This document shows, one piece after another, positions 1-64,000 of a DNA stretch of 64,000 nucleotides. The position numbers and the translations under genes are program-made. Below the pieces are notes generated by a model. The model was given only the letters and a program-made list of their open reading frames with translations, made no database searches and was not told the origin of the DNA. Source of the stretch: Escherichia coli (GTDB lineage Bacteria > Pseudomonadota > Gammaproteobacteria > Enterobacterales > Enterobacteriaceae); assembly GCF_009931435.1 (NCBI RefSeq), contig NZ_CP043414.1. The stretch is one strand, 5' to 3'. Each line of letters begins with the position of its first letter. Within the stretch, counting starts at the first letter, position 1.

Positions 1-133
1 CAACCTGTGACGCAGACTGCGATATCGCGGATGACGCAACGCGGTTAATGGCCATTGCGGCGGCACCAGGCACCGCCGTTCTGCTGATACGGCTGAGGTT
101 TTCAACGGCCTGCTCAAGACCTTTTATGGCCAT
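1..133 (-). CDS. Z: Tail protein Z, N-terminal part (gene continues off-window)
   Basis: Reverse translation from the CAT at 131-133 gives MAIKGLEQ..., matching the recalled start of lambda gpZ; position immediately after FII. Confidence 0.8.
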   Translation of the reverse strand, partial: MAIKGLEQAVENLSRISRTAVPGAAAMAINRVASSAISQSASQV

Positions 134-144
134 ACATCCCCCTT

Positions 145-498
145 TCAGCGGCGACGGTTAACGGCAGGCGGCACGCCACGCCCAAGCCAGAGATGACAGC
201 TTCCGCCATCATCCGGCGAAATCCGGTCCACCCAGAAGTTTTCCTCGCCGATGGTCAGTGTGTCTCCACGCCGCAGCTGCCGCACATCATCAGTCCGGAC
301 AAACAGGGACGGGCTGGAGCCTTCAACGCGCACCCCCTGTCCGGCATAGCTGATATTTTCAGGGTCATCAAAAACACCACGTATCACAGCACCGGACAGC
401 TCACCGGATGTCATGGTGGCTGACGTTCCCATGTACCCGCGTATCGTTTCATCGGCGCGGGCAATGGCAGCATCGAACAGGTTATCGGAATCAGCCAC
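145..498 (-). CDS. FII: Head-tail connector protein FII
   Basis: 117-aa ORF near-identical to recalled lambda gpFII (MADxDNLFDAAIARADETIRGYMGTSAT...). Confidence 0.9.
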   Translation of the reverse strand: MADSDNLFDAAIARADETIRGYMGTSATMTSGELSGAVIRGVFDDPENISYAGQGVRVEGSSPSLFVRTDDVRQLRRGDTLTIGEENFWVDRISPDDGGSCHLWLGRGVPPAVNRRR

Positions 499-509
499 AG
501 CGCCTCCCG

Positions 510-905
510 TTATTGCATTCTGGCCAGGCCATGTTCTGTCATTTCGGCTGCCACACCGGCAGAGACACGAAACGCCGTTCCCGGCAGCACAAATGCCACA
601 GGCTCATCCCGCGTGGCGTGAAGTGCATCAGTATGCAGCGTCACCAGTGCCACGACCGTGACCAGAGCAGCCGTATCAGTCACGGTATCCGGCTGCGCTG
701 ATACCACCTCATTTTCATGTCCGGTCAGCGCATTTTCCGGGCTGACAGATGTGTCCTGACCGGCAGCGTCATCCGTGTCATCAAGCTCCTCTTCCAGCTC
801 TGCCACACGGAGCACCAGTTCTTCTTTCGTCCCCGTCAGGCTGACATCACGGTTCAGTTGCTCACCCAGCACCTGAAGACGGGCAATCAGTTCATCTTTC
901 GTCAT
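510..905 (-). CDS. FI: Head assembly protein FI
   Basis: ORF contains MTKDELIARL...GLARMQ matching lambda gpFI; start set at the internal Met that gives the 132-aa lambda length. Confidence 0.85.
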   Translation of the reverse strand: MTKDELIARLQVLGEQLNRDVSLTGTKEELVLRVAELEEELDDTDDAAGQDTSVSPENALTGHENEVVSAQPDTVTDTAALVTVVALVTLHTDALHATRDEPVAFVLPGTAFRVSAGVAAEMTEHGLARMQ

Positions 906-946
906 GGACTCCTCCACAGAGAGAAAATGGCCCCGAAGGGCCATGA

Positions 947-1972
947 TTACGCCAGTTGTACGGACACGAACGCATCAGGATCAGCCAGCAGCATCAGCGG
1001 TGCTGACTGAATCATGGTGAACTCACGCGCCGGATCGCCGGTGGTCACCCAGTTTTTCGGGTAGCGGGCAGAGGCGTTAATACCTTCGCGCTGTGCGTCC
1101 GCATCCTGAATGCAGCCATAGGTGCGCAGACCGCGTGCCTGAGTGTTCCCCAGCACCATCGTGTTGTCCGGCAGGAAGTTCTTTTTGACGTCGTTTTCCA
1201 CGTACTGTCCGGAATACACGACGATCGCCGTATCGCCATACATCCCCTTATAGGACACCGCTTCGCCCAGGTCTTTTACCGCTGTCTCCAGCTCGGAATT
1301 AGAGCCGCGACGGGTATCCAGCTTCTCCTTGACGGCTTTGAAGGAACGGAACAGCGCCCAGCCTTTCGGATCAAACACGATGATATTCACCACGCCGCTG
1401 GCGTTCAGCGCATAGGCTTCGATATCGTCGGTCGGGTCATACGTGGACTTGTCACGCTTGCTCCACTCCGTACCACCGGACTGTGTGATGTTGTTCGCCG
1501 CACTGCGGCCCATATCCACCTCAACCGGATCGAAGGCTTCACCGGTCATGGTGTATTTGCCCTTAAGCACGGCAGAAACGGCCTGCATCTCTTCGACCTG
1601 AGCAATGGCCAGCTCTTCGTCTCGCATGTTCTGCAGGATGATGCGACGGCGGCGGTAAGCCGGGTCCGCCAGATTCTGTGGATCTTCATCCGGCAGGCGA
1701 CGCAGGGTCATCTGCGGATTCACCTCATGCTTCGGCTTGACATATCCCGGTGTAAATTCAGAGGTGGAGCCGCCACGGGAGCGGATAACCTCACCGGAAA
1801 CAATCGGCGAAACGTACAGCGCCATGTTTACCAGTCCCGGAATTTGTGAGAGATAGACTTTCTCCGTGGTGAAGGGATAGCTCTCACGGAAAAAGAGACG
1901 CAGAAACAGCGGATCAAACTTAAATTTCTTCTCATTTGCCGCCAGCAGCTGGGCGGTTGTGTACATCGACAT
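947..1972 (-). CDS. E: Major capsid protein E
   Basis: MSMYTTAQLLAANE...FVSVQLA, near-identical to lambda gpE (341 aa). Confidence 0.95.
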   Translation of the reverse strand: MSMYTTAQLLAANEKKFKFDPLFLRLFFRESYPFTTEKVYLSQIPGLVNMALYVSPIVSGEVIRSRGGSTSEFTPGYVKPKHEVNPQMTLRRLPDEDPQNLADPAYRRRRIILQNMRDEELAIAQVEEMQAVSAVLKGKYTMTGEAFDPVEVDMGRSAANNITQSGGTEWSKRDKSTYDPTDDIEAYALNASGVVNIIVFDPKGWALFRSFKAVKEKLDTRRGSNSELETAVKDLGEAVSYKGMYGDTAIVVYSGQYVENDVKKNFLPDNTMVLGNTQARGLRTYGCIQDADAQREGINASARYPKNWVTTGDPAREFTMIQSAPLMLLADPDAFVSVQLA

Positions 1973-2027
1973 AAAAAAATCCCGTAAAAAAAGCCGCACA
2001 GGCGGCCTTTAGTGATGAAGGGTAAGG

Positions 2028-2360
2028 TTAAACGATGCTGATTGCCGTTCCGGCAAACGCGGTCCGTTTTTTCGTCTCGTCGCTGGCAGCCTCCGGCCAG
2101 AGCACATCCTCATAACGGAACGTGCCGGACTTGTAGAACGTCAGCGTGGTGCTGGTCTGGTCAGCAGCAACCGCCAGAATGCCAACGGCAGCACCGTCGG
2201 TGGTGCCATCCCACACAACCAGCTTACGGGTGGAGGTGTCCAGCATCAGCGGGGTCATTGCAGGCGCTTTCGCACTCAATCCGCCGGGCGCGGTTGCCGT
2301 ATGTGCCGGGTCACTGTTGCCCAGCGGCTGGTAATGGGTAAAGGTTTCTTTGCTCGTCAT
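2028..2360 (-). CDS. D: Capsid decoration protein D
   Basis: [12 protein letters not shown]...GTAISIV, near-identical to lambda gpD (110 aa). Confidence 0.95.
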
Positions 2361-2369
2361 AAACATCCC

Positions 2370-3669
2370 TTACACTGGTGTGTTCAGCAAATCGTTAACG
2401 GCATCAGATGCCGGGTTACCTGCAGCCAGCGGTGCCGGTGCCCCCTGCATCAGACGATCCAGCGCAGTGTCACTGCGCGCCTGTGCACTCTGTGGTGCAG
2501 CTGCCAGAATGCGGCGGGCCGTTTCCACGGTCATACCGGGGGTTTCGGCCAGCACGCGTGCCTGTTCTTCGCGTCCGTGAGCCTCCTCACAGTTGAGGAT
2601 CCCCATAATGCGGCTGTTTTCTGCCGCAACCGCAGCGGTGATCTGCGCGTTCACGTCCGGCTGCGCCGCGCTGGCGTTTTCGCCCTCCGTCGCTGGCACC
2701 ACGTCAGTAACGTCAGCCTGCGAAGCAGTGGCTGAAACAGTTGTTGATTGAGTCTCTTTGGTCATTCGCCCTCCTGAGAGACGGGATTTACGTGCATCCA
2801 GTGCATCACGCATAACGGTGATCGCATCGGTGCTGTTGACAAGTTCATCAGCCAGTCCGGCATCAATGGCCTCCTGACCGCTGTACACTGCAGCCTCGGT
2901 ATCCAGCACAGCCTGCACAGACAGGCCGGTATATGCCGACACCTTCTGCGCAAACATCTGGCGGGTTGCGTCCATCCGGGACTGCAGTGTCTCCCGGACG
3001 TCATCCGGAAGATGGCTGTAGGGATTGCCATCCACCTTATGGCTGCCGCTGTAAATCAGCGTGATTTCCACGCCCTGTTTCTCCAGGGCAGCACCGTAAT
3101 TACTGTGAGCCATCATGACGCCGATGGAGCCTGTCCGGGCGGTCTGCGTGACCAGACGCCGGGAGGCGGCGCTGGCAAGCAGCTGACCTGCACTGCAGTT
3201 CATGTCATTTGCCAGCGCCCATACCGGTTTTATGTCTCGCACACGGGCGATGATGTCAGCACAGTCAAATGCTCCCGCCACCATCCCGCCCGGTGTGTCC
3301 ATATCGAGCAGAATGCCGTCCACCATCGGGTCGCTGGCAGCCTGTTGCAGACGGGCGATAATGCCGTTGTAACCGGTCATCCCCGAATACGGCTGCAGCG
3401 CCCGTGTCCGGCTGACCAGCGTGCCGGAAACCGGCAGCACGGCGATGCCGTTCATGACCTGATAACTGCGGGCCTGTCGTGGTCCGTCATCATCACCGGA
3501 TAACGCCAGCGCCGCGGGTGCCTCTCCGGCAGTCAGGCTGTCGCCGGATACTGCATCCGTCAGGCGGCTGATCCCAAGCTGGCCTGCAAGCGCACAAAAG
3601 AAAACCCGCGCATAGGCGGATTCAAGCATCAGCGGCTCATTAAAAGCCATGCTGGCAATATGCGGGAGA

Positions 3670-3689
<20 letters not shown>
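2370..3689 (-). CDS. C: Head protease / minor capsid protein C, with the Nu3 scaffold nested in-frame at its 3' end
   Basis: Translation xTAELRNLPHIASMAF...DLLNTPV matches lambda gpC; S49/ClpP-like motif region present. Start inferred as GTG by length homology (439 aa); the ORF track extends the frame upstream. Confidence 0.85.
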
Positions 3690-7402
<3,713 letters not shown>

Positions 7403-8079
7403 ATTCCTTCATTTTTTCAGCAGACTCAACGCATTTATTAGCCCCCTTCGCAACCAGCTCTTTTAGATAAGCCAATTGTCTGCCTGTCAATTCAGGGAAT
7501 TTTCTTTGCATCGAAAGCGGAATACTGTCCAAAACAGATGCCAGTTCTCCGGATAACCGGGACAGGGCAAAAATAGAGAAAGCTGTATCAATCACCTTAT
7601 GCTCTGCAACCTGGTTTTTTAACCGCTGAGCAATAGCCTGTTCTTCCGTCAGGTTAACCCTGGCCTGAAGTAGCCTTTCCTCAAGATCATTTTCACCACC
7701 TGAAGATTTCTGGTTTTGTTGACGTCGCTCGCGATCTATCTCCAGTACAGTTTTAACGTCATAGAAAACCTCTCTCCCCCGGCGCTCAACAGGAGGAACA
7801 CCCCATTTATCAAATGCCTGTACAGAGATACCGATGGAGGAGGCCATGTCGCTTTTATTCAATAAAAAGGCCACAGCCCCTCCATAAACCACCGGCAAAA
7901 AAGCAATACAACAACCACGTTTTTTGTAAAACCCTCTGATTTTACATGCTTTTTCGTATAAGAAAGATCATCAGGTTGTTGTGTTTATTTTTCTTTCTTA
8001 TTACTTATCAAGTAGATATATCAAACGATAAAACAACAACCATCACCTCAAAAAAACTCGTAAATAGCGAAAACCCGCG

Positions 8080-8091
8080 AGGTCGCCGCCC
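8080..8091 (-). other. cos: cosN cohesive-end site (12-nt lambda-type GGGCGGCGACCT on the minus strand)
   Basis: Plus strand reads aggtcgccgccc, preceded by gcgaaaacccgcg, which is the reverse complement of the lambda left-end sequence GGGCGGCGACCTCGCGGGTTTTCGC; lies ~185 bp upstream of Nu1. Coordinates +/-2 nt. Confidence 0.65.
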
Positions 8092-8496
8092 CGTGGCAGG
8101 CCACCCCACCGGAAGGACCCGCACAAATGAGAGTGATTATCACCATTGCTGATGAATAAATTGATGAAAATCATTGAAACGCCTTTCAGCAAGATAACGG
8201 CGACGGTCGTTGTTGCACTCCGTAACTCTGCGACTAAGGTTAAAAGCATGGCCCTCTTTTGCCACCGGCAAATCTTCAATGGATTTCCCCTGCCGGTTTT
8301 TTATTTTCGTCGATGCATAACATTGCATTTACATCAATAGCGGCTATTGTCATTAGTATGTTGCATCAATGCATGGGTGGTATTGGCGGTCTTCGCCGGC
8401 CGGTTCTGTGTAGCTGGACCGGTTTTTTATTTCTCACATTACAGCAGCCCCTTAGAGTGAAGGGCTGCTGTAATGCCGCAATCTTTTTTAACATGA

Positions 8497-8520
8497 AAAA
8501 GGCCGCAGAGCGGCCTTTAT
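8497..8520 (-). terminator. Rho-independent terminator (stem aggccgc/gcggcct, T-run on the minus strand)
   Basis: GC-rich inverted repeat followed on the minus strand by TTTTTCATGTTAAAAAA. A further hairpin cluster lies at 8400-8471. Confidence 0.5.
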
Positions 8521-8537
8521 GGTTTATTGACAATTGA

Positions 8538-8753
8538 TTAAGACGTGTGGCACTTATTGGCACACCAATAGCAACCATTCACCCGGGAATATCCTTTGGC
8601 CTTTGCCTCTGTTACCGCCGAAGAACAATCACTATAGTAACCAAGGTAATCGCGGTTAGCTACAGCAGGAAGATATGAACATTCCTCAGCATGCACCTCA
8701 TGATCGCCATTGCTCTGAGCATTTTTGTTCACGTAATAGTGTTTAAAAACCAT
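8538..8753 (-). CDS. Hypothetical small Cys/Tyr-rich protein (cargo between lysis cassette and cos)
   Basis: 71-aa ORF in an AT-rich stretch; no family recognised by eye. Confidence 0.3.
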   Translation of the reverse strand: MVFKHYYVNKNAQSNGDHEVHAEECSYLPAVANRDYLGYYSDCSSAVTEAKAKGYSRVNGCYWCANKCHTS

Positions 8754-8876
8754 TGTATAACTCCATGTTGACGCTGATATTCAGCATTAACATGCTATAT
8801 CACCAATTACACAAACATAAGCTTGTTATTTCAATTAGTTGATAACGATCACCACTGAACTTTGGCCTTGCGAAAT

Positions 8877-9086
8877 TCAAATGTTTTTCTGACTATTATT
8901 GGGCCGATAAACAGATATTATTTGAGCGTTTTGGTTCATTACATAAGCAATATCTCCATCTTTCAGAATGACTTTCCCATCCTTTCCCGATACGGCAATA
9001 CTCCGCTGCTCAGGATGATAGCCAATGCTACGCCCGCAATGGATCTCTTCCCCACCATTTTGAGACATGACTTTTACAGTTAACAT
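8877..9086 (-). CDS. Hypothetical small protein
   Basis: 69-aa ORF in an AT-rich stretch; unrecognised. Confidence 0.3.
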   Translation of the reverse strand: MLTVKVMSQNGGEEIHCGRSIGYHPEQRSIAVSGKDGKVILKDGDIAYVMNQNAQIISVYRPNNSQKNI

Positions 9087-9173
9087 TTTTCTGCTCCTAT
9101 TTAGATGCCCTTTCCATCCGGGCCACTGTTCAAAGTAAATTTAGATTCAACAATATTCTGCTCTTACAGGCGA

Positions 9174-9356
9174 TCAGTTCTGCATACACTGCCGAACACC
9201 GTCGACAATTTCACAGACCTGAGAAGCTGTATCGAAAAGCTGGCGCGCCTTATCCAGGCTGACGCATCCCACCAGGAAAAAAGGCACCAGTATCGCTACC
9301 AGTGCCCATTTCGCCGCCGTTCGCGGCATTCTGTGTGTCCAGTGTTTTCGCTTCAT
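9174..9356 (-). CDS. Putative small lipoprotein (signal peptide plus LVGC lipobox); possible spanin-like or exclusion lipoprotein
   Basis: MKRKHWTHRMPRTAAKWALVAILVPFFLVGC...: hydrophobic N-terminus followed by Cys; located downstream of the endolysin. Confidence 0.35.
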   Translation of the reverse strand: MKRKHWTHRMPRTAAKWALVAILVPFFLVGCVSLDKARQLFDTASQVCEIVDGVRQCMQN

Positions 9357-9360
9357 CTCA

Positions 9361-9588
9361 CTATCCACCAATCAATCCGGATAAGCTCAATACTCGCCAG
9401 GCGGTGGAAATGAAAATGGCAACCAACATTGCTGAAAATGAAAGGCCAACAACCACACAGAGAATTCGCGCCAGTTTTATAATGCTATCTGACATATTTA
9501 CCCCTGCCCCACTTACGATTTCACAGCAATGAGCAATTTTGCCATCCCATACAGCATCGGAGACACAGCGATACCGACCGCCACCCAC
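9361..9588 (-). CDS. Putative small membrane protein (single TM)
   Basis: ORF with hydrophobic stretch ILCVVVGLSFSAMLVAIFISTAW; start unclear. A further overlapping small hydrophobic ORF is at 9513-9716. Confidence 0.25.
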   Translation of the reverse strand: MGGGRYRCVSDAVWDGKIAHCCEIVSGAGVNMSDSIIKLARILCVVVGLSFSAMLVAIFISTAWRVLSLSGLIGG

Positions 9589-9855
9589 TTAATGGCAAAA
9601 GCCACCGCTCTGCTGATGTCATCAGTTACAGGCGCTTTCAATTCAAGGCCGTTTTTCATAGTCAACCTCAACAGAATTAGTTTATACTTCCTCATGTTCT
9701 CCTTTGCCTTACCCAAGGCCAGAAACAGAAAACCCCGGACTGTTACCGCAGCCGGGGTTTTTGCTATCTGATGCTATGCCCCTTACTTTCGCTCATCGTA
9801 GCCCCAGAAAAGAGCCTGCATGAGTTGAGGGTGTTCAGCACTTCAGTGTCAGTTT

Positions 9856-10401
9856 TTAAACCACCACGCGCTCTTTCATCCAGCCATAGACAAACGACTC
9901 ATTGGCCTCGCGTTTCTCTGCCAGCTCCAGATAACGCTCGCCCTGCGTACAGTTCAGGGCTTTCACCAGTACCAGTTCACCATCCCTGCTGCGATTTTTC
10001 AGATATGCCCGTAATGCATTAAGAGTACGCGGCCCGATGCGTCCATCAGCATCCATATCCGGATAGAGTTTCCCGCGCAGGTTGAAAACGTTCAGCCAGC
10101 GCTGAAGCATTCTGGACGCCACAGTTGGCCCCATGTTCACGCCCGTATCGCACAACTCTGCGGCAATATCCGGAGACAGGTCCTCAACCTGGTCGAATCG
10201 TGGTCCGTACCAGTAGTCCGCCTCGAGTATTTCCAGCGCCTGCCCACGCGTCAGGTCACGCATATCGCCCTGATAACCGTGTGCACGGGCAACTTTTTCA
10301 GTGATGCCCCATTTAGTCGGACCACCTTTATCATCCGGGTGATTGACGTAACCGCCCTCTTTTCCCAGAATTTCGTCAAAAATTTCATCTTTCGACTTCA
10401 T
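9856..10401 (-). CDS. Endolysin, glycoside hydrolase family 108-type with C-terminal peptidoglycan-binding region
   Basis: Motif EGGYVNHPDDKGGPTKWGIT, typical of the GH108 lysozyme N-terminus; position after the holin-like genes. Confidence 0.75.
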   Translation of the reverse strand: MKSKDEIFDEILGKEGGYVNHPDDKGGPTKWGITEKVARAHGYQGDMRDLTRGQALEILEADYWYGPRFDQVEDLSPDIAAELCDTGVNMGPTVASRMLQRWLNVFNLRGKLYPDMDADGRIGPRTLNALRAYLKNRSRDGELVLVKALNCTQGERYLELAEKREANESFVYGWMKERVVV

Positions 10402-10402
10402 A

Positions 10403-10693
10403 TCAGCGCCTTCGTAATACAAGGATTTTTGATACGTTCCCGCGTGCTCGTATCACCAGCACGCAGAACACCAGGTTAATCAGGACGACCAGCCAGTTAC
10501 CGGGTGGAAAGCGACCACACAGATAACAAAGCGGCGCAAAGGCATAAAGCAGCATCAGCAGCCAGGCCAGCCACGACATCAGCGGTTTATGTCTCGACTC
10601 ACCACGACGATAAAAAAAGAGCGTCAGCACGATAACCGTGCTTAACACCACATTCAGTAATCCGGGAAGGTTACTTAACATTACCGCCTCCAC
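10403..10693 (-). CDS. Small polytopic membrane protein (holin/antiholin-like)
   Basis: 96 aa, mostly hydrophobic helices; immediately upstream of the endolysin. Confidence 0.4.
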   Translation of the reverse strand: MEAVMLSNLPGLLNVVLSTVIVLTLFFYRRGESRHKPLMSWLAWLLMLLYAFAPLCYLCGRFPPGNWLVVLINLVFCVLVIRARGNVSKILVLRRR

Positions 10694-11060
10694 CCCGCAG
10701 ACGGGAGAACAGCCCGGATACCAGCGATGCGATATCCTGCTGGTGGATGAATGAGAGAATCTTCACCGACACCACCGATACCAGTACCGCACAAAGCGCG
10801 TCGAGAGATGTGCTGTGGAGATTCAATTTTTCGACCAGCCAGGACGCAAGGACATCCGCCCCCAGCACGCCAACAATGAACGACACCAGAAAATGCGCCG
10901 CCACACGCCAGACAGAAATCACCTGTGGCATCGTGGCCACAAACAACGCCCCGGCAAACGCGCCAAACACAATCCCGAAATCCGTCCCGGTAAACAGCCC
11001 GAATACCGTCGCCCCGCCGAGCGCCACAGCAGTGCTGGAACCGGATAAGGGTTCAGACAT
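10671..11060 (-). CDS. Putative holin (multi-TM, Gly/Ala-rich helices)
   Basis: MSEPLSGSSTAVALGGATVFGLFTGTDFGIVFGAFAGALFVATMP...; first gene of the lysis cassette downstream of Q. Confidence 0.45.
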   Translation of the reverse strand: MSEPLSGSSTAVALGGATVFGLFTGTDFGIVFGAFAGALFVATMPQVISVWRVAAHFLVSFIVGVLGADVLASWLVEKLNLHSTSLDALCAVLVSVVSVKILSFIHQQDIASLVSGLFSRLRGGGGNVK

Positions 11061-11193
11061 ATTTATTCTCCTGTAAATAAAAAGGACCATCAGCGGCCCC
11101 GTAACTGACATTTTATTAACGTTTGAAGATATGGATATTTATCAGGGTTTACCGTTTTCTGAACCCTGGATATGTTAAGCATTCAGCCCGCCA

Positions 11194-11529
11194 GTGGTGG
11201 GACGCTGGCTCATCATAGAGAAAGAGGGATGGCTGATTACCTCTGATCAGGGAAATCACATGCAGTTTTTACATAAAAGAATGCATTTAAATGCAGGAGA
11301 TACGGTAGTGGTTGACTGCTCTCATCAGTGCAATATTTTGCTGATGACAGATACAAACTTTAATAACTACCGCAACGCAAGAAGCTTTCATCATCACGGT
11401 GGTGGCGGTTTTTTTCAGAGATTACCGGCCCACCTTCATGTACCGCATTCAGGTTACTGGAATATTACAATTGATTTAGGAGGCGGAAGTGCAGCTATTC
11501 GGCACTCCATTTCCGTCATCCCAGCATAG
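11194..11529 (+). CDS. Hypothetical protein on the opposite strand to phage late transcription (moron-like unit with its own terminator)
   Basis: ORF (probable start at the internal ATG giving MQFLHKRMHLNAGD...) followed by hairpins at 11557-11596 and a terminator at 11778-11815. Confidence 0.3.
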   Translation: MVGRWLIIEKEGWLITSDQGNHMQFLHKRMHLNAGDTVVVDCSHQCNILLMTDTNFNNYRNARSFHHHGGGGFFQRLPAHLHVPHSGYWNITIDLGGGSAAIRHSISVIPA

Positions 11530-11777
11530 CAACTCGCCTTTAGCCTGAGTAAATGCGTCCTCAAGGACGGCAACGAGTCGCAGTTGCGTGCCGTCCTTTA
11601 CACAGCGTGTGCAGGCAATACCTTCAGAACTTTCATTATGCCGAGCTCATACAATTTCACCATTTTGTTCAACTACAACGCTCATAATTTTCTTACACTT
11701 TTTTAATAAACCACACCAATAACAACCATCACCGATACCTTTTGTATGCTGTTATTTTGCATTACGGTGTAACGGCA

Positions 11778-11815
11778 AGAGCCCCCTCCCCGCCCTGAAA
11801 GGCTCTGTGTTTTTG
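11778..11815 (+). terminator. Rho-independent terminator (stem agagcc/ggctct followed by GTGTTTTT)
   Basis: Inverted repeat plus T-run, read directly. Confidence 0.45.
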
Positions 11816-11840
11816 ATGTGCGCCTGATGTGGCTCAGATA

Positions 11841-11864
11841 CAAAAAAGCTCGCAGTAGCGAGCT
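11841..11864 (-). terminator. Rho-independent terminator after the 92-aa minus-strand ORF (stem agctcgc/gcgagct plus T6)
   Basis: Inverted repeat followed by TTTTTT on the minus strand. Confidence 0.5.
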
Positions 11865-11887
11865 AACAGAAAATATGAAGCATGTTT

Positions 11888-12166
11888 TTATCCACGAAGT
11901 ATGACGTTGAATTCATCCATACCGACACGGCTGGCTATCTCGTTGTATTCCTCAACAAGAGCCAGCAATTCTGAATTAGCAGCCATGAACTCTTCAAAAA
12001 CCTTATGGATGGCATCACTGTTTAATAAAACAATGTTCTTTCCTGAAAGGCGATCAGGGGTAGAAAATATAACTGTCAAACGACTAAAGGCCCTGGCTCG
12101 TTCAGCATTAACATCCTCAATACGCTGCAACAAGCTGGAGCACCTGGAAATATCATCAATATTCAC
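11888..12166 (-). CDS. Hypothetical protein
   Basis: 92-aa ORF; unrecognised. Confidence 0.3.
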   Translation of the reverse strand: MNIDDISRCSSLLQRIEDVNAERARAFSRLTVIFSTPDRLSGKNIVLLNSDAIHKVFEEFMAANSELLALVEEYNEIASRVGMDEFNVILRG

Positions 12167-12684
12167 TCTACTCCTGCCATCTGGATGATAATCATTTCAC
12201 GGAGAGAAGCACTCAGAAGTACCACTGAAGTATAGCTGGTGACCAGCTACTTACACATCTATTGCCATCCTGCTGATGATAAGTCGACATTAGCCCTTCT
12301 GTCTATAAACGAAACAAAGGATAAGTTCAGGTTTTAAACACACTGCCAGGATAAAGTATTGTATACAGTATAGAAGAGCGTTATTGAATGACATAAAAAA
12401 CCAGACCTAATCCCTTATCCGGAAGATATATCAAATAAACGGGGAAAATGTATTAAGATGGCGTTCCTATTCTCTCCATCCCTGATGTCCACGTAACTCG
12501 TTATAGAATCAGAACGCCATCTGAATACACACAAAAAAGCTGGCTTCACACCCTCCAGATGTGTGAACGCAGTGCCCGACCACGTGCTTTCGCAACCAGC
12601 ACAAATCATTTTAAAGCATCGAAAAACGATCAGAATATATCAGAACTTCCTAGCATCCTGCTTGGCTTAGATATTAATCGAGGA

Positions 12685-13770
12685 TTAGCTCCTGTTCTTA
12701 TCTAATTGTGCATTTCGCAATTTATCGTTCAGCACCAATATTTCACCAACTGTTTGTTCAAAACGCCCGGACTCAAGTTCAACCCCAATCGTGCGACGCC
12801 CCAATCCCATTGCTGCTTTTATTGTTGCCCCCGATCCCATAAAAAAATCCGCAACCACATCCCCCGGACGACTGCTGGCAGAAATTATCTGACGCAACAT
12901 ATCCGCCGGTTTTTCGCAGGGATGCTTACCCGGATAATACTGCACGGGCTTATGCGTCCAGACGTCCGTATAAGGAACGGCGGCCGATACAGAAAAATAA
13001 CGCCGCAGAGATTTGTATTCCTCAAGCAGACTGGCATATTGCCGGTTCAGTTCACTGTATGTGCTGACCAGTTGCTGGTGTGGCGTTGCCAGCTCCCCAC
13101 GCTGGTGCTTTTCTTCTGCAACACACGCGAACAGCGCCTGCAGTTTTCTGTAATCAGCTTCGTTCGGTAACTGCCACTGACAGGTACCAAACCAGTGCGA
13201 CACCATGTTTTTCTTTCCGGTGGCTTCCGCTATCTGTTTGGACGTTATCCCCAGTGATTCACGCGCATCACGGAAGTAAGAAATCAGCGGGGCCATGACG
13301 TGTTGTTTAAGCTCGCGCTCCTTTGCCGCATAGCCATCATTTTTTGGCTGGTATGGCCCCTGATAATGTTCGGCAAACAGAATGCGCTCTGTTGCCGGGA
13401 AATACGCCCGCAGGCTTTCTTTGTTGCACCCGTTCCAGCGTCCGGATGGCTTCGCCCAGATAATGTGGTTCAGCACATTAAAGCGCTCACGCATCATGAT
13501 TTCGGTGTCAGATGCCAGGCGATGACCACAGAACAGGTAGAGACTTCCGGCAGGTTTCAGTACCCGCCAGAACTGAGCCAGACACTGATCCAGCCATTTC
13601 AGGTAATCATCGTCGCCCTTCCACTGGTTATCCCAGCCCTCGGGCTTCACTTTAAAGTATGGCGGGTCTGTGACTATCAGATCGACAGAGTTTTCCGGTA
13701 AGGTCTGGATAAATTCCAGGCAATCAGCGTTGATTAACTCACAACTGGATATTTTTACAGTATCAACCAT
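12685..13770 (-). CDS. Orphan DNA methyltransferase (N6-adenine/N4-cytosine type, beta class: motif IV DPPY before motif I FxGxG)
   Basis: LIVTDPPYF near the N-terminus and DFFMGSGAT near the C-terminus; no adjacent restriction endonuclease ORF. Confidence 0.8.
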   Translation of the reverse strand: MVDTVKISSCELINADCLEFIQTLPENSVDLIVTDPPYFKVKPEGWDNQWKGDDDYLKWLDQCLAQFWRVLKPAGSLYLFCGHRLASDTEIMMRERFNVLNHIIWAKPSGRWNGCNKESLRAYFPATERILFAEHYQGPYQPKNDGYAAKERELKQHVMAPLISYFRDARESLGITSKQIAEATGKKNMVSHWFGTCQWQLPNEADYRKLQALFACVAEEKHQRGELATPHQQLVSTYSELNRQYASLLEEYKSLRRYFSVSAAVPYTDVWTHKPVQYYPGKHPCEKPADMLRQIISASSRPGDVVADFFMGSGATIKAAMGLGRRTIGVELESGRFEQTVGEILVLNDKLRNAQLDKNRS

Positions 13771-13920
13771 AGATCAATAAGCACTTCTCTGATAGGCTCA
13801 TACCGCTTTTGCGCAAAGCAGATGGGCCTGAGGTTTGCTTGTGACCCTAACGCATGAGCAGATGGCTGGCAGGTGCCGCTAACACCCACCAGCCGCCCAT
13901 TACCACAAATGAAAAAACCT

Positions 13921-14118
13921 TCACTGCGGAAGGCGTCTGTAACAACCGAACTGATAATCTGCCAGACCCGCCATAACAAGCTGGGTCAGTATTAACTGAC
14001 AGCGTTCGCGTGAAAGGTAAGTATTCTGCGCAATTTCCCCAACTGTTGCCGGTTCAGTGACGCTTAATTCATTAAACACCACTCTGGCTGTTTCGGTCAT
14101 ATCCTGCTGTTTTAGCAT
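13921..14118 (-). CDS. Small protein with HTH/winged-helix-like segment
   Basis: 65 aa; TVGEIAQNTYLSRERCQLILTQLVMAGL resembles a DNA-binding recognition-helix region. Confidence 0.3.
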   Translation of the reverse strand: MLKQQDMTETARVVFNELSVTEPATVGEIAQNTYLSRERCQLILTQLVMAGLADYQFGCYRRLPQ

Positions 14119-14291
14119 GTCTTTTTCTCTTTATTGGTTAACGTGACATACCAATAACTCTTGTCGAAAAAGCCAGCAAGCTGAAAGACCGGTATTAATA
14201 ACCACCTGCACATTTTATGTACCGAACCATTTTTCTGGCATAAAAAACCTCTCAATGGCGGGCGGTAAAAATCTTTGTTACTCAAGAAATT

Positions 14292-15005
14292 TTAACGCAC
14301 TCTGACTGTATTAATTTCAAAATCATTAATATTTCCGCTATTAAATATAACGAATTTCTTACCCCCACTCCTGTATGATTTCGATAACACCAGACGATCA
14401 TCATAACGCGCAATAATGTAATACCATACATTCTCATAGTGGATCGCCTGATATTCCCTCTTAAACTGTGGTTTGTACCAACCGGCAATAAGAGAGAATG
14501 CCCAGAAATAAATCATAAACCCAGCCATCATGAACTCAATTCGGTGATGACGAATAAAAGACATTTCCGAAAAACATTTGACTGAAACAAGTCTTCTTCC
14601 AAACCTGACAAAAAGCGTGATTGTAAAGGCAGCAAGAATGCAGAAAATCAGTACATCTGGCTCAACATGCTGATGAATTACCGAAAACTCCAGAACAGGT
14701 GGAATAAAAAGCAGCAATATCGCGAGAAAAAGCCGGATAAAACTCAAATTTTGTATATTGCGCTTTTGTTTTATGCCCAAAAAGAAAACAATACCAACTC
14801 CCCATCCAATAAGGAATATAACGATAACTGTCACAGCATAAAACAAACTTCGTGCTACATCATCGACACCAGCCCCGACAACCCACCATGGAAAGCCATA
14901 GTAAAATGAAGTACCCCATCCATAGAAATAAGCGCTTCCCCATCCTAGACAGCCCATATAAGCAACAAAAAGTGAAGAGTTTCTGAGCAGAGCACTGTCA
15001 TCCAT
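14292..15005 (-). CDS. Uncharacterised polytopic inner-membrane protein (aromatic-rich, about 5-6 TM) in an AT-rich insert between Q-like gene and lysis cassette
   Basis: 237 aa with multiple hydrophobic helices (e.g. AVTVIVIFLIGWGVGIVFFLGI, LFLAILLLFIPPVL); AT-rich by inspection. Confidence 0.5.
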   Translation of the reverse strand: MDDSALLRNSSLFVAYMGCLGWGSAYFYGWGTSFYYGFPWWVVGAGVDDVARSLFYAVTVIVIFLIGWGVGIVFFLGIKQKRNIQNLSFIRLFLAILLLFIPPVLEFSVIHQHVEPDVLIFCILAAFTITLFVRFGRRLVSVKCFSEMSFIRHHRIEFMMAGFMIYFWAFSLIAGWYKPQFKREYQAIHYENVWYYIIARYDDRLVLSKSYRSGGKKFVIFNSGNINDFEINTVRVR

Positions 15006-15259
15006 AGTAACACCATTAACAACTCAAAAATATCAACACATATTACATAACAAATTGGATTCCATGCAGTCAAGGGGCGTCATTGATGGAGAAAGTATTG
15101 GCACAATCATCATCACGTTTAATGTCTATGCCATTTTTTTGGGGATAAAAAAACCCGCTCGGTCACGGGTTTTACTAGCTTTGCCATCACGTATAAAAAC
15201 GGCAAAATATCAGATTCACACGAAATATATGCCTTTTTATCTACTTTTGCAATACTTTG

Positions 15260-15931
15260 CTATGAAAATGCCGCCTTTTGTTTTGAACGTGTTCCCTCCA
15301 CCAACAATAAAGCTTCACCATCCAGCCGATGAAAAATGTGTTTCATTGCAACCCAGTGACCAGTAAATGTCTTGGACCAGTTTTTGGTTGTTACTCCCAC
15401 CAGTAACGCCAGTTCCTGGTATTCGTAACCTTCCCCACCAAAAAGCTCAGCTTTTACCGCCTGCGCCGCCAACCAGATCAACGTCTTCAGGCGCACCAGA
15501 GTTTTTCCTGCAATTTTTCTGGTACCGGATTGAGCATTAAATTCAGTCCACGCCCACTGCGTTATCGCGATCTGATGCTCCCAGCAAATGCTACCGCTGT
15601 AACACCACAGCAGCCAGGCTTTATGATGTTCTTCAAGAGACAGAACGGCGCGTCGCCATGATGATGTCGAAAACTCAACCGGACTGACCAGGGCAATTGA
15701 TGAACCTTTCGCCAGCGATTGCTTTCCCGGGATCGGTGGATTATCCAGCGTTACTATTTTTCCAGTGACCTTATCGCGGCACCGGATTTTTTTACGTCTG
15801 TAACGCCCTGTATTGAACATGGCATTCTCCTGCCAGGCTTCAAGCTGACCTTTTGTTGCTCCACTCAAATCAGCGGTGGCGATCGTGAGCTGCTCACGCA
15901 CAAACTGTAAATACTGGTTATTCATGCGCAC
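15260..15931 (-). CDS. Putative late-gene antiterminator (Q-like), assigned by position
   Basis: 223-aa ORF immediately downstream of rusA and upstream of the lysis region; sequence family not recognised with certainty. Confidence 0.4.
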   Translation of the reverse strand: MRMNNQYLQFVREQLTIATADLSGATKGQLEAWQENAMFNTGRYRRKKIRCRDKVTGKIVTLDNPPIPGKQSLAKGSSIALVSPVEFSTSSWRRAVLSLEEHHKAWLLWCYSGSICWEHQIAITQWAWTEFNAQSGTRKIAGKTLVRLKTLIWLAAQAVKAELFGGEGYEYQELALLVGVTTKNWSKTFTGHWVAMKHIFHRLDGEALLLVEGTRSKQKAAFS

Positions 15932-16281
15932 TCCAGTTCTGTGATTTTTATCCCCAGCCGACCACCGGGAATAACCTGACCGCGCATAATATTAACTTCA
16001 TCAAACTGCTCATCGTCGATAATCAGTCCCGCATGTGTCAGTGCATCCAGTGGTGCTTTCAGAATATTGTCCAGGTCACGACGGCGCTTATCCGGCGGCT
16101 CTGCAATAATTTTTATTGCCAGCCTTCCGGACAGATTTAATTTCAGTCGCTGCTGGCGAACAATAAGCGCCACATCCCGGCGATAACGCTCCCCTGCTTT
16201 TGATACAAAATATGTGCTGCCACGACGACGCCAGTAGGTATTCACCGTCGGCGGGTAAGGCAAAACAAATTCTATCCCCAT
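15922..16281 (-). CDS. rusA: Holliday-junction resolvase RusA
   Basis: 119 aa; PYPPTVNTYW...PPDKRRRDLDNILKAPLDALTHAGLIIDDEQ parallels recalled E. coli RusA (PWPPSNNRYY...[30 protein letters not shown]). Confidence 0.8.
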   Translation of the reverse strand: MGIEFVLPYPPTVNTYWRRRGSTYFVSKAGERYRRDVALIVRQQRLKLNLSGRLAIKIIAEPPDKRRRDLDNILKAPLDALTHAGLIIDDEQFDEVNIMRGQVIPGGRLGIKITELECA

Positions 16282-16293
16282 CAGTAACCTCTT

Positions 16294-17343
16294 TTATCCA
16301 AGCACGCCGGTTGCAAAGGCGTGATCAAGAAAACGAAAAATTAAATCAACCTGAGAACCATGCTTTTCTTCGAACGCCAACGGATCTGCATGAAGCTCGT
16401 TATGATGTTTACGACACAACGGTAACGTAAAAATATCGTGGGCCTTTGTTCCCATTCCACCCTGACCGTGACCAATCAGGTGATGGGGGTCGTCGGCTGG
16501 TTGACCACAACACGCACACGGCTGTGTCTTCACCCAGCGCGTATATTTCTCATTTACCCAACGGCGACGTTTAGGTCGCCTCATGAAAGATTCAGGAGAC
16601 TCCGGATCAACGGCAATGCTGACCACCGTCTTTTCCTGTGGCGGGATTTGTTGCTGGTGGACATGAGGCAACGGCGCAAGATTTTTTGTGCGCTGCTTCA
16701 GTATGCTGGTGGCGCTCTGCTCTCCCGGTACGATGTCACTTTCGCGATACACCGAGTGGATTTTTTCCGCACGTAATCCCAGAGAGCGACGTAATACTGC
16801 CTCCGGTAGCGCGTCCGCCACCTGATTGCAGACCGCCCACCAGGATAATTCAGCCAGCGATAATTCCCGCTCTTGTGTGCCATTCATTGCGTGACGTATG
16901 ACGTCAATCATCCAGGCAGCCAGATTCTGCTGAGCAAGTTGCTCCAGTGAATCAGATGTCTGCTCCCGCAGCTGGTTGTCGCAGTGCCAGCACAACACCA
17001 TCGCGCCAGTACCGTAACGATGTATGACGGTTTCGCTGTGATGATAATCGCCGTGTGGCCACTGGCAGGATTTCACGTGACGTAATAGCCAGTCAGACAG
17101 TGCGCCTGCACCACCTACAGCACGGATCACCCGCTCATCGCTGAAAAATGGCAGTAACGATTTGTCTTGCGCCAGCGGCTGGCGAACAGCGGGAACCTCT
17201 CCTGATGGCAGCGCCCGCATGTTTTTCGGTTCCGGCTCCACCAACACCCGGGTATTGTAAAATACCGGCATGGATTCACGGCCCGGATTAAGGACCACCA
17301 GCCCGAGTTCCGGTACCAGAACAGGTCGAAGTAATACCCGCAC
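16294..17343 (-). CDS. Prophage nin-region protein with C-terminal HNH-type motif (DUF968/YdfU-like)
   Basis: 349 aa; C-terminal CACCGQPADDPHHLIGHGQGG...CRKHHNELH (Cys/His HNH-like cluster); synteny with Qin-type ydfU recalled. Confidence 0.55.
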   Translation of the reverse strand: MRVLLRPVLVPELGLVVLNPGRESMPVFYNTRVLVEPEPKNMRALPSGEVPAVRQPLAQDKSLLPFFSDERVIRAVGGAGALSDWLLRHVKSCQWPHGDYHHSETVIHRYGTGAMVLCWHCDNQLREQTSDSLEQLAQQNLAAWMIDVIRHAMNGTQERELSLAELSWWAVCNQVADALPEAVLRRSLGLRAEKIHSVYRESDIVPGEQSATSILKQRTKNLAPLPHVHQQQIPPQEKTVVSIAVDPESPESFMRRPKRRRWVNEKYTRWVKTQPCACCGQPADDPHHLIGHGQGGMGTKAHDIFTLPLCRKHHNELHADPLAFEEKHGSQVDLIFRFLDHAFATGVLG

Positions 17344-17344
17344 G

Positions 17345-17623
17345 TTACCTCCAGATACGTTGCTGGTATGTGCGGGATGGACGCGGTGGACGTTCGGAAT
17401 AAGGGAGCCTGACAGAGATTATCCAGTGACGATAATCGAGGCTGAGGGCTTTCTTAACCTCGTATCCGCGCCTGCCGTAACACTGAATCAGCCATTCGGC
17501 CTGTTCTTCAGTGCATGGGGGATGCTGGTACCAGTCAGATTTGAATACATGAGAACGCCGCCCGTGCCTGCTGGCAAAAGCGGCTGAATTATCAGAATTG
17601 TGTAATTTGGTCTTGTGCGCCAT
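17345..17623 (-). CDS. Hypothetical small protein (rem-position ORF)
   Basis: ORF downstream of the doc terminator; start set at internal Met (MAHKTKL...). Confidence 0.3.
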   Translation of the reverse strand: MAHKTKLHNSDNSAAFASRHGRRSHVFKSDWYQHPPCTEEQAEWLIQCYGRRGYEVKKALSLDYRHWIISVRLPYSERPPRPSRTYQQRIWR

Positions 17624-17702
17624 CTGTTTTCTCTGCTGGCGCAGCAGGTGCCAGTTGTTCAGGCTGGCGTGCAGATTGTAAACCAGAATGCCCGGAAAAA
17701 AC

Positions 17703-17724
17703 AAAACCCGCCGAAGCGGGTTTT
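17703..17724 (-). terminator. Rho-independent terminator after doc (AAAACCCGCCGAAGCGGGTTTT)
   Basis: 5-bp GC stem with CGAA loop flanked by A- and T-runs; identical core repeated at 18548-18569. Confidence 0.6.
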
Positions 17725-17738
17725 CATTGGAAGCGCCT

Positions 17739-18233
17739 TTAGTTTTGCTGTTCTATTCTAAGCTTGATAGTTTCATACAAAACAATAGTTGCGCCTGTTT
17801 TACATAATTCCCGGCTGTCATACGCGCGAGACCAATAACACAACCAGTTCTCGAGATCTTCTCGAGTATAGGTTTTGCAGGCCAGTCCCTCTGCCATTTC
17901 CACGATTTCATCGCCTGGTGCTGTTAACTCATAGCCATTCAACAACAAGAAGACGTAACCAGCCATCATAGCTGTTCGTTTGTTCGCATTAGCAAACGGA
18001 TGATTCTGAATCAGACTTTCAATCAATACCGATGCCAGTACAAACATGTCATTAGTCTGTTCATACCATCGAACCATGCTGGGACGGGCCTGAGAAGAAC
18101 TTAAGTTATCTGGACTCAGAACACCAACGGGCTCATCTGGCGTCTGTAATTCAATTAGGGAACGATTGATTTCAACAAGATCATCAACCGTAAGGTAATG
18201 CACTCCTTCAACAATCTCAGCCATAGAGCACAA
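17739..18233 (-). CDS. doc: Doc/Fic-family toxin (death-on-curing-like)
   Basis: Motif HPFANANKRTA matches the Fic/Doc signature HxFx(D/N)(A/G)NKR. Confidence 0.8.
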   Translation of the reverse strand: MCSMAEIVEGVHYLTVDDLVEINRSLIELQTPDEPVGVLSPDNLSSSQARPSMVRWYEQTNDMFVLASVLIESLIQNHPFANANKRTAMMAGYVFLLLNGYELTAPGDEIVEMAEGLACKTYTREDLENWLCYWSRAYDSRELCKTGATIVLYETIKLRIEQQN

Positions 18234-18242
18234 TACCCATCA

Positions 18243-18470
18243 TTACACTTTTGAAAGTTCTTCCATGGCTTTCTCATAACGAGAAAAACCGAAATCAAAA
18301 GCATTTTTCACTTGTTCACGATGTGCGCAGTTTTCATCAATCGCTGGGCGAGGGACTGCCACAACGCTTTTATCGCGAGGCGGAATACTCAACCGCGTGT
18401 GTTTTTTGAGTGGGCAGCTCATACTAATGAGTCCTTTTGTTTTCCGATTATTGGCAAAGCCATGCACCAA
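18243..18470 (-). CDS. Putative antitoxin for Doc (not obviously Phd-like); start uncertain
   Basis: Small ORF immediately upstream of doc with a 9-nt gap; typical antitoxin-toxin gene order. Confidence 0.45.
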   Translation of the reverse strand: MVHGFANNRKTKGLISMSCPLKKHTRLSIPPRDKSVVAVPRPAIDENCAHREQVKNAFDFGFSRYEKAMEELSKV

Positions 18471-18547
18471 ATTTGATGCAAAATAGATCTGTTTGAGATC
18501 CTTAGGATAGTCTAATGGTAGCTAAAATTACAACCTCATAATGCGAC

Positions 18548-18569
18548 GAAAAACCCGCCGAAGCGGGTT
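18548..18569 (-). terminator. Rho-independent terminator after hok (same stem-loop as 17703-17724)
   Basis: AAAACCCGCCGAAGCGGGTT, followed by a T-run on the minus strand. Confidence 0.55.
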
Positions 18570-18637
18570 AAGTGCGGGTGCGTTGAGGATGCCTGACACA
18601 TCAGAGGTGGCGAGGGATTTCTCCCCCGCCAGGTCTC

Positions 18638-18793
18638 TTACTCCTCAGGTTCGTAAGCTGTGAAGACAGCGACCTCCGTCTGGCCGGTTCGGATTCGTAC
18701 CTCGCAGAGGTCTTTCCTCGTTACCAGTGCCGTCACAATGACGGTTAAACAGATGACGATCAGGGCGATTAACATCGCCTTTTGCTGCTTCAT
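18638..18793 (-). CDS. hok: Hok/Gef-family type I toxin (HokD/RelF-like, 51 aa)
   Basis: MKQQKAMLIALIVICLTVIVTALVTRKDLCEVRIRTGQTEVAVFTAYEPEE matches recalled HokD/RelF; the ORF track extends the frame upstream. The sok antisense RNA is expected around 18.8-18.95 kb but is not mapped. Confidence 0.85.
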   Translation of the reverse strand: MKQQKAMLIALIVICLTVIVTALVTRKDLCEVRIRTGQTEVAVFTAYEPEE

Positions 18794-19640
18794 AGCCTGC
18801 TTCTCCTTGCCTTTCGGCACGTAAGAGGCTAACCTAGATTTGCCGTTCATAGATTGAGCCTCAGATTAATGTTAAGCGTCTTGCAGGACGCGTAATGTTA
18901 ACTGGGGCTTTTCTATATCTGCCTTTGGTGTTCATGCCTGAGACAGATAGCCTCAAGCACCCGCAGCCATTGTACTTAACTCCCGTTACCTCGCCAATAT
19001 AAAATCAATCAGAAAGGCGATCCATAAGGACAATAGCAAGACAATAAATTGCCATTACCCGCAATAGCCAGCGCACATTTGAGGACCAGCACGACAACTT
19101 TCTGTATCGGACGTACACCAGTCCTGATAAATACAAGGCGGTCTCATCAGTGATGAAATGCAACTATTGAGTACAGTTTCTCTGATTTTTCTGTAAAACA
19201 TGGAACACAACAACTAAATATAACTAGCACTTCTTAAGATGTACAAATTCAGAGTTAAGATAACGTAAGCAGTTTTCTCAAAACTAAGTGTAAATTTTTA
19301 ATGAAGAGCAGTGCTATGCTCCTGATCATATATTCATTGTTTGGAACTGGAGGAATATTTAGGTTGCTGGAGTGGTTGATTGAATTTAAATCAACTAAGA
19401 CAAAAACCAACAATTAAAGATATGTGGTATATCAGAAAACAACTATCCGTATATTACTACAGAATTAAATACTAGCAACAAAGCTGTCTTTATTGATTTT
19501 TTATCTGATATCGAAATAAATAAACATAAAATAACCAACTAATTAAAACAGAGACTCGACAATGAGCCTCTATCTATTGTAACAGCACTTCCAAATTTAT
19601 TTTAGTAAGATAATAGCATGGGGCATACTAGCCCCATCTT

Positions 19641-21143
19641 TTAAACCGTTTCATCAAGGAAATACTTAGACGAATCATCCTGTTTCGGTTGATATGTTTT
19701 TTTTGCAGAATTAAGAACTCTTCTTAGTTCTTTTCTTAACTCAGGTAAACGCTCCTGAAGAGGGTTAGAACACCATTGTGAAGGCAACCCTCTTATAATA
19801 GCTTCGGAACAAAGCGGTGAAATAAGTTTTTCCATTTGATAATAGAAAGTTTTTGCTCGACTTACACGCATTGTGATCCTTTTTATTACATCTCTTTCAG
19901 ACTCAATTCTAGCACTCAGATCTCTTAATCTACTCCATACCTTAGCATCAGCAATATATGTATCATAAAGCATACACTCTATAAACGTGAAATTACTAAT
20001 AAGTTCTTTTGCAATATACCCCCCCAGCCGAGAAGGAATGAAACTTGATGAAGCTGTTGGATCTCCGTGATTTACGGTGAACAAAAACCTTTTATTGCAT
20101 AAATCAACGAGAACTCGATGCGTGAAAGAGTCACCTATACCAATTAACCTTAACTTTTCAGTTATTACCGAACCATCGATTTGTCTGAATCCGGGATCGC
20201 TTGCATACGAAACGATAACATTAAGAATGTACAGCCTCAATAATTGCATTTGTGTCACAGCTAAATTCGAATCAAACGGGTTCGCAATAGTCGACGTTGA
20301 CTCGCTATAAGTCAACTCAGTACCCAGTAATATAGCTCTAAATGCCTCATGACGTGGAAGAAGATATCTTCCTTGTTCTCTGAAAATTTGTACTGCTTTA
20401 CCTGGACTCGTATACCCTCTTTCTAAGAACTCACGAGTCATACGTAATGCTAATCGAACATCATCCGTAGCAAGAACTTCAATACGTGTTCCAATCTCAC
20501 TTCCCAGCACAGACCCACTAATAATATCGACTAATTGTGATATATCATCCAATACAACTTTAGCGCCATTTTCTGCAATAAAATTTCCACTTTTATTACT
20601 TGTCATATACTTTACTAGTGCAAAGCGTTTTGCAATCACACTACTTATTCTCGGTGGATCTATTTGTATAACTTCAAAATCGAAAGCATCTATAGCAGGT
20701 GAGTTTTTATGTTTGATAAATGTAGACTGCCTCAATGAAAGTACTAAATTTAATGAAAGCGCTCTGGAAATTGAAAATGACTCGGTAAATATCCGGGACT
20801 GGATATCATCAAACTCGATCTGATCAACGTTATCAATAACAAGAAAAAAAGATGTCTCTTTTGTAACACGACTTATTATTTTATCAACATAAGGTTTTAT
20901 CTTTTTATATTGTTCATATAAAAAATCCGAGATTCTGGTATTTTTTTGATCCTCACTCAATAAAAAAAGAGGTCCTGATTTTATCGCCTCAATATCTTCT
21001 CGAAATGCATCAAATACAAAATCCTTATTACTCAAAACAGGATGCTTATTGATATATTCCAGAATTGATTTATAAATAAAATCGACTATTGAACTTTCTG
21101 ATGGATTATCTAGAAAGTCTATATGAACCCAATGCGGCGTCAA
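19641..21143 (-). CDS. 3' ORF of split nuclease-NTPase gene: Walker B-like FFLVIDNVD plus ~400-aa C-terminal region; track start is TTG and the frame is open further upstream
   Basis: Same strand as, and overlapping frame with, the upstream ORF across an A8 tract; hhhhDxxD motif ~100 aa into the ORF; AT-rich. Confidence 0.6.
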   Translation of the reverse strand: MTPHWVHIDFLDNPSESSIVDFIYKSILEYINKHPVLSNKDFVFDAFREDIEAIKSGPLFLLSEDQKNTRISDFLYEQYKKIKPYVDKIISRVTKETSFFLVIDNVDQIEFDDIQSRIFTESFSISRALSLNLVLSLRQSTFIKHKNSPAIDAFDFEVIQIDPPRISSVIAKRFALVKYMTSNKSGNFIAENGAKVVLDDISQLVDIISGSVLGSEIGTRIEVLATDDVRLALRMTREFLERGYTSPGKAVQIFREQGRYLLPRHEAFRAILLGTELTYSESTSTIANPFDSNLAVTQMQLLRLYILNVIVSYASDPGFRQIDGSVITEKLRLIGIGDSFTHRVLVDLCNKRFLFTVNHGDPTASSSFIPSRLGGYIAKELISNFTFIECMLYDTYIADAKVWSRLRDLSARIESERDVIKRITMRVSRAKTFYYQMEKLISPLCSEAIIRGLPSQWCSNPLQERLPELRKELRRVLNSAKKTYQPKQDDSSKYFLDETV

Positions 21144-21147
21144 GATA

Positions 21148-22146
21148 TCACATTGATTTGAAAAAAAACTCTTTTATTCTAACCTTTCTCATGTAATGAA
21201 GAAATGTTGTTTTACCTGCACCTACAGTCCCAAGTAACAAGATCGCGAGAGGTTTGTCATTCCTGACTTTTATTTTTTTCTTCCCTTTAACCTGAAACTT
21301 ATCAACTATTCTTTTTGTATCTTTATCATTAAGCCCTTTTAGTACTTCACCATTCAGCACACTTGAACGCCTACCTATATTCATTCTAATTTTACTATCG
21401 AATCTCATAGTTTCTGGTGTTGAAACATAACATTTATCAAAGGAGTCTTCATCCAAGTAAAGTATAGAATCAGAAAAAGCCAACCTTAATTCATCAGCAA
21501 TCAAATGATATATTGGATTATTTGTCTGTGTTCTGTTTTGTTGCGAATAAAAATTTCTTAATTTTCTAAATTCTATTTGATTTTCGACGCGACCTAAAAG
21601 TGCTGTTTCTAGACTTCCTGATATAACATTTTCACGACTAAGTAAATCATAGAATTCTTGATAATTATCATTTAAGCAATCTTCTAACGACCAGAACACA
21701 AGCGCTATTGAATCATTAAATTTGACATTGTCATGCCTCTGAGCTGCAAAACATGCCCATACATTTCCATTCGTAGCGACAGCATAATCTATACCAAATT
21801 TCCTGGCGTAATCTCTAGCTTGTATTATCGCTTCACCAAGATCACTTTGTAAAAAACTATTACTTAGCTTTATTTTTCTTTTTCCTGGAATTGTACTAAA
21901 GCTTGGCCCTGCCTTTTTAGCTTCAACAACAAGAGCAATATTAGCTGTTTTTAGTATATAATCAGCATAAGTTGTCAAACCATCTTCAGTCACATGCTCT
22001 TCTGGTTTTATATCACTATCAGTCCACATCAAGACTTCCTTTAATACCCGATCTATCACTTTTAGTCTTGTGGCTGCTTCATTTGCATTTTCTAATTGTA
22101 AATGATGATAAGCTGATAATATTTCCGAAATAAATGTTTTCTCCAT
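21148..22146 (-). CDS. 5' ORF of split nuclease-NTPase gene: N-terminal PD-(D/E)xK (HsdR-N/Mrr-like) nuclease domain plus Walker A P-loop
   Basis: N-terminus ANEAATRLKVIDRVL...YADYILKT...ALVVEAKK...QARDYA...YAVATNG (restriction-endonuclease-like fold); C-terminus LAILLLGTVGAGKTTFLHYM (GxxGxGKT), then a stop 22 codons later inside the homopolymer. Confidence 0.65.
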   Translation of the reverse strand: MEKTFISEILSAYHHLQLENANEAATRLKVIDRVLKEVLMWTDSDIKPEEHVTEDGLTTYADYILKTANIALVVEAKKAGPSFSTIPGKRKIKLSNSFLQSDLGEAIIQARDYARKFGIDYAVATNGNVWACFAAQRHDNVKFNDSIALVFWSLEDCLNDNYQEFYDLLSRENVISGSLETALLGRVENQIEFRKLRNFYSQQNRTQTNNPIYHLIADELRLAFSDSILYLDEDSFDKCYVSTPETMRFDSKIRMNIGRRSSVLNGEVLKGLNDKDTKRIVDKFQVKGKKKIKVRNDKPLAILLLGTVGAGKTTFLHYMRKVRIKEFFFKSM

Positions 22147-22856
22147 AGATTATTCTCTCTATAAAAAATAACGAAAATTTTTCTGATTAGTTTTACCGCA
22201 TTTAGTTACAATAACCTAGCTATGTCAAGTCTGATGTTATCCTAAATTTCATTTTTGTTATATTATCCTCTAATTCTTAAGGCACACGTTTGAAAAGCGT
22301 CGACTTTCTCCTGTATGCTCTGAAGGTATCATTTACTCTGATTTTTCACGCAGTGTGCCGGATAGTTTTCTGTCAGGATAGAGCCCTAGATGACACGGAT
22401 GACCGCTGATGACCTGAATATGATCATGTCGCTAACATTCGCCATGGGTAATATTATTAGCCAATCCCGCCCCATCTGTTCATTCTGCTCCTGAATGCCC
22501 CCCCCCCGAAGTCAGCAGACTATGGCCTCGTTGCTGACATGCTCAGAGCCAACTCCTTACCCCCTTACGTAGAAGCAATCTCAGGCACCATTAGTGATTA
22601 CGGTAACCGAGCAGTTGTATTACACCGAACCGACTACCGCTATCATCAACACCTATCTTTGGGGCATAAAAGCGTGGCATAAAGGAAGCAACTAGGCAGT
22701 GATTATGTAAGTACATCTGTAAAACGGACCATCCATTTTAAATATCCTCTGATCCCCCTCAATATCCACCTCTAGCACAAAGCGGACAACCACGCTAGCT
22801 CTCCCCTGTACCATGAAAATTTCAATTCACATATGTATTAATGCTCTTTAGTCTCT

Positions 22857-23279
22857 TCACTTCAATAAATACTGAGAATCCCCCTGATAAAACGACAATA
22901 TGCGCTGCATAACTTCGCTTTTACGGCACTCACTACAAATTATATTATGATGCCTGTCGTAGCGACGTATTTCTCCATCAGGTAATGACCAGATAAGGTC
23001 CGGATCAACCGCAGATGGTTTCTTCAGCTTTGCCCTTGAGAGCTTTTTACGGGCATTTTGCCAGTCCTTACGCGCCTGTTCAGACGGGAATAACCCGTAA
23101 CCAGAGTTGTATACATCGCCACTGGCAACCAGCTCTCTGGCCAGAACGCTCATCAGATATCTTGTTGCCCCAGTTTTAGCTTCCAGTTGTCGTAACGTCT
23201 CTCGCCCGCTCTGGCGTACGAGATCAACAATCTGCCCTTTAATTTTTTCCCGCTCTTCCTGTGTAAATACTTTTGCCAT
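22857..23279 (-). CDS. Hypothetical protein (nin-region)
   Basis: ORF with start set at internal Met (MAKVFTQEE...); unrecognised. Confidence 0.35.
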   Translation of the reverse strand: MAKVFTQEEREKIKGQIVDLVRQSGRETLRQLEAKTGATRYLMSVLARELVASGDVYNSGYGLFPSEQARKDWQNARKKLSRAKLKKPSAVDPDLIWSLPDGEIRRYDRHHNIICSECRKSEVMQRILSFYQGDSQYLLK

Positions 23280-23295
23280 AAGCCCTCCCCTGGAA

Positions 23296-24114
23296 TCACT
23301 TTTCCGACACAATACGACTGGAGGAATCGACAATCTGTCGGACAATATCCCGGTGCTTGTTCAGCTCCCGCAGCGCGGCGCAGACTCGCTCCCACTTCTG
23401 GACATGACTTTTCGCCCGGCGAAGTTCGCGGCTTGCCATATGCAGCGATGGTAAAATCAGGCCATTCGCTCGCGTTTCGGTGAACGATGGCAACGACTGC
23501 ACAATGTCCCCCACAGTATCTGTTTTAATTTCTTCCTGTGTTGCCGCTTCCTGTACTGGTAACGCAACACCGGCTGACTGAGAAAAGGCTTTACCAGGTG
23601 TTTTCGCTACCGATACAACTTTCGGCTCTGCTGGTAAATTTTCCCCGGTTTCTTTTACCAGCATCCACTTACACCCCTTCCCCTGTCCCAGCTTAATCGC
23701 CATGCCATCGCGGCAAAGCTTTTCCATCGCAGAAACCAGCGACCTGACGCAATCAGCACGCCCCACAGCAATTGCAATCTCAGCGGTGGTCATTGCCCCA
23801 CTATGAGCAAGTGTGGACAGGATTTCGCAGCGTTTCAGTGGCTCACGCTCTTTTCTACTGACCACCGGATGGGATTTTCTTTCCACTTTACACACCGTTA
23901 CTTTTTTTTCTTTCACGCCCGTTTGTCGTTCTGAAACAGACCAGTAACCATTAACCGACACAACTTCTCCCAGCTCTTCGTACTCCCTCAGCATTTTAAT
24001 CGCCTCTGCAGGTTCAATGCCCAAACTGGCAGCAAGCTCGGTGCACGTCACCTTTTGCATCGCTTTTAACGTATCAATCAACGTTTCCATCAAAATTTCT
24101 CCCGTTAAAATCAT
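23296..24114 (-). CDS. Hypothetical early protein in the P/helicase-loader position (no Walker A; winged-helix-like repeats)
   Basis: 272-aa ORF downstream of the replication-initiator-like gene; no P-loop seen, so not DnaC-like. Confidence 0.35.
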   Translation of the reverse strand: MILTGEILMETLIDTLKAMQKVTCTELAASLGIEPAEAIKMLREYEELGEVVSVNGYWSVSERQTGVKEKKVTVCKVERKSHPVVSRKEREPLKRCEILSTLAHSGAMTTAEIAIAVGRADCVRSLVSAMEKLCRDGMAIKLGQGKGCKWMLVKETGENLPAEPKVVSVAKTPGKAFSQSAGVALPVQEAATQEEIKTDTVGDIVQSLPSFTETRANGLILPSLHMASRELRRAKSHVQKWERVCAALRELNKHRDIVRQIVDSSSRIVSEK

Positions 24115-24134
24115 TTACCAATCTCAAACCAAAC

Positions 24135-25097
24135 TTATCCCCTGAACCCTGGCGGAATTTCGGTGTCCGGTTCAGAAATATGATTCACACAACGCTGTAC
24201 AGGCGAACGCCCCAGACGGATAACCAGCTCATCCCATTTATCGCGAAGTTTTGACGGACTCATGATGTTTTTTACCCAGAATGGATCCCGCTGTACCCGA
24301 CCAAACATTTCGCAGATTTGTCTGTGAGTTCTGCCATCCAGCATCCGCATTATGCGCACGTCATTGGCCCATGCTGTCCAGTTGGGTTCTTTCGGTCGGG
24401 TGATCTCGCCATCATCGCTGGCGGCCTGTTCGTAAAGACTCACGATTCGCCCCCAGATCCACTGTGCGCATGCCAAATCCTCCTGATTTCCCCACTGACG
24501 TTTTTTTGCACTAAACACAATCGCATCAGGATGTCGGGTTAAAAAGTCCTGTTCAGCCGTCTGCGGGTCCGGTTGCGAAGCTTCCGGACGAAAAGATCTT
24601 TTATCTGACGGATCAGGTTTTAATACTGACGGATCGGGGCCAACCATCGCCCCCCTAACCGGCTGTTTTTTACAAACGGTTGATCCATCAAAATTTGACG
24701 GGTCAATCGTTGAGGGGGCAATATTTGACTGGTCAACTGTTAACGGGTCATTTTTTGCCGGGCTAATTTTTCTTTTCGGTTTATATGCCTCACGCGCCGC
24801 CTCAGCTGCTGCTTCGAGTTTTTCCACATTAAGGCGGTAGATATTGCTTTCATTACGCCCACCGACCTTACGCTCCTCCTTCGTCAGCCAGCCGTTCTTT
24901 TCCAGTTCCGCTATCGCCGCTTTAACCGTTGATTCACTCTTTGCCCCAATCTGACGACGAATGGTCTCCACTGCAGGCCATGACACACCTTCGTCATTGC
25001 TGTAGTCTGCAAGGCGAGCCATTACTGCCACCCTGGATAAGATCATGCCGGTGAAGGCGCACCCTTCCCAGACAAGACCATGAAGCTTGCTGCTCAT
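24135..25097 (-). CDS. Putative replication initiation protein (O-like position, N-terminal HTH/winged-helix)
   Basis: 320 aa; N-terminal ...LADYSNDEGVSWPAVETIRRQIGAKSESTVKAAIAELEKNGWL... resembles replisome-organiser HTH domains; position after the cro/cII-like genes. Confidence 0.5.
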   Translation of the reverse strand: MSSKLHGLVWEGCAFTGMILSRVAVMARLADYSNDEGVSWPAVETIRRQIGAKSESTVKAAIAELEKNGWLTKEERKVGGRNESNIYRLNVEKLEAAAEAAREAYKPKRKISPAKNDPLTVDQSNIAPSTIDPSNFDGSTVCKKQPVRGAMVGPDPSVLKPDPSDKRSFRPEASQPDPQTAEQDFLTRHPDAIVFSAKKRQWGNQEDLACAQWIWGRIVSLYEQAASDDGEITRPKEPNWTAWANDVRIMRMLDGRTHRQICEMFGRVQRDPFWVKNIMSPSKLRDKWDELVIRLGRSPVQRCVNHISEPDTEIPPGFRG

Positions 25098-25120
25098 AAA
25101 AAACCCCGAACACCGTGCTT

Positions 25121-25546
25121 TTAGTGCATCACCACAGCATTTCCTGCCGGGCCACCACGATTCATCTGATTGAAACCGGCGATTGCCACTGCGACAAAAT
25201 CATCAGCGTCTCTCACCAGTCGTTCCCGCGTCTCCACCAACTCCCGAAAATAGACTGAACTGTGGCTGCGCATCCGGGCCACCAGCAGAGGTGGCATTGC
25301 TTTTTCGATCGCTGGTAACAACGCCTGAATTTTTTCAACCGCATCAGTAGTGTCTTTCTCCACCCAGCGGAAAATTTTCTGGGTATTACGAGCCAGGGCT
25401 TCTGGATGGCTGTCGTCGTACAGTTCCGGGGACGTCATTCCCAGTTCGAAATAAGCCCTGGTTATCTTGGCCGCCGGAACTTTTTCACCATCCGGACGCG
25501 CCCAAGCATTCATAGCCATGCGGATGTGTTCATGCTTGATTTTCAT
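25121..25546 (-). CDS. ydaT: YdaT-like protein (Rac-type, CII-position)
   Basis: 141 aa starting MKIKHEHI..., as recalled for Rac YdaT; follows the cro-like gene. Confidence 0.55.
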   Translation of the reverse strand: MKIKHEHIRMAMNAWARPDGEKVPAAKITRAYFELGMTSPELYDDSHPEALARNTQKIFRWVEKDTTDAVEKIQALLPAIEKAMPPLLVARMRSHSSVYFRELVETRERLVRDADDFVAVAIAGFNQMNRGGPAGNAVVMH

Positions 25547-25770
25547 GAATCATTCTTTCCTTCGTTCAAGGTGTTATCCTTCTTTTTGTAAAGTTCTGGG
25601 TTCAAAGATAATTTTCCCTTGGAGTATGCGGCAGCTTCCGCGGCCCTCCCCTTGGGAACTATTTCACCAGGACGTTTGCGCCACATGTATATAGCTTCAC
25701 GGGTTATCCCATAAAAATCGGCAACTCTCTGAACAGAGCCAAAAAACTGGACAAGTTCATCAACTCGCAT
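25543..25770 (-). CDS. Cro/YdaS-like HTH regulator
   Basis: 75-aa ORF divergent from the CI-like repressor across an operator-containing spacer. Confidence 0.6.
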   Translation of the reverse strand: MRVDELVQFFGSVQRVADFYGITREAIYMWRKRPGEIVPKGRAAEAAAYSKGKLSLNPELYKKKDNTLNEGKNDS

Positions 25771-25779
25771 TTCACCCTC

Positions 25780-25830
25780 CTAAAACTAAGTATTTTTAGA
25801 TTAAAGGATAATTTTTTTTAGGTCAATGCA
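25780..25830. promoter_or_regulatory. Right operator/promoter region between cro-like and cI-like genes (palindromes built on CTAAAA/TTTTAG)
   Basis: CTAAAACTAAGTATTTTTAG and TTTTAGgtcaatgcaatCTAAAA in a 92-bp divergent intergenic spacer. Confidence 0.5.
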
Positions 25831-25862
25831 ATCTAAAATAATTTATATTCAATTCACGGGAG

Positions 25863-26513
25863 ATGATGATGGAAAGCCTTGGCATTAGGCTTAAGAGACT
25901 CAGAAAAGACAAGGGACTGACCCAAGTCGAACTGGGCAAGCTTTCTGGCGTAACAGGGGTAACTATAGGGTACTGGGAGAAAGACCTAAACGAACCCGGT
26001 AGCAAAGCTCTTAGTAAATTAGCCCAAGCACTAGGAACTACTGAGTCCTATCTCCTATATGGAGTATCGTCTACTGAACCTACCCTTGTGCAGAACAATT
26101 CAGGCACCCAAATCCCCTATCTTTCATGGGGGGAAGCAATTTCTTTCCTAATTTTAGAAGGAGAGAAAACTATGGGAAATGCCGACAGAATCACCACATT
26201 CTTTGACGTCAAGGAGGGGGATTTTGCCGTTTCAATGCCTGATGACACTATGCACAACCCATCAGGGTCGCCAAGCATTCCGGTTGGTGCCACAGTGATC
26301 ATGAGGCCTAGAGAAAAATATAAAAATGGTAGTATCGTCGCTGTAATAGTCCCAGATCCGCTTACAAACGAACCATCTATGACTATAAAAAAATTAGTCA
26401 TCGACGGAAAACTCGTGTATTTAAGCCCCCTCAATCCTCGCTATCAATCGTCCTTACTGACACCTGAATGTAAAATTGTTGCTGTAGCAAAAGGTGTGCA
26501 GTTCAGCCTATAG
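25863..26513 (+). CDS. cI: CI-like repressor (N-terminal HTH plus C-terminal S24 LexA-like autopeptidase domain)
   Basis: 216 aa; LTQVELGKLSGVTGVTIGYWEK (HTH) and C-terminal VIMRP...GSIVAVIV...KKLVIDGKLVYLSPLNP; divergent from the cro-like gene. Confidence 0.85.
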   Translation: MMMESLGIRLKRLRKDKGLTQVELGKLSGVTGVTIGYWEKDLNEPGSKALSKLAQALGTTESYLLYGVSSTEPTLVQNNSGTQIPYLSWGEAISFLILEGEKTMGNADRITTFFDVKEGDFAVSMPDDTMHNPSGSPSIPVGATVIMRPREKYKNGSIVAVIVPDPLTNEPSMTIKKLVIDGKLVYLSPLNPRYQSSLLTPECKIVAVAKGVQFSL

Positions 26514-26536
26514 CTTCCACTTTGTTTTTCAATCAG

Positions 26537-26560
26537 AGGTCGGCTTTGTCGACCTTTTTT
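26537..26560 (+). terminator. Rho-independent terminator after cI-like gene (aggtcg...cgacct plus T6)
   Basis: Inverted repeat followed by TTTTTT. Confidence 0.55.
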
Positions 26561-26577
26561 AAATATATCTAGATCAC

Positions 26578-26611
26578 ACTTGACTATAAAACTAAATAGA
26601 TTTAGTTTTAT
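26578..26611 (+). promoter_or_regulatory. Putative left operator/promoter (pL/oL-like): -35 TTGACT overlapping the palindrome ATAAAACTAAAT-AG-ATTTAGTTTTAT
   Basis: 12-bp perfect inverted arms sharing the TAAAACTAA half-site with the right operator. Confidence 0.5.
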
Positions 26612-26786
26612 GGTATACCACCTCACCCCGCCCCACAGAACGCAGGGCAATACTTCGAGTTACCAGGCAGTGGTCAGGGGTTAAGTAGCCAGCCCGAGGC
26701 GTAAGAACATGACGGCAGGGTTCAACTTTAACTATGCAGCAGGTTTTTGTTCCGCTCCCCCGGCGTTAAGGGGAAATGAGGTCAAC

Positions 26787-26939
26787 ATGGATACTATCGA
26801 TCTTGGCAACAGTGAATCTCTGGTATGCGGCGTGTTTCCCAACCAGGACGGTACGTTCACCGCGATAACGTATACCAAAAGCAAAACGTTTAAAACCGAA
26901 ACTGGCGCGCATCGCTGGTTAGCCAGAAACACTGACTGA
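26787..26939 (+). CDS. Small early-left protein (hypothetical)
   Basis: ATG preceded by GAGG RBS (MDTIDLGNSESLV...); first ORF after the putative pL. Confidence 0.3.
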   Translation: MDTIDLGNSESLVCGVFPNQDGTFTAITYTKSKTFKTETGAHRWLARNTD

Positions 26940-26950
26940 TGAGGTTGACT

Positions 26951-27340
26951 ATGGAATTTAAAGAGTTACCAAAAGAAATCCAAGAAATTGCAGCACATAC
27001 ACTTCGTCAACGTCTGAACGAAGTTGCATTAGAAGCTGAAACGAAAAAAGACATTGATAATATGGCTCGTAATGTGCGCGATGCGTTTACCGGACTGTAT
27101 TCTGTTTCTGTTGAGGACAATAACATTCCTGACGAACAGGAAGAGAGTACAGACCCCCACAAATTCTGGAAATCTGTAGAGGTCATTGCAAAAGCCAAAC
27201 TACTGGAACTTAACAACTTATATCATCGTGAGAATGATGGTCGTCAATCTTTGCATCATCAGGGAGTCGCCACCCTGATAGCTCTAACGAAAGAGCAAGG
27301 CGAATATCATCCAGTGGCATTAAACGACACTGTGAAATAG
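26951..27340 (+). CDS. Hypothetical early-left protein
   Basis: 130-aa acidic ORF; unrecognised. Overlapped by a minus-strand ORF (27210-27587) that I consider less likely. Confidence 0.35.
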   Translation: MEFKELPKEIQEIAAHTLRQRLNEVALEAETKKDIDNMARNVRDAFTGLYSVSVEDNNIPDEQEESTDPHKFWKSVEVIAKAKLLELNNLYHRENDGRQSLHHQGVATLIALTKEQGEYHPVALNDTVK

Positions 27341-27906
27341 TCCATCCATGTTTACGGGATAGATAAAGATATATCGCTTCGAAACCATCGACATGGTTTG
27401 GATAGCCTTCCTCAGCAGCAAGGTTATCCCCAAAACATTCAAGAATATAATTTAAACGCGCTGTTTCATAATGAATCTTCCAGCGAGTCTGATTTAGTTT
27501 GCTGACCATTTTAATTTTATCCTCCATTGAGGTTACTGGTTGAGAATGGAGACCACACGTGACAGCGCGTGGTCGTGCGCCGGACACGGATAAGAATCCG
27601 GCACAAACAGTTTACTGAAAGGATATATCCCTGAAAAGTCAGGGCATAACGCGAAAGCGCACGGCGAAGTCATTCCTCCCTTTGTTGTGTACCACTGACA
27701 TCTTCGTCTGTGCGCTTCCGGTTGTGGCAATCCGCGAAATGGCGCGGCGGTAAGTATGGCGGGGTTATTCCTTCCCCGTTGAGGACACCGGGTTGTCAGG
27801 TTGACCATACGCTTAAGTGACAACCCCGCTGCAACAACCCATGTTGATTACCTTTTGGCGGGTATCCGTTTTTTGTTTTCCCTTGTGATACCCGCCCTTT
27901 TTAAAG

Positions 27907-28068
27907 TGAATTTTGTGATGCGGTGAATGCGGCTCAGCGCACGCGGAACAGTTAAAAAGGCCAGTTGACTTCCGTATTGGTTCTTATGGGTGGGTTCTCT
28001 GTATCCGGCGTTAATTATTAACTGGTTAACGTCACCTGGAGGCACCAGGCACCGCATCACAAAATTCA
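27907..28068. repeat. 19-bp perfect inverted repeat pair (TGAATTTTGTGATGCGGTG / CACCGCATCACAAAATTCA) flanking ~125 bp
   Basis: Arms at 27907-27925 and 28050-28068, read directly; the right arm ends ~18 bp before the next ORF start. Confidence 0.6.
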
Positions 28069-28085
28069 TTGTTGAGGATGCGATA

Positions 28086-28268
28086 ATGGAAACGTTATTA
28101 CCAAACGTCAATACGTCTGAAGGTTGTTTTGAAATTGGTGTCAGAATCAGTAACCCTGTATTTACTGAAGATGCCATTAATAAGAGAAAACACGAACGGG
28201 AGCTATTAAATCAAATATGCATTGTTTCAATGCTGGCCCGTTTACGCCTGATGCAAAAAGGACGATGA
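28086..28268 (+). CDS. Small hypothetical early protein
   Basis: METLLPNVNTSEGCFEIG...; 60 aa. Confidence 0.3.
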   Translation: METLLPNVNTSEGCFEIGVRISNPVFTEDAINKRKHERELLNQICIVSMLARLRLMQKGR

Positions 28269-28474
28269 CAATGAATACAGTATTTGCACTCGTTCTGACG
28301 GTTTTTCTTAATACAGGCGAGCCAGTCGATCTTGTTATTGGTATACATGACTCAATGAAAGAATGCATGGCTGCCGCAGCGGAACAGAAAATTCCCGGCA
28401 ACTGTTATCCGGTTGATAAAGTTATTCGCATGGACAATAACGAAATCCCGGCAGGACTTAAAACAGCGCCGTAA
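28265..28474 (+). CDS. Small hypothetical protein with hydrophobic N-terminus (possible secreted/membrane)
   Basis: MTMNTVFALVLTVFLNTGEP...; RBS-like AAGGA upstream. Confidence 0.35.
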   Translation: MTMNTVFALVLTVFLNTGEPVDLVIGIHDSMKECMAAAAEQKIPGNCYPVDKVIRMDNNEIPAGLKTAP

Positions 28475-28554
28475 TTAATATCCGGTTTCATTTTTATATG
28501 CCAGCAATGGCAGGGATTTGTTCACCCTTAAATCTGTAATGAGGTTAAAACAAA

Positions 28555-31026
28555 ATGAGTAAAGTCTTTATTTGCGCCGCCATTCCGGACGAACAGGCAA
28601 TAAAGGAAGAAGGTGCAGTCGCTGTAGCCACTGCCATTGAAGCCGGCGACGAACGCCGCGCCCGAGCCAAATTTACCTGGCAATTCCTGGAGCAATATCC
28701 GGCTGCTCAGGACTGCGCTTATAAATTTCTTGTTTGCGAGGATAAACCCGGCATGCCCCGCCCTGCCATCGACTCCTGGGATACCGAATATATGCAGGAA
28801 AACTGCTGGGATGAGGAATCCGCTTCCTTTATTCCGGTCGAACCAGAATCCGATCCGATGAACGTCAATTTTGACAAGCTGTCCCCTGAAGTACAGAACG
28901 CGGTCCTGGTTAAGTTCGACACATGTGAAAACATCACCGTTGATATGGTTATTAGCGCACAGGAATTGTTGCAGGAAGACATGGCAACATTCGACGGACA
29001 TATCGTTGAAGCGTTGATGAAAATGCCAGAAGTTAACGCCATGTATCCGGAGCTTAAGTTGCACGCCATTGGGTGGGTTAAGCATAAATGTATTCCTGGT
29101 GCTAAATGGCCCGAAATTCAGGCAGAGATGCGCATCTGGAAAAAACGTCGCGAAGGTGAACGCAAGGAAACCGGAAAATACACGTCTGTTGTTGATCTCG
29201 CCCGCGCCAGAGCCAATCAACAGTACACTGACAATTCAACAGGAAAAATCAGCCCGGTCATTGCTGCCACTCATCGCGAATACAAGCAGACATGGAAAAC
29301 ACTGGATGACGAACTGGCCTACGCTCTCTGGCCTGGTGATGTGGATGCCGGAAACATTGACGGCAGCATCCATCGCTGGGCAAAAAATGAAGTTATCGAC
29401 AACGACCGCGAAGACTGGAAGCGTATCTCGGCATCAATGCGCAAACAGCCTGATGCCCTTCGCTACGACCGCCAGACTATTTTTGGCCTTGTCCGTGAAC
29501 GTCCGATCGACATTCACAAAGACCCTGTGGCACTGAACAAATACATTACTGAATACCTGACTACAAAGGGCGTGTTTGAAGATGAAGGAAGAAATCAGAG
29601 CGCAACTGATACTCTCTCGTCACCAGTACCAGAAACTGATGCAGTGGAAACGGCAATTCCGGACAACGAAAAAACCGAATGCAAAGTGGAAGTCGAACCA
29701 TCTGTAGAGCGTGAGGGGCCGTTCTACTTCCTCTTCACCGACAAGGATGGCGAAAAATATGGTCGCGCAAACAAACTTTCTGGTCTGAATAAGGCGCTGA
29801 CTGCAGGGGCTACTGAAATCACGAAAGAAGAATATTTTGCCCGTAAAAACGGTACATACTCAGGTTCACAACAAAATACTGGTGCATCTGACACGACCGC
29901 ACAACCAGAGCCGGTAAAAGTTACCGCTGACGAAGTAAACAAAATTATGCAGGCAGCCAATATCACCCAGCCTGACGCCGATAAGTTGCTTGCTGTATCA
30001 CGTGGTGAATTTGTTGAAGGGATTAGCGACCCGAATGATCCGAAATGGGTGAAGGGGATTGAAACCCGCGATTCAGTGAATCAGAACCAGCAAGAAACGG
30101 AACAGAACGACCAGAAAGCGGAACAAAACAGCCCAAATGCGTTACAAAACGAGCCAGAAACGAAACAACCTGAGCCAGTAGCGCAACAGGAAGCGGAAAA
30201 AGTCTGCACCGCCTGCGGTCAGACCGGCGGCGGCAACTGCCCTGATTGTGGTGCGGTGATGGGCGACGCAACATACCAAGAAACATTCGATGACAAGAAC
30301 CAGGTTGAAGTTCAGGAAGACGATTCGGAGAAAATGGAAGGCGCTGAACATCCACACAAAGAGAATGCTGGCAGCGCTCAGGATCACGCCAGCGATAGTG
30401 AAACTGGCGAGACGGCAGATCCCTTAATTACGGTGAACGGTCATCACGTTATCACATCCACCAGCAGGACGTGTGACCATCTAATGATCGACCTTGAAAC
30501 CATGGGAAAAAATCCTGATGCCCCGATTATCTCAATAGGTGCAATATTTTTCGATCCGCAAACCGGAGATATGGGACCGGAATTTAGTAAGACTATCGAT
30601 CTGGAAACTGCTGGCGGAGTCATTGATCGGGACACCATTAAATGGTGGCTTAAACAATCACGCGAAGCGCAATCTGCCATTATGACCGATGAAATCCCGT
30701 TAGATGATGCACTGTTACAATTGCGGGAATTTATCGACGAAAACTCCGGTGAATTTTTTGTTCAGGTCTGGGGAAATGGAGCCAACTTCGACAACACGAT
30801 TTTGCGCCGTTCATACGAACGGCAGGGGATCCCCTGCCCGTGGCGTTACTACAACGATCGCGATGTACGCACAATCGTTGAGCTGGGGAAAGCCATAGAC
30901 TTCGATGCCAGAACGGCTATTCCATTCGAAGGTGAGCGCCATAATGCACTTGATGACGCCCGTTACCAGGCAAAATACGTTTCAGCAATCTGGCAAAAAC
31001 TGATCCCGAATCCGGTTGATTTTTAA
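28555..31026 (+). CDS. Large prophage exonuclease: RecE-like N-terminal/central region fused to a C-terminal DEDDh (DnaQ-like) 3'-5' exonuclease domain
   Basis: 823 aa; central DADKLLAVSRGEFVEGISDPNDPKWVKGIETRD resembles recalled Rac RecE; C-terminal motifs MIDLETMG, NGANFD, HNALDDARY = DEDDh exo I-III; Cys cluster CTACGQ...CPDCG. Confidence 0.65.
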   Translation: MSKVFICAAIPDEQAIKEEGAVAVATAIEAGDERRARAKFTWQFLEQYPAAQDCAYKFLVCEDKPGMPRPAIDSWDTEYMQENCWDEESASFIPVEPESDPMNVNFDKLSPEVQNAVLVKFDTCENITVDMVISAQELLQEDMATFDGHIVEALMKMPEVNAMYPELKLHAIGWVKHKCIPGAKWPEIQAEMRIWKKRREGERKETGKYTSVVDLARARANQQYTDNSTGKISPVIAATHREYKQTWKTLDDELAYALWPGDVDAGNIDGSIHRWAKNEVIDNDREDWKRISASMRKQPDALRYDRQTIFGLVRERPIDIHKDPVALNKYITEYLTTKGVFEDEGRNQSATDTLSSPVPETDAVETAIPDNEKTECKVEVEPSVEREGPFYFLFTDKDGEKYGRANKLSGLNKALTAGATEITKEEYFARKNGTYSGSQQNTGASDTTAQPEPVKVTADEVNKIMQAANITQPDADKLLAVSRGEFVEGISDPNDPKWVKGIETRDSVNQNQQETEQNDQKAEQNSPNALQNEPETKQPEPVAQQEAEKVCTACGQTGGGNCPDCGAVMGDATYQETFDDKNQVEVQEDDSEKMEGAEHPHKENAGSAQDHASDSETGETADPLITVNGHHVITSTSRTCDHLMIDLETMGKNPDAPIISIGAIFFDPQTGDMGPEFSKTIDLETAGGVIDRDTIKWWLKQSREAQSAIMTDEIPLDDALLQLREFIDENSGEFFVQVWGNGANFDNTILRRSYERQGIPCPWRYYNDRDVRTIVELGKAIDFDARTAIPFEGERHNALDDARYQAKYVSAIWQKLIPNPVDF

Positions 31027-31092
31027 TGTTCAACCCTGATCGCCGTCCCCGAATTATATTGGCGGCGGTCATGCTGTAAGGCACGTGACCAC

Positions 31093-31344
31093 ATGTACGA
31101 ATTAACTCTATCGCCAGCAGAGATTCAAGAGATCACGAAATACGAGCGATACACAAAACAGCAACACCAGTTAAGGCTGCACGGTATCCCATTTGTAATC
31201 GGTCCTAAAAACGAACCAATAGTTCTTCGCAGGGATATTCCACACGGACTGACTACGATGCCAAAAGCACCTGAACTGGTTTCCGCTGAACCCGATTTTG
31301 AGGCGCTGAACAATGGGAAGACCAAGAAAAAACAAAAAAGATAA
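31093..31344 (+). CDS. xis: Putative excisionase/recombination directionality factor (by position and size)
   Basis: 83-aa basic ORF immediately upstream of, and overlapping, int. Confidence 0.45.
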   Translation: MYELTLSPAEIQEITKYERYTKQQHQLRLHGIPFVIGPKNEPIVLRRDIPHGLTTMPKAPELVSAEPDFEALNNGKTKKKQKR

Positions 31345-32332
31345 TGCACTACCACCGCGTGTTAGATCGAATGGTTACAGTTACGTATGGAAACCCAAAG
31401 GAAGCACAAGAACTATAGGGCTCGGAAGAGTGCGGGAAACCAGCGTAGCTAAAGTCTGGCAAAATTATGAGCTGGAAAAAGCAAAACTCCACAACATAAT
31501 GACAGTAGCTAAATTATGGCACATGTTTATGGACTCCCCTGCATTTACAGAACTGGCCCCCCGAACCCAAAAAGATTATCGGCAACATCAAAGGGCATTG
31601 TTGGCAGTATTCGGAAAAGTGCTTGCTGATAATGTAAAAATTGAACAGGTAAGAATTTTCATGGATAAGCGAGGACTTGAGAGCAAGACCCAAGCAAACC
31701 ATGAACTGGCAAGTCTGAGCCGTGTATACGGATGGGGATATGAGCGTGGGTATGTGAAAAATAATCCATGCAAAGGAGTCAGAAAATTCACACTTAAAGC
31801 CCGTACTGTTTACATCACCGATGAACAGTATGCTGCAATATATGCGGAAGCAATTCCACAGTTACGTATTGCAATGGAGATATCCTATCTTTGTGCGGCA
31901 AGGCTCGGTGATGTACTCGAGCTGAAATGGCAGGATATTATGGAGAAAGGGATTTACATTGAGCAAAACAAGACCGGCACTAAACAAATCAAGGAATGGT
32001 CTCCGCGATTACGTACGGCGATCCAGTTAGCCCGAAATGTATCTTCCGGCACATGCGAGTATGTGATCAACACAACCAAAGGCGGGAAGGTAATAGCCAA
32101 GACGCTGAACAACTGGTGGAATCAGGCTAAACGTGCAGCCGAGCAAAAAGCCGGCGTTCCGTTTGGGTGCAACTTCCATGACATAAAAGCCAAAGGGATT
32201 TCAGATTACGAAGGCAGCAGTCGCGACAAACAAATTTTCAGTGGACACAAAACAGAAAATCAGGTGTTGATTTACGATCGTAAAACCAAAATAACACCAA
32301 CACTGGATTTGCCGCTTGTGGTCAGTAAGTAG
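31313..32332 (+). CDS. int: Tyrosine site-specific integrase
   Basis: 339 aa; C-terminal catalytic region with R...HDIKAKG...GHKTENQVLIYDR (H-x-x-R and Tyr nucleophile context); adjacent to the att/tRNA fragment. Confidence 0.9.
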   Translation: MGRPRKNKKDNALPPRVRSNGYSYVWKPKGSTRTIGLGRVRETSVAKVWQNYELEKAKLHNIMTVAKLWHMFMDSPAFTELAPRTQKDYRQHQRALLAVFGKVLADNVKIEQVRIFMDKRGLESKTQANHELASLSRVYGWGYERGYVKNNPCKGVRKFTLKARTVYITDEQYAAIYAEAIPQLRIAMEISYLCAARLGDVLELKWQDIMEKGIYIEQNKTGTKQIKEWSPRLRTAIQLARNVSSGTCEYVINTTKGGKVIAKTLNNWWNQAKRAAEQKAGVPFGCNFHDIKAKGISDYEGSSRDKQIFSGHKTENQVLIYDRKTKITPTLDLPLVVSK

Positions 32333-32473
32333 GCAATACAGAAAATTTTCTGGCAAAAAGACTTGGTATATTAACTCTGAATAACTCCCTAATATATTGA
32401 TTTTTCTTGGTGTCAAGTCTGATTAACTTTTCGGCCATTTTCCGTATTATACTGATTTTTCTTTATTTTTCTT

Positions 32474-32533
32474 CGGTCTTGAAAACCGGCGACCCGAAAG
32501 GGTTCCAGAGTTCGAATCTCTGCGCTTCCGCCA
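32474..32533 (+). tRNA. serT: Partial tRNA-Ser(UGA): 3' 60 nt of serT (anticodon arm to CCA), prophage attachment-site core at the junction with host DNA
   Basis: CGGTCTTGAAAACCGGCGACCCGAAAGGGTTCCAGAGTTCGAATCTCTGCGCTTCCGCCA matches the recalled 3' portion of E. coli serT; the 5' ~28 nt are absent, replaced by phage DNA. Confidence 0.8.
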
Positions 32534-32541
32534 AATAAGAT

Positions 32542-32576
32542 AAGGGGTTAGCTAAATGCTAACCCCTTTTTCTTTT
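32542..32576 (+). terminator. Native serT rho-independent terminator
   Basis: AAGGGGTTAGC-taaat-GCTAACCCCTT followed by a T-rich run. Confidence 0.65.
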
Positions 32577-32739
32577 GCCTGTCGAAATTCTCAGGGCGTT
32601 ATATTTGCTTAATGACCTGATAATCCGCTGTTAAACCTGTTCCAGATCAAATGCGTAAAGATGGGTAAAACTTCTGGGTACCCTTGCGCATTATTATTAT
32701 GCTGCTTAATTAATTACATCTGTCATAGAGAGTGACTCA

Positions 32740-33399
32740 ATGGATCGTATTGTTAGTTCTTCACATGACCGTACATCGCTGCTTAGCACCCATAAGGTGC
32801 TGCGTAATACCTATTTTCTGCTGAGCCTGACGCTGGCCTTTTCGGCGATTACCGCAACTGCCAGTACGGTGCTGATGCTGCCATCTCCGGGTCTGATTCT
32901 GACGCTGGTGGGTATGTATGGTTTGATGTTCCTGACCTATAAAACGGCGAATAAGCCGACCGGAATTATCTCCGCATTCGCCTTTACCGGTTTTCTGGGT
33001 TATATCCTCGGACCAATTCTGAATACCTATCTGTCTGCCGGAATGGGTGACGTAATCGCTATGGCACTGGGTGGAACGGCGTTAGTGTTCTTCTGCTGCT
33101 CTGCGTATGTGCTGACCACCCGCAAAGATATGTCGTTCCTTGGCGGTATGCTGATGGCGGGTATTGTGGTGGTGCTGATTGGTATGGTTGCTAATATCTT
33201 CCTGCAGCTGCCTGCCCTGCATCTGGCGATCAGCGCGGTCTTCATTCTGATCTCCTCTGGCGCTATCTTGTTTGAAACCAGCAACATCATTCATGGCGGT
33301 GAAACGAACTATATTCGTGCCACGGTTAGCCTGTATGTTTCGCTGTACAACATCTTCGTCAGCCTGCTGAGCATTCTGGGCTTCGCCAGCCGCGATTAA
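32740..33399 (+). CDS. yccA: Inner-membrane FtsH modulator YccA (BAX inhibitor-1 family)
   Basis: 219 aa, 7-TM profile, matches recalled YccA; conserved K-12 neighbourhood. Confidence 0.95.
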
Positions 33400-33489
33400 T
33401 CTCACCCGCTAACACTTTCATAGCCTCGCTTTATGCGGGGCTTTGTTTTTTGTTACACTGCCGCCAGTCTGATTAAGGTAGTAATAATT

Positions 33490-33819
33490 ATGCTGATCTT
33501 CGAAGGTAAAGAGATAGAAACGGATACCGAAGGCTATCTCAAAGAAAGCAGCCAGTGGAGTGAGCCGCTGGCAGTGGTGATTGCAGAGAACGAAGGGATT
33601 ACTCTGTCACCAGAACACTGGGAAGTGGTGCGTTTTGTGCGTGATTTCTATCTGGAATTCAATACTTCTCCGGCGATTCGTATGCTGGTAAAAGCGATGG
33701 CGAATAAATTTGGCGAAGAAAAAGGTAACAGCCGCTATTTATACCGACTGTTTCCGAAAGGTCCGGCTAAGCAAGCCACCAAAATTGCTGGCCTGCCAAA
33801 ACCGGTAAAATGTATTTAA
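33490..33819 (+). CDS. tusE: Sulfur relay protein TusE
   Basis: [30 protein letters not shown]...; 109 aa from the internal Met of the ORF. Confidence 0.9.
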
Positions 33820-34094
33820 TGGATACGAAAATCGGTTAATTCCCCCGAGGGATGATGCGGCTCGCTGAGCACCCGTTCTACACGCGCAGAACGCGGGCCG
33901 CCACTCTTTAACCACTGCATTAATTTTTCTACCTGCCCTTCTTCACCGCAGGCAACCACTTCCACGCTGCCATCGTCAAGATTTTTGGCGTACCCGGCTA
34001 ATCCCAGCTTTTTCGCTTCATACTGCGTGGTATAGCGAAATCCAACGCCCTGAACTCGCCCGTAAACCCAGGCAATTATGCAGACTTTCGACAT
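33816..34094 (-). CDS. yccX: Acylphosphatase
   Basis: [32 protein letters not shown]... (92 aa). Confidence 0.9.
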
Positions 34095-34188
34095 TGCTGC
34101 TCTCCTTATCCTTAATGGACGCGTTGCAAATCCATGGAAAACTCCGGACAATGACGCCCATTTCTTTGCATCGACAGAAAAGTAAATT

Positions 34189-35379
34189 ATGAGTGTACGT
34201 TTAGTGTTAGCCAAAGGGCGCGAAAAATCATTACTTCGTCGCCATCCGTGGGTCTTTTCCGGGGCCGTTGCCCGCATGGAAGGTAAAGCCAACCTCGGTG
34301 AAACCATCGATATTGTTGATCATCAGGGAAAATGGTTAGCACGCGGCGCTTATTCGCCAGCTTCGCAAATCCGGGCGCGCGTCTGGACGTTTGACCCGAA
34401 TGAATCTATCGACATTGCTTTTTTTACCCGCCGTTTGCAACAAGCACAAAAATGGCGTGACTGGCTGGCGCAAAAAGATGGCCTCGACAGTTATCGTTTA
34501 ATCGCCGGTGAATCTGATGGCCTGCCGGGAATTACTATCGATCGTTTCGGTAATTTTCTGGTGCTGCAGCTGCTAAGCGCTGGCGCGGAATACCAGCGTG
34601 CGGCATTAATTAGTGCCCTGCAAACGCTCTACCCGGAATGTGCAATTTACGATCGCAGCGACGTTGCGGTACGTAAAAAAGAAGGGATGGAACTGACCCA
34701 GGGCCCCGTTACCGGAGAGCTACCGCCTGCCCTGCTGCCGATTGAAGAACACGGCATGAAGCTGCTGGTGGACATACAGCACGGGCACAAAACGGGCTAC
34801 TACCTGGACCAGCGTGACAGCCGCCTGGCTACCCGCCGCTACGTTGAAAATAAACGCGTACTTAACTGTTTCTCCTATACCGGTGGTTTCGCCGTATCGG
34901 CATTGATGGGCGGTTGTAGCCAGGTTGTCAGCGTTGATACCTCCCAGGAAGCGCTGGATATTGCACGGCAGAATGTTGAGCTGAACAAACTGGATCTGAG
35001 CAAGGCTGAGTTTGTCCGTGATGATGTCTTTAAATTGCTGCGTACTTATCGCGATCGCGGTGAAAAATTTGACGTTATCGTGATGGACCCACCGAAGTTT
35101 GTTGAGAATAAAAGCCAGTTGATGGGCGCGTGTCGTGGCTATAAAGACATCAACATGCTGGCGATTCAGTTGCTGAATGAAGGCGGAGTTCTCCTGACTT
35201 TCTCCTGTTCCGGTCTGATGACCAGCGATTTATTTCAGAAAATCATCGCGGATGCCGCAATTGATGCCGGTCGTGATGTACAATTTATAGAGCAGTTCCG
35301 TCAGGCAGCCGATCATCCGGTGATCGCTACCTACCCGGAAGGGCTATATCTGAAAGGGTTTGCCTGTCGCGTCATGTAA
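34189..35379 (+). CDS. rlmI: 23S rRNA m5C1962 methyltransferase RlmI
   Basis: 396-aa ORF with PUA plus SAM-MTase architecture, matching RlmI/YccW. Confidence 0.95.
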
Positions 35380-35754
<375 letters not shown>

Positions 35755-35798
35755 TCCCTGAACAAATCCCCGGAAGGTTTTGGCCTTCCGGGGATTTT

Positions 35799-36212
35799 TT
35801 ATTTGGCCAGGCCCAGGCGAGGGATCTCAATAGCCGGGCAGCGATCCATCACCACATTTAACCCGGCATCCCGTGCCAGTACTGCCGCTTGCTCATTAAT
35901 CACCCCCAGTTGCATCCAGAGGGTTTTCGCGCCAATGGCGATCGCTTCCTGCGCCACGCCCCACGCCGCTTCTGAATTACGGAAAACATCGACCATATCG
36001 ACTTTTTCCGGAACTTCTGCCAGCGTGCCATACCCCTGCTGGCCCAGCAGCGTTTTGCCGGCAACTTTTGGTGAAACCGGAATGACGTGATACCCCTGGT
36101 CGAGTAGATATTTCATCACGCGATAGCTGGGACGATCGGGTTTGTCGCTTGCCCCCACCAGCGCAATGGTATGAGTGGACGTTAAAATGCCTGCAATATC
36201 GGTTTCTTTCAT
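35799..36212 (-). CDS. yccU: CoA-binding protein YccU
   Basis: [32 protein letters not shown]...; 137 aa. Confidence 0.9.
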
Positions 36213-36384
36213 TATTTCCTCCAGACTGTTTAACAAAGTGTACGACAAAGCCGACATGCCAACCATGCAGCTAATACGAATGAATGAGAGCAAAAGCGGG
36301 AATTATGTCTATATGTTAGTAAGTATGATTAAAGAAAAATTTTGACACATTATTATTCGGGCGGTCTTTTGACAGGAGCTACCT

Positions 36385-37047
36385 ATGAAAACCGGCATCG
36401 TGACCACCTTGATTGCATTATGTTTGCCGGTATCCGTTTTTGCCACCACGCTGCGGCTTTCAACCGATGTCGATCTTCTGGTACTCGACGGCAAGAAGGT
36501 TTCCAGCTCTCTGCTGCGCGGTGCGGACAGCATTGAACTGGATAATGGACCACATCAGTTAGTGTTTCGCGTTGAGAAGACGATTCATCTTTCCAATAGT
36601 GAAGAACGGCTGTATATCTCCCCACCACTAGTGGTCAGTTTTAATACCCAGCTCATCAACCAGGTCAATTTTCGCCTGCCTCGCCTGGAGAATGAGCGGG
36701 AAGCTAACCATTTTGATGCCGCGCCGCGCCTTGAATTGTTGGATGGCGATGCGACGCCGATTCCGGTAAAGCTGGATATTCTCGCCATTACCTCAACGGC
36801 AAAAACGATTGATTATGAGGTCGAGGTTGAACGCTATAACAAATCCGCGAAACGCGCTTCACTACCGCAATTTGCCACGATGATGGCAGATGACAGTACG
36901 CTGCTTTCGGGTGTTTCCGAGCTGGATGCTATTCCACCGCAGTCTCAGGTGCTCACAGAACAACGGCTGAAGTATTGGTTTAAACTGGCTGACCCACAAA
37001 CGCGAAATACTTTTCTGCAATGGGCGGAAAAACAACCATCTTCCTGA
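36385..37047 (+). CDS. yccT: Periplasmic protein YccT (signal peptide present)
   Basis: 220 aa, N-terminal signal sequence; conserved position. Confidence 0.9.
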
Positions 37048-37142
37048 GATTTTTGTGCCTGTGCGCAGGCTTTTTCGGTCTTTCTCTTGCAGCGATAAGT
37101 GCTTACAGTAATCTGTAGGAAAGTTAACTACGGATGTACATT

Positions 37143-37601
37143 ATGGAACTGACGACACGTACTTTACCTGCGCGGAAACATATTGCGCTGGTGGCACACG
37201 ATCACTGCAAACAAATGCTGATGAGCTGGGTGGAACGGCATCAACCGTTACTGGAACAACACGTACTGTATGCAACAGGCACTACCGGTAACTTAATTTC
37301 CCGCGCGACCGGCATGAACGTCAACGCGATGTTGAGTGGCCCAATGGGGGGGGACCAGCAGGTTGGCGCATTGATCTCAGAAGGTAAAATTGATGTATTG
37401 ATTTTCTTCTGGGACCCACTAAATGCCGTGCCGCACGATCCTGACGTGAAAGCCTTGCTGCGTCTGGCGACGGTATGGAACATTCCGGTTGCCACCAACG
37501 TGGCAACGGCAGACTTCATTATCCAGTCACCGCATTTCAACGACGCGGTCGATATTCTGATCCCCGATTATCAGCGTTATCTCGCGGACCGTCTGAAGTA
37601 A
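37143..37601 (+). CDS. mgsA: Methylglyoxal synthase
   Basis: [24 protein letters not shown]...; 152 aa. Confidence 0.95.
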
Positions 37602-37632
37602 TATTACACAGGTGGCAAACGCCACCTGTTTC

Positions 37633-39687
37633 CTACGGTTTTCTCGCCACCGGCACATCCAGATTTTTCAGTATTTCGACAAAGGGAGAGGGATTCTCTT
37701 TGTTAAACAATGCCCATACCCGATGGCGTGCCCGGGTCAGCGCCACGTACATTAACCGCCGTTCTTCAGCGTCCGGAAAATCCTCAACCGGGGGTAGTAG
37801 CGCCTCTTCCATAATCGACTCCCGCGCCGCAGCCGGAAAACCATCACTCCCCTCCTGCAAGCCAACGATGATGACGTAATCCGCCTGTTGCCCTTTGCTG
37901 GCATGAATGGTCATAAAATCGATTTGCAACTTCGGCCAGCGTGTTGCCGCTTTTTCCAGGCTGGCAGGCCTCATGTGATGGTAACGCGCCAGGATCAGAA
38001 TGCGCTCTTCCGGTTTGGCATAACCAGAGAGCTTATCCAGCAAAGCATCAAGTTGACTCTCATCCAATAACGTGACGGCTTTTTTGTCTCCATTGGTTAA
38101 GCTGTTTAGCGGCTTTTTCAGCTGGCCAGGGTTCTGCTGAATAAAACGGTTTGCCACCTCACCGATACGACTGTTAAAACGGTAAGTCGTGTCTAAATCA
38201 CAGCGATCGCCTTCACCAAAGTTTTCATGGAAAGCGGTGGTGAGCGACATTTGCGCACCGCTGAAACGGTAAATCGCCTGCCAGTCATCGCCAACGGCGA
38301 ACAACGTCGTTTGACTGTTTTGCTTGCGTAATGCCGCTAACAACGCTGCACGCTGCGGCGAGATATCCTGAAATTCATCAACCAGAATATGCTTCCACGG
38401 GCTGATAAAGCGACCTTTCTCCAGAATCACAATCGCCTGGTGAATAAGGCCGGAAAAATCGACAGCGTTTTCTGCCTTCAGCGCACCTTTCCAGGCTTTT
38501 AATAACGGGGCCATCAACTTGATACGTTTACTGAACAAGTCGCGAATCTCTTCAGGTGCATTGGCAATCATTTCTGCCTGTGCACCGCCGTGCATTCGCA
38601 TCAGACTTACCCAGCGATCGAGGCGAGAAGCAAGACGATGCTGTAATTTCTCATCATCCCAGAAGTTACCTTCTGGCACTGACCACTGCATTTCTTCCGT
38701 CAGCCATTGCCGCCAGCCCTTCGCCTGCGCTTTCTTTTCGCTGCATTGCTTACGCCACTCAGCAATAAAGAGTTCATGACGGGCAGCGGTATCATTTTCT
38801 AGTTTGCTGACTGTCGGAACTTTTTTGCTGCCCTGCTGAATAATATGCAGCGCCAGCGCATGAAATGTGCGTGCGGTAATGTCTTCGGTATGTAGTCGTT
38901 CTCGGATACGCTCGTCCATCTCTTCAGCTGCTTTGCGACCAAACGCCAGCAATAAAATTTGCTCAGGGGACGCTTCACCACGCGCCAGCAACCAGCCTGC
39001 ACGGGCCACCAGCACCGACGTTTTTCCGCTTCCTGCACCGGCCAGCACTAACAGAGAATGCTCGCCGTTAACGACTGCCCGGGCCTGCGCCGGATTCAGC
39101 GGTGAAGACTCAACCTGACGGAAAAAATCCACATACTCGGTAAGCATAGCTTCGGTATACGCCTGATTATGCTGCAACCGAGCGCCTTCAATATCTTTTA
39201 ACCAGGCCTGACATTTACGCCACGCCTCACGGCAGTTATCGAATTCTTCCAGTCGGTTGACCGGCAACGGCAACGCCAACAAAGCCTGGCGGATTTGTTG
39301 CTGCACGCCAGAAGTTTGCTCACGCGTCAGCCATTTATTTTCTCCGGTGCGCGTGGCAATCAAATCCAGTTGCTGGCGTAAAACACCAGCCGCAATTTCG
39401 CTCATCTCAGCACTCCACCGCCGCCAGTGAGCATCAAGATGATGGTAAAAACGCTGCGTCTCGCCCCATTCGGTGCCGTGCAGACGCACCACTTTTTCGT
39501 CCGGCAGTACAAATTCCAGCTCGCCCCATACCAGACCGCGCTTACAGTGAATTGCCAGTAATTGATTGAAAGGAATAAGGTATTCGTGGCGATCGCCGGA
39601 GACTTTAATCCCGGCATTGAGGATCACCGCCCGATCGTAAGGGTGCTGTGCCAGACGTTTTCCAAGCGTTGTCGCTTTCAGTTCCAT
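37633..39687 (-). CDS. helD: DNA helicase IV
   Basis: UvrD-like motifs (GxGKT Walker A etc.); 684 aa from MELKATTLGKRL.... Confidence 0.95.
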   Translation of the reverse strand: MELKATTLGKRLAQHPYDRAVILNAGIKVSGDRHEYLIPFNQLLAIHCKRGLVWGELEFVLPDEKVVRLHGTEWGETQRFYHHLDAHWRRWSAEMSEIAAGVLRQQLDLIATRTGENKWLTREQTSGVQQQIRQALLALPLPVNRLEEFDNCREAWRKCQAWLKDIEGARLQHNQAYTEAMLTEYVDFFRQVESSPLNPAQARAVVNGEHSLLVLAGAGSGKTSVLVARAGWLLARGEASPEQILLLAFGRKAAEEMDERIRERLHTEDITARTFHALALHIIQQGSKKVPTVSKLENDTAARHELFIAEWRKQCSEKKAQAKGWRQWLTEEMQWSVPEGNFWDDEKLQHRLASRLDRWVSLMRMHGGAQAEMIANAPEEIRDLFSKRIKLMAPLLKAWKGALKAENAVDFSGLIHQAIVILEKGRFISPWKHILVDEFQDISPQRAALLAALRKQNSQTTLFAVGDDWQAIYRFSGAQMSLTTAFHENFGEGDRCDLDTTYRFNSRIGEVANRFIQQNPGQLKKPLNSLTNGDKKAVTLLDESQLDALLDKLSGYAKPEERILILARYHHMRPASLEKAATRWPKLQIDFMTIHASKGQQADYVIIVGLQEGSDGFPAAARESIMEEALLPPVEDFPDAEERRLMYVALTRARHRVWALFNKENPSPFVEILKNLDVPVARKP

Positions 39688-39809
39688 GACTCTGTAGATC
39701 CACACGAAATGATTTCTTATCAGTGTAACCGTCAGAGAAAACGTGCTCCAGCCCAAAAAAACGTTACAATTGCCGCCCATTACTGAAAACCACAGTAAAG
39801 CGAGGTTTT

Positions 39810-40256
39810 ATGCGTACCGTTTTGAACATTCTGAACTTTGTGCTTGGCGGATTTGCCACCACTCTGGGCTGGCTGTTGGCGACTCTGGTCAGTATTGTGC
39901 TAATTTTTACCTTACCGCTGACACGATCCTGCTGGGAGATCACTAAACTGTCTCTGGTGCCTTATGGCAATGAAGCTATTCATGTCGATGAACTGAACCC
40001 GGCTGGCAAAAATGTGCTGCTGAATACTGGCGGTACGGTATTGAATATTTTCTGGCTGATTTTCTTTGGCTGGTGGTTATGCCTGATGCACATTGCAACG
40101 GGCATCGCACAATGTATTTCCATCATTGGCATTCCTGTCGGCATTGCGAACTTTAAAATTGCCGCTATTGCACTATGGCCGGTCGGTCGTCGCGTGGTAT
40201 CGGTAGAAACAGCGCAAGCTGCGCGTGAAGCCAATGCACGTCGTCGTTTTGAATAA
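39810..40256 (+). CDS. yccF: Inner membrane protein YccF
   Basis: 148 aa, hydrophobic; conserved position. Confidence 0.9.
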   Translation: MRTVLNILNFVLGGFATTLGWLLATLVSIVLIFTLPLTRSCWEITKLSLVPYGNEAIHVDELNPAGKNVLLNTGGTVLNIFWLIFFGWWLCLMHIATGIAQCISIIGIPVGIANFKIAAIALWPVGRRVVSVETAQAAREANARRRFE

Positions 40257-40265
40257 TCCACTAAT

Positions 40266-42428
40266 ATGGCCTTTATGCTAAGTCCTTTGCTCAAACGCTA
40301 TACCTGGAACAGCGCCTGGCTGTATTACGCGCGTATTTTTATTGCGCTTTGTGGAACCACAGCGTTTCCGTGGTGGCTGGGTGATGTAAAACTGACGATT
40401 CCGCTGACGCTGGGGATGGTGGCAGCGGCGCTGACCGATCTCGATGACCGGCTGGCGGGACGTTTGCGTAACCTCATCATTACGCTGTTCTGCTTTTTTA
40501 TCGCCTCGGCCTCAGTAGAATTGCTGTTTCCCTGGCCCTGGCTATTTGCAATTGGTTTAACGCTCTCTACCAGCGGCTTCATTTTGCTCGGCGGTCTGGG
40601 TCAACGCTATGCAACAATTGCCTTCGGTGCGTTACTGATCGCCATTTACACTATGTTGGGGACGTCACTGTATGAGCACTGGTATCAGCAGCCGATGTAT
40701 CTGCTGGCCGGTGCCGTCTGGTACAACGTCCTGACACTTATTGGTCATCTGCTGTTCCCGGTCCGCCCGTTACAGGACAACCTGGCGCGTTGCTATGAAC
40801 AACTGGCGCGTTATCTTGAGCTCAAGTCGCGCATGTTTGATCCTGATATTGAAGATGAAAGCCAGGCACCGCTGTACGATTTGGCTCTCGCCAACGGTCA
40901 GCTGATGGCGACATTGAATCAGACGAAACTCTCGCTGCTGACCCGCTTACGTGGCGATCGTGGTCAACGGGGAACGCGTCGCACGCTGCATTATTACTTT
41001 GTCGCGCAGGATATTCACGAGCGTGCCAGTTCTTCTCATATTCAGTATCAAACATTGCGTGAACATTTTCGCCACAGCGACGTGCTGTTCCGTTTTCAGC
41101 GACTGATGTCGATGCAGGGCCAGGCGTGCCAGCAACTGTCACGTTGTATTTTGCTGCGTCAGCCTTATCAACATGATCCGCATTTTGAGCGCGCTTTTAC
41201 GCATATTGATGCTGCGCTGGAGCGGATGCGCGATAACGGCGCGCCTGCCGATTTACTCAAAACACTGGGATTTTTGCTGAACAATTTACGCGCTATTGAT
41301 GCCCAACTGGCAACAATTGAATCAGAACAGGCCCAGGCACTGCCCCATAATAATGACGAAAATGAGCTCGCTGATGACAGCCCGCACGGATTGAGTGATA
41401 TCTGGCTGCGTCTTAGCCGTCACTTCACACCGGAATCCGCCCTCTTCCGTCATGCGGTAAGAATGTCGCTGGTGTTGTGCTTCGGCTACGCCATCATTCA
41501 GATAACCGGAATGCATCACGGGTATTGGATATTGCTGACAAGTTTGTTTGTCTGCCAGCCAAACTATAACGCCACGCGCCACCGCCTGAAGTTAAGGATT
41601 ATTGGTACGCTGGTAGGTATCGCCATTGGCATTCCTGTGCTGTGGTTTGTGCCGTCACTGGAAGGGCAGCTGGTGCTGCTGGTTATTACCGGCGTGCTCT
41701 TTTTTGCCTTCCGTAACGTGCAATATGCCCATGCAACGATGTTCATCACACTTTTGGTGCTACTTTGTTTTAACTTGCTGGGTGAAGGTTTTGAAGTGGC
41801 GTTACCTCGCGTAATCGATACGCTGATTGGTTGTGCCATTGCGTGGGCGGCGGTGAGCTACATCTGGCCTGACTGGAAGTTTCGCAATCTGCCGCGCATG
41901 CTCGAACGTGCCACCGAGGCCAACTGTCGCTATCTCGATGCCATACTGGAGCAATACCATCAGGGGCGTGATAACCGTCTGGCGTATCGTATTGCCCGCC
42001 GCGATGCACACAACCGTGATGCTGAACTGGCGTCGGTGGTATCAAATATGTCCAGCGAGCCGAACGTTACCCCGCAAATTCGCGAGGCCGCGTTTCGGTT
42101 GCTGTGCCTTAACCATACGTTTACCAGCTATATCTCAGCCCTCGGTGCTCACCGGGAGCAGTTAACTAATCCTGAAATTCTGGCGTTTCTTGATGACGCA
42201 GTTTGCTATGTTGATGACGCGCTACATCATCAACCTGCTGATGAAGAACGCGTCAATCAGGCATTAGCTGACCTGAAACAGCGGATGCAGCAACTTGAAC
42301 CACGGGCAGACAGCAAAGAACCTCTGGTCGTACAACAAGTCGGGTTATTGATTGCATTACTGCCAGAGATTGGTCGTCTGCAACGCCAGATTACTCAAGT
42401 TCCGCAGGAAACTCCTGTTTCGGCGTAA
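40266..42428 (+). CDS. yccS: Inner membrane protein YccS (FUSC-like)
   Basis: 720-aa polytopic membrane protein; conserved position; start +/- a few codons. Confidence 0.9.
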   Translation: MAFMLSPLLKRYTWNSAWLYYARIFIALCGTTAFPWWLGDVKLTIPLTLGMVAAALTDLDDRLAGRLRNLIITLFCFFIASASVELLFPWPWLFAIGLTLSTSGFILLGGLGQRYATIAFGALLIAIYTMLGTSLYEHWYQQPMYLLAGAVWYNVLTLIGHLLFPVRPLQDNLARCYEQLARYLELKSRMFDPDIEDESQAPLYDLALANGQLMATLNQTKLSLLTRLRGDRGQRGTRRTLHYYFVAQDIHERASSSHIQYQTLREHFRHSDVLFRFQRLMSMQGQACQQLSRCILLRQPYQHDPHFERAFTHIDAALERMRDNGAPADLLKTLGFLLNNLRAIDAQLATIESEQAQALPHNNDENELADDSPHGLSDIWLRLSRHFTPESALFRHAVRMSLVLCFGYAIIQITGMHHGYWILLTSLFVCQPNYNATRHRLKLRIIGTLVGIAIGIPVLWFVPSLEGQLVLLVITGVLFFAFRNVQYAHATMFITLLVLLCFNLLGEGFEVALPRVIDTLIGCAIAWAAVSYIWPDWKFRNLPRMLERATEANCRYLDAILEQYHQGRDNRLAYRIARRDAHNRDAELASVVSNMSSEPNVTPQIREAAFRLLCLNHTFTSYISALGAHREQLTNPEILAFLDDAVCYVDDALHHQPADEERVNQALADLKQRMQQLEPRADSKEPLVVQQVGLLIALLPEIGRLQRQITQVPQETPVSA

Positions 42429-43020
42429 GAGAGTCAGCCCATTCTGCAAGCTCCTGGCGGCGTGCCACCGGGAGCGCAGCTTCATGAATGCCGATAATGG
42501 CCCCTTCAAGCATAAACAGAATCTTTTCTGTCACCAGACTGTTTTGCTGCCGCAGTCGCAACCAACACATTTTTGCCCCAAGTATACGTAACGCCCGTAC
42601 ATCCTTAATCCCCACCTCCCCGAGTATCGCTTCCAGATGAAAAGACATATTGGGCAAATCTTTCAGTCTTTCCCGGGTATTGCGCGTGCTTTTCTCTTTC
42701 AGCGCTGCATCGAGAGAATATTTCGACAGACGCACCAGCTTCAGTTGATTTCGCCATAGACTTTCATCAACCCGATAGTAATTGAGGGTAACGGATCGGC
42801 CACACTTTTTATATGTCAGCCAGACAGGCGGATGTTTTACACAGTACTGTGCACTTTGCTCACAAGCCCGAAGATACAACTCACCATCAGAAACCATCGC
42901 AAACACCGTGTCGTCAACGGTCAGGCTGTAACTACCAAACAATGATCGGTATTCAATTGTGCCCAACGTTGCCAGGTATTCTTGTGATTTATAGATCCGC
43001 TTATAGGAGAGGCTTTTCAT
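42391..43020 (-). CDS. sxy: Competence regulator Sxy/TfoX
   Basis: 209 aa; divergent from sulA as in K-12. Confidence 0.9.
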   Translation of the reverse strand: MKSLSYKRIYKSQEYLATLGTIEYRSLFGSYSLTVDDTVFAMVSDGELYLRACEQSAQYCVKHPPVWLTYKKCGRSVTLNYYRVDESLWRNQLKLVRLSKYSLDAALKEKSTRNTRERLKDLPNMSFHLEAILGEVGIKDVRALRILGAKMCWLRLRQQNSLVTEKILFMLEGAIIGIHEAALPVARRQELAEWADSLTPKQEFPAELE

Positions 43021-43196
43021 AAAATTCCTTTTAAAATCATAACATAAAAGAATTATTCACATTAACGGATCCGTTAACTACGAAAATAGGCAACTTATTC
43101 TTAAGGGGCAAGATTAATTTATGTTTTCCCGTCACTAACGACAAAATTTGCGAGGCTCTTTCCGAAAATAGGGTTGATCTTTGTCGTCACTGGATG

Positions 43197-43216
43197 TACT
43201 GTACATCCATACAGTA
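43197..43216 (+). promoter_or_regulatory. LexA box (SOS operator) of sulA
   Basis: TACTGTACATCCATACAGTA fits CTGT-N8-ACAG, ~22 bp upstream of the sulA ATG. Confidence 0.85.
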
Positions 43217-43238
43217 ACTCACAGGGGCTGGATTGATT

Positions 43239-43748
43239 ATGTACACTTCAGGCTATGCACATCGTTCTTCGTCGTTCTCATCCGCAGCAAGTAAAATTGC
43301 GCGTGTCTCTACGGAAAACACTACAGCCGGGCTTATCAGTGAAGTTGTCTATCGCGAAGATCAGCCCATGATGACGCAACTTCTACTGTTGCCATTGTTA
43401 CAGCAACTCGGTCAGCAATCGCGCTGGCAACTCTGGTTAACACCGCAACAAAAACTGAGTCGGGAATGGGTTCAGGCATCTGGGCTACCCTTAACGAAAG
43501 TGATGCAGATTAGCCAGCTCTCCCCTTGCCACACTGTGGAGTCAATGGTTCGCGCTTTACGCACGGGCAATTACAGTGTGGTGATCGGTTGGTTGGCAGA
43601 TGATTTGACTGAAGAAGAGCATGCTGAACTTGTTGATGCGGCAAATGAAGGTAACGCTATGGGGTTTATTATGCGTCCGGTAAGCGCATCCTCTCACGCA
43701 ACGAGACAACTTTCCGGGCTAAAAATTCACTCTAATTTGTATCATTAA
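43239..43748 (+). CDS. sulA: SOS cell-division inhibitor SulA
   Basis: [36 protein letters not shown]...; 169 aa. Confidence 0.95.
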
Positions 43749-44104
43749 GTAAATTTAGGAGTAATCCTGGAACTTTTTTTGTCGCCCAGCCAATGCTTTC
43801 AGTCGTGACTAATATTCCTTGCGAAGTCTTGTCTGAAGCGGTTTCCGCGATTTTCTTCTGTAAATTGTCGCTGACAAAAAAGATTAAACGTACCTTATAC
43901 AAGACTTTTTTTTCATATGCCTGACGGAGTTCACACTTGTAAGTTTTCAACTACGTTGTAGACTTTACATCGCCAGGGGTGCTCGGCATAAGCCGAAGAT
44001 ATCGGTAGAGTTAATATTGAGCAGATCCCCCGGTGAAGGATTTAACCGTGTTATCTCGTTGGAGATATTCATGGCGTATTTTGGATGATAACGAGGCGCA
44101 AAAA

Positions 44105-45157
44105 ATGAAAAAGACAGCTATCGCGATTGCAGTGGCACTGGCTGGTTTCGCTACCGTAGCGCAGGCCGCTCCGAAAGATAACACCTGGTACACTGGTGCT
44201 AAACTGGGCTGGTCCCAGTACCATGACACTGGTTTCATCAACAACAATGGTCCGACCCACGAAAACCAACTGGGTGCAGGTGCTTTTGGTGGTTACCAGG
44301 TTAACCCGTATGTTGGCTTTGAAATGGGTTACGACTGGTTAGGTCGTATGCCGTACAAAGGCGACAACATCAATGGCGCATATAAAGCTCAGGGCGTTCA
44401 ACTGACCGCCAAACTGGGTTACCCAATCACTGACGATCTGGACATCTACACTCGTCTGGGTGGTATGGTATGGCGTGCAGACACCAAGGCTAACGTACCT
44501 GGTGGCGCATCCTTTAAAGACCACGATACCGGTGTTTCTCCGGTCTTCGCTGGCGGTGTTGAGTACGCGATCACTCCTGAAATCGCTACCCGTCTGGAAT
44601 ACCAGTGGACCAACAACATCGGTGACGCACACACCATCGGTACTCGTCCGGACAACGGCCTGCTGAGCCTGGGTGTTTCCTACCGTTTCGGTCAGGGCGA
44701 AGCAGCTCCAGTAGTTGCTCCGGCACCAGCTCCGGCACCGGAAGTACAGACCAAGCACTTCACTCTGAAGTCTGACGTTCTGTTCAACTTCAACAAAGCA
44801 ACCCTGAAACCGGAAGGTCAGGCTGCTCTGGATCAGCTGTACAGCCAGCTGAGCAACCTGGATCCGAAAGATGGTTCCGTAGTTGTTCTGGGTTACACTG
44901 ACCGCATCGGTTCTGACGCTTACAACCAGGGTCTGTCCGAGCGTCGTGCTCAGTCCGTTGTTGATTACCTGATCTCTAAAGGTATCCCGGCAGACAAAAT
45001 CTCTGCACGTGGTATGGGTGAATCCAACCCGGTTACTGGCAACACCTGTGACAACGTGAAACAGCGTGCTGCGCTGATCGACTGCCTGGCTCCGGATCGT
45101 CGCGTAGAGATCGAAGTTAAAGGCATCAAAGACGTTGTAACTCAGCCGCAGGCTTAA
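44105..45157 (+). CDS. ompA: Outer membrane protein A (loop-variant allele)
   Basis: [21 protein letters not shown] signal peptide, beta-barrel, APAPAPAP hinge, OmpA-C domain; long 5' UTR upstream. Confidence 0.95.
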
Positions 45158-45173
45158 GTTATCGTCTGATAGA

Positions 45174-45200
45174 AAAACCCCGCAGCTGCGGGGTTTTTTT
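45174..45200 (+). terminator. ompA rho-independent terminator
   Basis: AAAAACCCCGCAGCTGCGGGGTTTTTTT. Confidence 0.8.
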
Positions 45201-45232
45201 CGCCTTGCGTAAATTGAACTGACTCTCGACAG

Positions 45233-45685
45233 TTATTCCTTACCCAGTAATGCCTGCAGATCCTGCTTTAAAGAAGACATTTTATTCGCGTATTTCTCTT
45301 TGTTTTCCGCATCTTCAATCAGCTGAACAATCGTTTCGGAAAGTGTTTTACCGCGACGCTGCGCCAGACCAGCCAGACGTTGCCAGACAATAAATTCCAG
45401 ATCGATCGATTTTTTGCGCGTATGCTGGTGTTCCGCATTAAAATGGCGCTTTCGTCTGGCCCGAATGGTCTGCTTCATGCGATTGACCAGTTCCGGATTC
45501 ATATGCTTGTCAATCCAGCCATTTACCAGCACGGGTTCATTTTCCAGCGAGAGCAACACATCGACGGCTTCCTGGGCGGCACTGGCTTCTATGTAACGGG
45601 TGATTAACTCCCCTTCGCGGTGCTTCTTCACCAGATACTTCCATTTCCAACCGCTTTCAAGATTTTCAAGTTGTTGATATTTCAT
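45233..45685 (-). CDS. matP: Ter macrodomain organiser MatP
   Basis: 150 aa, [26 protein letters not shown].... Confidence 0.9.
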
Positions 45686-45870
45686 AGCGATCTCAATGTT
45701 ACCGTGTAACTCTTTACAGAATATCAGCTTTTTAGGCCAGTGAAGAAAAGAATCTCCATCCTGTGAGCTTTAACGCCCATGCCAGGAGTATTGTCGGTGC
45801 TTTCTACGTGTGCTGCAGTGCCGGTTACGGTATAATCGCGGCTTTGACAACAGACTAAAAAACATCAACT

Positions 45871-47631
45871 TTGACCATTACGAAACTTGCATGGCGTGAC
45901 CTGGTTCCTGATACCGATAGCTATCAGGAAATATTTGCTCAGCCACATTTGATTGACGAAAACGATCCTTTATTCAGTGATACTCAACCGCGACTGCAAT
46001 TTGCGCTGGAGCAGTTGCTGCATACGCGAGCATCCTCCTCTTTTATGCTGGCGAAGGCCCCGGAAGAGTCTGAGTATCTGAATCTTATTGCCGATGCCGC
46101 GCGTGCGCTACAAAGCGATGCAGGCCAACTGGTGGGCGGTCACTATGAGGTTTCCGGCCACACCATCCGCTTACGTAACGCAGTGAGTGCAGATGATAAT
46201 TTTGCGACTTTAACGCAAGTTGTCGCTGCCGACTGGGTAGAAGCGGAACAACTCTTTGGCTGCCTGCGCCAGTTTAATGGTGACATTACCCTGCAGCCAG
46301 GTCTGGTGCATCAGGCAAATGGCGGTATTCTCATCATCTCTTTGCGTACACTGCTGGCGCAACCTCTGCTGTGGATGCGGCTGAAAAATATCGTTAACCG
46401 CGAGCGTTTTGACTGGGTTGCGTTTGATGAGTCCCGCCCTCTCCCCGTCTCTGTGCCTTCGATGCCATTGAAGCTGAAAGTCATTCTGGTAGGCGAACGC
46501 GAATCATTAGCTGATTTCCAGGAGATGGAACCAGAGCTTTCAGAGCAGGCTATTTATAGCGAATTTGAAGACACTCTGCAGATTGTCGATGCGGAGTCAG
46601 TAAGCCAGTGGTGTCGCTGGGTGACATTGGCCGCCAGACATAATCACTTACCTGCACCGGGAGCGGATGCCTGGCCGGTACTTATCCGCGAAGCAGCACG
46701 CTACACCGGTGAACAAGAAACACTTCCGCTTAGCCCGCAGTGGATCCTCCGCCAGTGTAAAGAGGTCGCCTCCCTGTGCGATGGCGACACCTTCTCCGGC
46801 GAGCAGCTAAACTTAATGCTGCAGCAGCGTGAATGGCGTGAAGGTTTCCTCGCTGAACGCATGCAGGATGAGATCCTTCAGGAGCAAATCCTGATTGAAA
46901 CCGAAGGCGAACGCATCGGGCAAATTAACGCCCTTTCGGTCATTGAATTTCCGGGTCATCCGCGCGCTTTTGGCGAACCTTCTCGCATTAGCTGCGTTGT
47001 ACATATTGGCGATGGTGAATTCACTGACATCGAACGCAAAGCGGAGCTTGGCGGCAATATCCATGCGAAAGGGATGATGATCATGCAGGCGTTCCTGATG
47101 TCGGAACTTCAGCTTGAGCAACAGATCCCCTTCTCAGCATCGCTGACATTTGAGCAGTCATATAGCGAAGTGGATGGCGATAGTGCCTCAATGGCTGAAC
47201 TCTGCGCCCTGATAAGCGCCCTCGCCGATGTGCCGGTGAATCAGAGTATTGCTATCACAGGTTCAGTCGATCAATTCGGTCGCGCCCAGCCAGTCGGTGG
47301 TTTAAATGAGAAAATCGAAGGCTTCTTTGCTATTTGCCAGCAACGTGAGTTAACGGGGAAACAAGGTGTCATTATCCCCACTGCTAACGTTCGCCATTTA
47401 AGTCTTCACAGTGAACTGGTGAAAGCGGTAGAAGAAGGCAAATTCACCATCTGGGCAGTAGACGATGTGACTGACGCACTGCCGTTATTATTAAATCTGG
47501 TGTGGGATGGCGAAGGCCAAACGACGCTGATGCAAACCATCCAGGAACGTATCGCGCAAGCATCGCAACAGGAAGGACGTCACCGTTTTCCATGGCCATT
47601 ACGTTGGCTGAACTGGTTTATTCCGAACTGA
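45871..47631 (+). CDS. ycbZ: Lon-like protease homologue YcbZ (LonH)
   Basis: 586 aa; conserved position between matP and fabA. Confidence 0.9.
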
Positions 47632-47643
47632 TCGGACTTGTTC

Positions 47644-47661
47644 AGCGTACACGTGTTAGCT
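47644..47661 (+). promoter_or_regulatory. fabA operator palindrome (FabR/FadR-type site)
   Basis: AGCGTACACGTGTTAGCT, with central ACACGTGT palindrome, ~40 bp upstream of the fabA ATG. Confidence 0.6.
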
Positions 47662-47699
47662 ATCCTGCGTGCTTCAATAAAATAAGGCTTACAGAGAAC

Positions 47700-48218
47700 A
47701 TGGTAGATAAACGCGAATCCTATACAAAAGAAGACCTTCTTGCCTCTGGTCGCGGTGAACTGTTTGGCGCTAAAGGCCCGCAATTGCCAGCACCGAACAT
47801 GCTGATGATGGACCGTGTCGTCAAAATGACCGAAACGGGGGGGAACTTCGACAAAGGGTATGTTGAAGCAGAACTGGATATCAATCCGGATCTGTGGTTC
47901 TTCGGATGCCACTTCATTGGCGATCCGGTTATGCCGGGATGCCTGGGCCTGGACGCAATGTGGCAGCTGGTAGGGTTCTACCTCGGCTGGCTGGGCGGCG
48001 AAGGTAAAGGCCGCGCACTGGGTGTTGGCGAAGTGAAATTCACTGGTCAGGTTCTGCCGACAGCGAAAAAAGTGACCTACCGTATTCACTTTAAACGCAT
48101 TGTTAATCGTCGTCTGATTATGGGTCTGGCAGATGGCGAAGTGCTGGTTGATGGTCGTCTGATCTATACCGCCAGCGACCTGAAAGTCGGTCTGTTCCAG
48201 GATACGTCTGCCTTCTGA
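47700..48218 (+). CDS. fabA: 3-hydroxydecanoyl-ACP dehydratase/isomerase
   Basis: [30 protein letters not shown]...; 172 aa. Confidence 0.95.
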
Positions 48219-48244
48219 TTGAAATCAGACAGAGTATAAAAAGG

Positions 48245-48275
48245 CGAAACCTCCGCATTGCGGAGGTTTCTTTTT
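48245..48275. terminator. Bidirectional rho-independent terminator between fabA and rmf
   Basis: AAACCTCCGCATTGCGGAGGTTTCTTTTT, with an A-run upstream and T-run downstream. Confidence 0.75.
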
Positions 48276-48287
48276 AAAGAGACAGAA

Positions 48288-48455
48288 TCAGGCCATTACT
48301 ACCCTGTCCGCCATGGCTTCTCGCCAGCCTCCCAGCCATTGTGACCTTTGATTCAGCGTCTGATAGGGACACATTTCTTTTGAGCGTCCGGCGATGCCGG
48401 CCTGATAACCACGTTGATGTGCCCGTTCCAGGCGATCTCGTTTTTGTCTCTTCAT
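48288..48455 (-). CDS. rmf: Ribosome modulation factor
   Basis: Manual reverse translation gives MKRQKRDRLERAHQRGYQAGIAGRSKEMCPYQTLNQRSQWLGGWREAMADRVVMA (55 aa); below the ORF-track length cutoff. Confidence 0.9.
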   Translation of the reverse strand: MKRQKRDRLERAHQRGYQAGIAGRSKEMCPYQTLNQRSQWLGGWREAMADRVVMA

Positions 48456-48710
48456 GCCTCGTTTCCCTCATACTGGTTTCTGGTGGAAAAGAAAACAGTG
48501 ATTACTAAATGTGCAATCACAGTTAAGCAATACCGCGAATCATAACTGCCGTCAATGCGCAAAATTCACGCCACTGTCATATTTGTGAGCTACACGGGCA
48601 TGTCGGTTGTACAAAAAATGTGAAGAGGAACAACTTTTTCCGCACGTTAGAAACAAAAAAACCGCCTCAGGCTACATACCGGAGACGGTCATATTTACAA
48701 ATCTTTATAA

Positions 48711-49274
48711 TTAAGGTAGACGCTTTATCTCTTGCGCAATAGAAGCGGCTTCCTGACTCCAGACACTGGCCAGCACCTTAACCATCTCATCGTAACCATC
48801 CTGAGTTTGCACCCCTTCCAGACGGAACGGACGTTTGATCAGTTGTCCCTGGTGGTTCAACAGCCACTCACCACTGACAATGACCTTGCCATCATAGCGC
48901 CCGTTAAACTCCGTTACGGTAACATTGAGCGTATCCTGGGCGCTTCCCAGAGGCTGGGAGGCAACCACCCAGCCGGGCAGTTGCGTGCTCAGGTTGGCAA
49001 CCAGAGTGTTGCGCAACTGTTGATCCAACGGGCTGGCCCACAAGTTGTTGTTGGCAATCACATACTTCACATCACTGGTTTGATAAACCACACCATTTCC
49101 GGCCAGATAGTCAGGAACAGCGACCTGCTCTACCCATAACAGGCGATTACCCTGGCTGGCGGTACTTTGTGTACCGCTCTGCACCACAGGTAACTGGTAA
49201 TAGTTTTTATTGATCTCGCCGGAGCTGCATCCGGCCAGCCACAGTGCCGCAATCGTCACTAGCCACTTTTTCAT
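48711..49274 (-). CDS. pqiC: Paraquat-inducible lipoprotein PqiC (YmbA)
   Basis: 187 aa, lipoprotein signal (LAGCSSG); last gene of pqiABC. Confidence 0.9.
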   Translation of the reverse strand: MKKWLVTIAALWLAGCSSGEINKNYYQLPVVQSGTQSTASQGNRLLWVEQVAVPDYLAGNGVVYQTSDVKYVIANNNLWASPLDQQLRNTLVANLSTQLPGWVVASQPLGSAQDTLNVTVTEFNGRYDGKVIVSGEWLLNHQGQLIKRPFRLEGVQTQDGYDEMVKVLASVWSQEAASIAQEIKRLP

Positions 49275-50911
49275 TGTTTCGCCCTCTTCGGCTCTGGATC
49301 TTTTTTGTCCTTCGCTTCAAATACCAGCGCGTTACTCTTCTCGTTGAGCGTTTTCAGCACCGGCTGCAGTTCACGCAACACCTGATCAAGGCGCTGCATA
49401 TCCGCCACCATCTTGTTGTAGGCTGCGGAGCCAGGCTGGAAGCCCTGCATACTGCGATTCAACTCACGTAATGTAGACTGCATATCGGTCGGCAACTGCT
49501 GCATCGACTGGCTGGCGAGGATCTTGTTCATGCTATCCAGCGTCGTTTGCAGGTTTTTCATGGTGCGCTGACTTTCAGAAAGCGTACTGGTCGCCTGCTC
49601 AATCATCGGATTCAATGGCAGTTTGTTGATCTTATCCAACGCTTCCATCAGACGCTGCTGGATTTGCGCCAGGCCACCGCTAACGGTCGGGATAATCTGA
49701 TAACCATTAAACTCACGAATACCGGTAATAGCAGGGCTATTTGGATAGAAATCGAGATCAACATACAGTGCGCCAGTGACCAGATTTCCGGTCTTCAGCG
49801 ATCCGCGTAAACCACGTTTCAACAATTCGCCAAGGTGCTCAACAACATCCGCATTTTCACCAAGCTGCATTTTCAGCCGCTCTGGTTCGATACGAATCAG
49901 TACCGGAATACGGTAATCATCGTTAAATGTCTGCCGCATATTCGGCGCAAAGAACGGTACTTTGCTTACGGTACCCAGGCGAATACCCCGGAATTCTACC
50001 GGAGCTCCCGGTTGCAGACCGCGTACCGAATCTTTAAAGAACATCAGATAATCAATGTGATCGGTGTACAACGAATCCTGAATGCTCTTCTGATCATCAT
50101 ACAAAACGAAAGCTGTTTTCGGTGCCACTGGCTGCCCTAAATCCAGACCTTCCGGCACATCAAAGCTGACACCGCCACTAAGCAGCGTTGTCAATGAGCC
50201 CATCTCCACACGCATTCCCGCTGACGTCAAATCAACCGCAATGCCACTATCTTTCCAGAAGCGAACATTGCTGGTCACCAGTCGGTCATAAGGTGCATTG
50301 ATGAACAGTTGATAGCTGATATTGCGTTTTTGCGTATCGAAGGTGCTGGTTTCAACCGAACCTACCCGATAGCCACGGAACAGCACCGGATCTCCTGGCG
50401 AGAGCTGCCCGGCTTTTTTACTATCGAGAATCACACGGATACCTTTTGCATCAGGCGGGGCCAACGGTGGAGAATCCAGCAAATCGTATTTATCCATTTT
50501 GCTGCCTTTCGCACCTGGTTGCAGTTCGATATATACCCCAGACAGCAGCGTACCCAGACCGCTAATCCCTTCTCGACCAATCTGCGGTTTTACCACCCAA
50601 AAGACGGTATCTTTATGCAGCAATTTTTCCATACCGGAATTCAGCCGCGCTTTGATTTCAACGTGCGTCAAATCATCAGCCAGTGTGGCGCTTTCAACCA
50701 CGCCGACGTCAACGCTACGGCTTTTAATGGTGGTTTTACCACCTTCTATTCCTTCCGCATTCGCGGTGATCAGGGTCACTTCCGGCCCCTGATGGCTGTA
50801 ATGATAAAAAAGAACCCAGGCCCCAATGAGCGCCGTGACGATAGGAAATATCCACACGGGAGACCAGTTCTTCACTTTCTGGATTTTGGCTTCCCCATTA
50901 TTAGATTCCAT
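49271..50911 (-). CDS. pqiB: MCE-domain intermembrane transport protein PqiB
   Basis: 546 aa from MESNNGEAKIQKVKNWSPVWIF.... Confidence 0.95.
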   Translation of the reverse strand: MESNNGEAKIQKVKNWSPVWIFPIVTALIGAWVLFYHYSHQGPEVTLITANAEGIEGGKTTIKSRSVDVGVVESATLADDLTHVEIKARLNSGMEKLLHKDTVFWVVKPQIGREGISGLGTLLSGVYIELQPGAKGSKMDKYDLLDSPPLAPPDAKGIRVILDSKKAGQLSPGDPVLFRGYRVGSVETSTFDTQKRNISYQLFINAPYDRLVTSNVRFWKDSGIAVDLTSAGMRVEMGSLTTLLSGGVSFDVPEGLDLGQPVAPKTAFVLYDDQKSIQDSLYTDHIDYLMFFKDSVRGLQPGAPVEFRGIRLGTVSKVPFFAPNMRQTFNDDYRIPVLIRIEPERLKMQLGENADVVEHLGELLKRGLRGSLKTGNLVTGALYVDLDFYPNSPAITGIREFNGYQIIPTVSGGLAQIQQRLMEALDKINKLPLNPMIEQATSTLSESQRTMKNLQTTLDSMNKILASQSMQQLPTDMQSTLRELNRSMQGFQPGSAAYNKMVADMQRLDQVLRELQPVLKTLNEKSNALVFEAKDKKDPEPKRAKQ

Positions 50912-50915
50912 ACTG

Positions 50916-52169
50916 TCAGGACTCCTCATGCTCTGATTCAGGTTGACGATCCCACGACAAACGCGGGTCAAACGTCATAGCAGAAAACATTGTCATTATG
51001 ACGACTAAAGCAAACATTAATGCACCCATTGCCGGATAAATACTCATTAAACCTCCCATACGCACCAGCGCCGAGAGCACCGCGATGACGAAAACGTCAA
51101 TCATCGACCAGCGGCCTACAAACTCAACAACTTCATAAATCAAATGCATTCTTTCACTGTCGCGCTTGCCATGTCCTTTAGCATCCCAACACAGCCACGC
51201 GATGGCGATCATCTTTAACGTTGGCACCATAATACTGGCCAGAAAGATAACCGCAGCGACGGGATAAGAGCCTTCGCTCCATAACAGAATAACCCCGGCG
51301 AGAATCGTCGACGGCATCTTCGAGCCTAATAAATCCGTCACCATGATGGGCAAAATATTCGCCGGCAGATACAACATGATGGACGTAACAAGCAGTGCGA
51401 GTGTCCACTGCAGGCTGTTTCTACGACGAACATACCCTTTGGTACTACAGCGCGGGCACACAGGTTCATCAGCAGGAAGGATTGCCGTGCAACAGGAGCA
51501 CGAACGCAGCCCCTGGCGTATCCCCGTGACGCCCGGTTTTAGCGGCTGGCGCAGTTCTGGCATTGGGGCGATATCGTCCCATAACCAGCGACGATCAACG
51601 CACTGAAAGGCGCGCAGTTGCAGGACACAAAATAAACACCAGGGGAGAAAGCTACTGCCGACACCAATGCTGCCGTAAGCCATCAGTTTAACGAAACTCA
51701 CCAGCACACCCGCGAGGAAAATCTCCGCCATTCCCCAGGTTTTGAGTTGAAAAAGCACCCGTGCCAGTTGCTCTTTTAAACGGACCGGTAATTCCGCGCG
51801 ATTCACCAGTAACAGAATGGTTATCAGACAAAACGCGGGAACCAGTTGCACAAACAACAGGAAAAAGGTGCCGAGGCTGGCGTAGTCCTCAGAAAAAAGC
51901 ACGCCGGGAATTTCCAGTAATGTAATTTCACTGGTAACTCCTGCAACGTTCATATTCACAAAAGGAAACAAGTTGGACAGCAACAGCATGAACAGTGCAG
52001 CCAACGCATAGGCGGTAGGACGCTGCCGAGGGGCATCCCACGCCACGGTTAACGTTGTGCCACACCGGGGACATGCCGCTTTCTGACCATGCTCAAGGCG
52101 CGGTAACGCCACCAGCATGTCACACTGCGAGCACAGGATGTGCTTCGCGGCATGATGATGTTCGCACAT
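50916..52169 (-). CDS. pqiA: Inner membrane protein PqiA
   Basis: 417 aa, polytopic with Cys-rich N-terminus. Confidence 0.95.
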   Translation of the reverse strand: MCEHHHAAKHILCSQCDMLVALPRLEHGQKAACPRCGTTLTVAWDAPRQRPTAYALAALFMLLLSNLFPFVNMNVAGVTSEITLLEIPGVLFSEDYASLGTFFLLFVQLVPAFCLITILLLVNRAELPVRLKEQLARVLFQLKTWGMAEIFLAGVLVSFVKLMAYGSIGVGSSFLPWCLFCVLQLRAFQCVDRRWLWDDIAPMPELRQPLKPGVTGIRQGLRSCSCCTAILPADEPVCPRCSTKGYVRRRNSLQWTLALLVTSIMLYLPANILPIMVTDLLGSKMPSTILAGVILLWSEGSYPVAAVIFLASIMVPTLKMIAIAWLCWDAKGHGKRDSERMHLIYEVVEFVGRWSMIDVFVIAVLSALVRMGGLMSIYPAMGALMFALVVIMTMFSAMTFDPRLSWDRQPESEHEES

Positions 52170-52298
52170 TGGTACTCCTTAATGATGCGCTATTTTACAG
52201 ATGACGAACAAAGTGTTGGTTTTCATGCCTGATAAACCCAGTGCATCAGGCAATTTTACCGTTGTCAGCTGTCTCTGTTTAAATCGACTATTTTGCGA

Positions 52299-54206
52299 TC
52301 AGCCACCATTTTTTAACGCTTCAAGATACTCCCAGCGTTCAAAGGCTTGCTCCAGCTCCTGCTCTGCAGCAGCCATATCGGCGAGCACTTTTTGTGTCTG
52401 CTCATGGGGCTGACTGAAGAAGGAAGCATCCGCCACCTGCGTCTGTAGGGCTTCCAGCTTCGCCTCCAGATCTTCGAGCAATTGCGGTAGCTGCTCCAGT
52501 TCGCGCTGCAATTTATAGCTTAGTTTGCTACTGCTGCGTTTTACAGTTTCTGCTTTTGGCACGGCGGTTTCTTCGGTTTTTTTCACCGCAGGCTGTTTAA
52601 GCGCCACATACTGTTCTTGCTGACCACGGGCATCATGATAACCGCCGACATAACGACCAATTTTACCGCCGCCTTCGAAGATCCAGCATTCTGTAACCGT
52701 GTTATCGACAAACTGACGATCGTGGCTCACCAGCAATACCGTGCCCTGGTAGCTGTCGATCAGTTCTTCCAGCAATTCCAGCGTTTCGACATCAAGGTCG
52801 TTGGTCGGTTCGTCAAGAATCAATAAATTGCTTGGTTTGAGGAACAAACGCGCCAGCAGCAAGCGGTTACGCTCACCGCCAGATAGCGCACGTACCGGCG
52901 TCATCGCCCGTTTCGGATGGAACAGGAAGTCCTGCAAATAACCCAGTACATGGCGTGGTTTGCCGTTAACCATCACTTCTTGTTTGCCTTCGGCCAGGTT
53001 ATCCATCACCGTTTTATCGGGATCCAGTTCCGCGCGGTGCTGATCGAAATAAGCCACTTCCAGTTTGGTGCCAACGTGAATACGCCCGCTGTCCGCCTGA
53101 AGCTGACCGAGCATCAGTTTCAGCAGCGTGGTTTTGCCGCACCCATTCGGGCCAATCAGGGCAATTTTGTCGCCACGTAGAACCTGGGCAGAAAAATCTT
53201 TTACCAGTTGCTTACCGTCAACCTGGTAGCAAACGTCTTCCATTTCGAAAACGATCTTTCCGGAGCGGCTGGCTTCTTCCACCTGCATCTTTGCGGTACC
53301 CATCACTTCGCGACGCTCGCCACGCTCGCGACGCATTGCTTTCAGGGCGCGTACGCGGCCTTCATTACGGGTACGGCGTGCTTTGATCCCCTGGCGGATC
53401 CACACCTCTTCCTGCGCCAGTTTGCGATCGAACTCGGCATTTTGTAGTTCTTCCACGCGCAGGGCTTCTTCTTTTTCCAGCAGGTACTGGTCGTAATTCC
53501 CAGGATAGGTCACCAACTTGCCGCGATCGAGATCAACAATGCGCGTCGCCATATTGCGGATAAACGAACGGTCGTGGGAGATGAAAATTATCGTCCCATT
53601 GAAGGTTTTAAGGAATCCTTCCAGCCAGTCGATGGTTTCGATATCCAGGTGGTTAGTCGGTTCGTCGAGCAGCAATACGCGCGGATTGCTCACCAGCGCG
53701 CGTCCTAATGCCGCTTTACGCAACCAGCCGCCGGAAAGCGACGACAGCGCAACGTTAGGATCTAACCCCAGTTGCGCCAGCACTTCGTTAATGCGGTTTT
53801 CCAGCTGCCACAGGTTGTGGTGATCCAACTGTTCCTGAACCTTCGCCAGTTCGTTGAGATTTTTCTCGCTCGGGTCGTTCATCACCAGGCGCGAAATATC
53901 GTGATAGCGTTTCAGGTATTCCGCTTGTTCTTCAATGCCTTCGGCAACGAAATCATAAACGCTACCCTCAACGTTACGCGGCGGATCCTGTTGCAGACGA
54001 GCGACAATCAAATCTTGCTCGTAAATAATGCGACCGTCATCCAGCCCTTGTTCACGGTTGAGGATTTTCATTAACGTCGATTTGCCTGCGCCGTTACGGC
54101 CTACCAGACAAACACGTTCGTTATCTTCGATATGCAGTTCTGCGTTATCGAGAAGCGGCGCGTCGCTGAACGACAGCCATGCGCCATGCATACTGATTAA
54201 TGACAT
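52299..54206 (-). CDS. uup: ABC-F family ATPase Uup
   Basis: 635 aa with two ABC cassettes (GRNGAGKST, GPNGCGKTT; LSGG signature motifs). Confidence 0.95.
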   Translation of the reverse strand: MSLISMHGAWLSFSDAPLLDNAELHIEDNERVCLVGRNGAGKSTLMKILNREQGLDDGRIIYEQDLIVARLQQDPPRNVEGSVYDFVAEGIEEQAEYLKRYHDISRLVMNDPSEKNLNELAKVQEQLDHHNLWQLENRINEVLAQLGLDPNVALSSLSGGWLRKAALGRALVSNPRVLLLDEPTNHLDIETIDWLEGFLKTFNGTIIFISHDRSFIRNMATRIVDLDRGKLVTYPGNYDQYLLEKEEALRVEELQNAEFDRKLAQEEVWIRQGIKARRTRNEGRVRALKAMRRERGERREVMGTAKMQVEEASRSGKIVFEMEDVCYQVDGKQLVKDFSAQVLRGDKIALIGPNGCGKTTLLKLMLGQLQADSGRIHVGTKLEVAYFDQHRAELDPDKTVMDNLAEGKQEVMVNGKPRHVLGYLQDFLFHPKRAMTPVRALSGGERNRLLLARLFLKPSNLLILDEPTNDLDVETLELLEELIDSYQGTVLLVSHDRQFVDNTVTECWIFEGGGKIGRYVGGYHDARGQQEQYVALKQPAVKKTEETAVPKAETVKRSSSKLSYKLQRELEQLPQLLEDLEAKLEALQTQVADASFFSQPHEQTQKVLADMAAAEQELEQAFERWEYLEALKNGG

Positions 54207-54217
54207 TACTATTCCTT

Positions 54218-56326
54218 TCAGGCTGCGGTAATCAGCCAGCAGTTGTGGATCTGGCGGTTACGGGCGAAATCCTGGGAGAGCGTTTTTTGCGTAATTTCTT
54301 GTGCTTTCAGTCCCAGTTTTGCCAGTCCGTCAAGATCCATACGGAAGCCACGTTTGTTGTTCGAGAACATGATCGTCCCACCAGCACGCAGCAGACGTTT
54401 CAAATCTTTCATCAGCGCCAGATGATCGCGCTGAACATCAAACGCATCTTCCATTCGTTTTGAGTTAGAGAAGGTTGGCGGATCGATAAAGATCAGATCG
54501 AACTGTTCATTTGCCTCACGCAGCCACGCCAGGCAATCGGCCTGAATCAGGCGATGCGCACGCCCGGTTAGGCCATTCAGACGCAGGTTGCGTTCTGCCC
54601 ACTCCAGATAAGTACGCGACATATCCACGGTGGTAGTGCTGCGTGCACCGCCTAATCCCGCGTGCACGGTGGCGCTGCCGGTATAAGAGAACAGGTTGAG
54701 GAAATCTTTGCCTTTGCTCATCTGACCGAGCATACGACGGGCGATACGGTGATCGAGGAACAGACCGGTATCGAGGTAATCCGTCAGGTTCACCCACAAG
54801 TGAGCGTTATATTCGGTGACTTCGAGAAACTCGCCCTTCTCGCCCAGTTTCTGGTACTGATTTTTGCCCTTCTGGCGTTCACGGGTTTTCAGCACCAGTT
54901 TGTTTGGCGCAATCCCCAGTACCGAAATGGTTGCAGCGATAATATCGAACAGACGCTGACGCGCTTTGTGCGCATCAATAGTTTTTGGCGGCGCATACTC
55001 CTGCACCACCACCCAGTCGGCATAACGATCAACGGCAACGTTATATTCCGGCAGATCGGCGTCATACAGGCGGTAACATTCAATCCCTTCCTGGCGAGCC
55101 CACTTCTCGAATTTTTTGAGGTTCTTACGCAGGCGGTTAGCGTAGTCTTCCGCTACCATCGCCGGTTTGCTGTCTGGAGTGCTTTCGGCAACGTGGTAAT
55201 TTTTCTGTACGCAGTCCAGCGGGCCGTTTTTTGCCTTGTACTGTTTGTCTGCACGCAGCTGCAAGCAGCTGAGTAGATCCGGCGAGGCACTAAACAAAGA
55301 GAGATTCCAGCCACCGAACTGGTTTTTCATGATTCGGCCCAGCAGACTATGCAGCGCAATCAGCGCCGGTTCGCTGTCCAGACGTTCACCGTATGGCGGG
55401 TTGCTCAACACTGTACCGTACGGCCCTTTCGGCAGCGGATTGGTCAGTTGCGCAACATCTTTCACCTCAAAGGTAATCAGTTCACCAATCCCCGCAAGAC
55501 GTGCGTTAGTGCGCGCACGTTGAATCACCCGGGCGTCGCTGTCCGAACCGTAAAAATGAGAGCTATACTCAGCCAGGCCTTTACGGGCGCGAGTTTGCGC
55601 TTCCGCTTTCACTTCCTGCCAGATAGCTTCATCATGCTGCGCCCAGCCGCTAAAGCCCCAACGCCCACGGTGCAAACCTGGTGCGCGATCGGTCGCCAGC
55701 ATCGCAGCTTCAATCAGCAACGTACCAGAACCACACATTGGATCGAGCAGCGGTGTTCCCGGCTGCCAGCCGGATCGCATCACAATCGCGGCTGCCAGGG
55801 TTTCTTTGATCGGCGCAATACCAGCACGATCGCGATAGCCACGCAGATGTAAACCATCACCACTGAGATCAAGGGCGATACTGGCAGTTTCTTTATGCAG
55901 CCAGACGTTAACGCGGATATCCGGCGCATCGCGATCAACATTTGGACGCGGCAAATTTTTCCGCGTGAAAGCATCGACGATCGCGTCTTTCACTTTCATC
56001 GCGCCGTACTGGCTGTTGCGAATGGTGTCATTTAAACCACTGAAATGGACAGCGAAGGTCGCGCCAGGATTAAACATCTCTGTCCAGTTGATCGCCTGAA
56101 CGCCGAGATAGAGGTCTAAATCACTGTAAACCTTACACTCGCCCAGCGGCAACATAATACGCGAGGCCAGGCGGCTCCACATCAGGCTCTGGTAAACAAG
56201 CCGTGTGTCGCCCTTAAAATGGACCCCACCCTGAACCACCTGGCATTCAACGGCCCCCAGGTTTTCCAGTTCAGTTTTTAACAGCTCTTCCAGCCCACGG
56301 GCCGTACTGGCAAACAGAGAATTCAT
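54218..56326 (-). CDS. rlmL: Bifunctional 23S rRNA methyltransferase RlmKL (RlmL)
   Basis: 702 aa; THUMP plus two SAM-MTase domains. Confidence 0.95.
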
Positions 56327-56423
56327 ATCGTCACTTTTACTCTAAGAAAATTGTTGCGCATTATAGCTAATAAGCGCGTCATGTCATAAAGTTGAGGGCT
56401 TATTTTCATTTGAGGACCGCACC

Positions 56424-57533
56424 GTGGCGACATTAACCCGGCTTTTTATTCATCCTGTTAAATCGATGCGCGGCATTGGTCTTACACATGCTCTGGCAGA
56501 TGTCAGTGGTCTGGCCTTCGATCGCATCTTTATGATCACGGAACCTGACGGTACGTTTATTACCGCTCGCCAGTTTCCCCAGATGGTACGGTTTACTCCT
56601 TCACCTGTGCATGATGGCTTGCATCTCACCGCACCAGATGGCAGTAGCGCATATGTTCGTTTTGCTGATTTCGCAACACAAGACGCACCAACCGAAGTTT
56701 GGGGCACACATTTTACCGCGCGAATTGCGCCAGACGCGATCAACAAATGGTTAAGTGGATTTTTCTCCCGCGAAGTGCAATTGCGCTGGGTGGGGCCACA
56801 AATGACCCGGCGCGTGAAACGCCACAACACTGTACCTCTGTCATTTGCTGATGGCTATCCTTACCTTCTTGCTAACGAAGCCTCGTTACGTGATCTCCAA
56901 CACCGTTGTCCGGCCAGTGTAAAAATGGAGCAATTCCGCCCCAATCTGGTGGTTTCCGGCGCGTCAGCCTGGGAAGAAGATAGCTGGAAAGTGCTTCGTA
57001 TTGGTGATGTGGTGTTTGATGTGGTTAAACCTTGTAGCCGCTGTATTTTCACCACCGTCAGCCCAGAAAAAGGGCAAAAACATCCGGCAGGCGAACCATT
57101 AAAAACATTGCAATCTTTCCGAACAGCCCAGGATAACGGCGATGTCGATTTTGGTCAGAATTTAATTGCCCGTAATAGTGGCGTGATTCGCGTTGGCGAC
57201 GAGGTGGAAATTCTTGCAACGGCTCCGGCGAAAGTTTACGGCGCAGCTGCCGTGGACGATACCGTCGACGCCGCGCAGCAACCGGACGCAAATGTAGATA
57301 TTGACTGGCAAGGGCAGGCATTTCGTGGAAATAACCAACAGGTTCTGCTGGAGCAATTAGAAAATCGGGGAATTCGTATCCCTTATTCTTGCCGCGCGGG
57401 CATTTGTGGAAGCTGCCGTGTTCAGCTTTTAGAAGGCGAAGTCACCCCGCTCAAAAAATCAGCAATCAGCAATGATGGCACCATTCTTTGCTGTAGTTGT
57501 GTGCCGAAGACTGCGCTTAAACTAGCGCGTTAA
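56424..57533 (+). CDS. ycbX: MOSC-domain plus 2Fe-2S ferredoxin protein YcbX
   Basis: 369 aa; C-terminal [10 protein letters not shown] ferredoxin motif. Confidence 0.9.
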
Positions 57534-58072
57534 ACTGCCTGTTCGAGGCTGAAACTGTCAACATTAACCTGCGGTTTCAGCCTGTCATTCATGATTTTGA
57601 TGGCGTCCCCCAACTGCATCGCGCGACCCGCAATAACAACGCAGGGTTGTGCCAGCAGGCACAGTGCGGCATTTTCGCCAGATTCAACGACCAGCAAATT
57701 GACCTGCTCGTAAGTGTCGCTCAACCAAACGCAGGCCGCATCGCCCGGCATGGGCACCCACATTTCACCATGGGAAACAAAATGCCAGCTTTTCGGCATT
57801 TGCGGTTTGAGATAACGAATTGCTACCAGCGCATTAAGCACCAGTTCGGCTTTTTGTTCTTTAGATAAATTAAAATCGCGGCATTTTTCTTCAAATGAGA
57901 AATAGAGCGCGGCGTCGTCAACGCAAAAGCCTGCGGGAGAAAAGGCATCTGGAGTCAACATTTTGCGCGCAAAACGTGAGCGAAATAGCATACCATTGGC
58001 TAAATCGAGCATCATTCGATCGTGCTCTTCATCGTAATACCAACGCCAGTTATCGTCTGGTTTAATTCGCAT
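57530..58072 (-). CDS. zapC: Cell division protein ZapC
   Basis: [24 protein letters not shown]...; 180 aa. Confidence 0.9.
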
Positions 58073-58245
58073 TTGCCTCTCCCCTACCCTATAAAACCGC
58101 AGCAACACAATCCATTGTCGCTTCGCTTAATAACCTCAACAATAAAAGTACAAAATGTCTAAATAAGCAACAGCGATGAATATAAAACAACCAGGGCTTA
58201 AAATAAAGCCCTGATTATCTTATAAAGAGGAATTCGAAGAAATAA

Positions 58246-59256
58246 TTAGATATGGGTAACGATTTCTTTAATCAGCGGCGGTCCTTTAAAAATAAAACCA
58301 GAATAAATTTGCACCAGTGAGGCCCCCGCAGCAATCTTTTCACGCGCAGCGATAACCGAGTCAATGCCGCCAACACCGATGATCGGTAAGCGACCGTTTA
58401 ATTCCTGAGACAAACGGCGAATAATTTCGGTGCTTTTTAACTGTAGCGGACGACCACTTAAGCCACCGGTTTGATCACAATTTTTCATTCCCTGAACCAG
58501 AGAACGATCGAGCGTGGTATTGGTTGCAATAACGCCATCAATATTATGGCGAACTAAACTATCGGCAACCTGGATCAATTCTTCTTCAGAAAGATCCGGC
58601 GCGATCTTCACGGCGATCGGCACATATTTATGGTGCATCGCTTGCAAATCATTTTGCTTATTTTTAATCGCGGTTAAGAGATCATCCAGCGCTTCGCCAT
58701 ATTGCAGTGTGCGTAATCCTGGGGTATTCGGCGATGAAATATTGATGGCGATATATCCCGCATAGGCATAGATTTTTTCCATACAAATCAGATAGTCATC
58801 TTTACCCTGCTCCACCGGCGTATCTTTATTTTTGCCGATATTAATCCCCAGAACACCATCGTAATGAGCTTTTTTTACGTTCTCAACGAGGTTATCAACG
58901 CCGAGATTATTAAAGCCCATACGGTTGATCAAACCTTCGGCATCTACCAGACGAAAGAGACGCGGCTTGTCATTACCTGGCTGTGGACGTGGCGTGACGG
59001 TACCGATCTCGATAGATCCAAACCCCATCGCGCCTAACGCGTCAATGCACTCCCCGTCTTTATCAAGACCGGCTGCCAGACCAAGCGGATTTTTAAACGT
59101 CAGGCCCATGCAGTTAACAGGTTTCGCAGGCACTTTCTGCCGCACCAGTGCTTCAAACGGTGTTCCTGTAATACGGCGTAATTGCTGAAAAGTAAACTCA
59201 TGAGCGCGCTCTGGATCGAGCTGGAAAAGGGCTTTACGAACGAAGGGGTAGTACAT
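58246..59256 (-). CDS. pyrD: Dihydroorotate dehydrogenase (quinone)
   Basis: [21 protein letters not shown]...; 336 aa. Confidence 0.95.
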
Positions 59257-59492
59257 GAACTCTCCTGGATTCCCGGTGTGCAAACCGGGGGCGTATTATG
59301 TGCGAGTTCGGACCAAAAGGGAATTGACCTACGGCAATAAATAGCAAACGTTTTCTTATTGCGCTTTTTTTATGCTTTTTTTGGCTTTGCTTCGTCAGAT
59401 AAATCATTTCGACTCGCGGACGCCCTCTGTCAGACTGACCAAATTGTTATCAATTTTAACAAAACAAGAACAATTGGTTATAAGGAGAGAGT

Positions 59493-60068
59493 ATGCGTGT
59501 CATCACCCTGGCGGGGAGTCCTCGCTTTCCTTCTCGCTCCAGCTCCTTGCTGGAATATGCGCGGGAAAAACTGAATGGCCTGGATGTAGAGGTTTATCAC
59601 TGGAATCTGCAAAACTTCGCCCCGGAAGATCTGCTTTATGCTCGTTTCGATAGTCCGGCACTCAAGACCTTCACCGAACAGCTGCAACAGGCTGATGGAC
59701 TGATAGTCGCTACACCTGTGTATAAAGCCGCCTATTCCGGTGCGCTGAAAACCCTGCTCGACCTGCTGCCAGAGCGCGCTTTGCAAGGCAAAGTGGTGCT
59801 GCCGCTGGCGACGGGCGGCACGGTGGCTCACCTTTTGGCGGTCGATTACGCCCTTAAACCGGTTTTAAGCGCACTGAAAGCCCAGGAGATCCTGCACGGC
59901 GTGTATGCCGATGACTCACAGGTGATTGATTACCACCACAAACCCCAATTCACGCCAAATCTGCAAACCCGTCTTGATACCGCGCTAGAAACTTTCTGGC
60001 AGGCACTTCACCGCCGTGATGTTCAGGTTCCTGACCTTCTGTCTCTGCGAGGTAATGCCCATGCGTAA
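59493..60068 (+). CDS. ssuE: NADPH-dependent FMN reductase SsuE
   Basis: 191 aa; first gene of ssuEADCB. Confidence 0.9.
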   Translation: MRVITLAGSPRFPSRSSSLLEYAREKLNGLDVEVYHWNLQNFAPEDLLYARFDSPALKTFTEQLQQADGLIVATPVYKAAYSGALKTLLDLLPERALQGKVVLPLATGGTVAHLLAVDYALKPVLSALKAQEILHGVYADDSQVIDYHHKPQFTPNLQTRLDTALETFWQALHRRDVQVPDLLSLRGNAHA

Positions 60069-61020
60069 GATCATTAAACTGGCGCTGGCGGGATTGCTTA
60101 GCGTCTCTACACTCGCGATTGCCGCAGAGTCGTCTCCAGATGCGTTACGTATTGGCTATCAGAAAGGCAGTATTGGTATGGTGCTGGCAAAAAGCCACCA
60201 ATTATTGGAAAAACGCTATCCGCAAACAAAAATCTCGTGGGTGGAGTTCCCCGCTGGCCCACAGATGCTGGAGGCGTTAAACGTTGGCAGTATCGATCTC
60301 GGCAGTACCGGGGATATTCCACCAATCTTTGCCCAGGCTGCCGGGGCTGATTTGGTGTACGTGGGCGTCGAGCCGCCGAAGCCCAAAGCCGAAGTGATTC
60401 TGGTGGCAGATAACAGTCCGATCAAAACCGTAGCCGATCTTAAAGGTCACAAAGTTGCCTTTCAGAAAGGTTCCAGCTCGCACAATCTTTTACTACGCGC
60501 ACTACGCCAGGCCGGGCTTAAATTCACGGATATCCAGCCCACTTACCTGACGCCTGCCGATGCCCGCGCCGCGTTCCAGCAAGGTAACGTCGACGCATGG
60601 GCTATCTGGGATCCCTACTACTCCGCTGCGTTATTACAGGGCGGCGTGCGGGTGCTGAAAGACGGCACCGATCTTAATCAAACCGGCTCGTTTTACCTGG
60701 CAGCTCGTCCCTATGCAGAAAAAAACGGCGCATTTATTCAGGGTGTACTGGCAACCTTTAGTGAGGCCGATGCGTTAACCCGCAGCCAGCGCGAGCAAAG
60801 CATCGCTTTACTGGCAAAAACGATGGGCTTACCAACGCCGGTGATTGCCTCTTATTTAGATCATCGCCCCCCTACCACCATCAAACCGGTTAACGCCGAG
60901 GTTGCCGCCTTACAGCAGCAAACGGCAGATCTGTTTTATGAAAACCGTCTGGTACCGAAAAAAGTCGATATCCGCCAGCGCATCTGGCAGCCCACTCAAC
61001 TGGAAGGAAAACAATTATGA
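60061..61020 (+). CDS. ssuA: Aliphatic sulfonate-binding periplasmic protein SsuA
   Basis: [21 protein letters not shown]... signal peptide; 319 aa. Confidence 0.9.
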
Positions 61021-62162
61021 GTCTGTATATGTTCTGGTTTTTACCGACCCACGGAGACGGACATTACCTGGGAACGGAAGAAGGTTCACGCCCGGTTGAT
61101 CACGGTTATCTGCAACAAATTGCGCAAGCGGCGGATCGTCTGGGCTATACCGGTGTGCTAATTCCCACAGGGCGCTCGTGTGAAGATGCGTGGCTGGTGG
61201 CAGCGTCGATGATCCCTGTGACGCAACGGTTGAAGTTTCTTGTTGCCCTGCGCCCCAGCGTAACCTCACCTACCGTTGCTGCCCGCCAGGCCGCCACGCT
61301 GGATCGTCTCTCTAACGGACGCGCGTTGTTTAATCTGGTCACAGGCAGCGATCCGCAAGAGCTGGCAGGCGACGGCGTATTCCTCGATCATTGCGAGCGT
61401 TACGAAGCCTCGTCTGAATTTACACAGGTCTGGCGGCGCTTATTGCAGGGCGAAACCGTCGATTTTAACGGTAAACATATACATGTACGCGGAGCAAAAC
61501 TGCTCTTCCCGCCAATTCAACAGCCCTATCCTCCGCTTTACTTTGGCGGCTCGTCAGACGTCGCCCAGGATCTGGCCGCTGAACAGGTTGATCTCTACCT
61601 CACCTGGGGCGAACCACCGGAGCTGGTAAAAGAGAAGATCGCGCAAGTGCGGGCGAAAGCTGCCGCGCATGGACGCAAAATTCGTTTCGGTATTCGTCTG
61701 CATGTGATTGTTCGTGAAACTAACGACGAAGCGTGGCAGGCCGCCGAGCGGTTAATCTCGCATCTTGATGATGAGACCATCGCCAAAGCACAAGCCGCGT
61801 TTGCCCGCACCGATTCCGTGGGGCAACAGCGAATGGCGGCGCTACATAACGGCAAGCGCGACAATCTGGAAATCAGCCCCAATTTATGGGCGGGCGTTGG
61901 CTTAGTGCGCGGCGGTGCCGGGACGGCGTTGGTGGGCGATGGTCCGACGGTCGCCGCGCGAATCAACGAATACGCTGCGCTTGGCATCGACAGCTTTGTG
62001 CTTTCTGGTTATCCGCATCTGGAAGAAGCGTATCGGGTCGGCGAGTTGTTGTTCCCACATCTGGATATTGCCATTCCGGAAATTCCCCAGCCACAACCGC
62101 TGAATCCGCAAGGCGAAGCGGTGGCGAATGATTTTATCCCCCGTAACGTCGCGCAAAGCTAA
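61017..62162 (+). CDS. ssuD: Alkanesulfonate monooxygenase SsuD
   Basis: 381 aa, [19 protein letters not shown].... Confidence 0.95.
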
Positions 62163-62172
62163 GGAAGAAATA

Positions 62173-62964
62173 ATGGCAACGCCAGTGAAGAAGTGGTTAT
62201 TGCGCGTTGCCCCCTGGTTTTTACCGGTGGGCATCGTGGCGGTGTGGCAACTGGCCTCCTCGGTTGGCTGGCTGTCGACGCGTATTTTGCCCTCTCCGGA
62301 AGGGGTGGTAATGGCGTTCTGGTCGCTCTCAGCCAGCGGCGAATTGTGGCAGCATCTGGCGATCAGCTCCTGGCGGGCGTTGATTGGTTTTTCAATTGGC
62401 GGATCGCTGGGGTTGATTCTGGGACTGATAAGCGGACTGTCGCGCTGGGGAGAAAGGCTGCTGGATACCTCAATTCAGATGTTGCGCAACGTGCCGCATC
62501 TGGCGCTGATCCCGCTGGTGATTTTGTGGTTTGGTATTGATGAATCCGCAAAAATCTTTCTGGTGGCGCTCGGCACGCTATTCCCCATTTATATCAACAC
62601 CTGGCACGGCATCCGTAATATCGATCGCGGTCTGGTGGAAATGGCGCGTAGCTATGGATTATCCGGCATACCGCTGTTTATCCATGTGATCCTGCCTGGT
62701 GCCCTGCCCTCAATTATGGTCGGCGTACGTTTTGCGTTGGGCCTGATGTGGCTGACGCTGATTGTTGCCGAAACCATTTCTGCCAATTCCGGCATTGGTT
62801 ATCTGGCGATGAATGCGCGGGAGTTTTTGCAAACGGATGTGGTGGTAGTCGCCATTATTCTCTACGCCCTGCTCGGCAAACTTGCTGACGTCAGCGCGCA
62901 GCTGTTAGAGCACCTCTGGCTGCGCTGGAATCCGGCTTATCATTTGAAGGAGGCCACGGTATGA
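62173..62964 (+). CDS. ssuC: Sulfonate ABC transporter permease SsuC
   Basis: [20 protein letters not shown]...; 263 aa. Confidence 0.9.
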
Positions 62965-63728
62965 ATACTGCTCGTCTGAACCAGGGCACACCCTTGTTAC
63001 TCAATGCAGTAAGCAAACATTACGCAGAAAATATCGTTCTGAACCAACTGGATTTACATATTCCGGCAGGTCAGTTTGTGGCGGTGGTGGGCCGCAGCGG
63101 TGGTGGCAAAAGTACCCTGCTGCGCCTGCTGGCAGGTCTGGAAACGCCAACCGCAGGCGATGTGTTAGCGGGTACCACGCCGCTAGCTGAGATTCAGGAA
63201 GACACGCGAATGATGTTTCAGGATGCGCGTCTGCTACCGTGGAAATCGGTGATTGATAACGTTGGGCTGGGCCTTAAAGGCCAGTGGCGCGATGCCGCGC
63301 GTCGGGCGCTGGCTGCGGTAGGGCTGGAGAATCGCGCGCGGGAATGGCCTGCCGCACTTTCTGGCGGGCAGAAACAGCGTGTGGCGCTGGCAAGAGCGTT
63401 GATTCATCGACCGGGTTTATTATTGCTTGATGAACCGCTCGGGGCGCTGGACGCCCTGACTCGGCTCGAGATGCAGGATTTGATTGTGTCACTTTGGCAG
63501 GAGCACGGCTTTACCGTACTGTTGGTGACGCATGATGTGAGCGAAGCGGTAGCAATGGCGGACCGGGTGTTGTTAATTGAAGAGGGAAAAATTGGTCTGG
63601 ATTTGACGGTGGATATCCCCCGTCCGCGCCGGTTAGGGTCGGTGAGATTAGCAGAGCTGGAAGCGGAAGTGTTGCAACGGGTGATGCAGCGTGGGCACTC
63701 TGAACAACCGATTCGGCGTCATGGTTAA
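62961..63728 (+). CDS. ssuB: Sulfonate ABC transporter ATPase SsuB
   Basis: 255 aa; Walker [10 protein letters not shown], signature LSGGQKQR. Confidence 0.95.
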
Positions 63729-63730
63729 TA

Positions 63731-63920
63731 TGCCGGATGTGGCGCACAAAAACAGCGGTTTCAACGGATTGTAGGCCTGATAAGACGCGTCAAGCGTCGC
63801 ATCAGGCATTTGGGCACGGCTGCCGGATGCGGCGTGAACGCCTTATCCAGCCTACAAAACCAGCATTTTCAACGGACTTGTAGGCCTGATAAGACGCGTC
63901 AAGCGTCGCATCCGGCATTT
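63731..63920. repeat. REP/BIME cluster (two copies of GCCTGATAAGACGCGTCAAGCGTCGCATC(A/C)GGC plus companion palindromes)
   Basis: Near-identical ~33-bp palindromic units at ~63774-63806 and ~63883-63915, typical of E. coli REP elements. Confidence 0.75.
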
Positions 63921-64000
63921 GGGCTCAAAAGTATCAAGCCAGTGCTTTAGTTATCTTCTCGTACAGATCGCCAGAGAGATTTTCCAGCCCTTTCAACTGC

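Follow-up and report, generated by a model that had tools for sequence, protein, structure and literature searches.

Background

The closest described counterparts of the locus reported here are the morons of lambdoid phages, a concept of Hendrix and colleagues that covers bor and lom of lambda as well as the extra genes of HK97 and HK022. Lambda carries bor in the slot between the lysis genes and cos; its product, Bor, is a lipoprotein with a serum-resistance phenotype, and the gene lies on the opposite strand and has a known promoter.

We describe two small genes, ORF69 and ORF71, that occupy the lysis-to-cos slot of a lambda-like E. coli prophage in a window of 64,000 nucleotides (the whole stretch of DNA that was analysed). 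Both are ordinary moron-type cargo. Like the lambdoid morons, they are optional genes between conserved modules (the bor slot) with a patchy presence and a GC content below that of the flanks, and ORF71 has an intrinsic terminator of its own. Unlike Bor, both products are predicted to be soluble and are encoded on the strand of the late operon; neither ORF has a Pfam match or a lipobox that would assign it to the Bor family. The two genes differ greatly in history: the ORF71 family is cross-phylum and mostly cellular, the ORF69 family phage-only.

Results

The initial annotation reported two minus-strand ORFs, of 71 and 69 amino acids, as AT-rich cargo between the lysis cassette and a terminator cluster followed by cos. 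Both are present in the ORF list where it placed them (Table 1). Along the minus strand, the lysis cassette is followed by ORF69, ORF71, two hairpins and cosN; the small ORFs that follow the endolysin lie on one side of the two genes and cos on the other. Window positions 8062-8091 are the reverse complement of the lambda left end, which fixes cosN; together with lambda-type cos matches over 8058-8142, this bears out the earlier placement of cos. The terminator cluster is also real: it consists of a canonical intrinsic terminator with a U-run (8498-8518, within the wider limits given in Table 1) and a hairpin with a 17-bp stem, and the fold z-score is -7.3. The AT-richness is true though modest, GC being 41.5% in 8400-9086 compared with 49.5% in the window and about 53% in the terminase and endolysin genes; in the spacer 8754-8876 it falls to 35%.

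Table 1. Features of the lysis-to-cos region and its surroundings (window positions)
Feature	Position	Strand	Basis or location
Large terminase	5471-7402		after Nu1
Nu1	7368-7898		beyond cos, followed by the large terminase
cosN, AGGTCGCCGCCC	8080-8091	-	reverse complement equals the lambda 12-nt cohesive end; sequence and cos matches
Second strong hairpin, 17-bp stem, without U-run on this strand	8436-8476	-	fold
Intrinsic terminator, 9-bp GC-rich stem, loop of 3, U-run	8493-8518	-	scan and fold
ORF71	8538-8753	-	ORF call, phrog_4298, homologues, dN/dS, AF2 model
Conserved leader (regulatory region) of ORF71	8754-8853	-	allele comparison; homology from about 8853
Shine-Dalgarno GGAG of ORF71, 7 nt before ATG	8761-8764	-	read from sequence
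Inverted repeat ATGCTGA-N3-TCAGCGT in leader	8771-8787	-	present in three of three alleles
Candidate sigma-70-like promoter TTGAAA-17 nt-TGTAAT	8806-8834	-	read from sequence; weak
ORF69	8877-9086	-	ORF call, phrog_3909, PGAP annotation, AF2 model
Shine-Dalgarno AGGAG of ORF69, 7 nt before ATG	9094-9098	-	read from sequence
Lysis genes (two holins, GH108 endolysin)	9856-11111		upstream of both ORFs

A search of 7800-9400 against Rfam gave sub-threshold chance matches only. Two sets of overlapping frames were dismissed: a 70-aa ORF at 8366-8578 (minus strand), which spans the terminator hairpins and has no family match, and the plus-strand ORFs antisense to ORF69 and ORF71, which shadow real genes and likewise match no family.

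Chance alone yields many reading frames this short (6 kb are overlapped by 74 ORFs of 30 aa or more), so the ORFs by themselves prove nothing. Nevertheless, both are real protein-coding genes, as is evident from their PHROG matches, homologues, dN/dS and Shine-Dalgarno sites. The two PHROG matches are full-length: ORF71 hits phrog_4298 with E 4.5e-32, its residues 3-70 aligning with positions 1-69 of a 70-position profile, and ORF69 hits phrog_3909 with E 9.4e-37, its residues 1-64 aligning with positions 1-64 of a 64-position profile. Each of these PHROG families is listed as function unknown. There are 812 homologous clusters (at 90% identity) for ORF71 and 29 for ORF69. Among three alleles of ORF71 dN/dS is 0.08-0.12 with synonymous sites near saturation. 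The GGAG is unchanged in the alleles of the window, STEC313 and Salmonella. ORF69 is annotated by PGAP in RefSeq as hypothetical protein WP_000958716.1.

The ORF71 gene forms a self-contained cassette, some 360 bp long, in which the ORF is preceded by a leader of roughly 100 nt and followed by the intrinsic terminator. The homology of the window, STEC313 and Salmonella alleles starts some 100 nt before the ATG and stops past the terminator. Their leaders are 68-72% identical, compared with 60-65% at third codon positions, and the sequences upstream of the leader are unrelated (27-45%). The inverted repeat of the leader is a candidate RNA hairpin or operator; no compensatory change or covariation was found in it among the three alleles. 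The candidate promoter has a G at position 2 of its -10 element and is poorly conserved in the other alleles, and a strict sigma-70 scan returned nothing on the strand of the two genes. The terminator lies 20 nt past the ORF71 stop, and its hairpin can also be read as bidirectional. Its stem pairing is maintained by compensatory changes (GGCCGC/GCGGCC here, GGCCAC/GTGGCC in other alleles), and a terminator lies directly 3' of the ORF71 gene also where the gene order is opposite (L147). No terminator was found for ORF69. Only ORF71, with its conserved leader and own terminator, looks like a self-contained moron; it combines a patchy presence at a module junction with that terminator and a differing GC content.

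Both genes are rare: among 5,426 complete E. coli genomes ORF71 occurs in 53 and ORF69 in 45 (about 1%). Of the same genomes, 4,173 match some part of the queried 1.5 kb, mostly the cos-proximal part, with 80-90% identity. The accessory role in a bor-equivalent slot that had been proposed for the two genes is supported: both are absent from most related prophages. A lack of conservation across related prophages, which had been named as refuting the proposal, is not what is seen, both genes being kept in prophages of E. coli, Salmonella and further Enterobacterales. The genes lie between the lysis genes and cos in phages with three types of endolysin: GH108 in the window, M15 in STEC313 and in E24377A (a strain with both genes), and GH19 in Salmonella.

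The ORF71 family is large, unnamed, cross-phylum and mostly cellular or non-phage. It comprises 1,891 clusters at 50% identity, and no fewer than 457 species genomes, mostly of Bacteroidota, carry it. A relative is contained in 16 phage records. The family is a recurrent phage cargo, often in its own orientation; the carriers include a Streptococcus Javan prophage (where the gene is oriented with the integrase and repressor), Staphylococcus phage 187, the Vibrio inovirus vB_VipaK and a Photobacterium prophage. In 43 of 80 loci the family member belongs to a co-directional array of small genes just downstream of a pair encoding a TPR-histidine kinase and a response regulator. Its neighbours in the array encode DUF1508/YegP, bPH-SHOCT, TerB-like, DUF6804 and TM2-like proteins and lipoproteins; against PADLOC-DB 2.0 the Bacteroidota neighbours gave no match except one weak one, for a TerB-like protein. 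An integron-like cassette structure of the Bacteroidota arrays was considered and rejected, as no attC-like or other recurring repeats were found.

The small stress-island orphans YegP/DUF1508, DUF2188 and bPH-SHOCT are among the closest known parallels. The relatives of ORF71 are, like them, short, stand-alone, patchy and uncharacterised, and the two kinds of gene are neighbours within the Bacteroidota arrays and adjacent in other phyla. Unlike these orphans, ORF71 belongs to a different fold and family, is rich in Cys and His, and is far more conserved, with an identity of about 60-70% across phyla. The papers on DUF1508/YegP were uninformative for the ORF71 family.

The ORF69 family is phage-only. 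Its few named sources are all Enterobacterales, and 252 phage records contain it, among which are virulent phages, both T5-like ones and others of 145 kb. In temperate Klebsiella and Escherichia phages the relatives occupy the same post-lysis slot; in T5-like phages they lie in the tRNA/accessory region.

Neither protein belongs to a recognisable family, as had been stated in the initial annotation: for both, Pfam, NCBIfam and PADLOC gave no match (PADLOC-DB 2.0 none at E <=1), and no solved relative was found. Both sequences, as read, are devoid of a membrane segment, signal peptide, hydrophobic N-terminus or lipobox. The AF2 model of ORF69 (pLDDT 90) is an all-beta mini-protein of seven strands. 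A search of its profile against PDB sequences gave noise only (the aprataxin FHA domain, Hsp20). ORF69 weakly resembles two small phage-encoded inhibitors with beta-sandwich folds, the T4 antitoxin Dmd and AcrIF9; resemblance of this degree is usual among small beta proteins, and sequence similarity to the two is absent.

The ORF71 protein is rich in Cys, His and Tyr, and its C-terminal end is ...NGCYWCANKCHTS. Members of the family are soluble mini-proteins of 68-71 aa; some are longer (up to 142 aa), and fused domains were rejected for these, since the extensions look like mis-called starts. In the family alignment His21, Cys25, Cys61 and Cys64 are 98-99% conserved (His21 99%). Cys43 and Cys68 covary, both being present in 243 members, neither in 7 and one missing in 2 + 2 (Fisher 1e-10, uncorrected for phylogeny); members without this pair usually gain Cys65. 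A loop N-K-N-A-Q-S-N-G-D is conserved. The AF2 model (pLDDT 92.5) has the element order beta-beta-beta-alpha-beta. Foldseek against the PDB returned nothing at E <=0.001.

Discussion

We believe that the two genes are best read as optional accessory genes with separate roles: ORF71 as lysogenic-conversion cargo built round a metal site and ORF69 as an inhibitor-like protein of lytic growth. As an explanation of the whole locus, we consider this reading evenly balanced between right and wrong. The parts of it can be graded separately.

For ORF71, the four conserved residues His21, Cys25, Cys61 and Cys64, together with the covarying pair Cys43-Cys68, point to a metal site. The protein would fold round one tetrahedral site, most likely of Zn, with one His and three Cys as ligands, and, as a small module acting by itself, would bind a conserved component of the cell. 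Our best guess for ORF71 is a stand-alone metal-stabilised binding protein. The gene may have been captured from a cellular gene pool of the stress-island type and would now serve as lysogenic-conversion cargo; a host-benefit or stress function is conceivable, and we place it a little short of an even chance. ORF69 has neither a terminator of its own nor a recognisable promoter, and we therefore read it as a part of the late operon. Its product would be a small inhibitor-like protein that helps the phage, during lytic growth, to take over the host or to counter its defences; this proposal is tentative, and we trust it slightly less than the stress function of ORF71.

An Fe-S cluster or another ligand set is possible for ORF71, considering the sub-threshold Fer4 matches of its C-x2-C-x3-C-H tail and the gain of Cys65 when Cys43 and Cys68 are missing. 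Taken further, this would make ORF71 a small iron-sulfur or thiol-redox protein (an electron carrier, or a sensor of redox state or electrophiles) and not a Zn-stabilised module. The tail pattern G-C-x2-C-x3-C-H is conserved, a few members weakly match 4Fe-4S families and the profile weakly matches PsaC; besides, five conserved Cys and three conserved His exceed the need of one Zn site, and Cys43/Cys68 could be a redox-active disulfide, the loss of which accompanies the gain of Cys65. However, when 30 family members were scanned against Pfam at E <=10, there was nothing apart from noise and the sub-threshold Fer4 matches, and the latter concern one or two members at E 0.005 or weaker, far below the curated cut-offs. 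The match to PsaC belongs to a search of PDB sequences that gave noise only, the canonical motif C-x2-C-x2-C-x3-C-P is absent, and the fold matches include no ferredoxin. We regard the redox protein as unlikely, although it is the strongest of the competing explanations.

The picture of two independent cargo genes does not explain why ORF71 and ORF69 are adjacent in both orders among different Enterobacterales prophages. ORF69 precedes ORF71 in this prophage, in Salmonella and in 30 or more E. coli genomes (probably about 44); the reverse order, with 28-72 nt between the genes, is seen in 25 other prophage loci, whose lysis and terminase genes differ. The adjacency hints at a functional relationship, and it is tempting to propose that ORF71 is a small effector of defence or growth arrest in the lysogen and ORF69 the phage's antidote or counter-defence. 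The insulated ORF71 cassette would then block superinfecting phages or arrest growth, and ORF69 would neutralise it; the prophage would make ORF69 only in late transcription, and virulent T5-like and other phages would carry ORF69 alone. The asymmetry of the phage records agrees with this (the 252 with ORF69 and the 16 with a relative of ORF71 do not overlap), as do the terminator that separates ORF71 from ORF69 in the 71-then-69 order, the weak resemblance of ORF69 to Dmd and AcrIF9, and those relatives of ORF71 that adjoin a CRISPR-Cas9 array and SNase, nSTAND3, Mrr_N and IS1595. On the other hand, PADLOC matches neither gene; the relatives of ORF71 lie mostly in the two-component-linked chromosomal island of Bacteroidota, where no ORF69 relative was found; about 14 prophage loci of the Enterobacterales type have ORF71 without ORF69; and many of the paired loci belong to related phages, which leaves few independent events. 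We consider an effector with its antidote improbable. If it were true, the ORF71 family would be a single-protein, cross-phylum effector of stress or immunity, under two-component control in Bacteroidota. A type II toxin-antitoxin pair in a tight operon was rejected: a leader-bearing gap of 123 nt separates the genes here and an intrinsic terminator in the other order, and each gene is widespread without the other.

Both genes may simply be late-operon genes, considering that ORF71 has no convincing promoter (the strict scan was empty and the candidate is unconserved). Such ordinary late genes would act in the timing of lysis or the packaging of DNA. Both are encoded on the strand of the lysis and head genes, with the small post-endolysin ORFs on one side and cos on the other; ORF69 has no terminator or promoter of its own, and in the Stx2k prophage ORF71 is found between the endolysin and a lipoprotein gene. 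We presume that this is rather more improbable than the antidote scheme: the genes occur in about 1% of E. coli genomes as opposed to the widespread cos-proximal sequence next to them, the relatives of ORF71 are mostly non-phage, those of ORF69 in T5-like phages are in the tRNA/accessory region, and neither protein has a membrane segment or signal peptide. 

The preferred metal site of ORF71 invites comparison with the N-terminal zinc domain of Ada (PF02805; PDB 1u8b, 1eyf), likewise a small domain of a beta-sheet and a helix. By eye the element order is the same, and the spacing H-x3-C...C-x2-C recalls C38-x3-C42...C69-x2-C72 of Ada; the ligands are presumably x3- and x2-spaced in ORF71 as well, after strand 2 and after the helix. 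ORF71 might accordingly be taken for a distant relative of Ada that binds the DNA backbone or accepts its alkyl groups. Nevertheless, there is no sequence or profile relation: hhalign against an Ada_Zn_binding alignment of 32 sequences gave a probability of 0.2%, for which membership of PF02805 was rejected, and this family was matched neither by the ORF at E <=1 nor by the 30 members at E <=10. His21 replaces the nucleophilic Cys38 (a correspondence deduced from the spacing and element order), and the protein is not basic, with seven K/R and seven D/E by hand count. Unlike Ada, ORF71 also has the additional conserved Cys pair and the N-K-N-A-Q-S-N-G-D loop and stands alone, without AraC or methyltransferase domains. 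We find kinship with Ada very hard to credit.

That one or both ORFs are chance frames in an AT-rich spacer, as the abundance of short ORFs and the failure of PGAP to call ORF71 in most RefSeq genomes might suggest, is effectively refuted by conservation: the low dN/dS of ORF71 at near-saturated synonymous sites, hundreds of full-length homologues with 55-75% identity across phyla, confident structure models for both proteins, and invariant N-termini and Shine-Dalgarno sites.

As a genome feature the locus is ordinary, being optional cargo in a well-known lambdoid slot. Its interest lies in ORF71, which represents an uncatalogued, very large and strongly conserved family of putative metal-binding proteins some 68 residues long. 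Its carriers include a filamentous phage as well as prophages of both Gram-negative and Gram-positive bacteria, and it lends itself to a family definition of its own and to biochemical work. The locus also exposes an annotation gap, the ORF71 gene being missing from the RefSeq annotation of most E. coli genomes that carry it: among the listed genomes with a copy at least 99.5% identical, 28 of 32 have no feature under the match.

The literature, queried with the PHROG identifiers, accessions and peptide motifs, gave nothing relevant and no reported function for either family; these queries also brought up one chance peptide match in a Weissella proteomics table.

Two genes in the accessory position of a lambda-like prophage

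The window holds a lambda-like prophage read on the minus strand. Going down the coordinates, it carries holins, endolysin, three small ORFs, the interval with ORF69 and ORF71, cos, Nu1 and the large terminase (see the table). The initial annotation described two small ORFs of an AT-rich segment near a terminator cluster as accessory cargo between the lysis genes and cos, and this description is upheld. The ORFs of 71 and 69 aa lie on the minus strand in the expected places, GC content is 41.5% in 8400-9086 and 35% in the spacer versus 49.5% in the window, and an intrinsic terminator and a 17-bp hairpin are found near ORF71. The feature is of a known kind, i.e., moron-type cargo (an optional prophage accessory cassette) with two proteins of unknown function in the slot where lambda carries bor.

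Features of the late region around ORF69 and ORF71
Feature	Coordinates	Strand	Remark
Large terminase	5471-7402	-	
Nu1	7368-7898	-	PF07471
cosN	8080-8091	-	identity to reverse-complemented lambda left end
Second hairpin	8436-8476	-	17-bp stem
Canonical intrinsic terminator	8493-8518	-	directly after ORF71 stop
ORF71 (71 aa, Cys/His-rich)	8538-8753	-	
Promoter motif TTGAAA-17-TGTAAT	8806-8834	-	candidate only
ORF69 (69 aa, all-beta)	8877-9086	-	
Three small ORFs after endolysin	9174-9716	-	phrog_1115, phrog_4906, phrog_7528
GH108 endolysin with PG_binding_3 domain	9856-10422	-	
Two holins	10403-11111	-	PF16931 and PF05449

Short ORFs are frequent by chance in this region; therefore, only evidence independent of ORF length counts. 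Both proteins match a PHROG of unknown function over their full length (ORF71, phrog_4298, E 4.5e-32; ORF69, phrog_3909, E 9.4e-37), both genes are preceded by a Shine-Dalgarno site, 7 nt from the ATG, and dN/dS for ORF71 is 0.08-0.12 among three alleles with synonymous sites near saturation.

The site cosN was placed because 8062-8091, read on the opposite strand, reproduces the lambda left end exactly; lambda-type cos matches span 8058-8142. Several complete E. coli genomes have prophages 100% identical over 1.5 kb around the two genes. The whole arrangement occurs in only 20 of 5,426 E. coli genomes, and parts of the 1.5-kb query in 4,173, mostly the cos-proximal part at 80-90% identity. 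The segment from the second hairpin to cos (8142-8440) is 86-97% conserved in phages phi458, cdtI and phiSTEC1575-Stx2k, where its counterpart is the right genome end, and one RefSeq genome has a 52-aa plus-strand ORF annotated at about 8164-8322; packaging-signal DNA seems likelier here than a gene.

ORF71 represents a large family of mini-proteins

ORF71 homologues form 812 clusters at 90% identity; a typical one is 68 aa long and shares 60-75% of its residues with the E. coli protein. Those with an organism name belong to Bacteroidota, Acidobacteriota, Vibrionaceae and other groups, and Pfam matches none of them. An exhaustive profile search gave 1,891 clusters (50% identity) at E <= 1e-3 and 887 at E <= 1e-10, always matched over the same ~68-aa stretch; the longer matches inspected look like products of mis-called starts, not fusions. 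Two exact peptide patterns alone place the family in 457 of 100,044 species genomes; Flavobacterium, Chryseobacterium, Pedobacter and Chitinophagaceae make up most of the best 80.

His21, Cys25, Cys61, Cys64, Gly60, Ala46 and Ala50 are 98-99% conserved in 271 sequences, and strong conservation extends to the N-terminal YYVNKNAQSNGDHEVH segment. Cys43 and Cys68 covary (both in 243, neither in 7, one only in 2 + 2), and relatives lacking them usually carry Cys at position 65. The AlphaFold model (pLDDT 92.5) has strands 4-9, 18-22, 34-40 and 58-60 and a helix 43-52; Foldseek found no structural neighbour in the PDB. We infer one tetrahedral metal site, in which Zn bound by one His and three Cys is likeliest, and a contact between Cys43 and Cys68; the metal centre could also be an Fe-S cluster. 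The resemblance to Ada is treated as a weak analogy and not as membership, since profile-profile comparison with the Ada alignment gave a probability of 0.2%. ORF71 represents a large, uncatalogued, strongly conserved family of putative metal-binding mini-proteins.

Among 5,426 E. coli genomes, 53 contain ORF71: a copy with >= 99% identity in 44 of them, and the second allele, that of the Stx2k prophage, in the other 9. The exact protein is in GenBank and UniProt as uncharacterised, yet of the 32 listed genomes with a >= 99.5% identical copy (NZ_CP047277.1, NC_009801.1 and others) 28 have no RefSeq/PGAP feature there. This gap coexists with strong purifying selection and hundreds of homologues.

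Genomic contexts of ORF71 relatives

Among the 80 best species-genome loci, 43 (almost all from Bacteroidota) have the homologue in a co-directional small-gene array, and a TPR-histidine kinase and response regulator pair directly precedes this array. Its members include DUF1508/YegP, an HSDR_N nuclease-like protein (356 aa), bPH-SHOCT, DUF6804, TerB-like and TM2-like proteins and lipoproteins; which genes are present, and in what order, differs between Flavobacterium, Chryseobacterium and Pedobacter. No recurring repeats were found in the array, and PADLOC matched it to no catalogued defence system. The array appears to be a hitherto undescribed small-protein island under two-component control. 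A Cys-rich lipoprotein, a 442-aa coiled-coil protein and a 298-aa lipoprotein also occur in it (examples among comparison loci L015-L094 are L057 3300-12200, L026, L044 and L064).

Other relatives adjoin IS1595 transposases or nSTAND3 and MobA, or lie between a CRISPR-Cas9 array and an SNase gene. In Chitinophagaceae (L008-L011, L033) type II cas9-cas1-cas2 is followed by a variable-length gap, which probably holds the CRISPR array, then the homologue and a staphylococcal-nuclease-like gene. A relative lies beside the lysis genes in a Photobacterium prophage, is oriented with integrase and repressor in Streptococcus Javan prophages, is counter-oriented in Staphylococcus phage 187, and occupies the accessory region of a Vibrio inovirus. 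These contexts fit a gene of cellular origin repeatedly acquired by mobile elements.

At five loci a 57-aa protein starting MATNPPKGDGHRNG adjoins the homologue. This neighbour family (56-58 aa; MATNPPKGDGHRNGAV..RSQ...YVKRD..TGRFMDVK...PFKGVRKE; L007 3812-3985, L035, L046, L056, L068) is another small orphan family and possibly a partner of the ORF71 homologue; the five loci are unrelated, lie mostly in metagenome-assembled genomes and include two from Rhodobacteraceae.

The ORF71 cassette

The window allele was aligned with the Stx2k prophage E. coli allele (83% DNA identity; intact, unannotated; L098 4001-4216) and a Salmonella allele. Homology begins about 100 nt upstream of the ATG (window about 8853), continues across the gene and stops after the terminator, with unrelated flanks; judged by this alignment, ORF71 is a cassette. 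Leader identity is 68-72% versus 60-65% at third codon positions, and compensatory changes preserve the terminator stem (GGCCGC/GCGGCC vs GGCCAC/GTGGCC). The fold z-score of the terminator/hairpin region is -7.3, and no Rfam family was found in the ORF69/ORF71 region. A strict scan found no sigma-70 promoter for ORF71.

The leader also has a conserved 7-bp inverted repeat, ATGCTGA-N3-TCAGCGT (8771-8787), without covariation among the three alleles. Together with AGCAT-N4-ATGCT it makes two overlapping repeats in 8771-8796, both kept in all three alleles. These repeats might form alternative hairpins in the RNA or serve as an operator.

ORF69 and its association with ORF71

ORF69 homologues form only 29 clusters, the few organism-named ones all from Enterobacterales, and tblastn matched 252 phage records. 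In temperate Klebsiella and Escherichia phages the homologue takes that same position after the lysis genes; it is also carried by virulent T5-like phages, there within the tRNA/accessory region, and by phages of about 145 kb. The N-terminus MLTVKV..GGEE.H.G is invariant, and the model (pLDDT 90) is seven-stranded and all-beta. Neither an own terminator nor a recognisable promoter was found for ORF69. The phage-only distribution, virulent phages included, argues for a function serving the phage during infection.

An E. coli genome with one of the two genes nearly always has the other, with 123 nt between them; at least 30 accessions are common to both match lists, and a Salmonella prophage has the same order with both proteins diverged. 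IMG/VR has an ORF71 relative on 93 viral contigs. In 25 prophage loci with other endolysins and terminases the order is opposite, the ORF69 homologue lying 28-72 nt downstream of ORF71 behind an intrinsic terminator. ORF69 is missing at about 14 comparable loci that have ORF71, and the 252 phage records with ORF69 do not overlap the 16 with an ORF71 relative. From these counts the association is real, but facultative and asymmetric; many paired loci are related, so they represent few independent events. A large family is linked, in either gene order, with a mini-protein confined to phages; the link may be functional or may stem from a past shared at an insertion hot spot.

With low confidence for both, we would propose that ORF71 may be a Zn-stabilised binding protein that acts alone, derives from a stress island and travels as conversion cargo, and that ORF69 may be an inhibitor-like protein of benefit to the phage.

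Neighbouring genes

The three small ORFs after the endolysin have no spanin family match in Pfam and probably stand in for spanin genes; the phrog_7528 product is a lipoprotein (lipobox LVGC), whose gene in the Stx2k prophage is downstream of ORF71 instead (L098 3617-3829). Just upstream of the holins a plus-strand gene (about 11260-11529) opposes the late operon; its counterpart in an identical genome is a DUF1883 domain-containing protein in RefSeq (L001 7361-7630), and it looks like another moron.

Follow-up and report, generated by a model that had tools for sequence, protein, structure and literature searches.

A 60-residue prolipoprotein in the spanin position of lambdoid lysis cassettes as a candidate stand-alone outer-membrane lysis factor

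We identify a 60-aa prolipoprotein, encoded by ORF C (9174..9356, minus strand) in a 64,000-nucleotide stretch of Escherichia coli DNA (the window; contig NZ_CP043414.1), as a candidate stand-alone outer-membrane lysis factor, a reading suggested by comparative sequence analysis to which we assign a probability of roughly 60%. C, which has no partner, is too short to span the periplasm. The sequence data establish C as a real gene with a lipoprotein signature, its position and linkage, its exclusivity with spanins and the lack of a partner gene, whereas its role in lysis, its localisation and its mechanism are inferred. The first-pass annotation had weighed whether the small genes following the endolysin are a noncanonical spanin equivalent or unrelated cargo; the former is favoured for C by its location in the spanin slot, its exclusivity with Rz/Rz1, its coupling to the endolysin and its decay in the phage GER2, but not for its neighbours, ORFs A and B.

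The cassette is encoded on the minus strand in the order holin, holin, GH108 endolysin, A, B and C. The first holin-like gene (10671..11060, PGAP start) encodes a 129-aa protein with multiple transmembrane domains (TMDs), matching Phage_holin_8 (PF16931, E 1.5e-22) and phrog_198 'holin', and the second (10403..10681, PGAP coordinates) a 92-aa protein with three TMDs, matching Phage_holin_3_7 (PF05449, E 9e-21) and phrog_217 'holin'. The endolysin (9856..10401), annotated by PGAP in an identical prophage as a glycoside hydrolase family 108 protein, combines a GH108 domain (PF05838, E 1.3e-26) with a PG_binding_3 domain (PF09374, E 1e-26). It is followed by a hairpin carrying an A-run and a T-run on its flanks (9719..9771), by ORF A (9513..9695; 60 aa, one TMD near the C-terminus), ORF B (9361..9495; 44 aa, one TMD) and ORF C. 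Further downstream on the same strand lie a conserved 69-aa gene (8877..9086; phrog_3909), a conserved 71-aa Cys/His-rich gene (8538..8753; phrog_4298) and a terminator-like hairpin (8498-8518). The 69-aa gene is outside the lysis function and marks a downstream flank common to spanin-type cassettes, being located also 3' of the iSp/oSp pair in the loci L095, L123, L127, L158 and L154. An Rfam scan of 8000-12000 returned nothing better than E 0.17.

A, B and C are real genes, and the overlap that the first-pass annotation described between them is an artefact of extension to the first TTG/GTG codon: with the ATG starts taken from PGAP calls on a 100% identical prophage, A and B are separated by 17 nt and B and C by 4 nt. 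The frame assignment, considered uncertain before, is now settled. Each ORF belongs to a PHROG family of its own (A, phrog_1115, E 1.7e-44; B, phrog_4906, E 3e-19; C, phrog_7528, E 5e-38) and all three are under purifying selection, with pN/pS values of 0.26 for A (33 unique alleles), 0.12 for B (14) and 0.23 for C (58). Codons 2-9 of C are constrained by themselves (0.27) and its ATG is retained in every upstream context. Searches of A, B and C against Pfam, NCBIfam and PADLOC gave no match at E <= 0.1-1, the PHROG families matched are exclusively of unknown function, and 'hypothetical' is the source name for all three clusters as well as for 120 ORF A homologues.

The lipoprotein of about 60 aa with lipobox LVGC, three mature cysteines and no Pro-richness noticed in the first pass is ORF C, and its mature part contains no Pro at all. 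The signal peptide comprises codons 1-30 (9267-9356), followed by the lipidated Cys31 (9264-9266; ...FFLVG-C31-VS...) as the first residue of a 30-aa mature part, CVSLDKARQLFDTASQVCEIVDGVRQCMQN (9177-9266), in which two further cysteines are found. The lipobox is invariant in 27-29 C homologues and the residue at +2 is V, A, S, T or G (Glu in P0184), never Asp, so that C carries the combination of lipobox and non-Asp +2 residue predictive of outer-membrane sorting in o-spanins. It is the sole credible lipobox ORF on the prophage coding strand. Family members, diverged ones included, show no variation at the lipobox, C48 or C57, and the basic n-region of the signal peptide is unusually conserved; a Tat signal was considered and rejected, the aligned n-regions having no conserved twin-arginine (PRT in subfamily 1, PRR in subfamily 2). 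The mature sequence shows neither a hydrophobic stretch nor a TMD (mean hydrophobicity -0.08) and ends in RQCMQN. Its net charge is -1, and this anionic character, unlike that of the cationic disruptin, counts against a lysis function. The maximal hydrophobic moment over 18 residues is a moderate 0.53 and the amphipathicity of the whole core is not significant, 691 of 5000 shuffles being as good, and we do not claim an amphipathic helix. AlphaFold predicts a helix and a weak C-terminal hairpin for the monomer (pLDDT 67) and two plain helices when two copies are artificially joined in tandem by a Gly-Ser linker (pLDDT 49); these two low-confidence models disagree over the C-terminal third and do not distinguish intra- from intermolecular disulfides. 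A family profile searched against 1.84 billion representatives retrieved only 23 proteins, all small lipoproteins of the same type and none linking C to a known family. Common ancestry with LysC-like o-spanins is not supported, hhalign giving a probability of 2% with the signal peptides alone being aligned.

As noted in the first pass, the GH108 endolysin is not followed by an i-spanin-like ORF of about 150 aa. We extended this to every frame of the window and of the identical prophage, since a conserved spanin in another frame had been named as what would refute the earlier interpretation; no i-spanin-like ORF was found, the positive controls being recovered. A generic scan of 90 C-bearing loci likewise recovered Rz and the Yersinia i-spanin and no recurrent i-spanin-like ORF, and in at least 25 cassettes the endolysin is followed directly by C with nothing between. 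In these sequences C is thus devoid of an embedded, overlapping or adjacent gene for a cognate type II i-spanin with N-terminal TMD and coiled-coil periplasmic domain, and its 30 residues together with the tail of B of about 15 aa amount to only about 45 aa. These data make improbable a conventional two-component spanin in which C would be the o-spanin and the i-spanin, be it B, A or a 64-aa ORF of phage phiP27, would be very short or have escaped recognition. Such an arrangement would fit the outer-membrane lipoprotein signal and the periplasmic cysteines that C has in common with many o-spanins, and B as a type-II-like TMD protein directly upstream. Moreover, the phiP27 homologue, which is 95% identical to C, has been catalogued as o-spanin (20706-20861) of a 'separated' two-component spanin with the i-spanin at 20348-20542 (Kongari et al. 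2018, PMC6139136), a pair having with 62 aa the shortest total periplasmic length in that catalogue. However, judged from its sequence context, the proposed phiP27 i-spanin is probably spurious: it starts with TTG, lies antisense to a 90-aa gene that is itself conserved (phrog_36812, E 5e-20), has no PHROG match of its own and has an intact frame in phiP27 copies only, and locus L042 preserves the antisense gene (46% identity) with the 'i-spanin' frame being down to 36 aa. A and B also occur together with a complete Rz/Rz1, the periplasmic tail of B is short, the N-terminus of A is predicted to be cytoplasmic, and 30 plus 15 residues are too few for the periplasm.

We compared about 250 related loci, a highly redundant collection dominated by E. 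coli prophages with C 92-100% identical, so that locus counts overstate the number of independent events, and set 1 was picked for having C. C is the last gene of the lysis cassette throughout, including 72 of the 72 IMG/VR loci with enough upstream sequence, i.e. it occupies the o-spanin position downstream of the endolysin. C cassettes come in three backgrounds and with two unrelated endolysin types (GH108 or M15), with or without A and B. C was never found alongside an intact spanin pair. Complete cassettes with Yersinia-like H8/H3 holins have an overlapped i/o-spanin pair and no C in 73/73; the two members of this pair correspond to phrog_1026 and phrog_1275 ('Rz-like spanin'). Among loci selected solely for their H3 holin, C is present in 66 and the arrangement H8-H3-M15-Rz/Rz1 in four, and no locus has both. 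Orthologous cassettes have Rz/Rz1-type pairs at exactly the junction used by C. The ATG that overlaps the stop codon of the GH108 gene (ATGA) in Yersinia belongs to the i-spanin in L086 and to C in L167, and the homology between these two loci stops exactly at the overlap base. The downstream flanks (p69/p71, terS) are common to C-type and spanin-type cassettes. GER2, the one phage with both C and Rz/Rz1, is no counter-example, its C being a pseudogene with four in-frame stops. The isolated phages phiP27, phiSTEC1575-Stx2k and pPE4 carry C, and the parts of them that we examined have no annotated spanin; C-bearing phages are viable, and such lambdoid E. coli prophages are present in 313 of 5426 complete genomes.

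This distribution also bears on the possibility that C is cargo unrelated to lysis, i.e. a moron lipoprotein acting in superinfection exclusion, serum resistance or envelope remodelling comparable to Bor, Cor or Llp, in phages that do without a spanin. We consider this unlikely, although the region behind the endolysin is a known hot spot in which LT-II toxin genes occupy the same slot (SerU-LTIIb, L325, L330), other morons are close by (a 93-aa gene, KilA-N, anti90) and exclusion is a typical function of small lipoproteins. Neither C nor a spanin is present in two seemingly uninterrupted H8-H3-GH108 cassettes (L274, L311), which, together with the about 13% of phages in which no spanin is recognisable, suggest that a spanin-less cassette is possible and that C could be dispensable. 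Free co-occurrence with spanins, and either a promoter of its own or a location on the opposite strand, would however be expected of a moron. Instead, C is strictly exclusive with spanin pairs, was decayed in GER2 and persists where the holin type, the endolysin type or the morphogenesis module has been exchanged. It is encoded on the endolysin strand 0-14 nt away, with an ATGA overlap in Yersinia and gaps to the upstream gene ranging from -4 to about 14 nt, and a search of the coding strand from 8300 to 11400 gave no promoter-like site. With C on the same strand, abutting or overlapping the upstream gene and having no promoter-like site, its expression in lysogens is unlikely. Neither PADLOC nor the Pfam Bor family matches C. 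Lambda Bor resembles C as a small lipoprotein gene adjoining a lambdoid lysis cassette and in lambda is located after Rz/Rz1, but encodes 97 aa on the opposite strand, is expressed on its own in lysogens and co-occurs with Rz/Rz1, whereas C is co-oriented with and coupled to the endolysin and spanin-excluded; locus L017 carries both, with bor after C on the opposite strand.

The backgrounds in which C occurs further argue against a dedicated partner among the other lysis proteins. In a diverged C subfamily of about 48% identity, three-gene cassettes located downstream of Q consist of a single PF05106-type holin, an M15 endolysin and C. The H8 and H3 proteins are therefore not obligatory partners of C, and we rejected either as a hidden partner, both being present in spanin cassettes as well. 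As the endolysins accompanying C are of two unrelated folds and the holins of two unrelated sets, specific regulation of a single partner is unlikely, and we thus give little credence to C being a lysis regulator (in timing, as an antiholin-like sensor or in endolysin modulation) rather than an outer-membrane disruptor. C does belong to the lysis cassette, the basic n-region of its signal peptide is unusually conserved, and small accessory lysis proteins acting at the holin level are known, e.g. Lcc6 of LambdaSo (bioRxiv 10.1101/2024.01.23.576932). Spanin exclusion and the use of the exact spanin junction, though, are not expected of a regulator, and the predicted outer-membrane sorting would place C away from the holins.

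Unlike C, the upstream genes A and B do not bear out the suggestion of a spanin equivalent. A separates the endolysin from Rz/Rz1 or C in 78 loci, with Rz/Rz1 coming directly after A-B in 38 of these and C in 40. Preceding canonical Rz/Rz1 as often as C, A-B is a separate optional module and not the spanin substitute; B is missing from A-like-C and endolysin-C cassettes, and many C cassettes lack A and B. A has a basic N-terminal part of 29 aa (net +4, predicted cytoplasmic) and a single C-terminal TMD. We rejected it as a type I (N-out) i-spanin on the basis of this charge, its co-occurrence with Rz/Rz1 and its absence from many C cassettes. B has a hydropathy (KD19) of 2.81 at residues 11-29 and a C-terminal tail of about 15 aa. 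The hairpin at 9719-9771 has a folding energy of -28.3 kcal/mol (z -3.3, 0/200 shuffles as good), precedes A or A-like in all contexts and shows a compensatory change in its inner stem between contexts (CTG/CAG versus TTG/CAA); it looks like a bidirectional intrinsic terminator delimiting the A(-B) module on its 5' side. A and B form an optional pair of small inner-membrane proteins that moves independently and is inserted between the endolysin and the following outer-membrane gene, their role most likely being to modulate lysis at the membrane level. Lcc6 of the Shewanella phage LambdaSo, compared by description, is similar in its size range (about 45-65 aa), single TMD, lack of a known domain and association with phage lysis, but its gene is distant from the lysis genes and its TMD is N-terminal with a cytoplasmic tail, the TMD of A being C-terminal.

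C resembles several known outer-membrane lysis systems in part. Like the o-spanins, represented by lambda Rz1 and the 'PhiP27' singleton family (PMC6139136), C is a small outer-membrane-type lipoprotein with periplasmic cysteines, encoded last in the lysis cassette behind the endolysin, but it comes without a conserved i-spanin, its mature part of 30 aa is the shortest in the Kongari catalogue (PMC6139136), and in contrast to the Pro-rich, unstructured Rz1 it has no Pro and is predicted to be helical; no Pfam spanin family matches it. The unimolecular spanin gp11 of T1 is similarly a single gene in the spanin slot with an N-terminal lipoprotein signal, but spans the envelope with a long beta-rich periplasmic domain and a C-terminal inner-membrane TMD, neither of which is found in C. 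The disruptin gp28 of phiKT, which complements lambda spanin nulls and thereby shows that breaking the outer membrane does not require the envelope to be bridged (bioRxiv 10.1101/515445), is also small, encoded by a single gene and partner-less in a spanin-less coliphage; yet it is a 56-aa cationic amphipathic peptide described with no mention of lipidation, whereas C is a putative Sec/Lol-routed lipoprotein of net charge -1 with two conserved cysteines. The colicin lysis proteins or bacteriocin release proteins (BRPs) are made as precursors of about 47 aa, are sorted by Lol to the outer membrane as mature lipoproteins of about 28 aa, permeabilise the envelope via phospholipase A without a partner gene and are lethal if overexpressed (PMC2896534). 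C resembles these in its lipobox context, in a mature outer-membrane lipopeptide within about 28-35 aa and in the lack of a partner gene. This resemblance is functional only, with no match of C to Lysis_col (PF02402) at E <= 1 or to NCBIfam, and BRP genes are part of SOS-controlled colicin operons, C being in a phage late operon. The mature BRP of ColE1 is not known to contain the Cys pair conserved in C.

Taken together, the data favour C as the gene that most likely provides the outer-membrane step of lysis in this phage. According to this model, C would be made late, co-transcribed with the holins and the endolysin and often translationally coupled to the latter, as a largely helical lipopeptide of 30 residues in whose periplasmic part two cysteines are invariant, taking the functional place of the Rz/Rz1 spanin complex without a phage-encoded inner-membrane partner. 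As 30 residues cannot bridge the periplasm, membrane fusion would probably not occur, and C more likely weakens the outer membrane from within. This might proceed by direct perturbation of the bilayer as a disulfide-stabilised or oligomerised lipopeptide or via a host factor, as in the case of the colicin lysis lipoproteins acting via phospholipase A, with the outer membrane giving way after the endolysin has removed the wall. By analogy, C could be a phage-borne counterpart of the colicin release lipoproteins, working via OmpLA or by direct perturbation of the inner leaflet. Less likely, an unprocessed C precursor in the inner membrane might pair with mature C in the outer membrane via the conserved cysteines. 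More tentatively, the C family may represent a third kind of phage outer-membrane lysis protein beside spanins and disruptin, i.e. a single outer-membrane-anchored lipopeptide of 30 residues breaching or pre-weakening the outer membrane with no partner and no spanning of the envelope.

How the about 13% of phages without a recognisable spanin get through the outer membrane is recognised as an open question (PMC6139136), the phiKT disruptin being the only alternative shown experimentally. The C family provides a second candidate for spanin-independent outer-membrane breach in tractable material, namely lambdoid E. coli prophages, the laboratory strain lineage E. coli W/KO11FL with its H8-H3-M15-C prophage, and the inducible Stx phages phiP27 and phiSTEC1575-Stx2k. 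If our interpretation is correct, the published 'two-component spanin' of the Stx2e phage phiP27 would really be a one-gene system and the catalogue entry would be corrected, a widespread 'hypothetical protein' would get a name, and a 30-residue lipopeptide would be capable of destabilising the Gram-negative outer membrane from inside, resulting in a better understanding of how Stx- and LT-II-associated prophages are released.

A lambdoid E. coli prophage lies partly within the window, its late genes on the minus strand; strain N18-04097 carries a prophage with 100% identity to it. In transcription order, the lysis region comprises a PF16931 holin-like gene (10671-11060), a PF05449 holin-like gene (10403-10681), a GH108/PG_binding_3 endolysin gene (9856-10401) and three small genes, ORF A (9513-9695, 60 aa), ORF B (9361-9495, 44 aa) and the lipoprotein gene ORF C (9174-9356, 60 aa), all on the minus strand, followed by two small conserved late genes (phrog_3909, 8877-9086, 69 aa; the Cys/His-rich phrog_4298, 8538-8753, 71 aa), a terminator and the small and large terminase genes. 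The overlap of the small ORFs reported in the first-pass annotation is an artefact of extending each frame to the first TTG or GTG and disappears with the ATG starts assigned by PGAP. ORFs A, B and C are all real genes, since each matches a separate PHROG family of undescribed function (E = 2e-44, 3e-19 and 5e-38), pN/pS is low (ORF A 0.26, 33 alleles; ORF B 0.12, 14 alleles; ORF C 0.23, 58 distinct alleles; holin for comparison 0.21), and ORF C has a start region constrained on its own (codons 2-9, pN/pS 0.27) and an ATG kept behind four different upstream contexts.

No recognisable spanin pair follows the endolysin, as had been noticed from the sequence at first pass. PGAP annotation of the identical prophage, from int to the tail-fibre gene, contains no spanin; a lipobox scan with all start codons in six frames, which recovered Rz1 and the Yersinia o-spanin as controls, returned ORF C as the sole result on the prophage coding strand; and a scan for i-spanin-like ORFs (N-terminal TMD and charged tail of at least 45 aa), which recovered Rz and the Yersinia i-spanin, showed nothing recurrent in 90 ORF C-bearing loci. 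The possibility that a conserved spanin lies in another frame and the small ORFs are spurious fails, because the scans recover their controls yet find no spanin.

Cassettes ending in ORF C and cassettes ending in spanins exclude each other. Among 80 IMG/VR loci fetched by ORF C similarity, ORF C is the cassette's last gene, behind PF16931 holin, PF05449 holin and endolysin, in all 72 with sufficient upstream DNA, none of which has a spanin (0/72), and among 80 loci fetched by similarity to a Yersinia-type PF16931 holin an overlapped gene pair takes the place of ORF C in 73/73 complete loci (ORF C in 0/73), this 72/73/0/0 table overstating the statistical weight because the samples were chosen by similarity and their loci lack phylogenetic independence, redundancy being strong. 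The first-sample endolysin is of GH108 type in some loci and an unrelated M15 peptidase of 125 aa in others, and the interval between endolysin and ORF C is empty (gap ~14 nt, e.g. L016, E. coli KO11FL) or holds an A-like gene, A-B or inserted morons. The second-sample pair is assigned to two families labelled 'Rz-like spanin': phrog_1026, a 92-aa protein with an N-terminal TMD, and phrog_1275, a lipoprotein of 69 aa. The GH108 stop codon is overlapped by the i-spanin ATG (ATGA) in Yersinia phage vB_YpM_39 and likewise by the ORF C ATG in Y. enterocolitica prophages, and nucleotide homology between the Yersinia i-spanin and ORF C cassettes stops exactly at this ATGA junction. When 80 loci were picked by the PF05449 holin alone, ORF C ended 66 cassettes, four had the same holins and an M15 endolysin followed by lambda-type Rz/Rz1, six had neither ORF C nor a spanin, four were truncated and none had both (0/80). 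The downstream flanks (69- and 71-aa genes, terS) are common to both cassette types, the phrog_3909 and phrog_4298 genes recurring between lysis and packaging genes behind either. In locus L017, bor follows ORF C on the opposite strand; in lambda, bor comes after Rz/Rz1 in like manner.

In two of the six double negatives the slot is taken by LT-II toxin genes, one is interrupted by an IS21-like element, one is a decayed remnant, and two, L274 and L311, have holins and a GH108 endolysin that look intact, yet neither ORF C nor a recognisable spanin. The either/or pattern has its main exception in L274 and L311, which could be defective prophages or truly spanin-less. The LT-II A and B enterotoxin genes lie directly 3' of the GH108 endolysin gene in L084 (4522-5671) and L325/L330 (~5023-6167), the place otherwise of A-B-C, these cassettes having neither ORF C nor a spanin; in Cronobacter locus L169, a pertussis-toxin S1-like gene (PF02917) is located immediately upstream of the first holin gene. 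Among isolated phages, whose lysis regions were inspected, Escherichia phage GER2 (MG710528) is the only deposited one with a C-like sequence and Rz/Rz1, and this copy is unannotated and decayed by four in-frame stops (L339 3477-3680, ~0.7 kb downstream of Rz). GER2 is a Stx-phage relative carrying S, R, A-like and Rz/Rz1 genes.

In every context the ORF C start lies -4 to ~14 nt from the previous stop, and the coding strand from 8300 to 11400 shows no promoter-like site; late Q-dependent co-expression with the endolysin would therefore suit ORF C, whereas expression in the lysogen would not. A cargo role outside lysis, with the phage itself lacking spanins, has some room in L274 and L311 but has against it the exclusivity with spanin pairs and the fit to late expression, and appears rather improbable for ORF C.

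The lipoprotein signal of ORF C is textbook-like (…ALVAILVPFFLVG-C31-VS…) and its mature part has 30 residues, no Pro and two Cys besides the lipidated Cys31, bearing out the initial description of a three-Cys lipoprotein that is not Pro-rich. The h-region and lipobox, Ala44, Cys48 and Cys57 are invariant in the alignment, and the Cys-Cys spacing, 9 in the main family and 10 in a diverged subfamily, would be easier to reconcile with flexible pairing or a closed loop than with a fixed helical face. The mature part has a net charge of -1 and a 3-4 hydrophobic repeat (S3, A7, L10, A14, V17, V21, V24, M28), its amphipathicity not being significant against shuffles; AlphaFold gives a helix of low confidence, two models differing over the C-terminal third, and Jpred in the supplement of Kongari et al. 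(PMC6139136) has 25/30 residues helical in the phiP27 homologue. ORF C shows no similarity to Rz1/LysC-type o-spanins, nor to any Pfam or NCBIfam family, colicin lysis proteins included. In the E. coli allele P0020, 10 residues of the mature domain (QLFDTASQVC) are duplicated in tandem, resulting in a third periplasmic Cys. The basic n-region (M-x-R-K-H-W-T-H-R-x-P-R) is constrained as strongly as the mature part, which is unusual for a signal peptide; the precursor or the cleaved signal peptide may have a sequence-specific role. Codons 1-17 (window 9306-9356; MxRKHWTHRxPRxxAK) encode an unusually long n-region with net charge ~+6 and pN/pS 0.27-0.30, persisting in the diverged relatives P0165, L256 and L257. 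ORF C acting as a lysis regulator could accommodate the conserved n-region and sits poorly with its replacement of spanin pairs; we consider it very unlikely.

A homologue of ORF C has been described as part of a spanin: Kongari et al. 2018 (PMC6139136) list phiP27 as having a 'separated' two-component spanin, i-spanin 20348-20542 (64 aa) and o-spanin 20706-20861 (51 aa), both singleton families, with the shortest periplasmic length in the entire survey (32 + 30 residues). This o-spanin is the ORF C homologue called from an internal Met. The i-spanin partner is probably a spurious call, leaving the lipoprotein an orphan, because its ORF (L001 3733-3927) has a TTG start, is antisense to a conserved gene of 90 aa (L001 3717-3989, minus strand; phrog_36812, E 5e-20), is intact only in phiP27 copies and is down to 36 aa in L042, where the antisense gene is kept at 46% identity; no PHROG family matches it. 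The catalogue entry of phiP27 as a two-component spanin should probably be corrected.

The ORF C family is narrow: a word-index search gave 145 clusters, exclusively from Enterobacteriaceae and none below 71% identity, and an exhaustive profile search 23 representatives. Of 5426 complete E. coli genomes, 313 have ORF C, a single genome containing up to 7 copies. Its cassette is found in lambda-like (the window), P27-like, Terminase_6/Mu-F-like (Cronobacter) and Terminase_2 (Salmonella) phage types and, in Yersinia L168, with a sheath-bearing myovirus-type module. A diverged subfamily (~48% identical; L251, L252, L256-L258) has retained the lipobox and both Cys; its three-gene cassettes lie downstream of Q and consist of a single PF05106-type holin and an M15 endolysin directly followed by C. 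Judged from this gene order, the PF16931 and PF05449 proteins cannot be obligatory partners of ORF C; both occur in spanin-bearing cassettes too. A conventional spanin with a hidden partner, for which the published phiP27 pair would speak and against which the scans and the diverged cassettes stand, has little probability.

The suggestion of a noncanonical spanin equivalent is favoured for ORF C, which occupies the spanin slot and is exclusive with spanin pairs, and not for ORFs A and B, a separate accessory module. ORF A has a basic N-terminal stretch of 29 residues (net +4) and one TMD, ORF B a single TMD and a tail of ~15 aa. In 78 loci fetched by ORF A similarity the module always lies between the endolysin and the terminal outer-membrane gene(s), with the order S, R (lysozyme), A, B, Rz/Rz1 in 38 and PF16931 holin, PF05449 holin, endolysin, A(-B), C in 40. 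As it precedes Rz/Rz1 as well as ORF C, ORFs A and B are not spanin substitutes; the pair is optional and independently mobile. In many cassettes a diverged A-like gene (45% identity), unaccompanied by B, lies ahead of ORF C; in GER2 and L299 such a gene precedes Rz. The A-like proteins end in ...RWW (L299 5084-5221; L085 5079-5252; L339 2130-2282), and the next gene, Rz or C alike, starts within 1-2 nt of their stop codons; this suggests that translation of the outer-membrane gene is coupled to that of the A-like gene. ORFs A and B might tentatively modulate lysis at the membrane level, as Lcc6 of LambdaSo; a toxin-like selfish module would be the alternative.

A bidirectional terminator-like hairpin with flanking A-run and T-run (window 9719-9771; -28.3 kcal/mol, z -3.3) invariably delimits the A(-B) module on its 5' side, within the late operon; further examples are at L002 2975-3012 and upstream of the A-like gene in L085/L017. 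Its inner stem shows a compensatory change (CTG/CAG vs TTG/CAA) between C-type and Rz-type contexts, and 18 sequence variants occur in 139 places. A cis-antisense small RNA of ~80 nt might tentatively be placed opposite the ORF A 5' end (window plus strand, ~9659-9776). A promoter-like site (-35 TAGTCA, N18, -10 TATACT) is located within ORF A codons 3-12; the predicted RNA would start at about the ORF A start codon and end at the hairpin, covering the ORF A SD and ATG. The -10 lies in the KYK codons AAGTATAAA, with no synonymous change in 53/53 unique segments, and -35 variants preserve the 18-nt spacing; Rfam gave only a sub-threshold match to P22 sar RNA (23 bits vs 43-bit cut-off, E 0.22).

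ORF C is a conserved lipoprotein gene in the spanin position, exclusive with spanins and without a phage partner, and we assign a probability of roughly 0.6 to its performing the outer-membrane step of lysis. According to this model, ORF C would be expressed late, be sorted by Lol to the outer membrane and act there, weakening it from the inner leaflet, directly or via a host factor, so that the outer membrane would fail after wall removal. Weakening is favoured because 30 residues cannot bridge the envelope. Colicin lysis lipoproteins (mature ~28 aa, Lol-sorted, activating phospholipase A; PMC2896534) and the phiKT disruptin (bioRxiv 10.1101/515445) are precedents for such action by partner-less small proteins, the likeness being functional only; ORF C belongs to neither family. 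The survey of Kongari et al. (PMC6139136) counts 31 genomes in which a lipoprotein has no linked i-spanin, and the way in which spanin-less phages breach the outer membrane is left open there. Set against this literature, ORF C resembles an o-spanin without a complex, and it is best read as a putative stand-alone lysis factor in the spanin slot.

Follow-up and report, generated by a model that had tools for sequence, protein, structure and literature searches.

Organization of the interval between Q and the holin genes

We analyzed a stretch of 64 000 nt from the Escherichia coli contig NZ_CP043414.1 (assembly GCF_009931435.1), referred to as the window, in which a Qin-like lambdoid prophage carries three ORFs on the minus strand between the antiterminator gene Q and the holin genes. 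The coordinates and strand given for these ORFs (237, 65 and 361 aa) in a preliminary description are borne out (Table 1). Downstream of the interval Pfam identifies a GH108 endolysin together with two holins. From the lambdoid-like placement of a site directly after Q we infer a candidate PR'-like late promoter, which as a consensus match is weak and not above the chance level across the region. Also directly downstream of Q, a GC-rich hairpin is followed by a U-run as in tR'-type terminators, and positions 15140–15220 fold into two hairpins (–22.4 kcal/mol, z-score –3.2).

Table 1. Positions of genes, candidate signals and RNA elements within and around the interval
Feature	Position	Strand	Basis or remark
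Q antiterminator gene, upstream boundary	15260..15931	-	PF06323, E 3.9e-90; RefSeq 'bacteriophage antitermination protein Q'
PR'-like late promoter candidate, TTGCAA-17-TATATT	15224..15252	-	consensus scan, 9/12 matches
tR'-like intrinsic terminator, AAACCCG-6 nt-CGGGUUUUUUU	15147..15172	-	read from sequence
STM1630-family (PF27470) polytopic membrane protein, 237 aa	14292..15005	-	AT-rich moron, variable slot A
Winged-helix protein (phrog_331), 65 aa	13921..14118	-	phrog_331, E 1e-37; usual upstream partner of the methyltransferase
P0 hairpin across the winged-helix stop codon, then U6	13918..13933	-	weak, terminator-like
Structured leader of the methyltransferase mRNA, 148 nt	13768..13915	-	3' end at AUG
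Leader closing stem	13895-13900 with 13822-13827	-	
Leader hairpin P3	13864-13894	-	
Chi octamer GCTGGTGG	13886..13893	-	within the 5' arm of hairpin P3
Leader hairpin d:f	13853-13862 with 13834-13843	-	
Leader hairpin i	13803-13821	-	
Leader hairpin j:k	13796-13801 with 13777-13782	-	
M.EcoGII-family beta-class N6-adenine DNA methyltransferase, 361 aa	12685..13770	-	
Divergent 3' tail of the methyltransferase gene	12685..12757	-	
ORF-less rare spacer	12167..12684	-	variable slot B
92-aa ORF (phrog_2873)	11888..12166	-	own terminator 11847-11864
Two holin genes, downstream boundary	10403..11111	-	PF16931, PF05449

Next, we considered how far the interval is shared with other genomes. Of 5426 complete E. 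coli genomes, 52 contain the complete 3.2-kb block, which is identical in all of them, 451 (8%) contain the membrane protein gene and 2738 at least a part of the block; the membrane protein gene was also observed apart from the other two genes, beside the iro locus. These numbers do not agree with the earlier view of the three genes as a unit. Matches of the block to phage records cover the winged-helix and methyltransferase genes only. The order Q, winged helix, methyltransferase, holin was found again across six genera and is present in SfV, cdtI and phages of Citrobacter, Hafnia, Providencia and Morganella, while in N15, phiARM81ld and Aeromonas phages the methyltransferase gene stands immediately before the holin gene. 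The interval had been called a cargo hotspot, which is correct, but the winged-helix and methyltransferase genes, which had been counted as cargo, belong to the conserved backbone of these phages. Judged by gene order, Q, the leader described below, the methyltransferase and holin genes and, where present, the winged-helix gene are best described as a conserved late-operon core. The cargo proper is in two flanking slots, with the membrane protein gene in one and the spacer and the 92-aa ORF in the other. Taken together, the interval probably consists of two independent things, a conserved late-operon module and an AT-rich membrane-protein moron.

Content of the flanking slots

The membrane protein gene is located between tR' and the module of winged-helix gene, leader and methyltransferase gene. 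Its AT-richness, noted before, is confirmed by a GC content of 0.36–0.41, compared to about 0.5 for the methyltransferase gene. The product had been described as an unrecognised multi-TM protein. Several membrane passages are in line with the AlphaFold model (28 sequences), in which five long helices are joined by a small beta domain at the C-terminus, at low confidence (pLDDT 60.5); the protein is predicted to be located in the inner membrane. It is no longer unrecognised, since it belongs to the STM1630 family (phrog_1521 with E 1e-84, PF27470 precomputed on all 104 hits, RefSeq 'STM1630 family protein'). We found 47–48% identity over the full length to three family members (P0067-P0069), among them the Salmonella gene beside sseJ (P0069, adjoining a Sif/GDSL-lipase gene of the SseJ type). 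Salmonella STM1630 is chromosomal, whereas the copy in the window is a late-region moron of a prophage. STM1630 is induced in macrophages and its deletion has no replication phenotype; an effect on motility has been reported that may be indirect, for example through polar effects of the resistance cassette.

An exhaustive profile search of 1.84 billion representatives for remote homologues retrieved 75 proteins, none from outside this family; Pfam matched nothing in ten distant family members, and a word-index search from a distant member retrieved Enterobacterales hypothetical proteins only. We could not find the origin of the label 'TfpB' attached to PF27470: in the literature, TfpB of Acinetobacter denotes a pilus motor ATPase, which is a protein of a different, unrelated kind, and Moraxella tfpB was searched for without result. 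In other phages slot A holds a GIY-YIG nuclease gene, two reversed ORFs or nothing. Comparison of the loci indicates that the membrane protein gene is an independent moron, unrelated to the winged-helix/methyltransferase pair, and our best guess for its product is an envelope or exclusion role in the lysogen.

For slot B, the spacer had been described as ORF-free and hairpin-rich. It is free of annotated ORFs, but the second property does not hold for positions 12170–12680 (RNA folding z-score –0.42; 35 of 100 shuffles fold equally well). No Rfam hit, tRNA or phage match was found in 12167–12684, and the spacer occurs in only 50 of the 5426 complete E. coli genomes. It contains one 25-nt inverted repeat (12449–12529) and promoter-like sites at 12276–12305 and 12367–12394. 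PADLOC gave no defence-system match for the 92-aa ORF or the winged-helix protein.

The methyltransferase is a close relative of M.EcoGII

The 361-aa protein matches PF01555 with E 1.5e-42. In agreement with the earlier assignment to the beta class, motif IV (DPPY, residues 35–38) precedes motif I (FMGSG, residues 310–314) and both motifs are intact; RsrI, CcrM and MboIIA are matched in two separate stretches. Its status as an orphan was upheld as well: Pfam, PADLOC, PHROGs and RefSeq annotation show no cognate endonuclease beside it, as a type II restriction-modification system would have, and RefSeq lists the neighbouring ORFs only as hypothetical proteins. We aligned 345 of the 349 residues of M.EcoGII, including the central recognition domain, and observed 85% identity and 92% positives, where the reference sequence comes from Table S1 of PMC11551740, machine-read from the PDF, and may contain a few errors. 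M.EcoGII and M.EcoGI, from prophages of the O104:H4 strain C227-11, are alike in beta-class layout, central helical recognition domain and orphan setting in a lambdoid prophage. The motifs and the target-recognition region are also kept across the enzymes of phiP27, SfV, WGPS2 and 1720a-02. By this similarity the enzyme is to be regarded as a close relative of the known M.EcoGII rather than as an uncharacterised orphan type. Since about 16 of 78 positions (∼20%) of the target-recognition region differ from M.EcoGII, some sequence preference is possible.

The enzyme has 361 aa compared to 349 aa of M.EcoGII; its last 17 residues are replaced, and its alignment to relatives diverges past residue 344. 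At the DNA level similarity to other phages ends at about 12758 (matches in the phage collection start at query position 959), a stop that we read as a recombination junction.

According to its description (PMC5778455), M.EcoGII is a non-specific adenine methyltransferase that has no target motif and methylates adenine in every context; it is unexpressed in its native lysogen and deleterious when expressed constitutively, and phage 1720a-02 is named as the carrier of a very similar enzyme. In that paper (Murray et al. 2018), to the extent that it was accessible, an upstream winged-helix gene and the leader are not described. Homologues of M.EcoGII in STEC are likewise listed as non-specific, and SMRT sequencing yielded no motif for them. 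M.EcoGII is toxic, is sold commercially and is widely used as a tool, e.g. for chromatin and RNA footprinting. In the window, two terminator-like hairpins (tR'-like and P0) stand upstream of the methyltransferase gene, which has no Shine-Dalgarno sequence; this arrangement is consistent with silence of the gene in the lysogen. Because M.EcoGII is motif-less and silent in the lysogen, the search for a motif in the lysogen methylome that was recommended in the preliminary description would probably be uninformative, and DNA of induced phage particles would be the informative sample.

The winged-helix protein

An HTH-like segment had been noticed in the 65-aa ORF, and the AlphaFold model (pLDDT 93.3) makes this more precise: helices at residues 9–16, 26–33 and 37–49 are followed by strands at 53–56 and 59–62, i.e. 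three helices and a beta-hairpin wing. The best fold matches are the winged helices of MarR, OhrR and IclR, and the RNA-binding winged helix of SelB is among the matches; all of them are generic, with E above 1e-3, so the model supports a generic winged-helix fold alone. Assignment to the TrmB family (PF01978) was rejected at 18 bits against the Pfam gathering cut-off of 25.6, and the fold search gives no backing to an m6A reader of the DpnI-type domain kind.

The gene stands upstream of the methyltransferase gene in 78 of 78 close loci, and the pairing persists down to 48% identity of the winged-helix protein and 61% of the methyltransferase. The N-terminus and helix 3, the recognition helix, are nearly invariant and the remainder diverges to about 45%. 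At species level the gene was found in 25 of 37 loci; as it is missing from the other 12, it is not essential for the leader or the methyltransferase.

A structured leader precedes the methyltransferase gene

The most conserved non-coding element of the interval is the leader, which was missed earlier though it lies inside 12685–15005. It consists of invariant blocks and covarying helices (d:f, i and j:k) and precedes the methyltransferase gene in about 20 Enterobacterales genera and in phage N15. A methyltransferase gene follows in all 202 instances of the exact pattern (IMG/VR and phage loci), and 37 of 38 hits in species-representative genomes, across about 20 genera, were real. Among relatives the leader is 66–82% identical, slightly above the DNA of the methyltransferase gene (61–78%). 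An ORF of 74 aa (13755–13979) spans the leader, but coding was ruled out because relatives differ by one-nucleotide indels.

To evaluate the structure we compared it with controls in which the pairing partners were slid along the alignment. In the MAFFT alignment 83.7% of the cells are paired (33–44% with slid partners) and changes on both sides were observed in 54 cells (7–22 with slid partners); the covariation score was matched by none of 500 shuffles. In the model-fitted alignment 85.9% of the cells are paired and 25 pairs changed on both sides, compared to 8–12. Neither helix 1 nor the P3 base varies among the Enterobacterales, and both find support solely from N15 and Aeromonas in the model-fitted alignment. 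The covariance model scored two copies that were not in its seed, one in N15 (44.7 bits), which ends exactly at the methyltransferase ATG, and one in an Aeromonas phage (26 bits). The copy of the window by itself has a folding z-score of –3.83, and other phages retain the upstream P0 hairpin through compensatory changes, also at loci without the winged-helix gene. As regards a possible riboswitch, the helices enclose a three-way junction with invariant junction nucleotides, which does not imply a ligand. Two mutually exclusive pairings are possible; they show no both-side changes and are merely compatible with the conserved sequence.

Rfam 15 gave no match to the leader at E up to 1 (scan of 9000–19000), and within 13740–13960 only chance miRNA or CRISPR matches with E above 4. 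The put antitermination RNA of HK022 was rejected as a counterpart: searched with filters off against the whole HK022 genome, the leader model (R1) matches the late leader (37091–37210) only, with nothing above noise in the early regions. A described RNA motif upstream of M.EcoGII-family methyltransferases was not found in a literature search that covered few subscription journals, so that this negative result carries little weight. Overall, the leader is apparently an undescribed structured RNA, and it is the interesting part of the locus; the genes are ordinary, another copy of a characterised methyltransferase family beside a moron.

Proposed function of the module and alternative explanations

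The module comprises the winged-helix gene, the P0 hairpin, the leader and the M.EcoGII-family methyltransferase gene. Its position behind a putative Q-dependent late promoter and terminator means that transcription would become efficient once the prophage is induced and Q-modified RNA polymerase passes the terminators, and not before. The enzyme would then modify adenines of phage DNA during replication, largely or wholly irrespective of the sequence around them, as the 85% identical enzyme does, and packaged genomes would withstand many restriction systems in the next host. Protection of phage DNA from restriction, one of the roles proposed before, is thus the most likely one by analogy to M.EcoGII. 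As the enzyme would be harmful to the cell, it would be kept silent in the lysogen. Possible signs of silencing are the two terminator-like hairpins, the missing Shine-Dalgarno sequence and the exclusive pairings of the leader, one of which would mask bases just before the AUG. In a putative OFF state AUGGG would pair with CUCAU, and GGUCA with UGAUC just before the AUG; the ON state would instead contain hairpin d:f together with the closing stem. The leader may thus gate translation of the methyltransferase, possibly with help of the winged-helix protein. The switch could be set by this protein as an RNA binder, by the kinetics of Q-modified transcription or, because M.EcoGII also methylates RNA, by the methyltransferase itself. 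We propose tentatively, and with clear doubt, that the leader represents a new family of cis-regulatory RNAs that acts as a two-state gate on a toxic, promiscuous methyltransferase and has a relative in the late operons of lambda and P22.

It is also possible, but rather doubtful, that the winged-helix protein is the main controller, comparable to the C proteins of restriction-modification systems or to Mu Com, with the leader as its binding target. The fixed gap of 153 nt between the two genes in all 78 close relatives fits such a role, as do the persistence of the pairing at low identity, the nearly invariant N-terminus and helix 3, the SelB match and an Aeromonas relative with a Com-like ORF at the equivalent place. 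However, the gene is missing from one third of the species-level loci, where the leader persists, two allele types that are only about 50% identical to each other precede identical leaders, and the fold matches are generic. Action of the conserved 148 nt as DNA, be it as promoter and winged-helix operator, Chi recombination signal or linker for mosaic recombination, we regard as unlikely. Invariance over long blocks, in helix 1 and at the base of P3 suggests that the element is recognised by its sequence; moreover, many copies have a near-perfect palindrome as hairpin i, most contain Chi, and the recognition helix of the winged-helix protein hardly varies. Against this stand the covariation of helices d:f, i and j:k and the frequent G-U pairs, one of which is dominant (GU in 51 of 68 sequences), a pattern that fits the sense RNA strand only; moreover, loci without the winged-helix gene still have the element, and Chi is lost in several relatives (among others Hafnia, L222 and L116).

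Two further explanations concern the genes rather than the leader. Orphan methyltransferases such as Dam and CcrM act at defined motifs, and the intact beta-class enzyme with its altered recognition region could likewise be sequence-specific, expressed in the lysogen and active in protection of host DNA or in epigenetic control. We consider this very unlikely, given that its nearest characterised relative is non-specific and silent in the lysogen, that SMRT sequencing found no motif for the STEC homologues, and that the gene, which has no Shine-Dalgarno sequence, is preceded by a strong tR'-like terminator and by another hairpin. Most improbable of all is a single functional system of the three genes, e.g. 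for defence or exclusion, with a membrane effector, a regulator and the methyltransferase. The genes are adjacent and co-oriented in a block that is identical wherever it is complete, but the membrane protein gene is missing from 69 of 78 IMG/VR loci with upstream DNA, occurs without the other two beside iro and, in Salmonella, next to sseJ, differs in GC content, and its product has no PADLOC match.

We found no account in the literature of how phages control M.EcoGII. The leader, usually with its winged-helix partner and with a range that extends from E. coli as far as Morganella and N15, offers a testable handle on the control of M.EcoGII-type enzymes.

Relation to other phage systems

The com-mom operon of phage Mu offers a comparison. 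It is controlled through mRNA structure near the start and expressed late, and like the module it combines a toxic adenine-modifying enzyme of loose specificity with a small regulatory ORF before it. A relative of the window methyltransferase in Aeromonas even has an annotated Com-like ORF. However, Mom is no methyltransferase, Com has a zinc finger where the partner in our module, missing from a third of the loci, has a winged helix, and there is no sequence relationship, so we regard the likeness as an analogy only.

The late leaders of lambda (PR', tR' and the region before S), HK022 and P22 are located, like the leader of the window, where the late operon begins. Just upstream of lambda S the covariance model matches 45010–45152 with a weak score of 21.6 bits, and HK022 scores 17.3 bits. 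The blocks GUGAAA..GGG, a hairpin, UUUGCCCGUG..GGUCACGAACAAA and CUAUCAG follow one another in the same order as in the window. Lambda differs in that a U-run comes after the first hairpin, which therefore resembles a terminator, and in that the element precedes a holin gene, not a methyltransferase gene. With such low scores the lambda late leader may, but need not, be homologous to the window leader. The leader may also relate to the unexplained conserved stretch upstream of lambda S; if the proposed two-state gate is correct, a diverged relative that opens the late operons of lambda and P22 would amount to a late-leader element of general occurrence that has been overlooked.

Finally, most of the Stx phages compared (phiP27, Stx2a, Stx2c) carry the winged-helix gene, leader and methyltransferase gene at 80–91% DNA identity between Q and the lysis genes. 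There the methyltransferase gene is followed by tRNA genes and stx, whereas the corresponding slot of the window has neither toxin nor tRNA genes and is occupied by the 0.5-kb spacer, the 92-aa ORF and a DUF1883 gene.

Gene order and distribution of the interval

The three ORFs that the preliminary description had placed on the minus strand between the Q gene and the lysis genes were found at exactly those positions (see table). Its observation is confirmed and its interpretation partly supported; the three genes are further copies of known kinds. Several E. coli strains, e.g. BCE049 and ETEC1706, have chromosomal prophages that match the segment 12100-15300 with 100% identity. According to the RefSeq annotation of one identical prophage, the minus-strand order begins with hokD/sok, a DUF968 gene, RusA and Q, continues with 'STM1630 family protein', a hypothetical 65-aa protein and 'DNA-methyltransferase', and proceeds to a hypothetical 92-aa protein, a DUF1883 gene (opposite strand), two holins and a GH108 endolysin. 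The Q gene belongs to PF06323 (E 4e-90), and the holins and the endolysin were recognized as well. The host element of the interval is a Qin-like lambdoid prophage.

The proposal of a three-gene unit did not hold, as the membrane gene spreads apart from the winged-helix and methyltransferase genes in genome, IMG/VR and phage counts. Of 5426 complete E. coli genomes, 52 contain the whole 3.2-kb block, 451 the membrane gene and 2738 at least a portion of the block; hits in phage records are confined to the winged-helix and methyltransferase genes. Among 78 IMG/VR loci (close methyltransferase relatives with upstream DNA) the 65-aa gene is present at a fixed distance in all, the membrane gene in only 9. 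In other phages the place between Q and the 65-aa gene is taken by a GIY-YIG nuclease in phiP27 and by two reversed ORFs in WGPS2, and it is empty in SfV. Copies of the membrane gene are also located next to the iro locus, amid phage remnants, where the winged-helix and methyltransferase genes are absent. The bare backbone of Q, winged helix, methyltransferase and holin was observed in SfV, cdtI and phages of Citrobacter, Hafnia, Providencia and Morganella; more distant methyltransferase relatives (N15, Aeromonas phage phiARM81ld) still lie immediately before the holin. On these grounds we regard the winged-helix and methyltransferase genes as core late genes. The term cargo, which had been applied to them, fits the slots that flank them.

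Positions of features in the window and of leader relatives in two phages
Feature	Position	Strand	Remarks
Full-length sok antitoxin RNA	18788-18962	-	Rfam RF01794, 105 bits; adjoins hokD, same prophage
Promoter-like site	15224-15252	-	directly after Q
Strong hairpin with U-run	15147-15172	-	after the promoter-like site
Membrane protein gene	14292-15005	-	237 aa
Winged-helix gene	13921-14118	-	65 aa
P0, weaker hairpin with U-run	13918-13933	-	overlaps the winged-helix stop codon
Leader	13768-13915	-	148 nt
Chi octamer GCTGGTGG	13886-13893	-	5' arm of leader hairpin P3
Methyltransferase gene	12685-13770	-	361 aa
25-nt inverted repeat	12449-12529		the one notable repeat of the spacer
92-aa ORF, phrog_2873	within 11847-12166	-	promoter-like sites upstream; clean terminator 11847-11864
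Leader relative in lambda	45010-45152 (L254 1211-1353)		just upstream of S; covariance model, 21.6 bits
Leader relative in HK022	37091-37210 (L253)		between Q and holin; covariance model, 17.3 bits

A conserved structured leader precedes the methyltransferase gene

An alignment of the 150-nt stretch that separates the 65-aa gene from the methyltransferase gene in nine phages revealed the invariant blocks AATGGGCGGCTGG, CCAGCCAT, TCAC, GCCCA and AAAGC, which are kept where the flanking proteins are only ~48% and ~61% identical; the overall identity of the leader is 66-82%, slightly above that of the methyltransferase DNA. One-nucleotide indels between relatives rule out a coding sequence. An exact-pattern scan of IMG/VR and phage loci returned 202 instances, all with a methyltransferase ATG ~130 nt downstream. 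In one-genome-per-species contigs 37 of 38 matches were real, from ~20 genera of the Enterobacteriaceae, Erwiniaceae, Hafniaceae and Morganellaceae. The distribution of the leader is tightly tied to the methyltransferase.

A structure was drawn by eye from differences between clades. It consists of a closing stem (UGGGC with GCCCA) and the hairpins P3, d:f, i and j:k, the 3' arm of j:k being located at -16 to -10 relative to the AUG. In 41 non-redundant sequences aligned with MAFFT, without fitting to the structure, 83.7% of the cells pair compared to 33-44% with slid partners, both sides are changed in 54 cells compared to 7-22, and none of 500 shuffles reached the covariation score; helix 1 and the P3 base do not vary within Enterobacterales. 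Among the pairs of helix d:f, one is seen as CG, UA and AU and a second as UA and CG. With a covariance model derived from the leader alignment, two unseeded copies were detected, one in N15 (44.7 bits, E ~3e-10), which ends exactly at the ATG where the protein match starts, and one in phiARM81ld (26 bits), whose end coincides with the ATG of a Com-like ORF. The alignment of 70 sequences that was fitted to the model, and that leans towards it, has 85.9% of its cells paired and 25 pairs with changes on both sides compared to 8-12 for slid partners. G-U pairs are frequent and in one pair even the dominant state, as fits the sense RNA strand. By itself, the window copy folds with -61.3 kcal/mol (z -3.83). 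The leader, a conserved structured element, has no match in Rfam 15, and we found no description of it in the literature searched.

The Chi octamer is present in most relatives and lost in some (Hafnia and the comparison loci L222 and L116), and it may be incidental. An icd-like gene of Enterobacter sp. Bisph1 has, 55 nt downstream, a leader copy (L215 2703-2848) followed by a decayed methyltransferase without start codon; the arrangement suggests a prophage remnant at the icd attachment site.

The methyltransferase and its possible control

The methyltransferase (PF01555, E 1.5e-42) carries motif IV (DPPY, 35-38) before motif I (FMGSG, 310-314), as had been described, and Pfam, PHROGs and PADLOC revealed no nuclease domain in any neighbouring ORF, in agreement with the claimed lack of a cognate endonuclease. 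PHROGs and PADLOC assign the enzyme to phage type II methyltransferase families. Across 12758-14249 (65-aa gene plus methyltransferase) the DNA shares 80-91% identity with phiP27, many Stx2a, Stx2c and Stx2d phages, SfV (orf47/orf48) and phage 1720a-02. M.EcoGII, a 349-aa beta-class enzyme of a cryptic O104:H4 prophage, methylates adenine regardless of context; in the lysogen it is not expressed, and it harms the cell when expressed constitutively. Its family is very large among E. coli prophages, and phage 1720a-02 is cited as having a very similar enzyme (Murray et al., PMC5778455). Compared with M.EcoGII (sequence from Table S1, PMC11551740) the window enzyme shows 85% identity over 345 residues, and it aligns gap-free with five relatives through the catalytic, dimer-interface and recognition regions. 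By sequence it is an M.EcoGII relative, of an already known kind. STEC homologues are listed as non-specific and give no SMRT motif in lysogens. Since M.EcoGII relatives behave in this way, the idea of an orphan methyltransferase protecting phage DNA is right in outline, but the expected motif readout in a lysogen is probably wrong.

The promoter-like site and the strong hairpin after Q would represent the classic PR' and tR' layout. Hairpin P0 persists, through compensatory changes, also at loci without the winged-helix gene, and on reading the sequence we found no Shine-Dalgarno motif before the methyltransferase gene. The minimum-energy fold of the window leader departs from the comparative model and pairs AUGGG with CUCAU and GGUCA with UGAUC, the latter located just before the methyltransferase AUG. 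Across 68 sequences both alternative pairings are possible in 95% of the cells, with one-sided changes only; they appear compatible with the data and are unproven. As the two pairing schemes are mutually exclusive and equally conserved, the leader might serve as a translational switch of the methyltransferase that alternates between them.

For the 65-aa ORF, noted earlier as HTH-like, AlphaFold predicts a textbook winged helix (pLDDT 93.3) with generic fold matches (MarR, OhrR, IclR); the match to TrmB is sub-threshold (18 bits, cut-off 25.6). Two allele types, ~50% identical to each other, occur in the cdtI, mEp460 and Stx2c phage records, and both precede ~85% identical methyltransferases and identical or near-identical leaders. 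The N-terminus MLxQxDMT and helix 3 (RCQLILTQ) are near-invariant across the types.

This protein is a candidate co-regulator of the methyltransferase, given that its gene adjoins the methyltransferase gene, that its N-terminus and helix 3 hardly vary and that an Aeromonas relative has a Com-like ORF. However, the gene is missing in 12 of 37 species-level loci, and such divergent allele types stand in front of identical leaders. What would merit follow-up is the combination of structured leader and winged-helix partner ahead of a methyltransferase of a presumably toxic, non-specific kind.

Relatives of the leader in other phages

The lambda relative has its sequence blocks in the same order as the methyltransferase leader, whereas its first hairpin is followed by a U-run and looks terminator-like. 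This lambda-type stretch is conserved in 188 phage records, P22 included, and homology of the two leader types seems plausible but is not established. Tandem terminators in the lambda late leader were reportedly described in the 1980s; to our knowledge no function has been assigned to the stretch upstream of S. A relationship to the HK022 put RNA was rejected, as the sole HK022 match of the model lies between Q and holin.

In phiARM81ld (L092 2329-2544) an ORF annotated as 'Com-like translational regulator' overlaps the start of the methyltransferase gene. This position, together with the leader match ending at the ATG of the ORF, resembles Mu com-mom. For N15 gene 52 (L089 2361-2735, N15 record 41247-41621) the annotated start is 41621. 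Because the protein match and the leader end both point to the ATG at 41387, the annotated methyltransferase N-terminus is probably short by 78 codons.

The membrane gene and the spacer

The membrane gene is AT-rich as described, with a GC content of 0.36-0.41 compared to ~0.5 in the methyltransferase. Its product, formerly called unrecognised, belongs to a named family (phrog_1521, precomputed PF27470 label, STM1630) whose members are all uncharacterised and all from Enterobacterales. The Salmonella member beside sseJ is STM1630 (47-48% identity), which is reported to be induced in macrophages and to show no replication phenotype on deletion; hypermotility in one screen may be indirect, e.g. 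if the resistance cassette had polar effects. In a Klebsiella branch the gene is located in an accessory region at a prophage end, next to SRAP, umuDC-like and retron reverse-transcriptase genes. The structure model (poor, pLDDT 60.5) suggests five transmembrane helices and a ~55-residue beta domain, and from the positive-inside rule we infer a cytoplasmic N-terminus and a periplasmic C-terminal domain. An envelope or exclusion function expressed in the lysogen is our guess. STM1630-family copies beside the salmochelin iroBCDEN locus (L006 4001-4635; L007 4001-4714) adjoin tRNA-Arg and phage remnants (iss, a lysis gene fragment), and the copy of strain ABU 83972 is a pseudogene.

The spacer 12167-12684, previously considered hairpin-rich, folds no better than its shuffles (z -0.42) and occurs in only 50 of 5426 complete E. 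coli genomes. The rare segment extends over 12167-12760, including the last 24 methyltransferase codons; it had no match in the phage collection and contains two promoter-like sites. The layout of the adjacent 92-aa ORF is that of a typical moron.

Follow-up and report, generated by a model that had tools for sequence, protein, structure and literature searches.

A Doc-family toxin cassette with a 59-residue putative antitoxin at the terminator hairpin of a prophage hok/sok locus

Doc of phage P1 is the EF-Tu kinase of the type II toxin-antitoxin pair Phd-Doc. Work on PanA has documented single-domain antitoxins and a portable two-helix element, 'Phd-C', that neutralises Doc (Ernits et al. 2023, PMC10440598). 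Among type I systems, a functional prophage hok/sok locus has been shown, hokW-sokW of prophage Sp5 (PMC8621323). Lambdoid phages also carry morons, promoter-gene-terminator units that are present or absent between conserved genes (PMC3594210), and in T4-type phages repeats composed of a stem-loop and a promoter (PeSL) mediate the shuffling of cassettes (Arbiol et al. 2010, PMC2839356). Moron exchange among lambda-like phages has mostly been described as 'illegitimate recombination'; at the locus described here the position of each joint is resolved to the single base.

The window, the whole 64-kb stretch of Escherichia coli DNA that was analysed, contains the early-right region of a lambdoid (Rac/Qin-like) prophage, with the minus-strand order CI-like repressor, replication genes, hok/sok, Doc cassette, rem-like gene, DUF968/YdfU, RusA and Q. 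The hok gene, a 59-aa open reading frame and the Doc gene all lie on the minus strand, within the span in which a preliminary description of the sequence had reported stacked toxin modules. The features of the locus are the following.

18969..18997, minus strand: candidate hok promoter, TTGGCG-17-TACAAT, from a consensus scan, about 7 nt upstream of the deduced 5′ end of the hok mRNA
18546..18962, minus strand: predicted full-length hok mRNA, from the MFE fold with tac-fbi pairing
18951-18962, minus strand: tac element GGGUGCUUGAGG at the 5′ end of the hok mRNA, pairing with fbi
18576-18588, minus strand: fbi element CCUCAACGCACCC at the 3′ end of the hok mRNA, pairing with tac
18788..18962, minus strand: hok/sok regulatory leader (Rfam RF01794)
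18832..18903, plus strand: candidate Sok antisense RNA region with a 3′ stem-loop, opposite the start of the extended mok-like reading frame
18638..18793, minus strand: hok toxin coding sequence, 51 aa (Pfam HOK_GEF, RefSeq HokD)
18550..18569, minus strand: hairpin copy 1, the hok terminator (AACCCGCUUCGGCGGGUUUU on the RNA), directly 3′ of fbi
17723..18569, minus strand: inserted unit of 847 bp, the Doc cassette plus one hairpin copy, missing from empty-site phages
18504..18533, minus strand: candidate cassette promoter, read by eye
18463..18494, no strand: two adjoining palindromes in the sequence, a candidate operator (TGCACCAAATTTGATGCA at 18463-18480, the second at 18481-18494)
18243..18422, minus strand: 59-aa putative antitoxin of the phrog_2208 family, with motifs IPxRDK and QVKNAFDFGFSRYEKAMEELSKV-COOH
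17739..18224, minus strand: Doc-family toxin, 161 aa, with motif HPFANANKR
17703..17722, minus strand: hairpin copy 2, the Doc-cassette terminator, followed by a T-run and the flank that stands after the single hairpin of empty sites
17345..17623, minus strand: rem-like gene (phrog_1212), the downstream neighbour, which in phages with an empty site stands immediately after the hok hairpin

The 51-aa product, proposed in the preliminary description to be a Hok toxin, matched Pfam HOK_GEF (E = 1.1e-23), and a near-identical RefSeq locus in strain N61 annotates it as HokD (WP_000813254.1). On the hok-sense strand the Rfam sok model RF01794 scored 105 bits (gathering score 59; E = 9.5e-24), with the match ending at the hok ATG, and an in-frame extended (mok-like) reading frame of hok begins at 18850. 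The placement of the hok promoter and the 5′ end of the mRNA are deduced from sequence; the 5′ end at 18962 coincides with the first position of the Rfam model. Fold-back of the mRNA had been proposed as a check, and in the MFE fold of the predicted transcript (−170 kcal/mol, z = −6.5, with 0 of 100 shuffles folding as well) nucleotides 1-12, the tac element, indeed pair with fbi just before the terminator. The plus strand at 18832-18903, the candidate Sok, folds with its 3′ stem-loop at z = −3.3. The consensus promoter scan of the locus found the hok promoter and found neither a sok nor a cassette promoter; a weak candidate for Sok read by eye, TTGCCT/TAACCT, lies below the scan threshold. 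These data argue that hok/sok is here a complete type I toxin-antitoxin locus, with a candidate promoter, a leader, tac-fbi fold-back and a terminator after fbi. It resembles hok/sok of plasmid R1 and hokW-sokW of Sp5 in its Hok peptide, RF01794 leader, fold-back and terminator hairpin, and differs from them in that the extended upstream reading frame is in frame with hok and the Sok promoter is a candidate.

The second toxin had been assigned to the Doc family, and the assignment was upheld by matches to NCBIfam TIGR01550 (DOC_P1; 128.5 bits, cut-off 38.65), Pfam Fic (6.6e-12) and PHROG 577, with the P1 Doc chains 3k33_A and 3dd7_A as best Foldseek matches. Castro-Roa et al. reportedly defined in 2013 a Doc-type motif, HxFx[D/N][A/G]NKR, in which K replaces the second G of the Fic motif. 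The translation carries HPFANANKR, which fits this motif, and H, F and NxNKR are invariant in the homologue alignment. Providencia rettgeri RB151 has the Doc gene in three pieces beside an intact small upstream reading frame, as would be expected of a decaying toxin gene. By its TIGR01550 family, its Doc-type motif and its apparent antitoxin-then-toxin operon on a temperate phage, the pair resembles P1 Phd-Doc. It differs in the toxin, which at 161 aa carries about 35 conserved residues at its C-terminus that P1 Doc (126 aa) does not have, and in the partner, which is 59 aa long, is not Phd/YefM in sequence or predicted fold, and lacks a predicted globular DNA-binding domain.

That the upstream partner does not look like Phd/YefM had been noted in the preliminary description, and alignment and modelling agree. 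Searches of Pfam, NCBIfam, PADLOC, and PDB sequences and profiles returned no match to the 59-aa reading frame, PF02604 (Phd/YefM) included, and its sole family match was to PHROG 2208, annotated 'unknown function'. Alignment to P1 Phd with hhalign gave a probability of 0.3%, with a Phd sequence entered by hand. The AF2 model of the partner alone consists of an extended N-terminus and one long helix (residues 34-58, pLDDT >90), with neither a sheet nor a globular domain. Membership of the Phd/YefM family was rejected on the profile search, the hhalign result, the lack of a PDB relative and this model, and the partner is predicted to lack the Phd/YefM DNA-binding fold. A C-terminal resemblance to Phd seen by eye (F...F......EL...) was not counted as evidence. 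The helix is the most conserved part of the protein, and it is kinked at about residue 49 in an AF2 model of a 59-aa/GS-linker/Doc fusion built with a paired alignment, for which mean pLDDT was 60 and the N-terminal half of Doc fell below 50. Since confidence in the partner is equally high alone and in the fusion, the comparison says nothing about binding.

In more than 20 loci, drawn from 12 genera and two Pseudomonas phages, the partner gene precedes the Doc gene by 0-18 nt; the spacing is 18 nt in the window. A 59-aa homologue stands 0-10 nt ahead of the Doc gene, in contexts unrelated to one another, in Salmonella, Providencia, Arsenophonus, Serratia, Kluyvera, Citrobacter, Hafnia, Rosenbergiella, Yersinia pestis and Morganella, and 3 nt ahead of it in the two phages. 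At every locus examined in Enterobacterales and Pseudomonas phages a phrog_2208 partner precedes this Doc clade. The arrangement has the general features of a type II toxin-antitoxin module, a small gene directly upstream of the toxin gene and co-inherited with it across unrelated contexts.

The cassette consists, in order, of a weak candidate promoter with palindromes, the 59-aa gene, the Doc gene 18 nt downstream and a hairpin terminator, and the GC content of the 847-bp unit is about 44%, compared with 49-56% in the flanks. The candidate promoter (−35 TTGTAA at 18528-18533, an 18-nt spacer, −10 TATCCT at 18504-18509) is below the consensus-scan threshold and is kept in a diverged upstream version, v2, as TTGTGA...TATGCT. 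The palindromes stand between it and the ribosome-binding site, and, read by eye, the modules of Providencia and Salmonella likewise have palindromes in their promoter regions.

An identical 20-nt hairpin after both toxin units had been reported, and the 20-mer AAAACCCGCCGAAGCGGGTT does occur exactly twice in the 64-kb window, at 17703-17722 and 18550-18569, each time after a stop codon on the coding strand; simple arithmetic gives a chance expectation of about 0.002 for an identical 20-mer pair in 64 kb. Each copy folds into a GC stem capped by a UUCG loop, with a T-run behind it (−12 to −14 kcal/mol). In phage 640R1 the site is empty, the hok 3′UTR being followed by one hairpin and rem, and on either side of that hairpin stand the sequences that in the window lie to the left of the 17703 copy and to the right of the 18550 copy. 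Empty sites number at least 47 among 126 sequences listed with the hok 3′UTR anchor, which are a sample and not a census (at least 120 viral contigs among the matches listed, the five loci L001-L005, of which 640R1 is L002, and the window). The cassette itself was found in 124 of 5426 complete E. coli genomes, in at least 119 of them next to hokD. Its precise presence or absence between conserved neighbours, together with its own terminator, argues that the Doc cassette is an 847-bp moron inserted exactly at the hok terminator hairpin, with a candidate promoter of its own. Like lambdoid morons it is self-contained and unlike its flanks in GC content; it differs from them in that its boundary is one specific duplicated hairpin, common to several unrelated cargos, and that this hairpin belongs to a toxin mRNA. 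A Doc toxin-antitoxin pair and a moron slot are of kinds already known; the minimal putative antitoxin and the terminator hairpin that delimits the slot make this case a variant of them. A literature search with weak coverage of subscription journals found no description of a cassette slot at the hok terminator or of this Doc partner.

Four other cargos occupy the same hok hairpin among the matches listed. A 130-aa lipoprotein (at least 10 loci), a 197-aa protein with an IrrE-like peptidase (at least one locus) and a 216-aa protein with an HTH-IrrE protein (at least three loci) are each bracketed by a second full or partial hairpin, and a non-coding insert (at least five loci) has only one, variant, hairpin. 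In two of the three unrelated bracketed cargos the first element is a GGTTGACA promoter, 10-17 nt past the hairpin, a motif absent from the lipoprotein cargo in the sequence shown; the Doc cassette has GGTTGTAA at the corresponding position. The duplicated stretch is between 13 and 22 nt long and in every case takes in the hairpin. At its other end, the 3′ hairpin of the Doc cassette joins six different downstream contexts, four of which also occur directly after the hok hairpin. Different insertions and replacements share this stem-loop at their borders, as in PeSL cassettes, where insertions, deletions and replacements are bordered by repeated stem-loop terminators beside promoters. The differences are that phage group and sequence are others and that the stem-loop here precedes the promoter.

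Four other accounts were weighed. The preliminary description had placed the Doc module where Qin-type prophages carry relBE and proposed that it had replaced relBE. The two loci are alike, in that relBE and Doc are both type II toxin modules stacked beside hokD in the same neighbourhood of lambdoid prophages, but gene order overturns the equivalence. In K-12 Qin the coding-strand order is relB-relE-hokD-rem-ydfU, with relBE 5′ of hokD at the position of the leader; the 71 nt between relBE and the hokD start leave no room for a leader of about 170 nt like that in the window. The Doc cassette instead lies 3′ of hok, between hok and rem, and on the 5′ side the window has an intact leader and, further upstream at the position equivalent to relBE, a different, low-GC split gene (19641-22146). 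We give replacement of relBE almost no credence. That the two hairpins are independent, convergent terminators of a common GC-stem/UUCG design, their identity saying nothing about exchange, is also very improbable. Doc modules of other genera (Morganella, Kluyvera) do end in the same stem with other loops or in similar GC/UUCG designs, and the preliminary description had conceded that the hairpin would be uninformative if many unrelated terminators shared it. However, a 14-nt core of the hairpin has 126 copies in 1.4 Mb of phage and prophage loci, of which 96 directly follow a hok 3′UTR and the remaining 30 all end cargo cassettes behind hok; none of the 126 stood at an unrelated terminator in this set, which is biased to hok-bearing phage DNA, most loci having been fetched via a hok 3′UTR match. 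The outer flanks reunited in the empty site and the six downstream contexts joined at the hairpin argue in the same direction.

A dedicated, hairpin-recognising mechanism (single-strand recombination like that of integron attC sites, template switching in replication, or PeSL-like mini-circles) is a less expected but serious alternative for how the cassettes move, one to which we would give perhaps a minority share of belief. It would suit a duplicated stretch that varies in length yet always contains the hairpin, and a bracket common to unrelated cargos, two of them with the promoter motif nearby; the mini-circles of PeSL cassettes are a precedent (PMC2839356). Against it, no recombinase gene travels with the cassettes, and hok, with its long stretch of homology, is invariably the left-hand neighbour. 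For the 59-aa protein, we consider it improbable that it is solely a transcriptional regulator or co-factor, or that Doc is harmless or a phage-triggered effector that needs no antidote. Such a reading draws on the lack of detectable similarity between the partner and any known antitoxin, on the models, the low-confidence fusion among them, which gave no evidence of contact with Doc, and on the conserved upstream palindromes, which hint at a DNA-binding role. It is opposed by the antitoxin-first order, the short spacing and the strict co-occurrence across genera and contexts, by the one case of Doc decay in which the small gene was kept, and by the conservation of the C-terminal helix, as in Phd-C. 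In PanA antitoxins Doc is neutralised by a short C-terminal helical element apart from the globular domain; the window partner has no Panacea domain, and the likeness is one of predicted helix and not of sequence.

Taken together, the account we regard as probably correct is that of a hok/sok locus with a Doc cassette inserted at its hairpin, a type II pair within the cassette, and the hairpin as a recombination joint. Exchange at terminator-delimited modules had been suggested in the preliminary description, and the empty site, the alternative cargos and the multiple downstream partners joined at the hairpin agree with it. The pattern seen on comparing genomes argues that the hairpin marks a recombination joint, and we infer a mechanism in which insertion at the hok hairpin would leave one copy on each side of the Doc cassette. 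Short-homology recombination between hairpin copies, which phage recombinases could catalyse, would then insert, delete or swap promoter-gene-terminator cassettes, and selection may preserve the terminator of the lethal hok mRNA, a transcript controlled in part through its 3′ end. The 20-nt identity is short for RecA-type recombination; we infer the recombinase and the order of events. A Citrobacter Doc module has the same hairpin core at its end although hok is absent for 3 kb around it, so the hairpin may have been part of the Doc cassette before cassette and hok came together. Within the cassette, the 59-aa protein and Doc would form a type II toxin-antitoxin module in which Doc phosphorylates EF-Tu and stops translation, and the 59-aa protein would neutralise Doc, most likely through its invariant C-terminal helix, like the Doc-binding C-terminal helices of Phd. 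An abortive-infection or addiction role for the toxin modules, raised in the preliminary description, is plausible.

A broader proposal is offered tentatively, as one we think rather more likely to fail than to hold: that the hok terminator hairpin is in lambdoid prophages a docking site for toxin, defence-like and exclusion-like cassettes, at which recombination between hairpin copies, possibly via excised circles, brings genes in, removes them and pairs them anew, the site being fixed in place as only events that rebuild the terminator preserve the control of hok, and that the 59-aa protein represents a minimal family of Doc antitoxins, little more than a neutralising helix. If so, one 20-nt hairpin with several unrelated cargos and downstream partners would offer a testable mechanism of moron exchange, the need of a toxin mRNA for its own terminator would fix the cassette site, and the 59-aa protein would serve as a very small model of Doc neutralisation without the Phd fold. 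The phrog_2208 partner is named in no family database, and its annotation would complete these toxin-antitoxin calls. Stacked toxin modules are common in prophages. The Doc clade is itself widespread, in Enterobacterales and Pseudomonas phages, including prophages of STEC O157, O121 and O104:H4.

The hok and Doc toxin genes, the 59-aa ORF between them and both copies of a terminator hairpin all lie on the minus strand, in the following order:

18997-18969, minus: promoter-like site TTGGCG-17-TACAAT, just upstream of position 1 of the RF01794 model
18788-18962, minus (hok-sense): hok/sok leader, Rfam RF01794 (sok), 105 bits (gathering score 59)
18638-18793, minus: hok, 51 aa, Pfam HOK_GEF 1.1e-23
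18550, minus: hairpin 20-mer AAAACCCGCCGAAGCGGGTT, copy 1, after hok
18243-18422, minus: 59-aa ORF upstream of Doc, a hypothetical protein in RefSeq
17739-18224, minus: Doc, 161 aa, NCBIfam TIGR01550, 128.5 bits against a cut-off of 38.65
17703, minus: the same 20-mer, copy 2, after Doc
17345-17623, minus: rem-like gene, the downstream neighbour

Neither toxin is unusual for its family, and both Doc and HokD are already named as such by PGAP. Identification of the 51-aa ORF as hok, made in the preliminary description, agrees with the HOK_GEF match and with the name HokD in the 99.4%-identical locus of E. coli N61. The RF01794 match lies on the hok-sense strand and runs up to the hok ATG, and thus identifies the hok/sok leader, not the antisense transcript itself. 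In the predicted RNA fold of 18545-18962 (ΔG -170 kcal/mol, z = -6.5; 0 of 100 shuffles as good), the 12 nt at the 5′ end, GGGUGCUUGAGG, are base-paired to CCUCAACGCACCC (18576-18588), and the terminator hairpin stands directly 3′ of the latter. In this model, the RNA has the tac/fbi fold-back characteristic of hok mRNAs. Of the two hok elements that the preliminary description proposed to look for, the fold-back is predicted and a Sok promoter was not confirmed at the locus; the plus strand at 18832-18903, a candidate Sok region, folds with a 3′ stem-loop. At the position of this leader, O121:H19 carries an IS3 element (L126 5170-6332), ~100 nt 5′ of the start codon of hokD.

Assignment of the second toxin to the Doc family likewise holds: in addition to TIGR01550, it matches Pfam Fic and PHROG 577 ("Doc-like toxin"), and its HPFANANKR conforms to the Doc variant of the Fic motif. 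Among solved structures, it is closest in sequence to 9vzc, a "death-on-curing family protein", and to P1 Doc; structure comparison ranks P1 Doc chains taken from complexes with Phd highest. Its clade comprises 284 clusters, of which the 120 listed are 65-99% identical and spread across Enterobacterales. Unlike P1 Doc (126 aa), this clade has a ~35-aa C-terminal extension (W..WSR.YDSR.LC ...). Within this C-terminal part of Doc (17739-17850 in the window), the start of the extension is conserved and its end varies.

On the coding strand the hairpin reads AACCCGCUUCGGCGGGUUUU, with a GC stem, a UUCG loop and a T-run. As first described, an identical 20-mer follows both units, and the window contains exactly these two copies. 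In the 1.4 Mb of loci fetched, its 14-nt core is present in 126 copies: 96 after a hok 3′UTR, 30 at the ends of inserted cassettes (cargos) and none elsewhere; these loci were mostly chosen through hok, and the count is not a genome-wide background. Within this hok-selected sample, the hairpin was not common to unrelated terminators.

In phage vB_EcoS-640R1, a single hairpin stands between hok and rem. Its site consists of the left flank of the 17703 copy followed by the 18550 copy's right flank, showing that the window contains an insertion of 847 bp (17723-18569) bracketed by the 20-mer. The terminal part of the hok 3′UTR matched at least 120 loci in a scan of viral contigs, and the distance from this anchor to the start of rem was measured in 126 sequences (the 120 viral-contig matches listed, L001-L005 and the window), with cargos identified from ORF calls and Pfam assignments.

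Contents of the site between hok and rem, with anchor-to-rem distance and number of loci among the matches listed (126 sequences)
Empty site (hok, one hairpin, rem): 52-53 nt; 47 loci
Doc cassette: 900 nt; 5 loci, including the window and N61
130-aa lipoprotein: 649-718 nt; 10 loci
197-aa protein and IrrE-like peptidase: 1886 nt; 1 locus
216-aa protein and HTH-IrrE protein: 2176 nt; 3 loci
Short non-coding insert, after a variant hairpin: 344-345 nt; 5 loci
Other contexts or contig ends: no rem anchor in reach; 54 loci

Behind each of the three protein-coding alternative cargos stands another copy of the hairpin, with about 13 to 22 nt duplicated, and GGTTGACA opens two of the three, 10-17 nt past the hairpin. 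The 3′ hairpin of the Doc cassette joins six downstream sequences, four of which also directly follow the hok hairpin in other loci. The site is thus polymorphic for insertions whose joints lie at the hairpin, and the earlier proposal of modular exchange there is borne out by the empty site, the other cargos and the six downstream contexts. A Doc module in Citrobacter also has this core at its end; DUF1367-like, rem-like and RusA genes come next, and hok is absent within 3 kb. The hairpin may therefore have served the cassette as its terminator before the cassette and hok were joined.

The 130-aa cargo (phages 689R5 and 606R7 and 8 viral contigs) is predicted to be a lipoprotein, having a signal peptide and an LGGC lipobox; it is a member of phrog_16082, has a weak Cor-like match at its N-terminus, and lies behind a hok-proximal hairpin truncated to CCCGCTTCGGCG. 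The two-gene cargos (L095; L047/L067/L079) encode a ~200-aa unknown protein, then an IrrE/ImmA-type metallopeptidase, one of the two with an N-terminal HTH domain, and each has a TTGACA promoter just past the hairpin.

The suggestion that Doc replaced relBE did not survive comparison with K-12 Qin. There the coding-strand order is relB, relE, hokD, rem, ydfU; relBE is upstream of hokD and the Doc cassette is downstream of hok, on its other side, so Doc did not replace relBE. The relE-to-hokD gap in Qin (L005 2775-2847) is only 71 nt, leaving no room for the window's ~170-nt hok leader. The slot upstream of hok holds relBE in Qin, an ATP-dependent nuclease in strain N61 and, in the window, two phrog_14719-like ORFs at 32-38% GC (21148-22146 and 19641-21143, minus strand). 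These ORFs, of 332 and 500 aa and in different frames, correspond to the N- and C-terminal parts of this 833-aa phage family and meet just past a run of eight T, so that 19641-22146 looks like a frameshifted foreign gene; their restriction-enzyme-like matches are weak only.

The 59-aa gene and Doc are inherited together. In every Doc locus examined, in unrelated contexts, the small gene lies 0-10 nt upstream of Doc (18 nt apart in the window): in a prophage tail region in Salmonella, between topA and sodC in Providencia, next to CRISPR-Cas I-F in Arsenophonus, and also in Serratia, Kluyvera, Citrobacter, Hafnia, Rosenbergiella, Yersinia pestis, Morganella and two Pseudomonas phages. In P. rettgeri RB151 (L146 3184-3671), Doc is in three ORF fragments and the upstream gene is intact.

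The partner has no match in Pfam, NCBIfam, PADLOC or PDB; its full length is covered by a match to PHROG 2208 ("unknown function"). Word-indexed searching gave 15 clusters, and a profile search run exhaustively over 1.84 billion representatives only 38, all but one of them short proteins (38-121 aa); by these cluster counts, sampling of the Doc clade is much broader (284 vs. 38). Members share the motif IPxRDK close to the N-terminus and, at the very C-terminal end, H..QV.NAF...F.RYEKA.EEL(S/A)KV. The AF2 model of the partner alone has an extended N-terminus and a single helix (residues 34-58, pLDDT > 90), a predicted shape that is not a Phd/YefM, RHH or AbrB fold; with the empty database searches, this upholds the initial impression that the partner is not Phd-like. 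A partner-Doc fusion model was poor (mean pLDDT 60). Ernits et al. report that a short two-helix "Phd-C" element, once stabilised, neutralises Doc by itself, and that single-domain antitoxins exist (PMC10440598). We take the partner to be a putative minimal antitoxin, inferring this role from its genomic context.

In the mechanism we propose, Doc would be toxic through EF-Tu phosphorylation, as expected from its family, and the 59-aa protein would neutralise it, the pair being expressed from a weak promoter of its own with putative palindromic operators (18463-18494). Cassettes would be exchanged by short-homology recombination between hairpin copies, with selection presumably retaining a working terminator on hok. 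Phage Rad52-like recombinases use short or diverged homology. Precedents for cassette exchange are morons (PMC3594210) and the shuffling of stem-loop/promoter cassettes in T4-type phages (PMC2839356). In the literature, covered incompletely in full text, we found no account of a toxin-mRNA hairpin as the joint for several cargos or of the 59-aa Doc partner family.

The Doc cassette is present in 124 of 5426 complete E. coli genomes, always on the chromosome, and adjoins hokD in at least 119 of the 124. Downstream genes vary in O121, O157, O104:H4 and M19, being either DUF1367-DUF1364-DUF1133 or a RelE/ParE-HTH pair and then ORF6N and NinB. In O104:H4 (L127 3388-3966), the RelE/ParE-family toxin gene and HTH gene lie on the opposite strand immediately beyond the cassette, giving a run of three toxin modules (hok, Doc, RelE/ParE). 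From the hok hairpin to the small ORF, the ~125 nt in between come in two diverged forms (L126-L129, about 4700-4850, vs. 18423-18549 in the window), both of which retain a promoter-like core, GGTTGT(A/G)A ... ATTAG(A/G)CTAT(C/G)CTAA; the coding part is 87-96% identical between them. By eye, four Providencia/Morganella loci (L133, L144, L145, L148) have clear TTGACT ... TATAAT-type promoters ~60-100 nt 5′ of the small ORF, with a perfect palindrome of 8-nt arms, AATGAAAG..CTTTCATT, in the spacer. Also by eye, the motif TGGTATTA recurs 5′ of the Doc module in the diverged E. coli version (version 2), Salmonella, Kluyvera, Citrobacter, Hafnia and Rosenbergiella.
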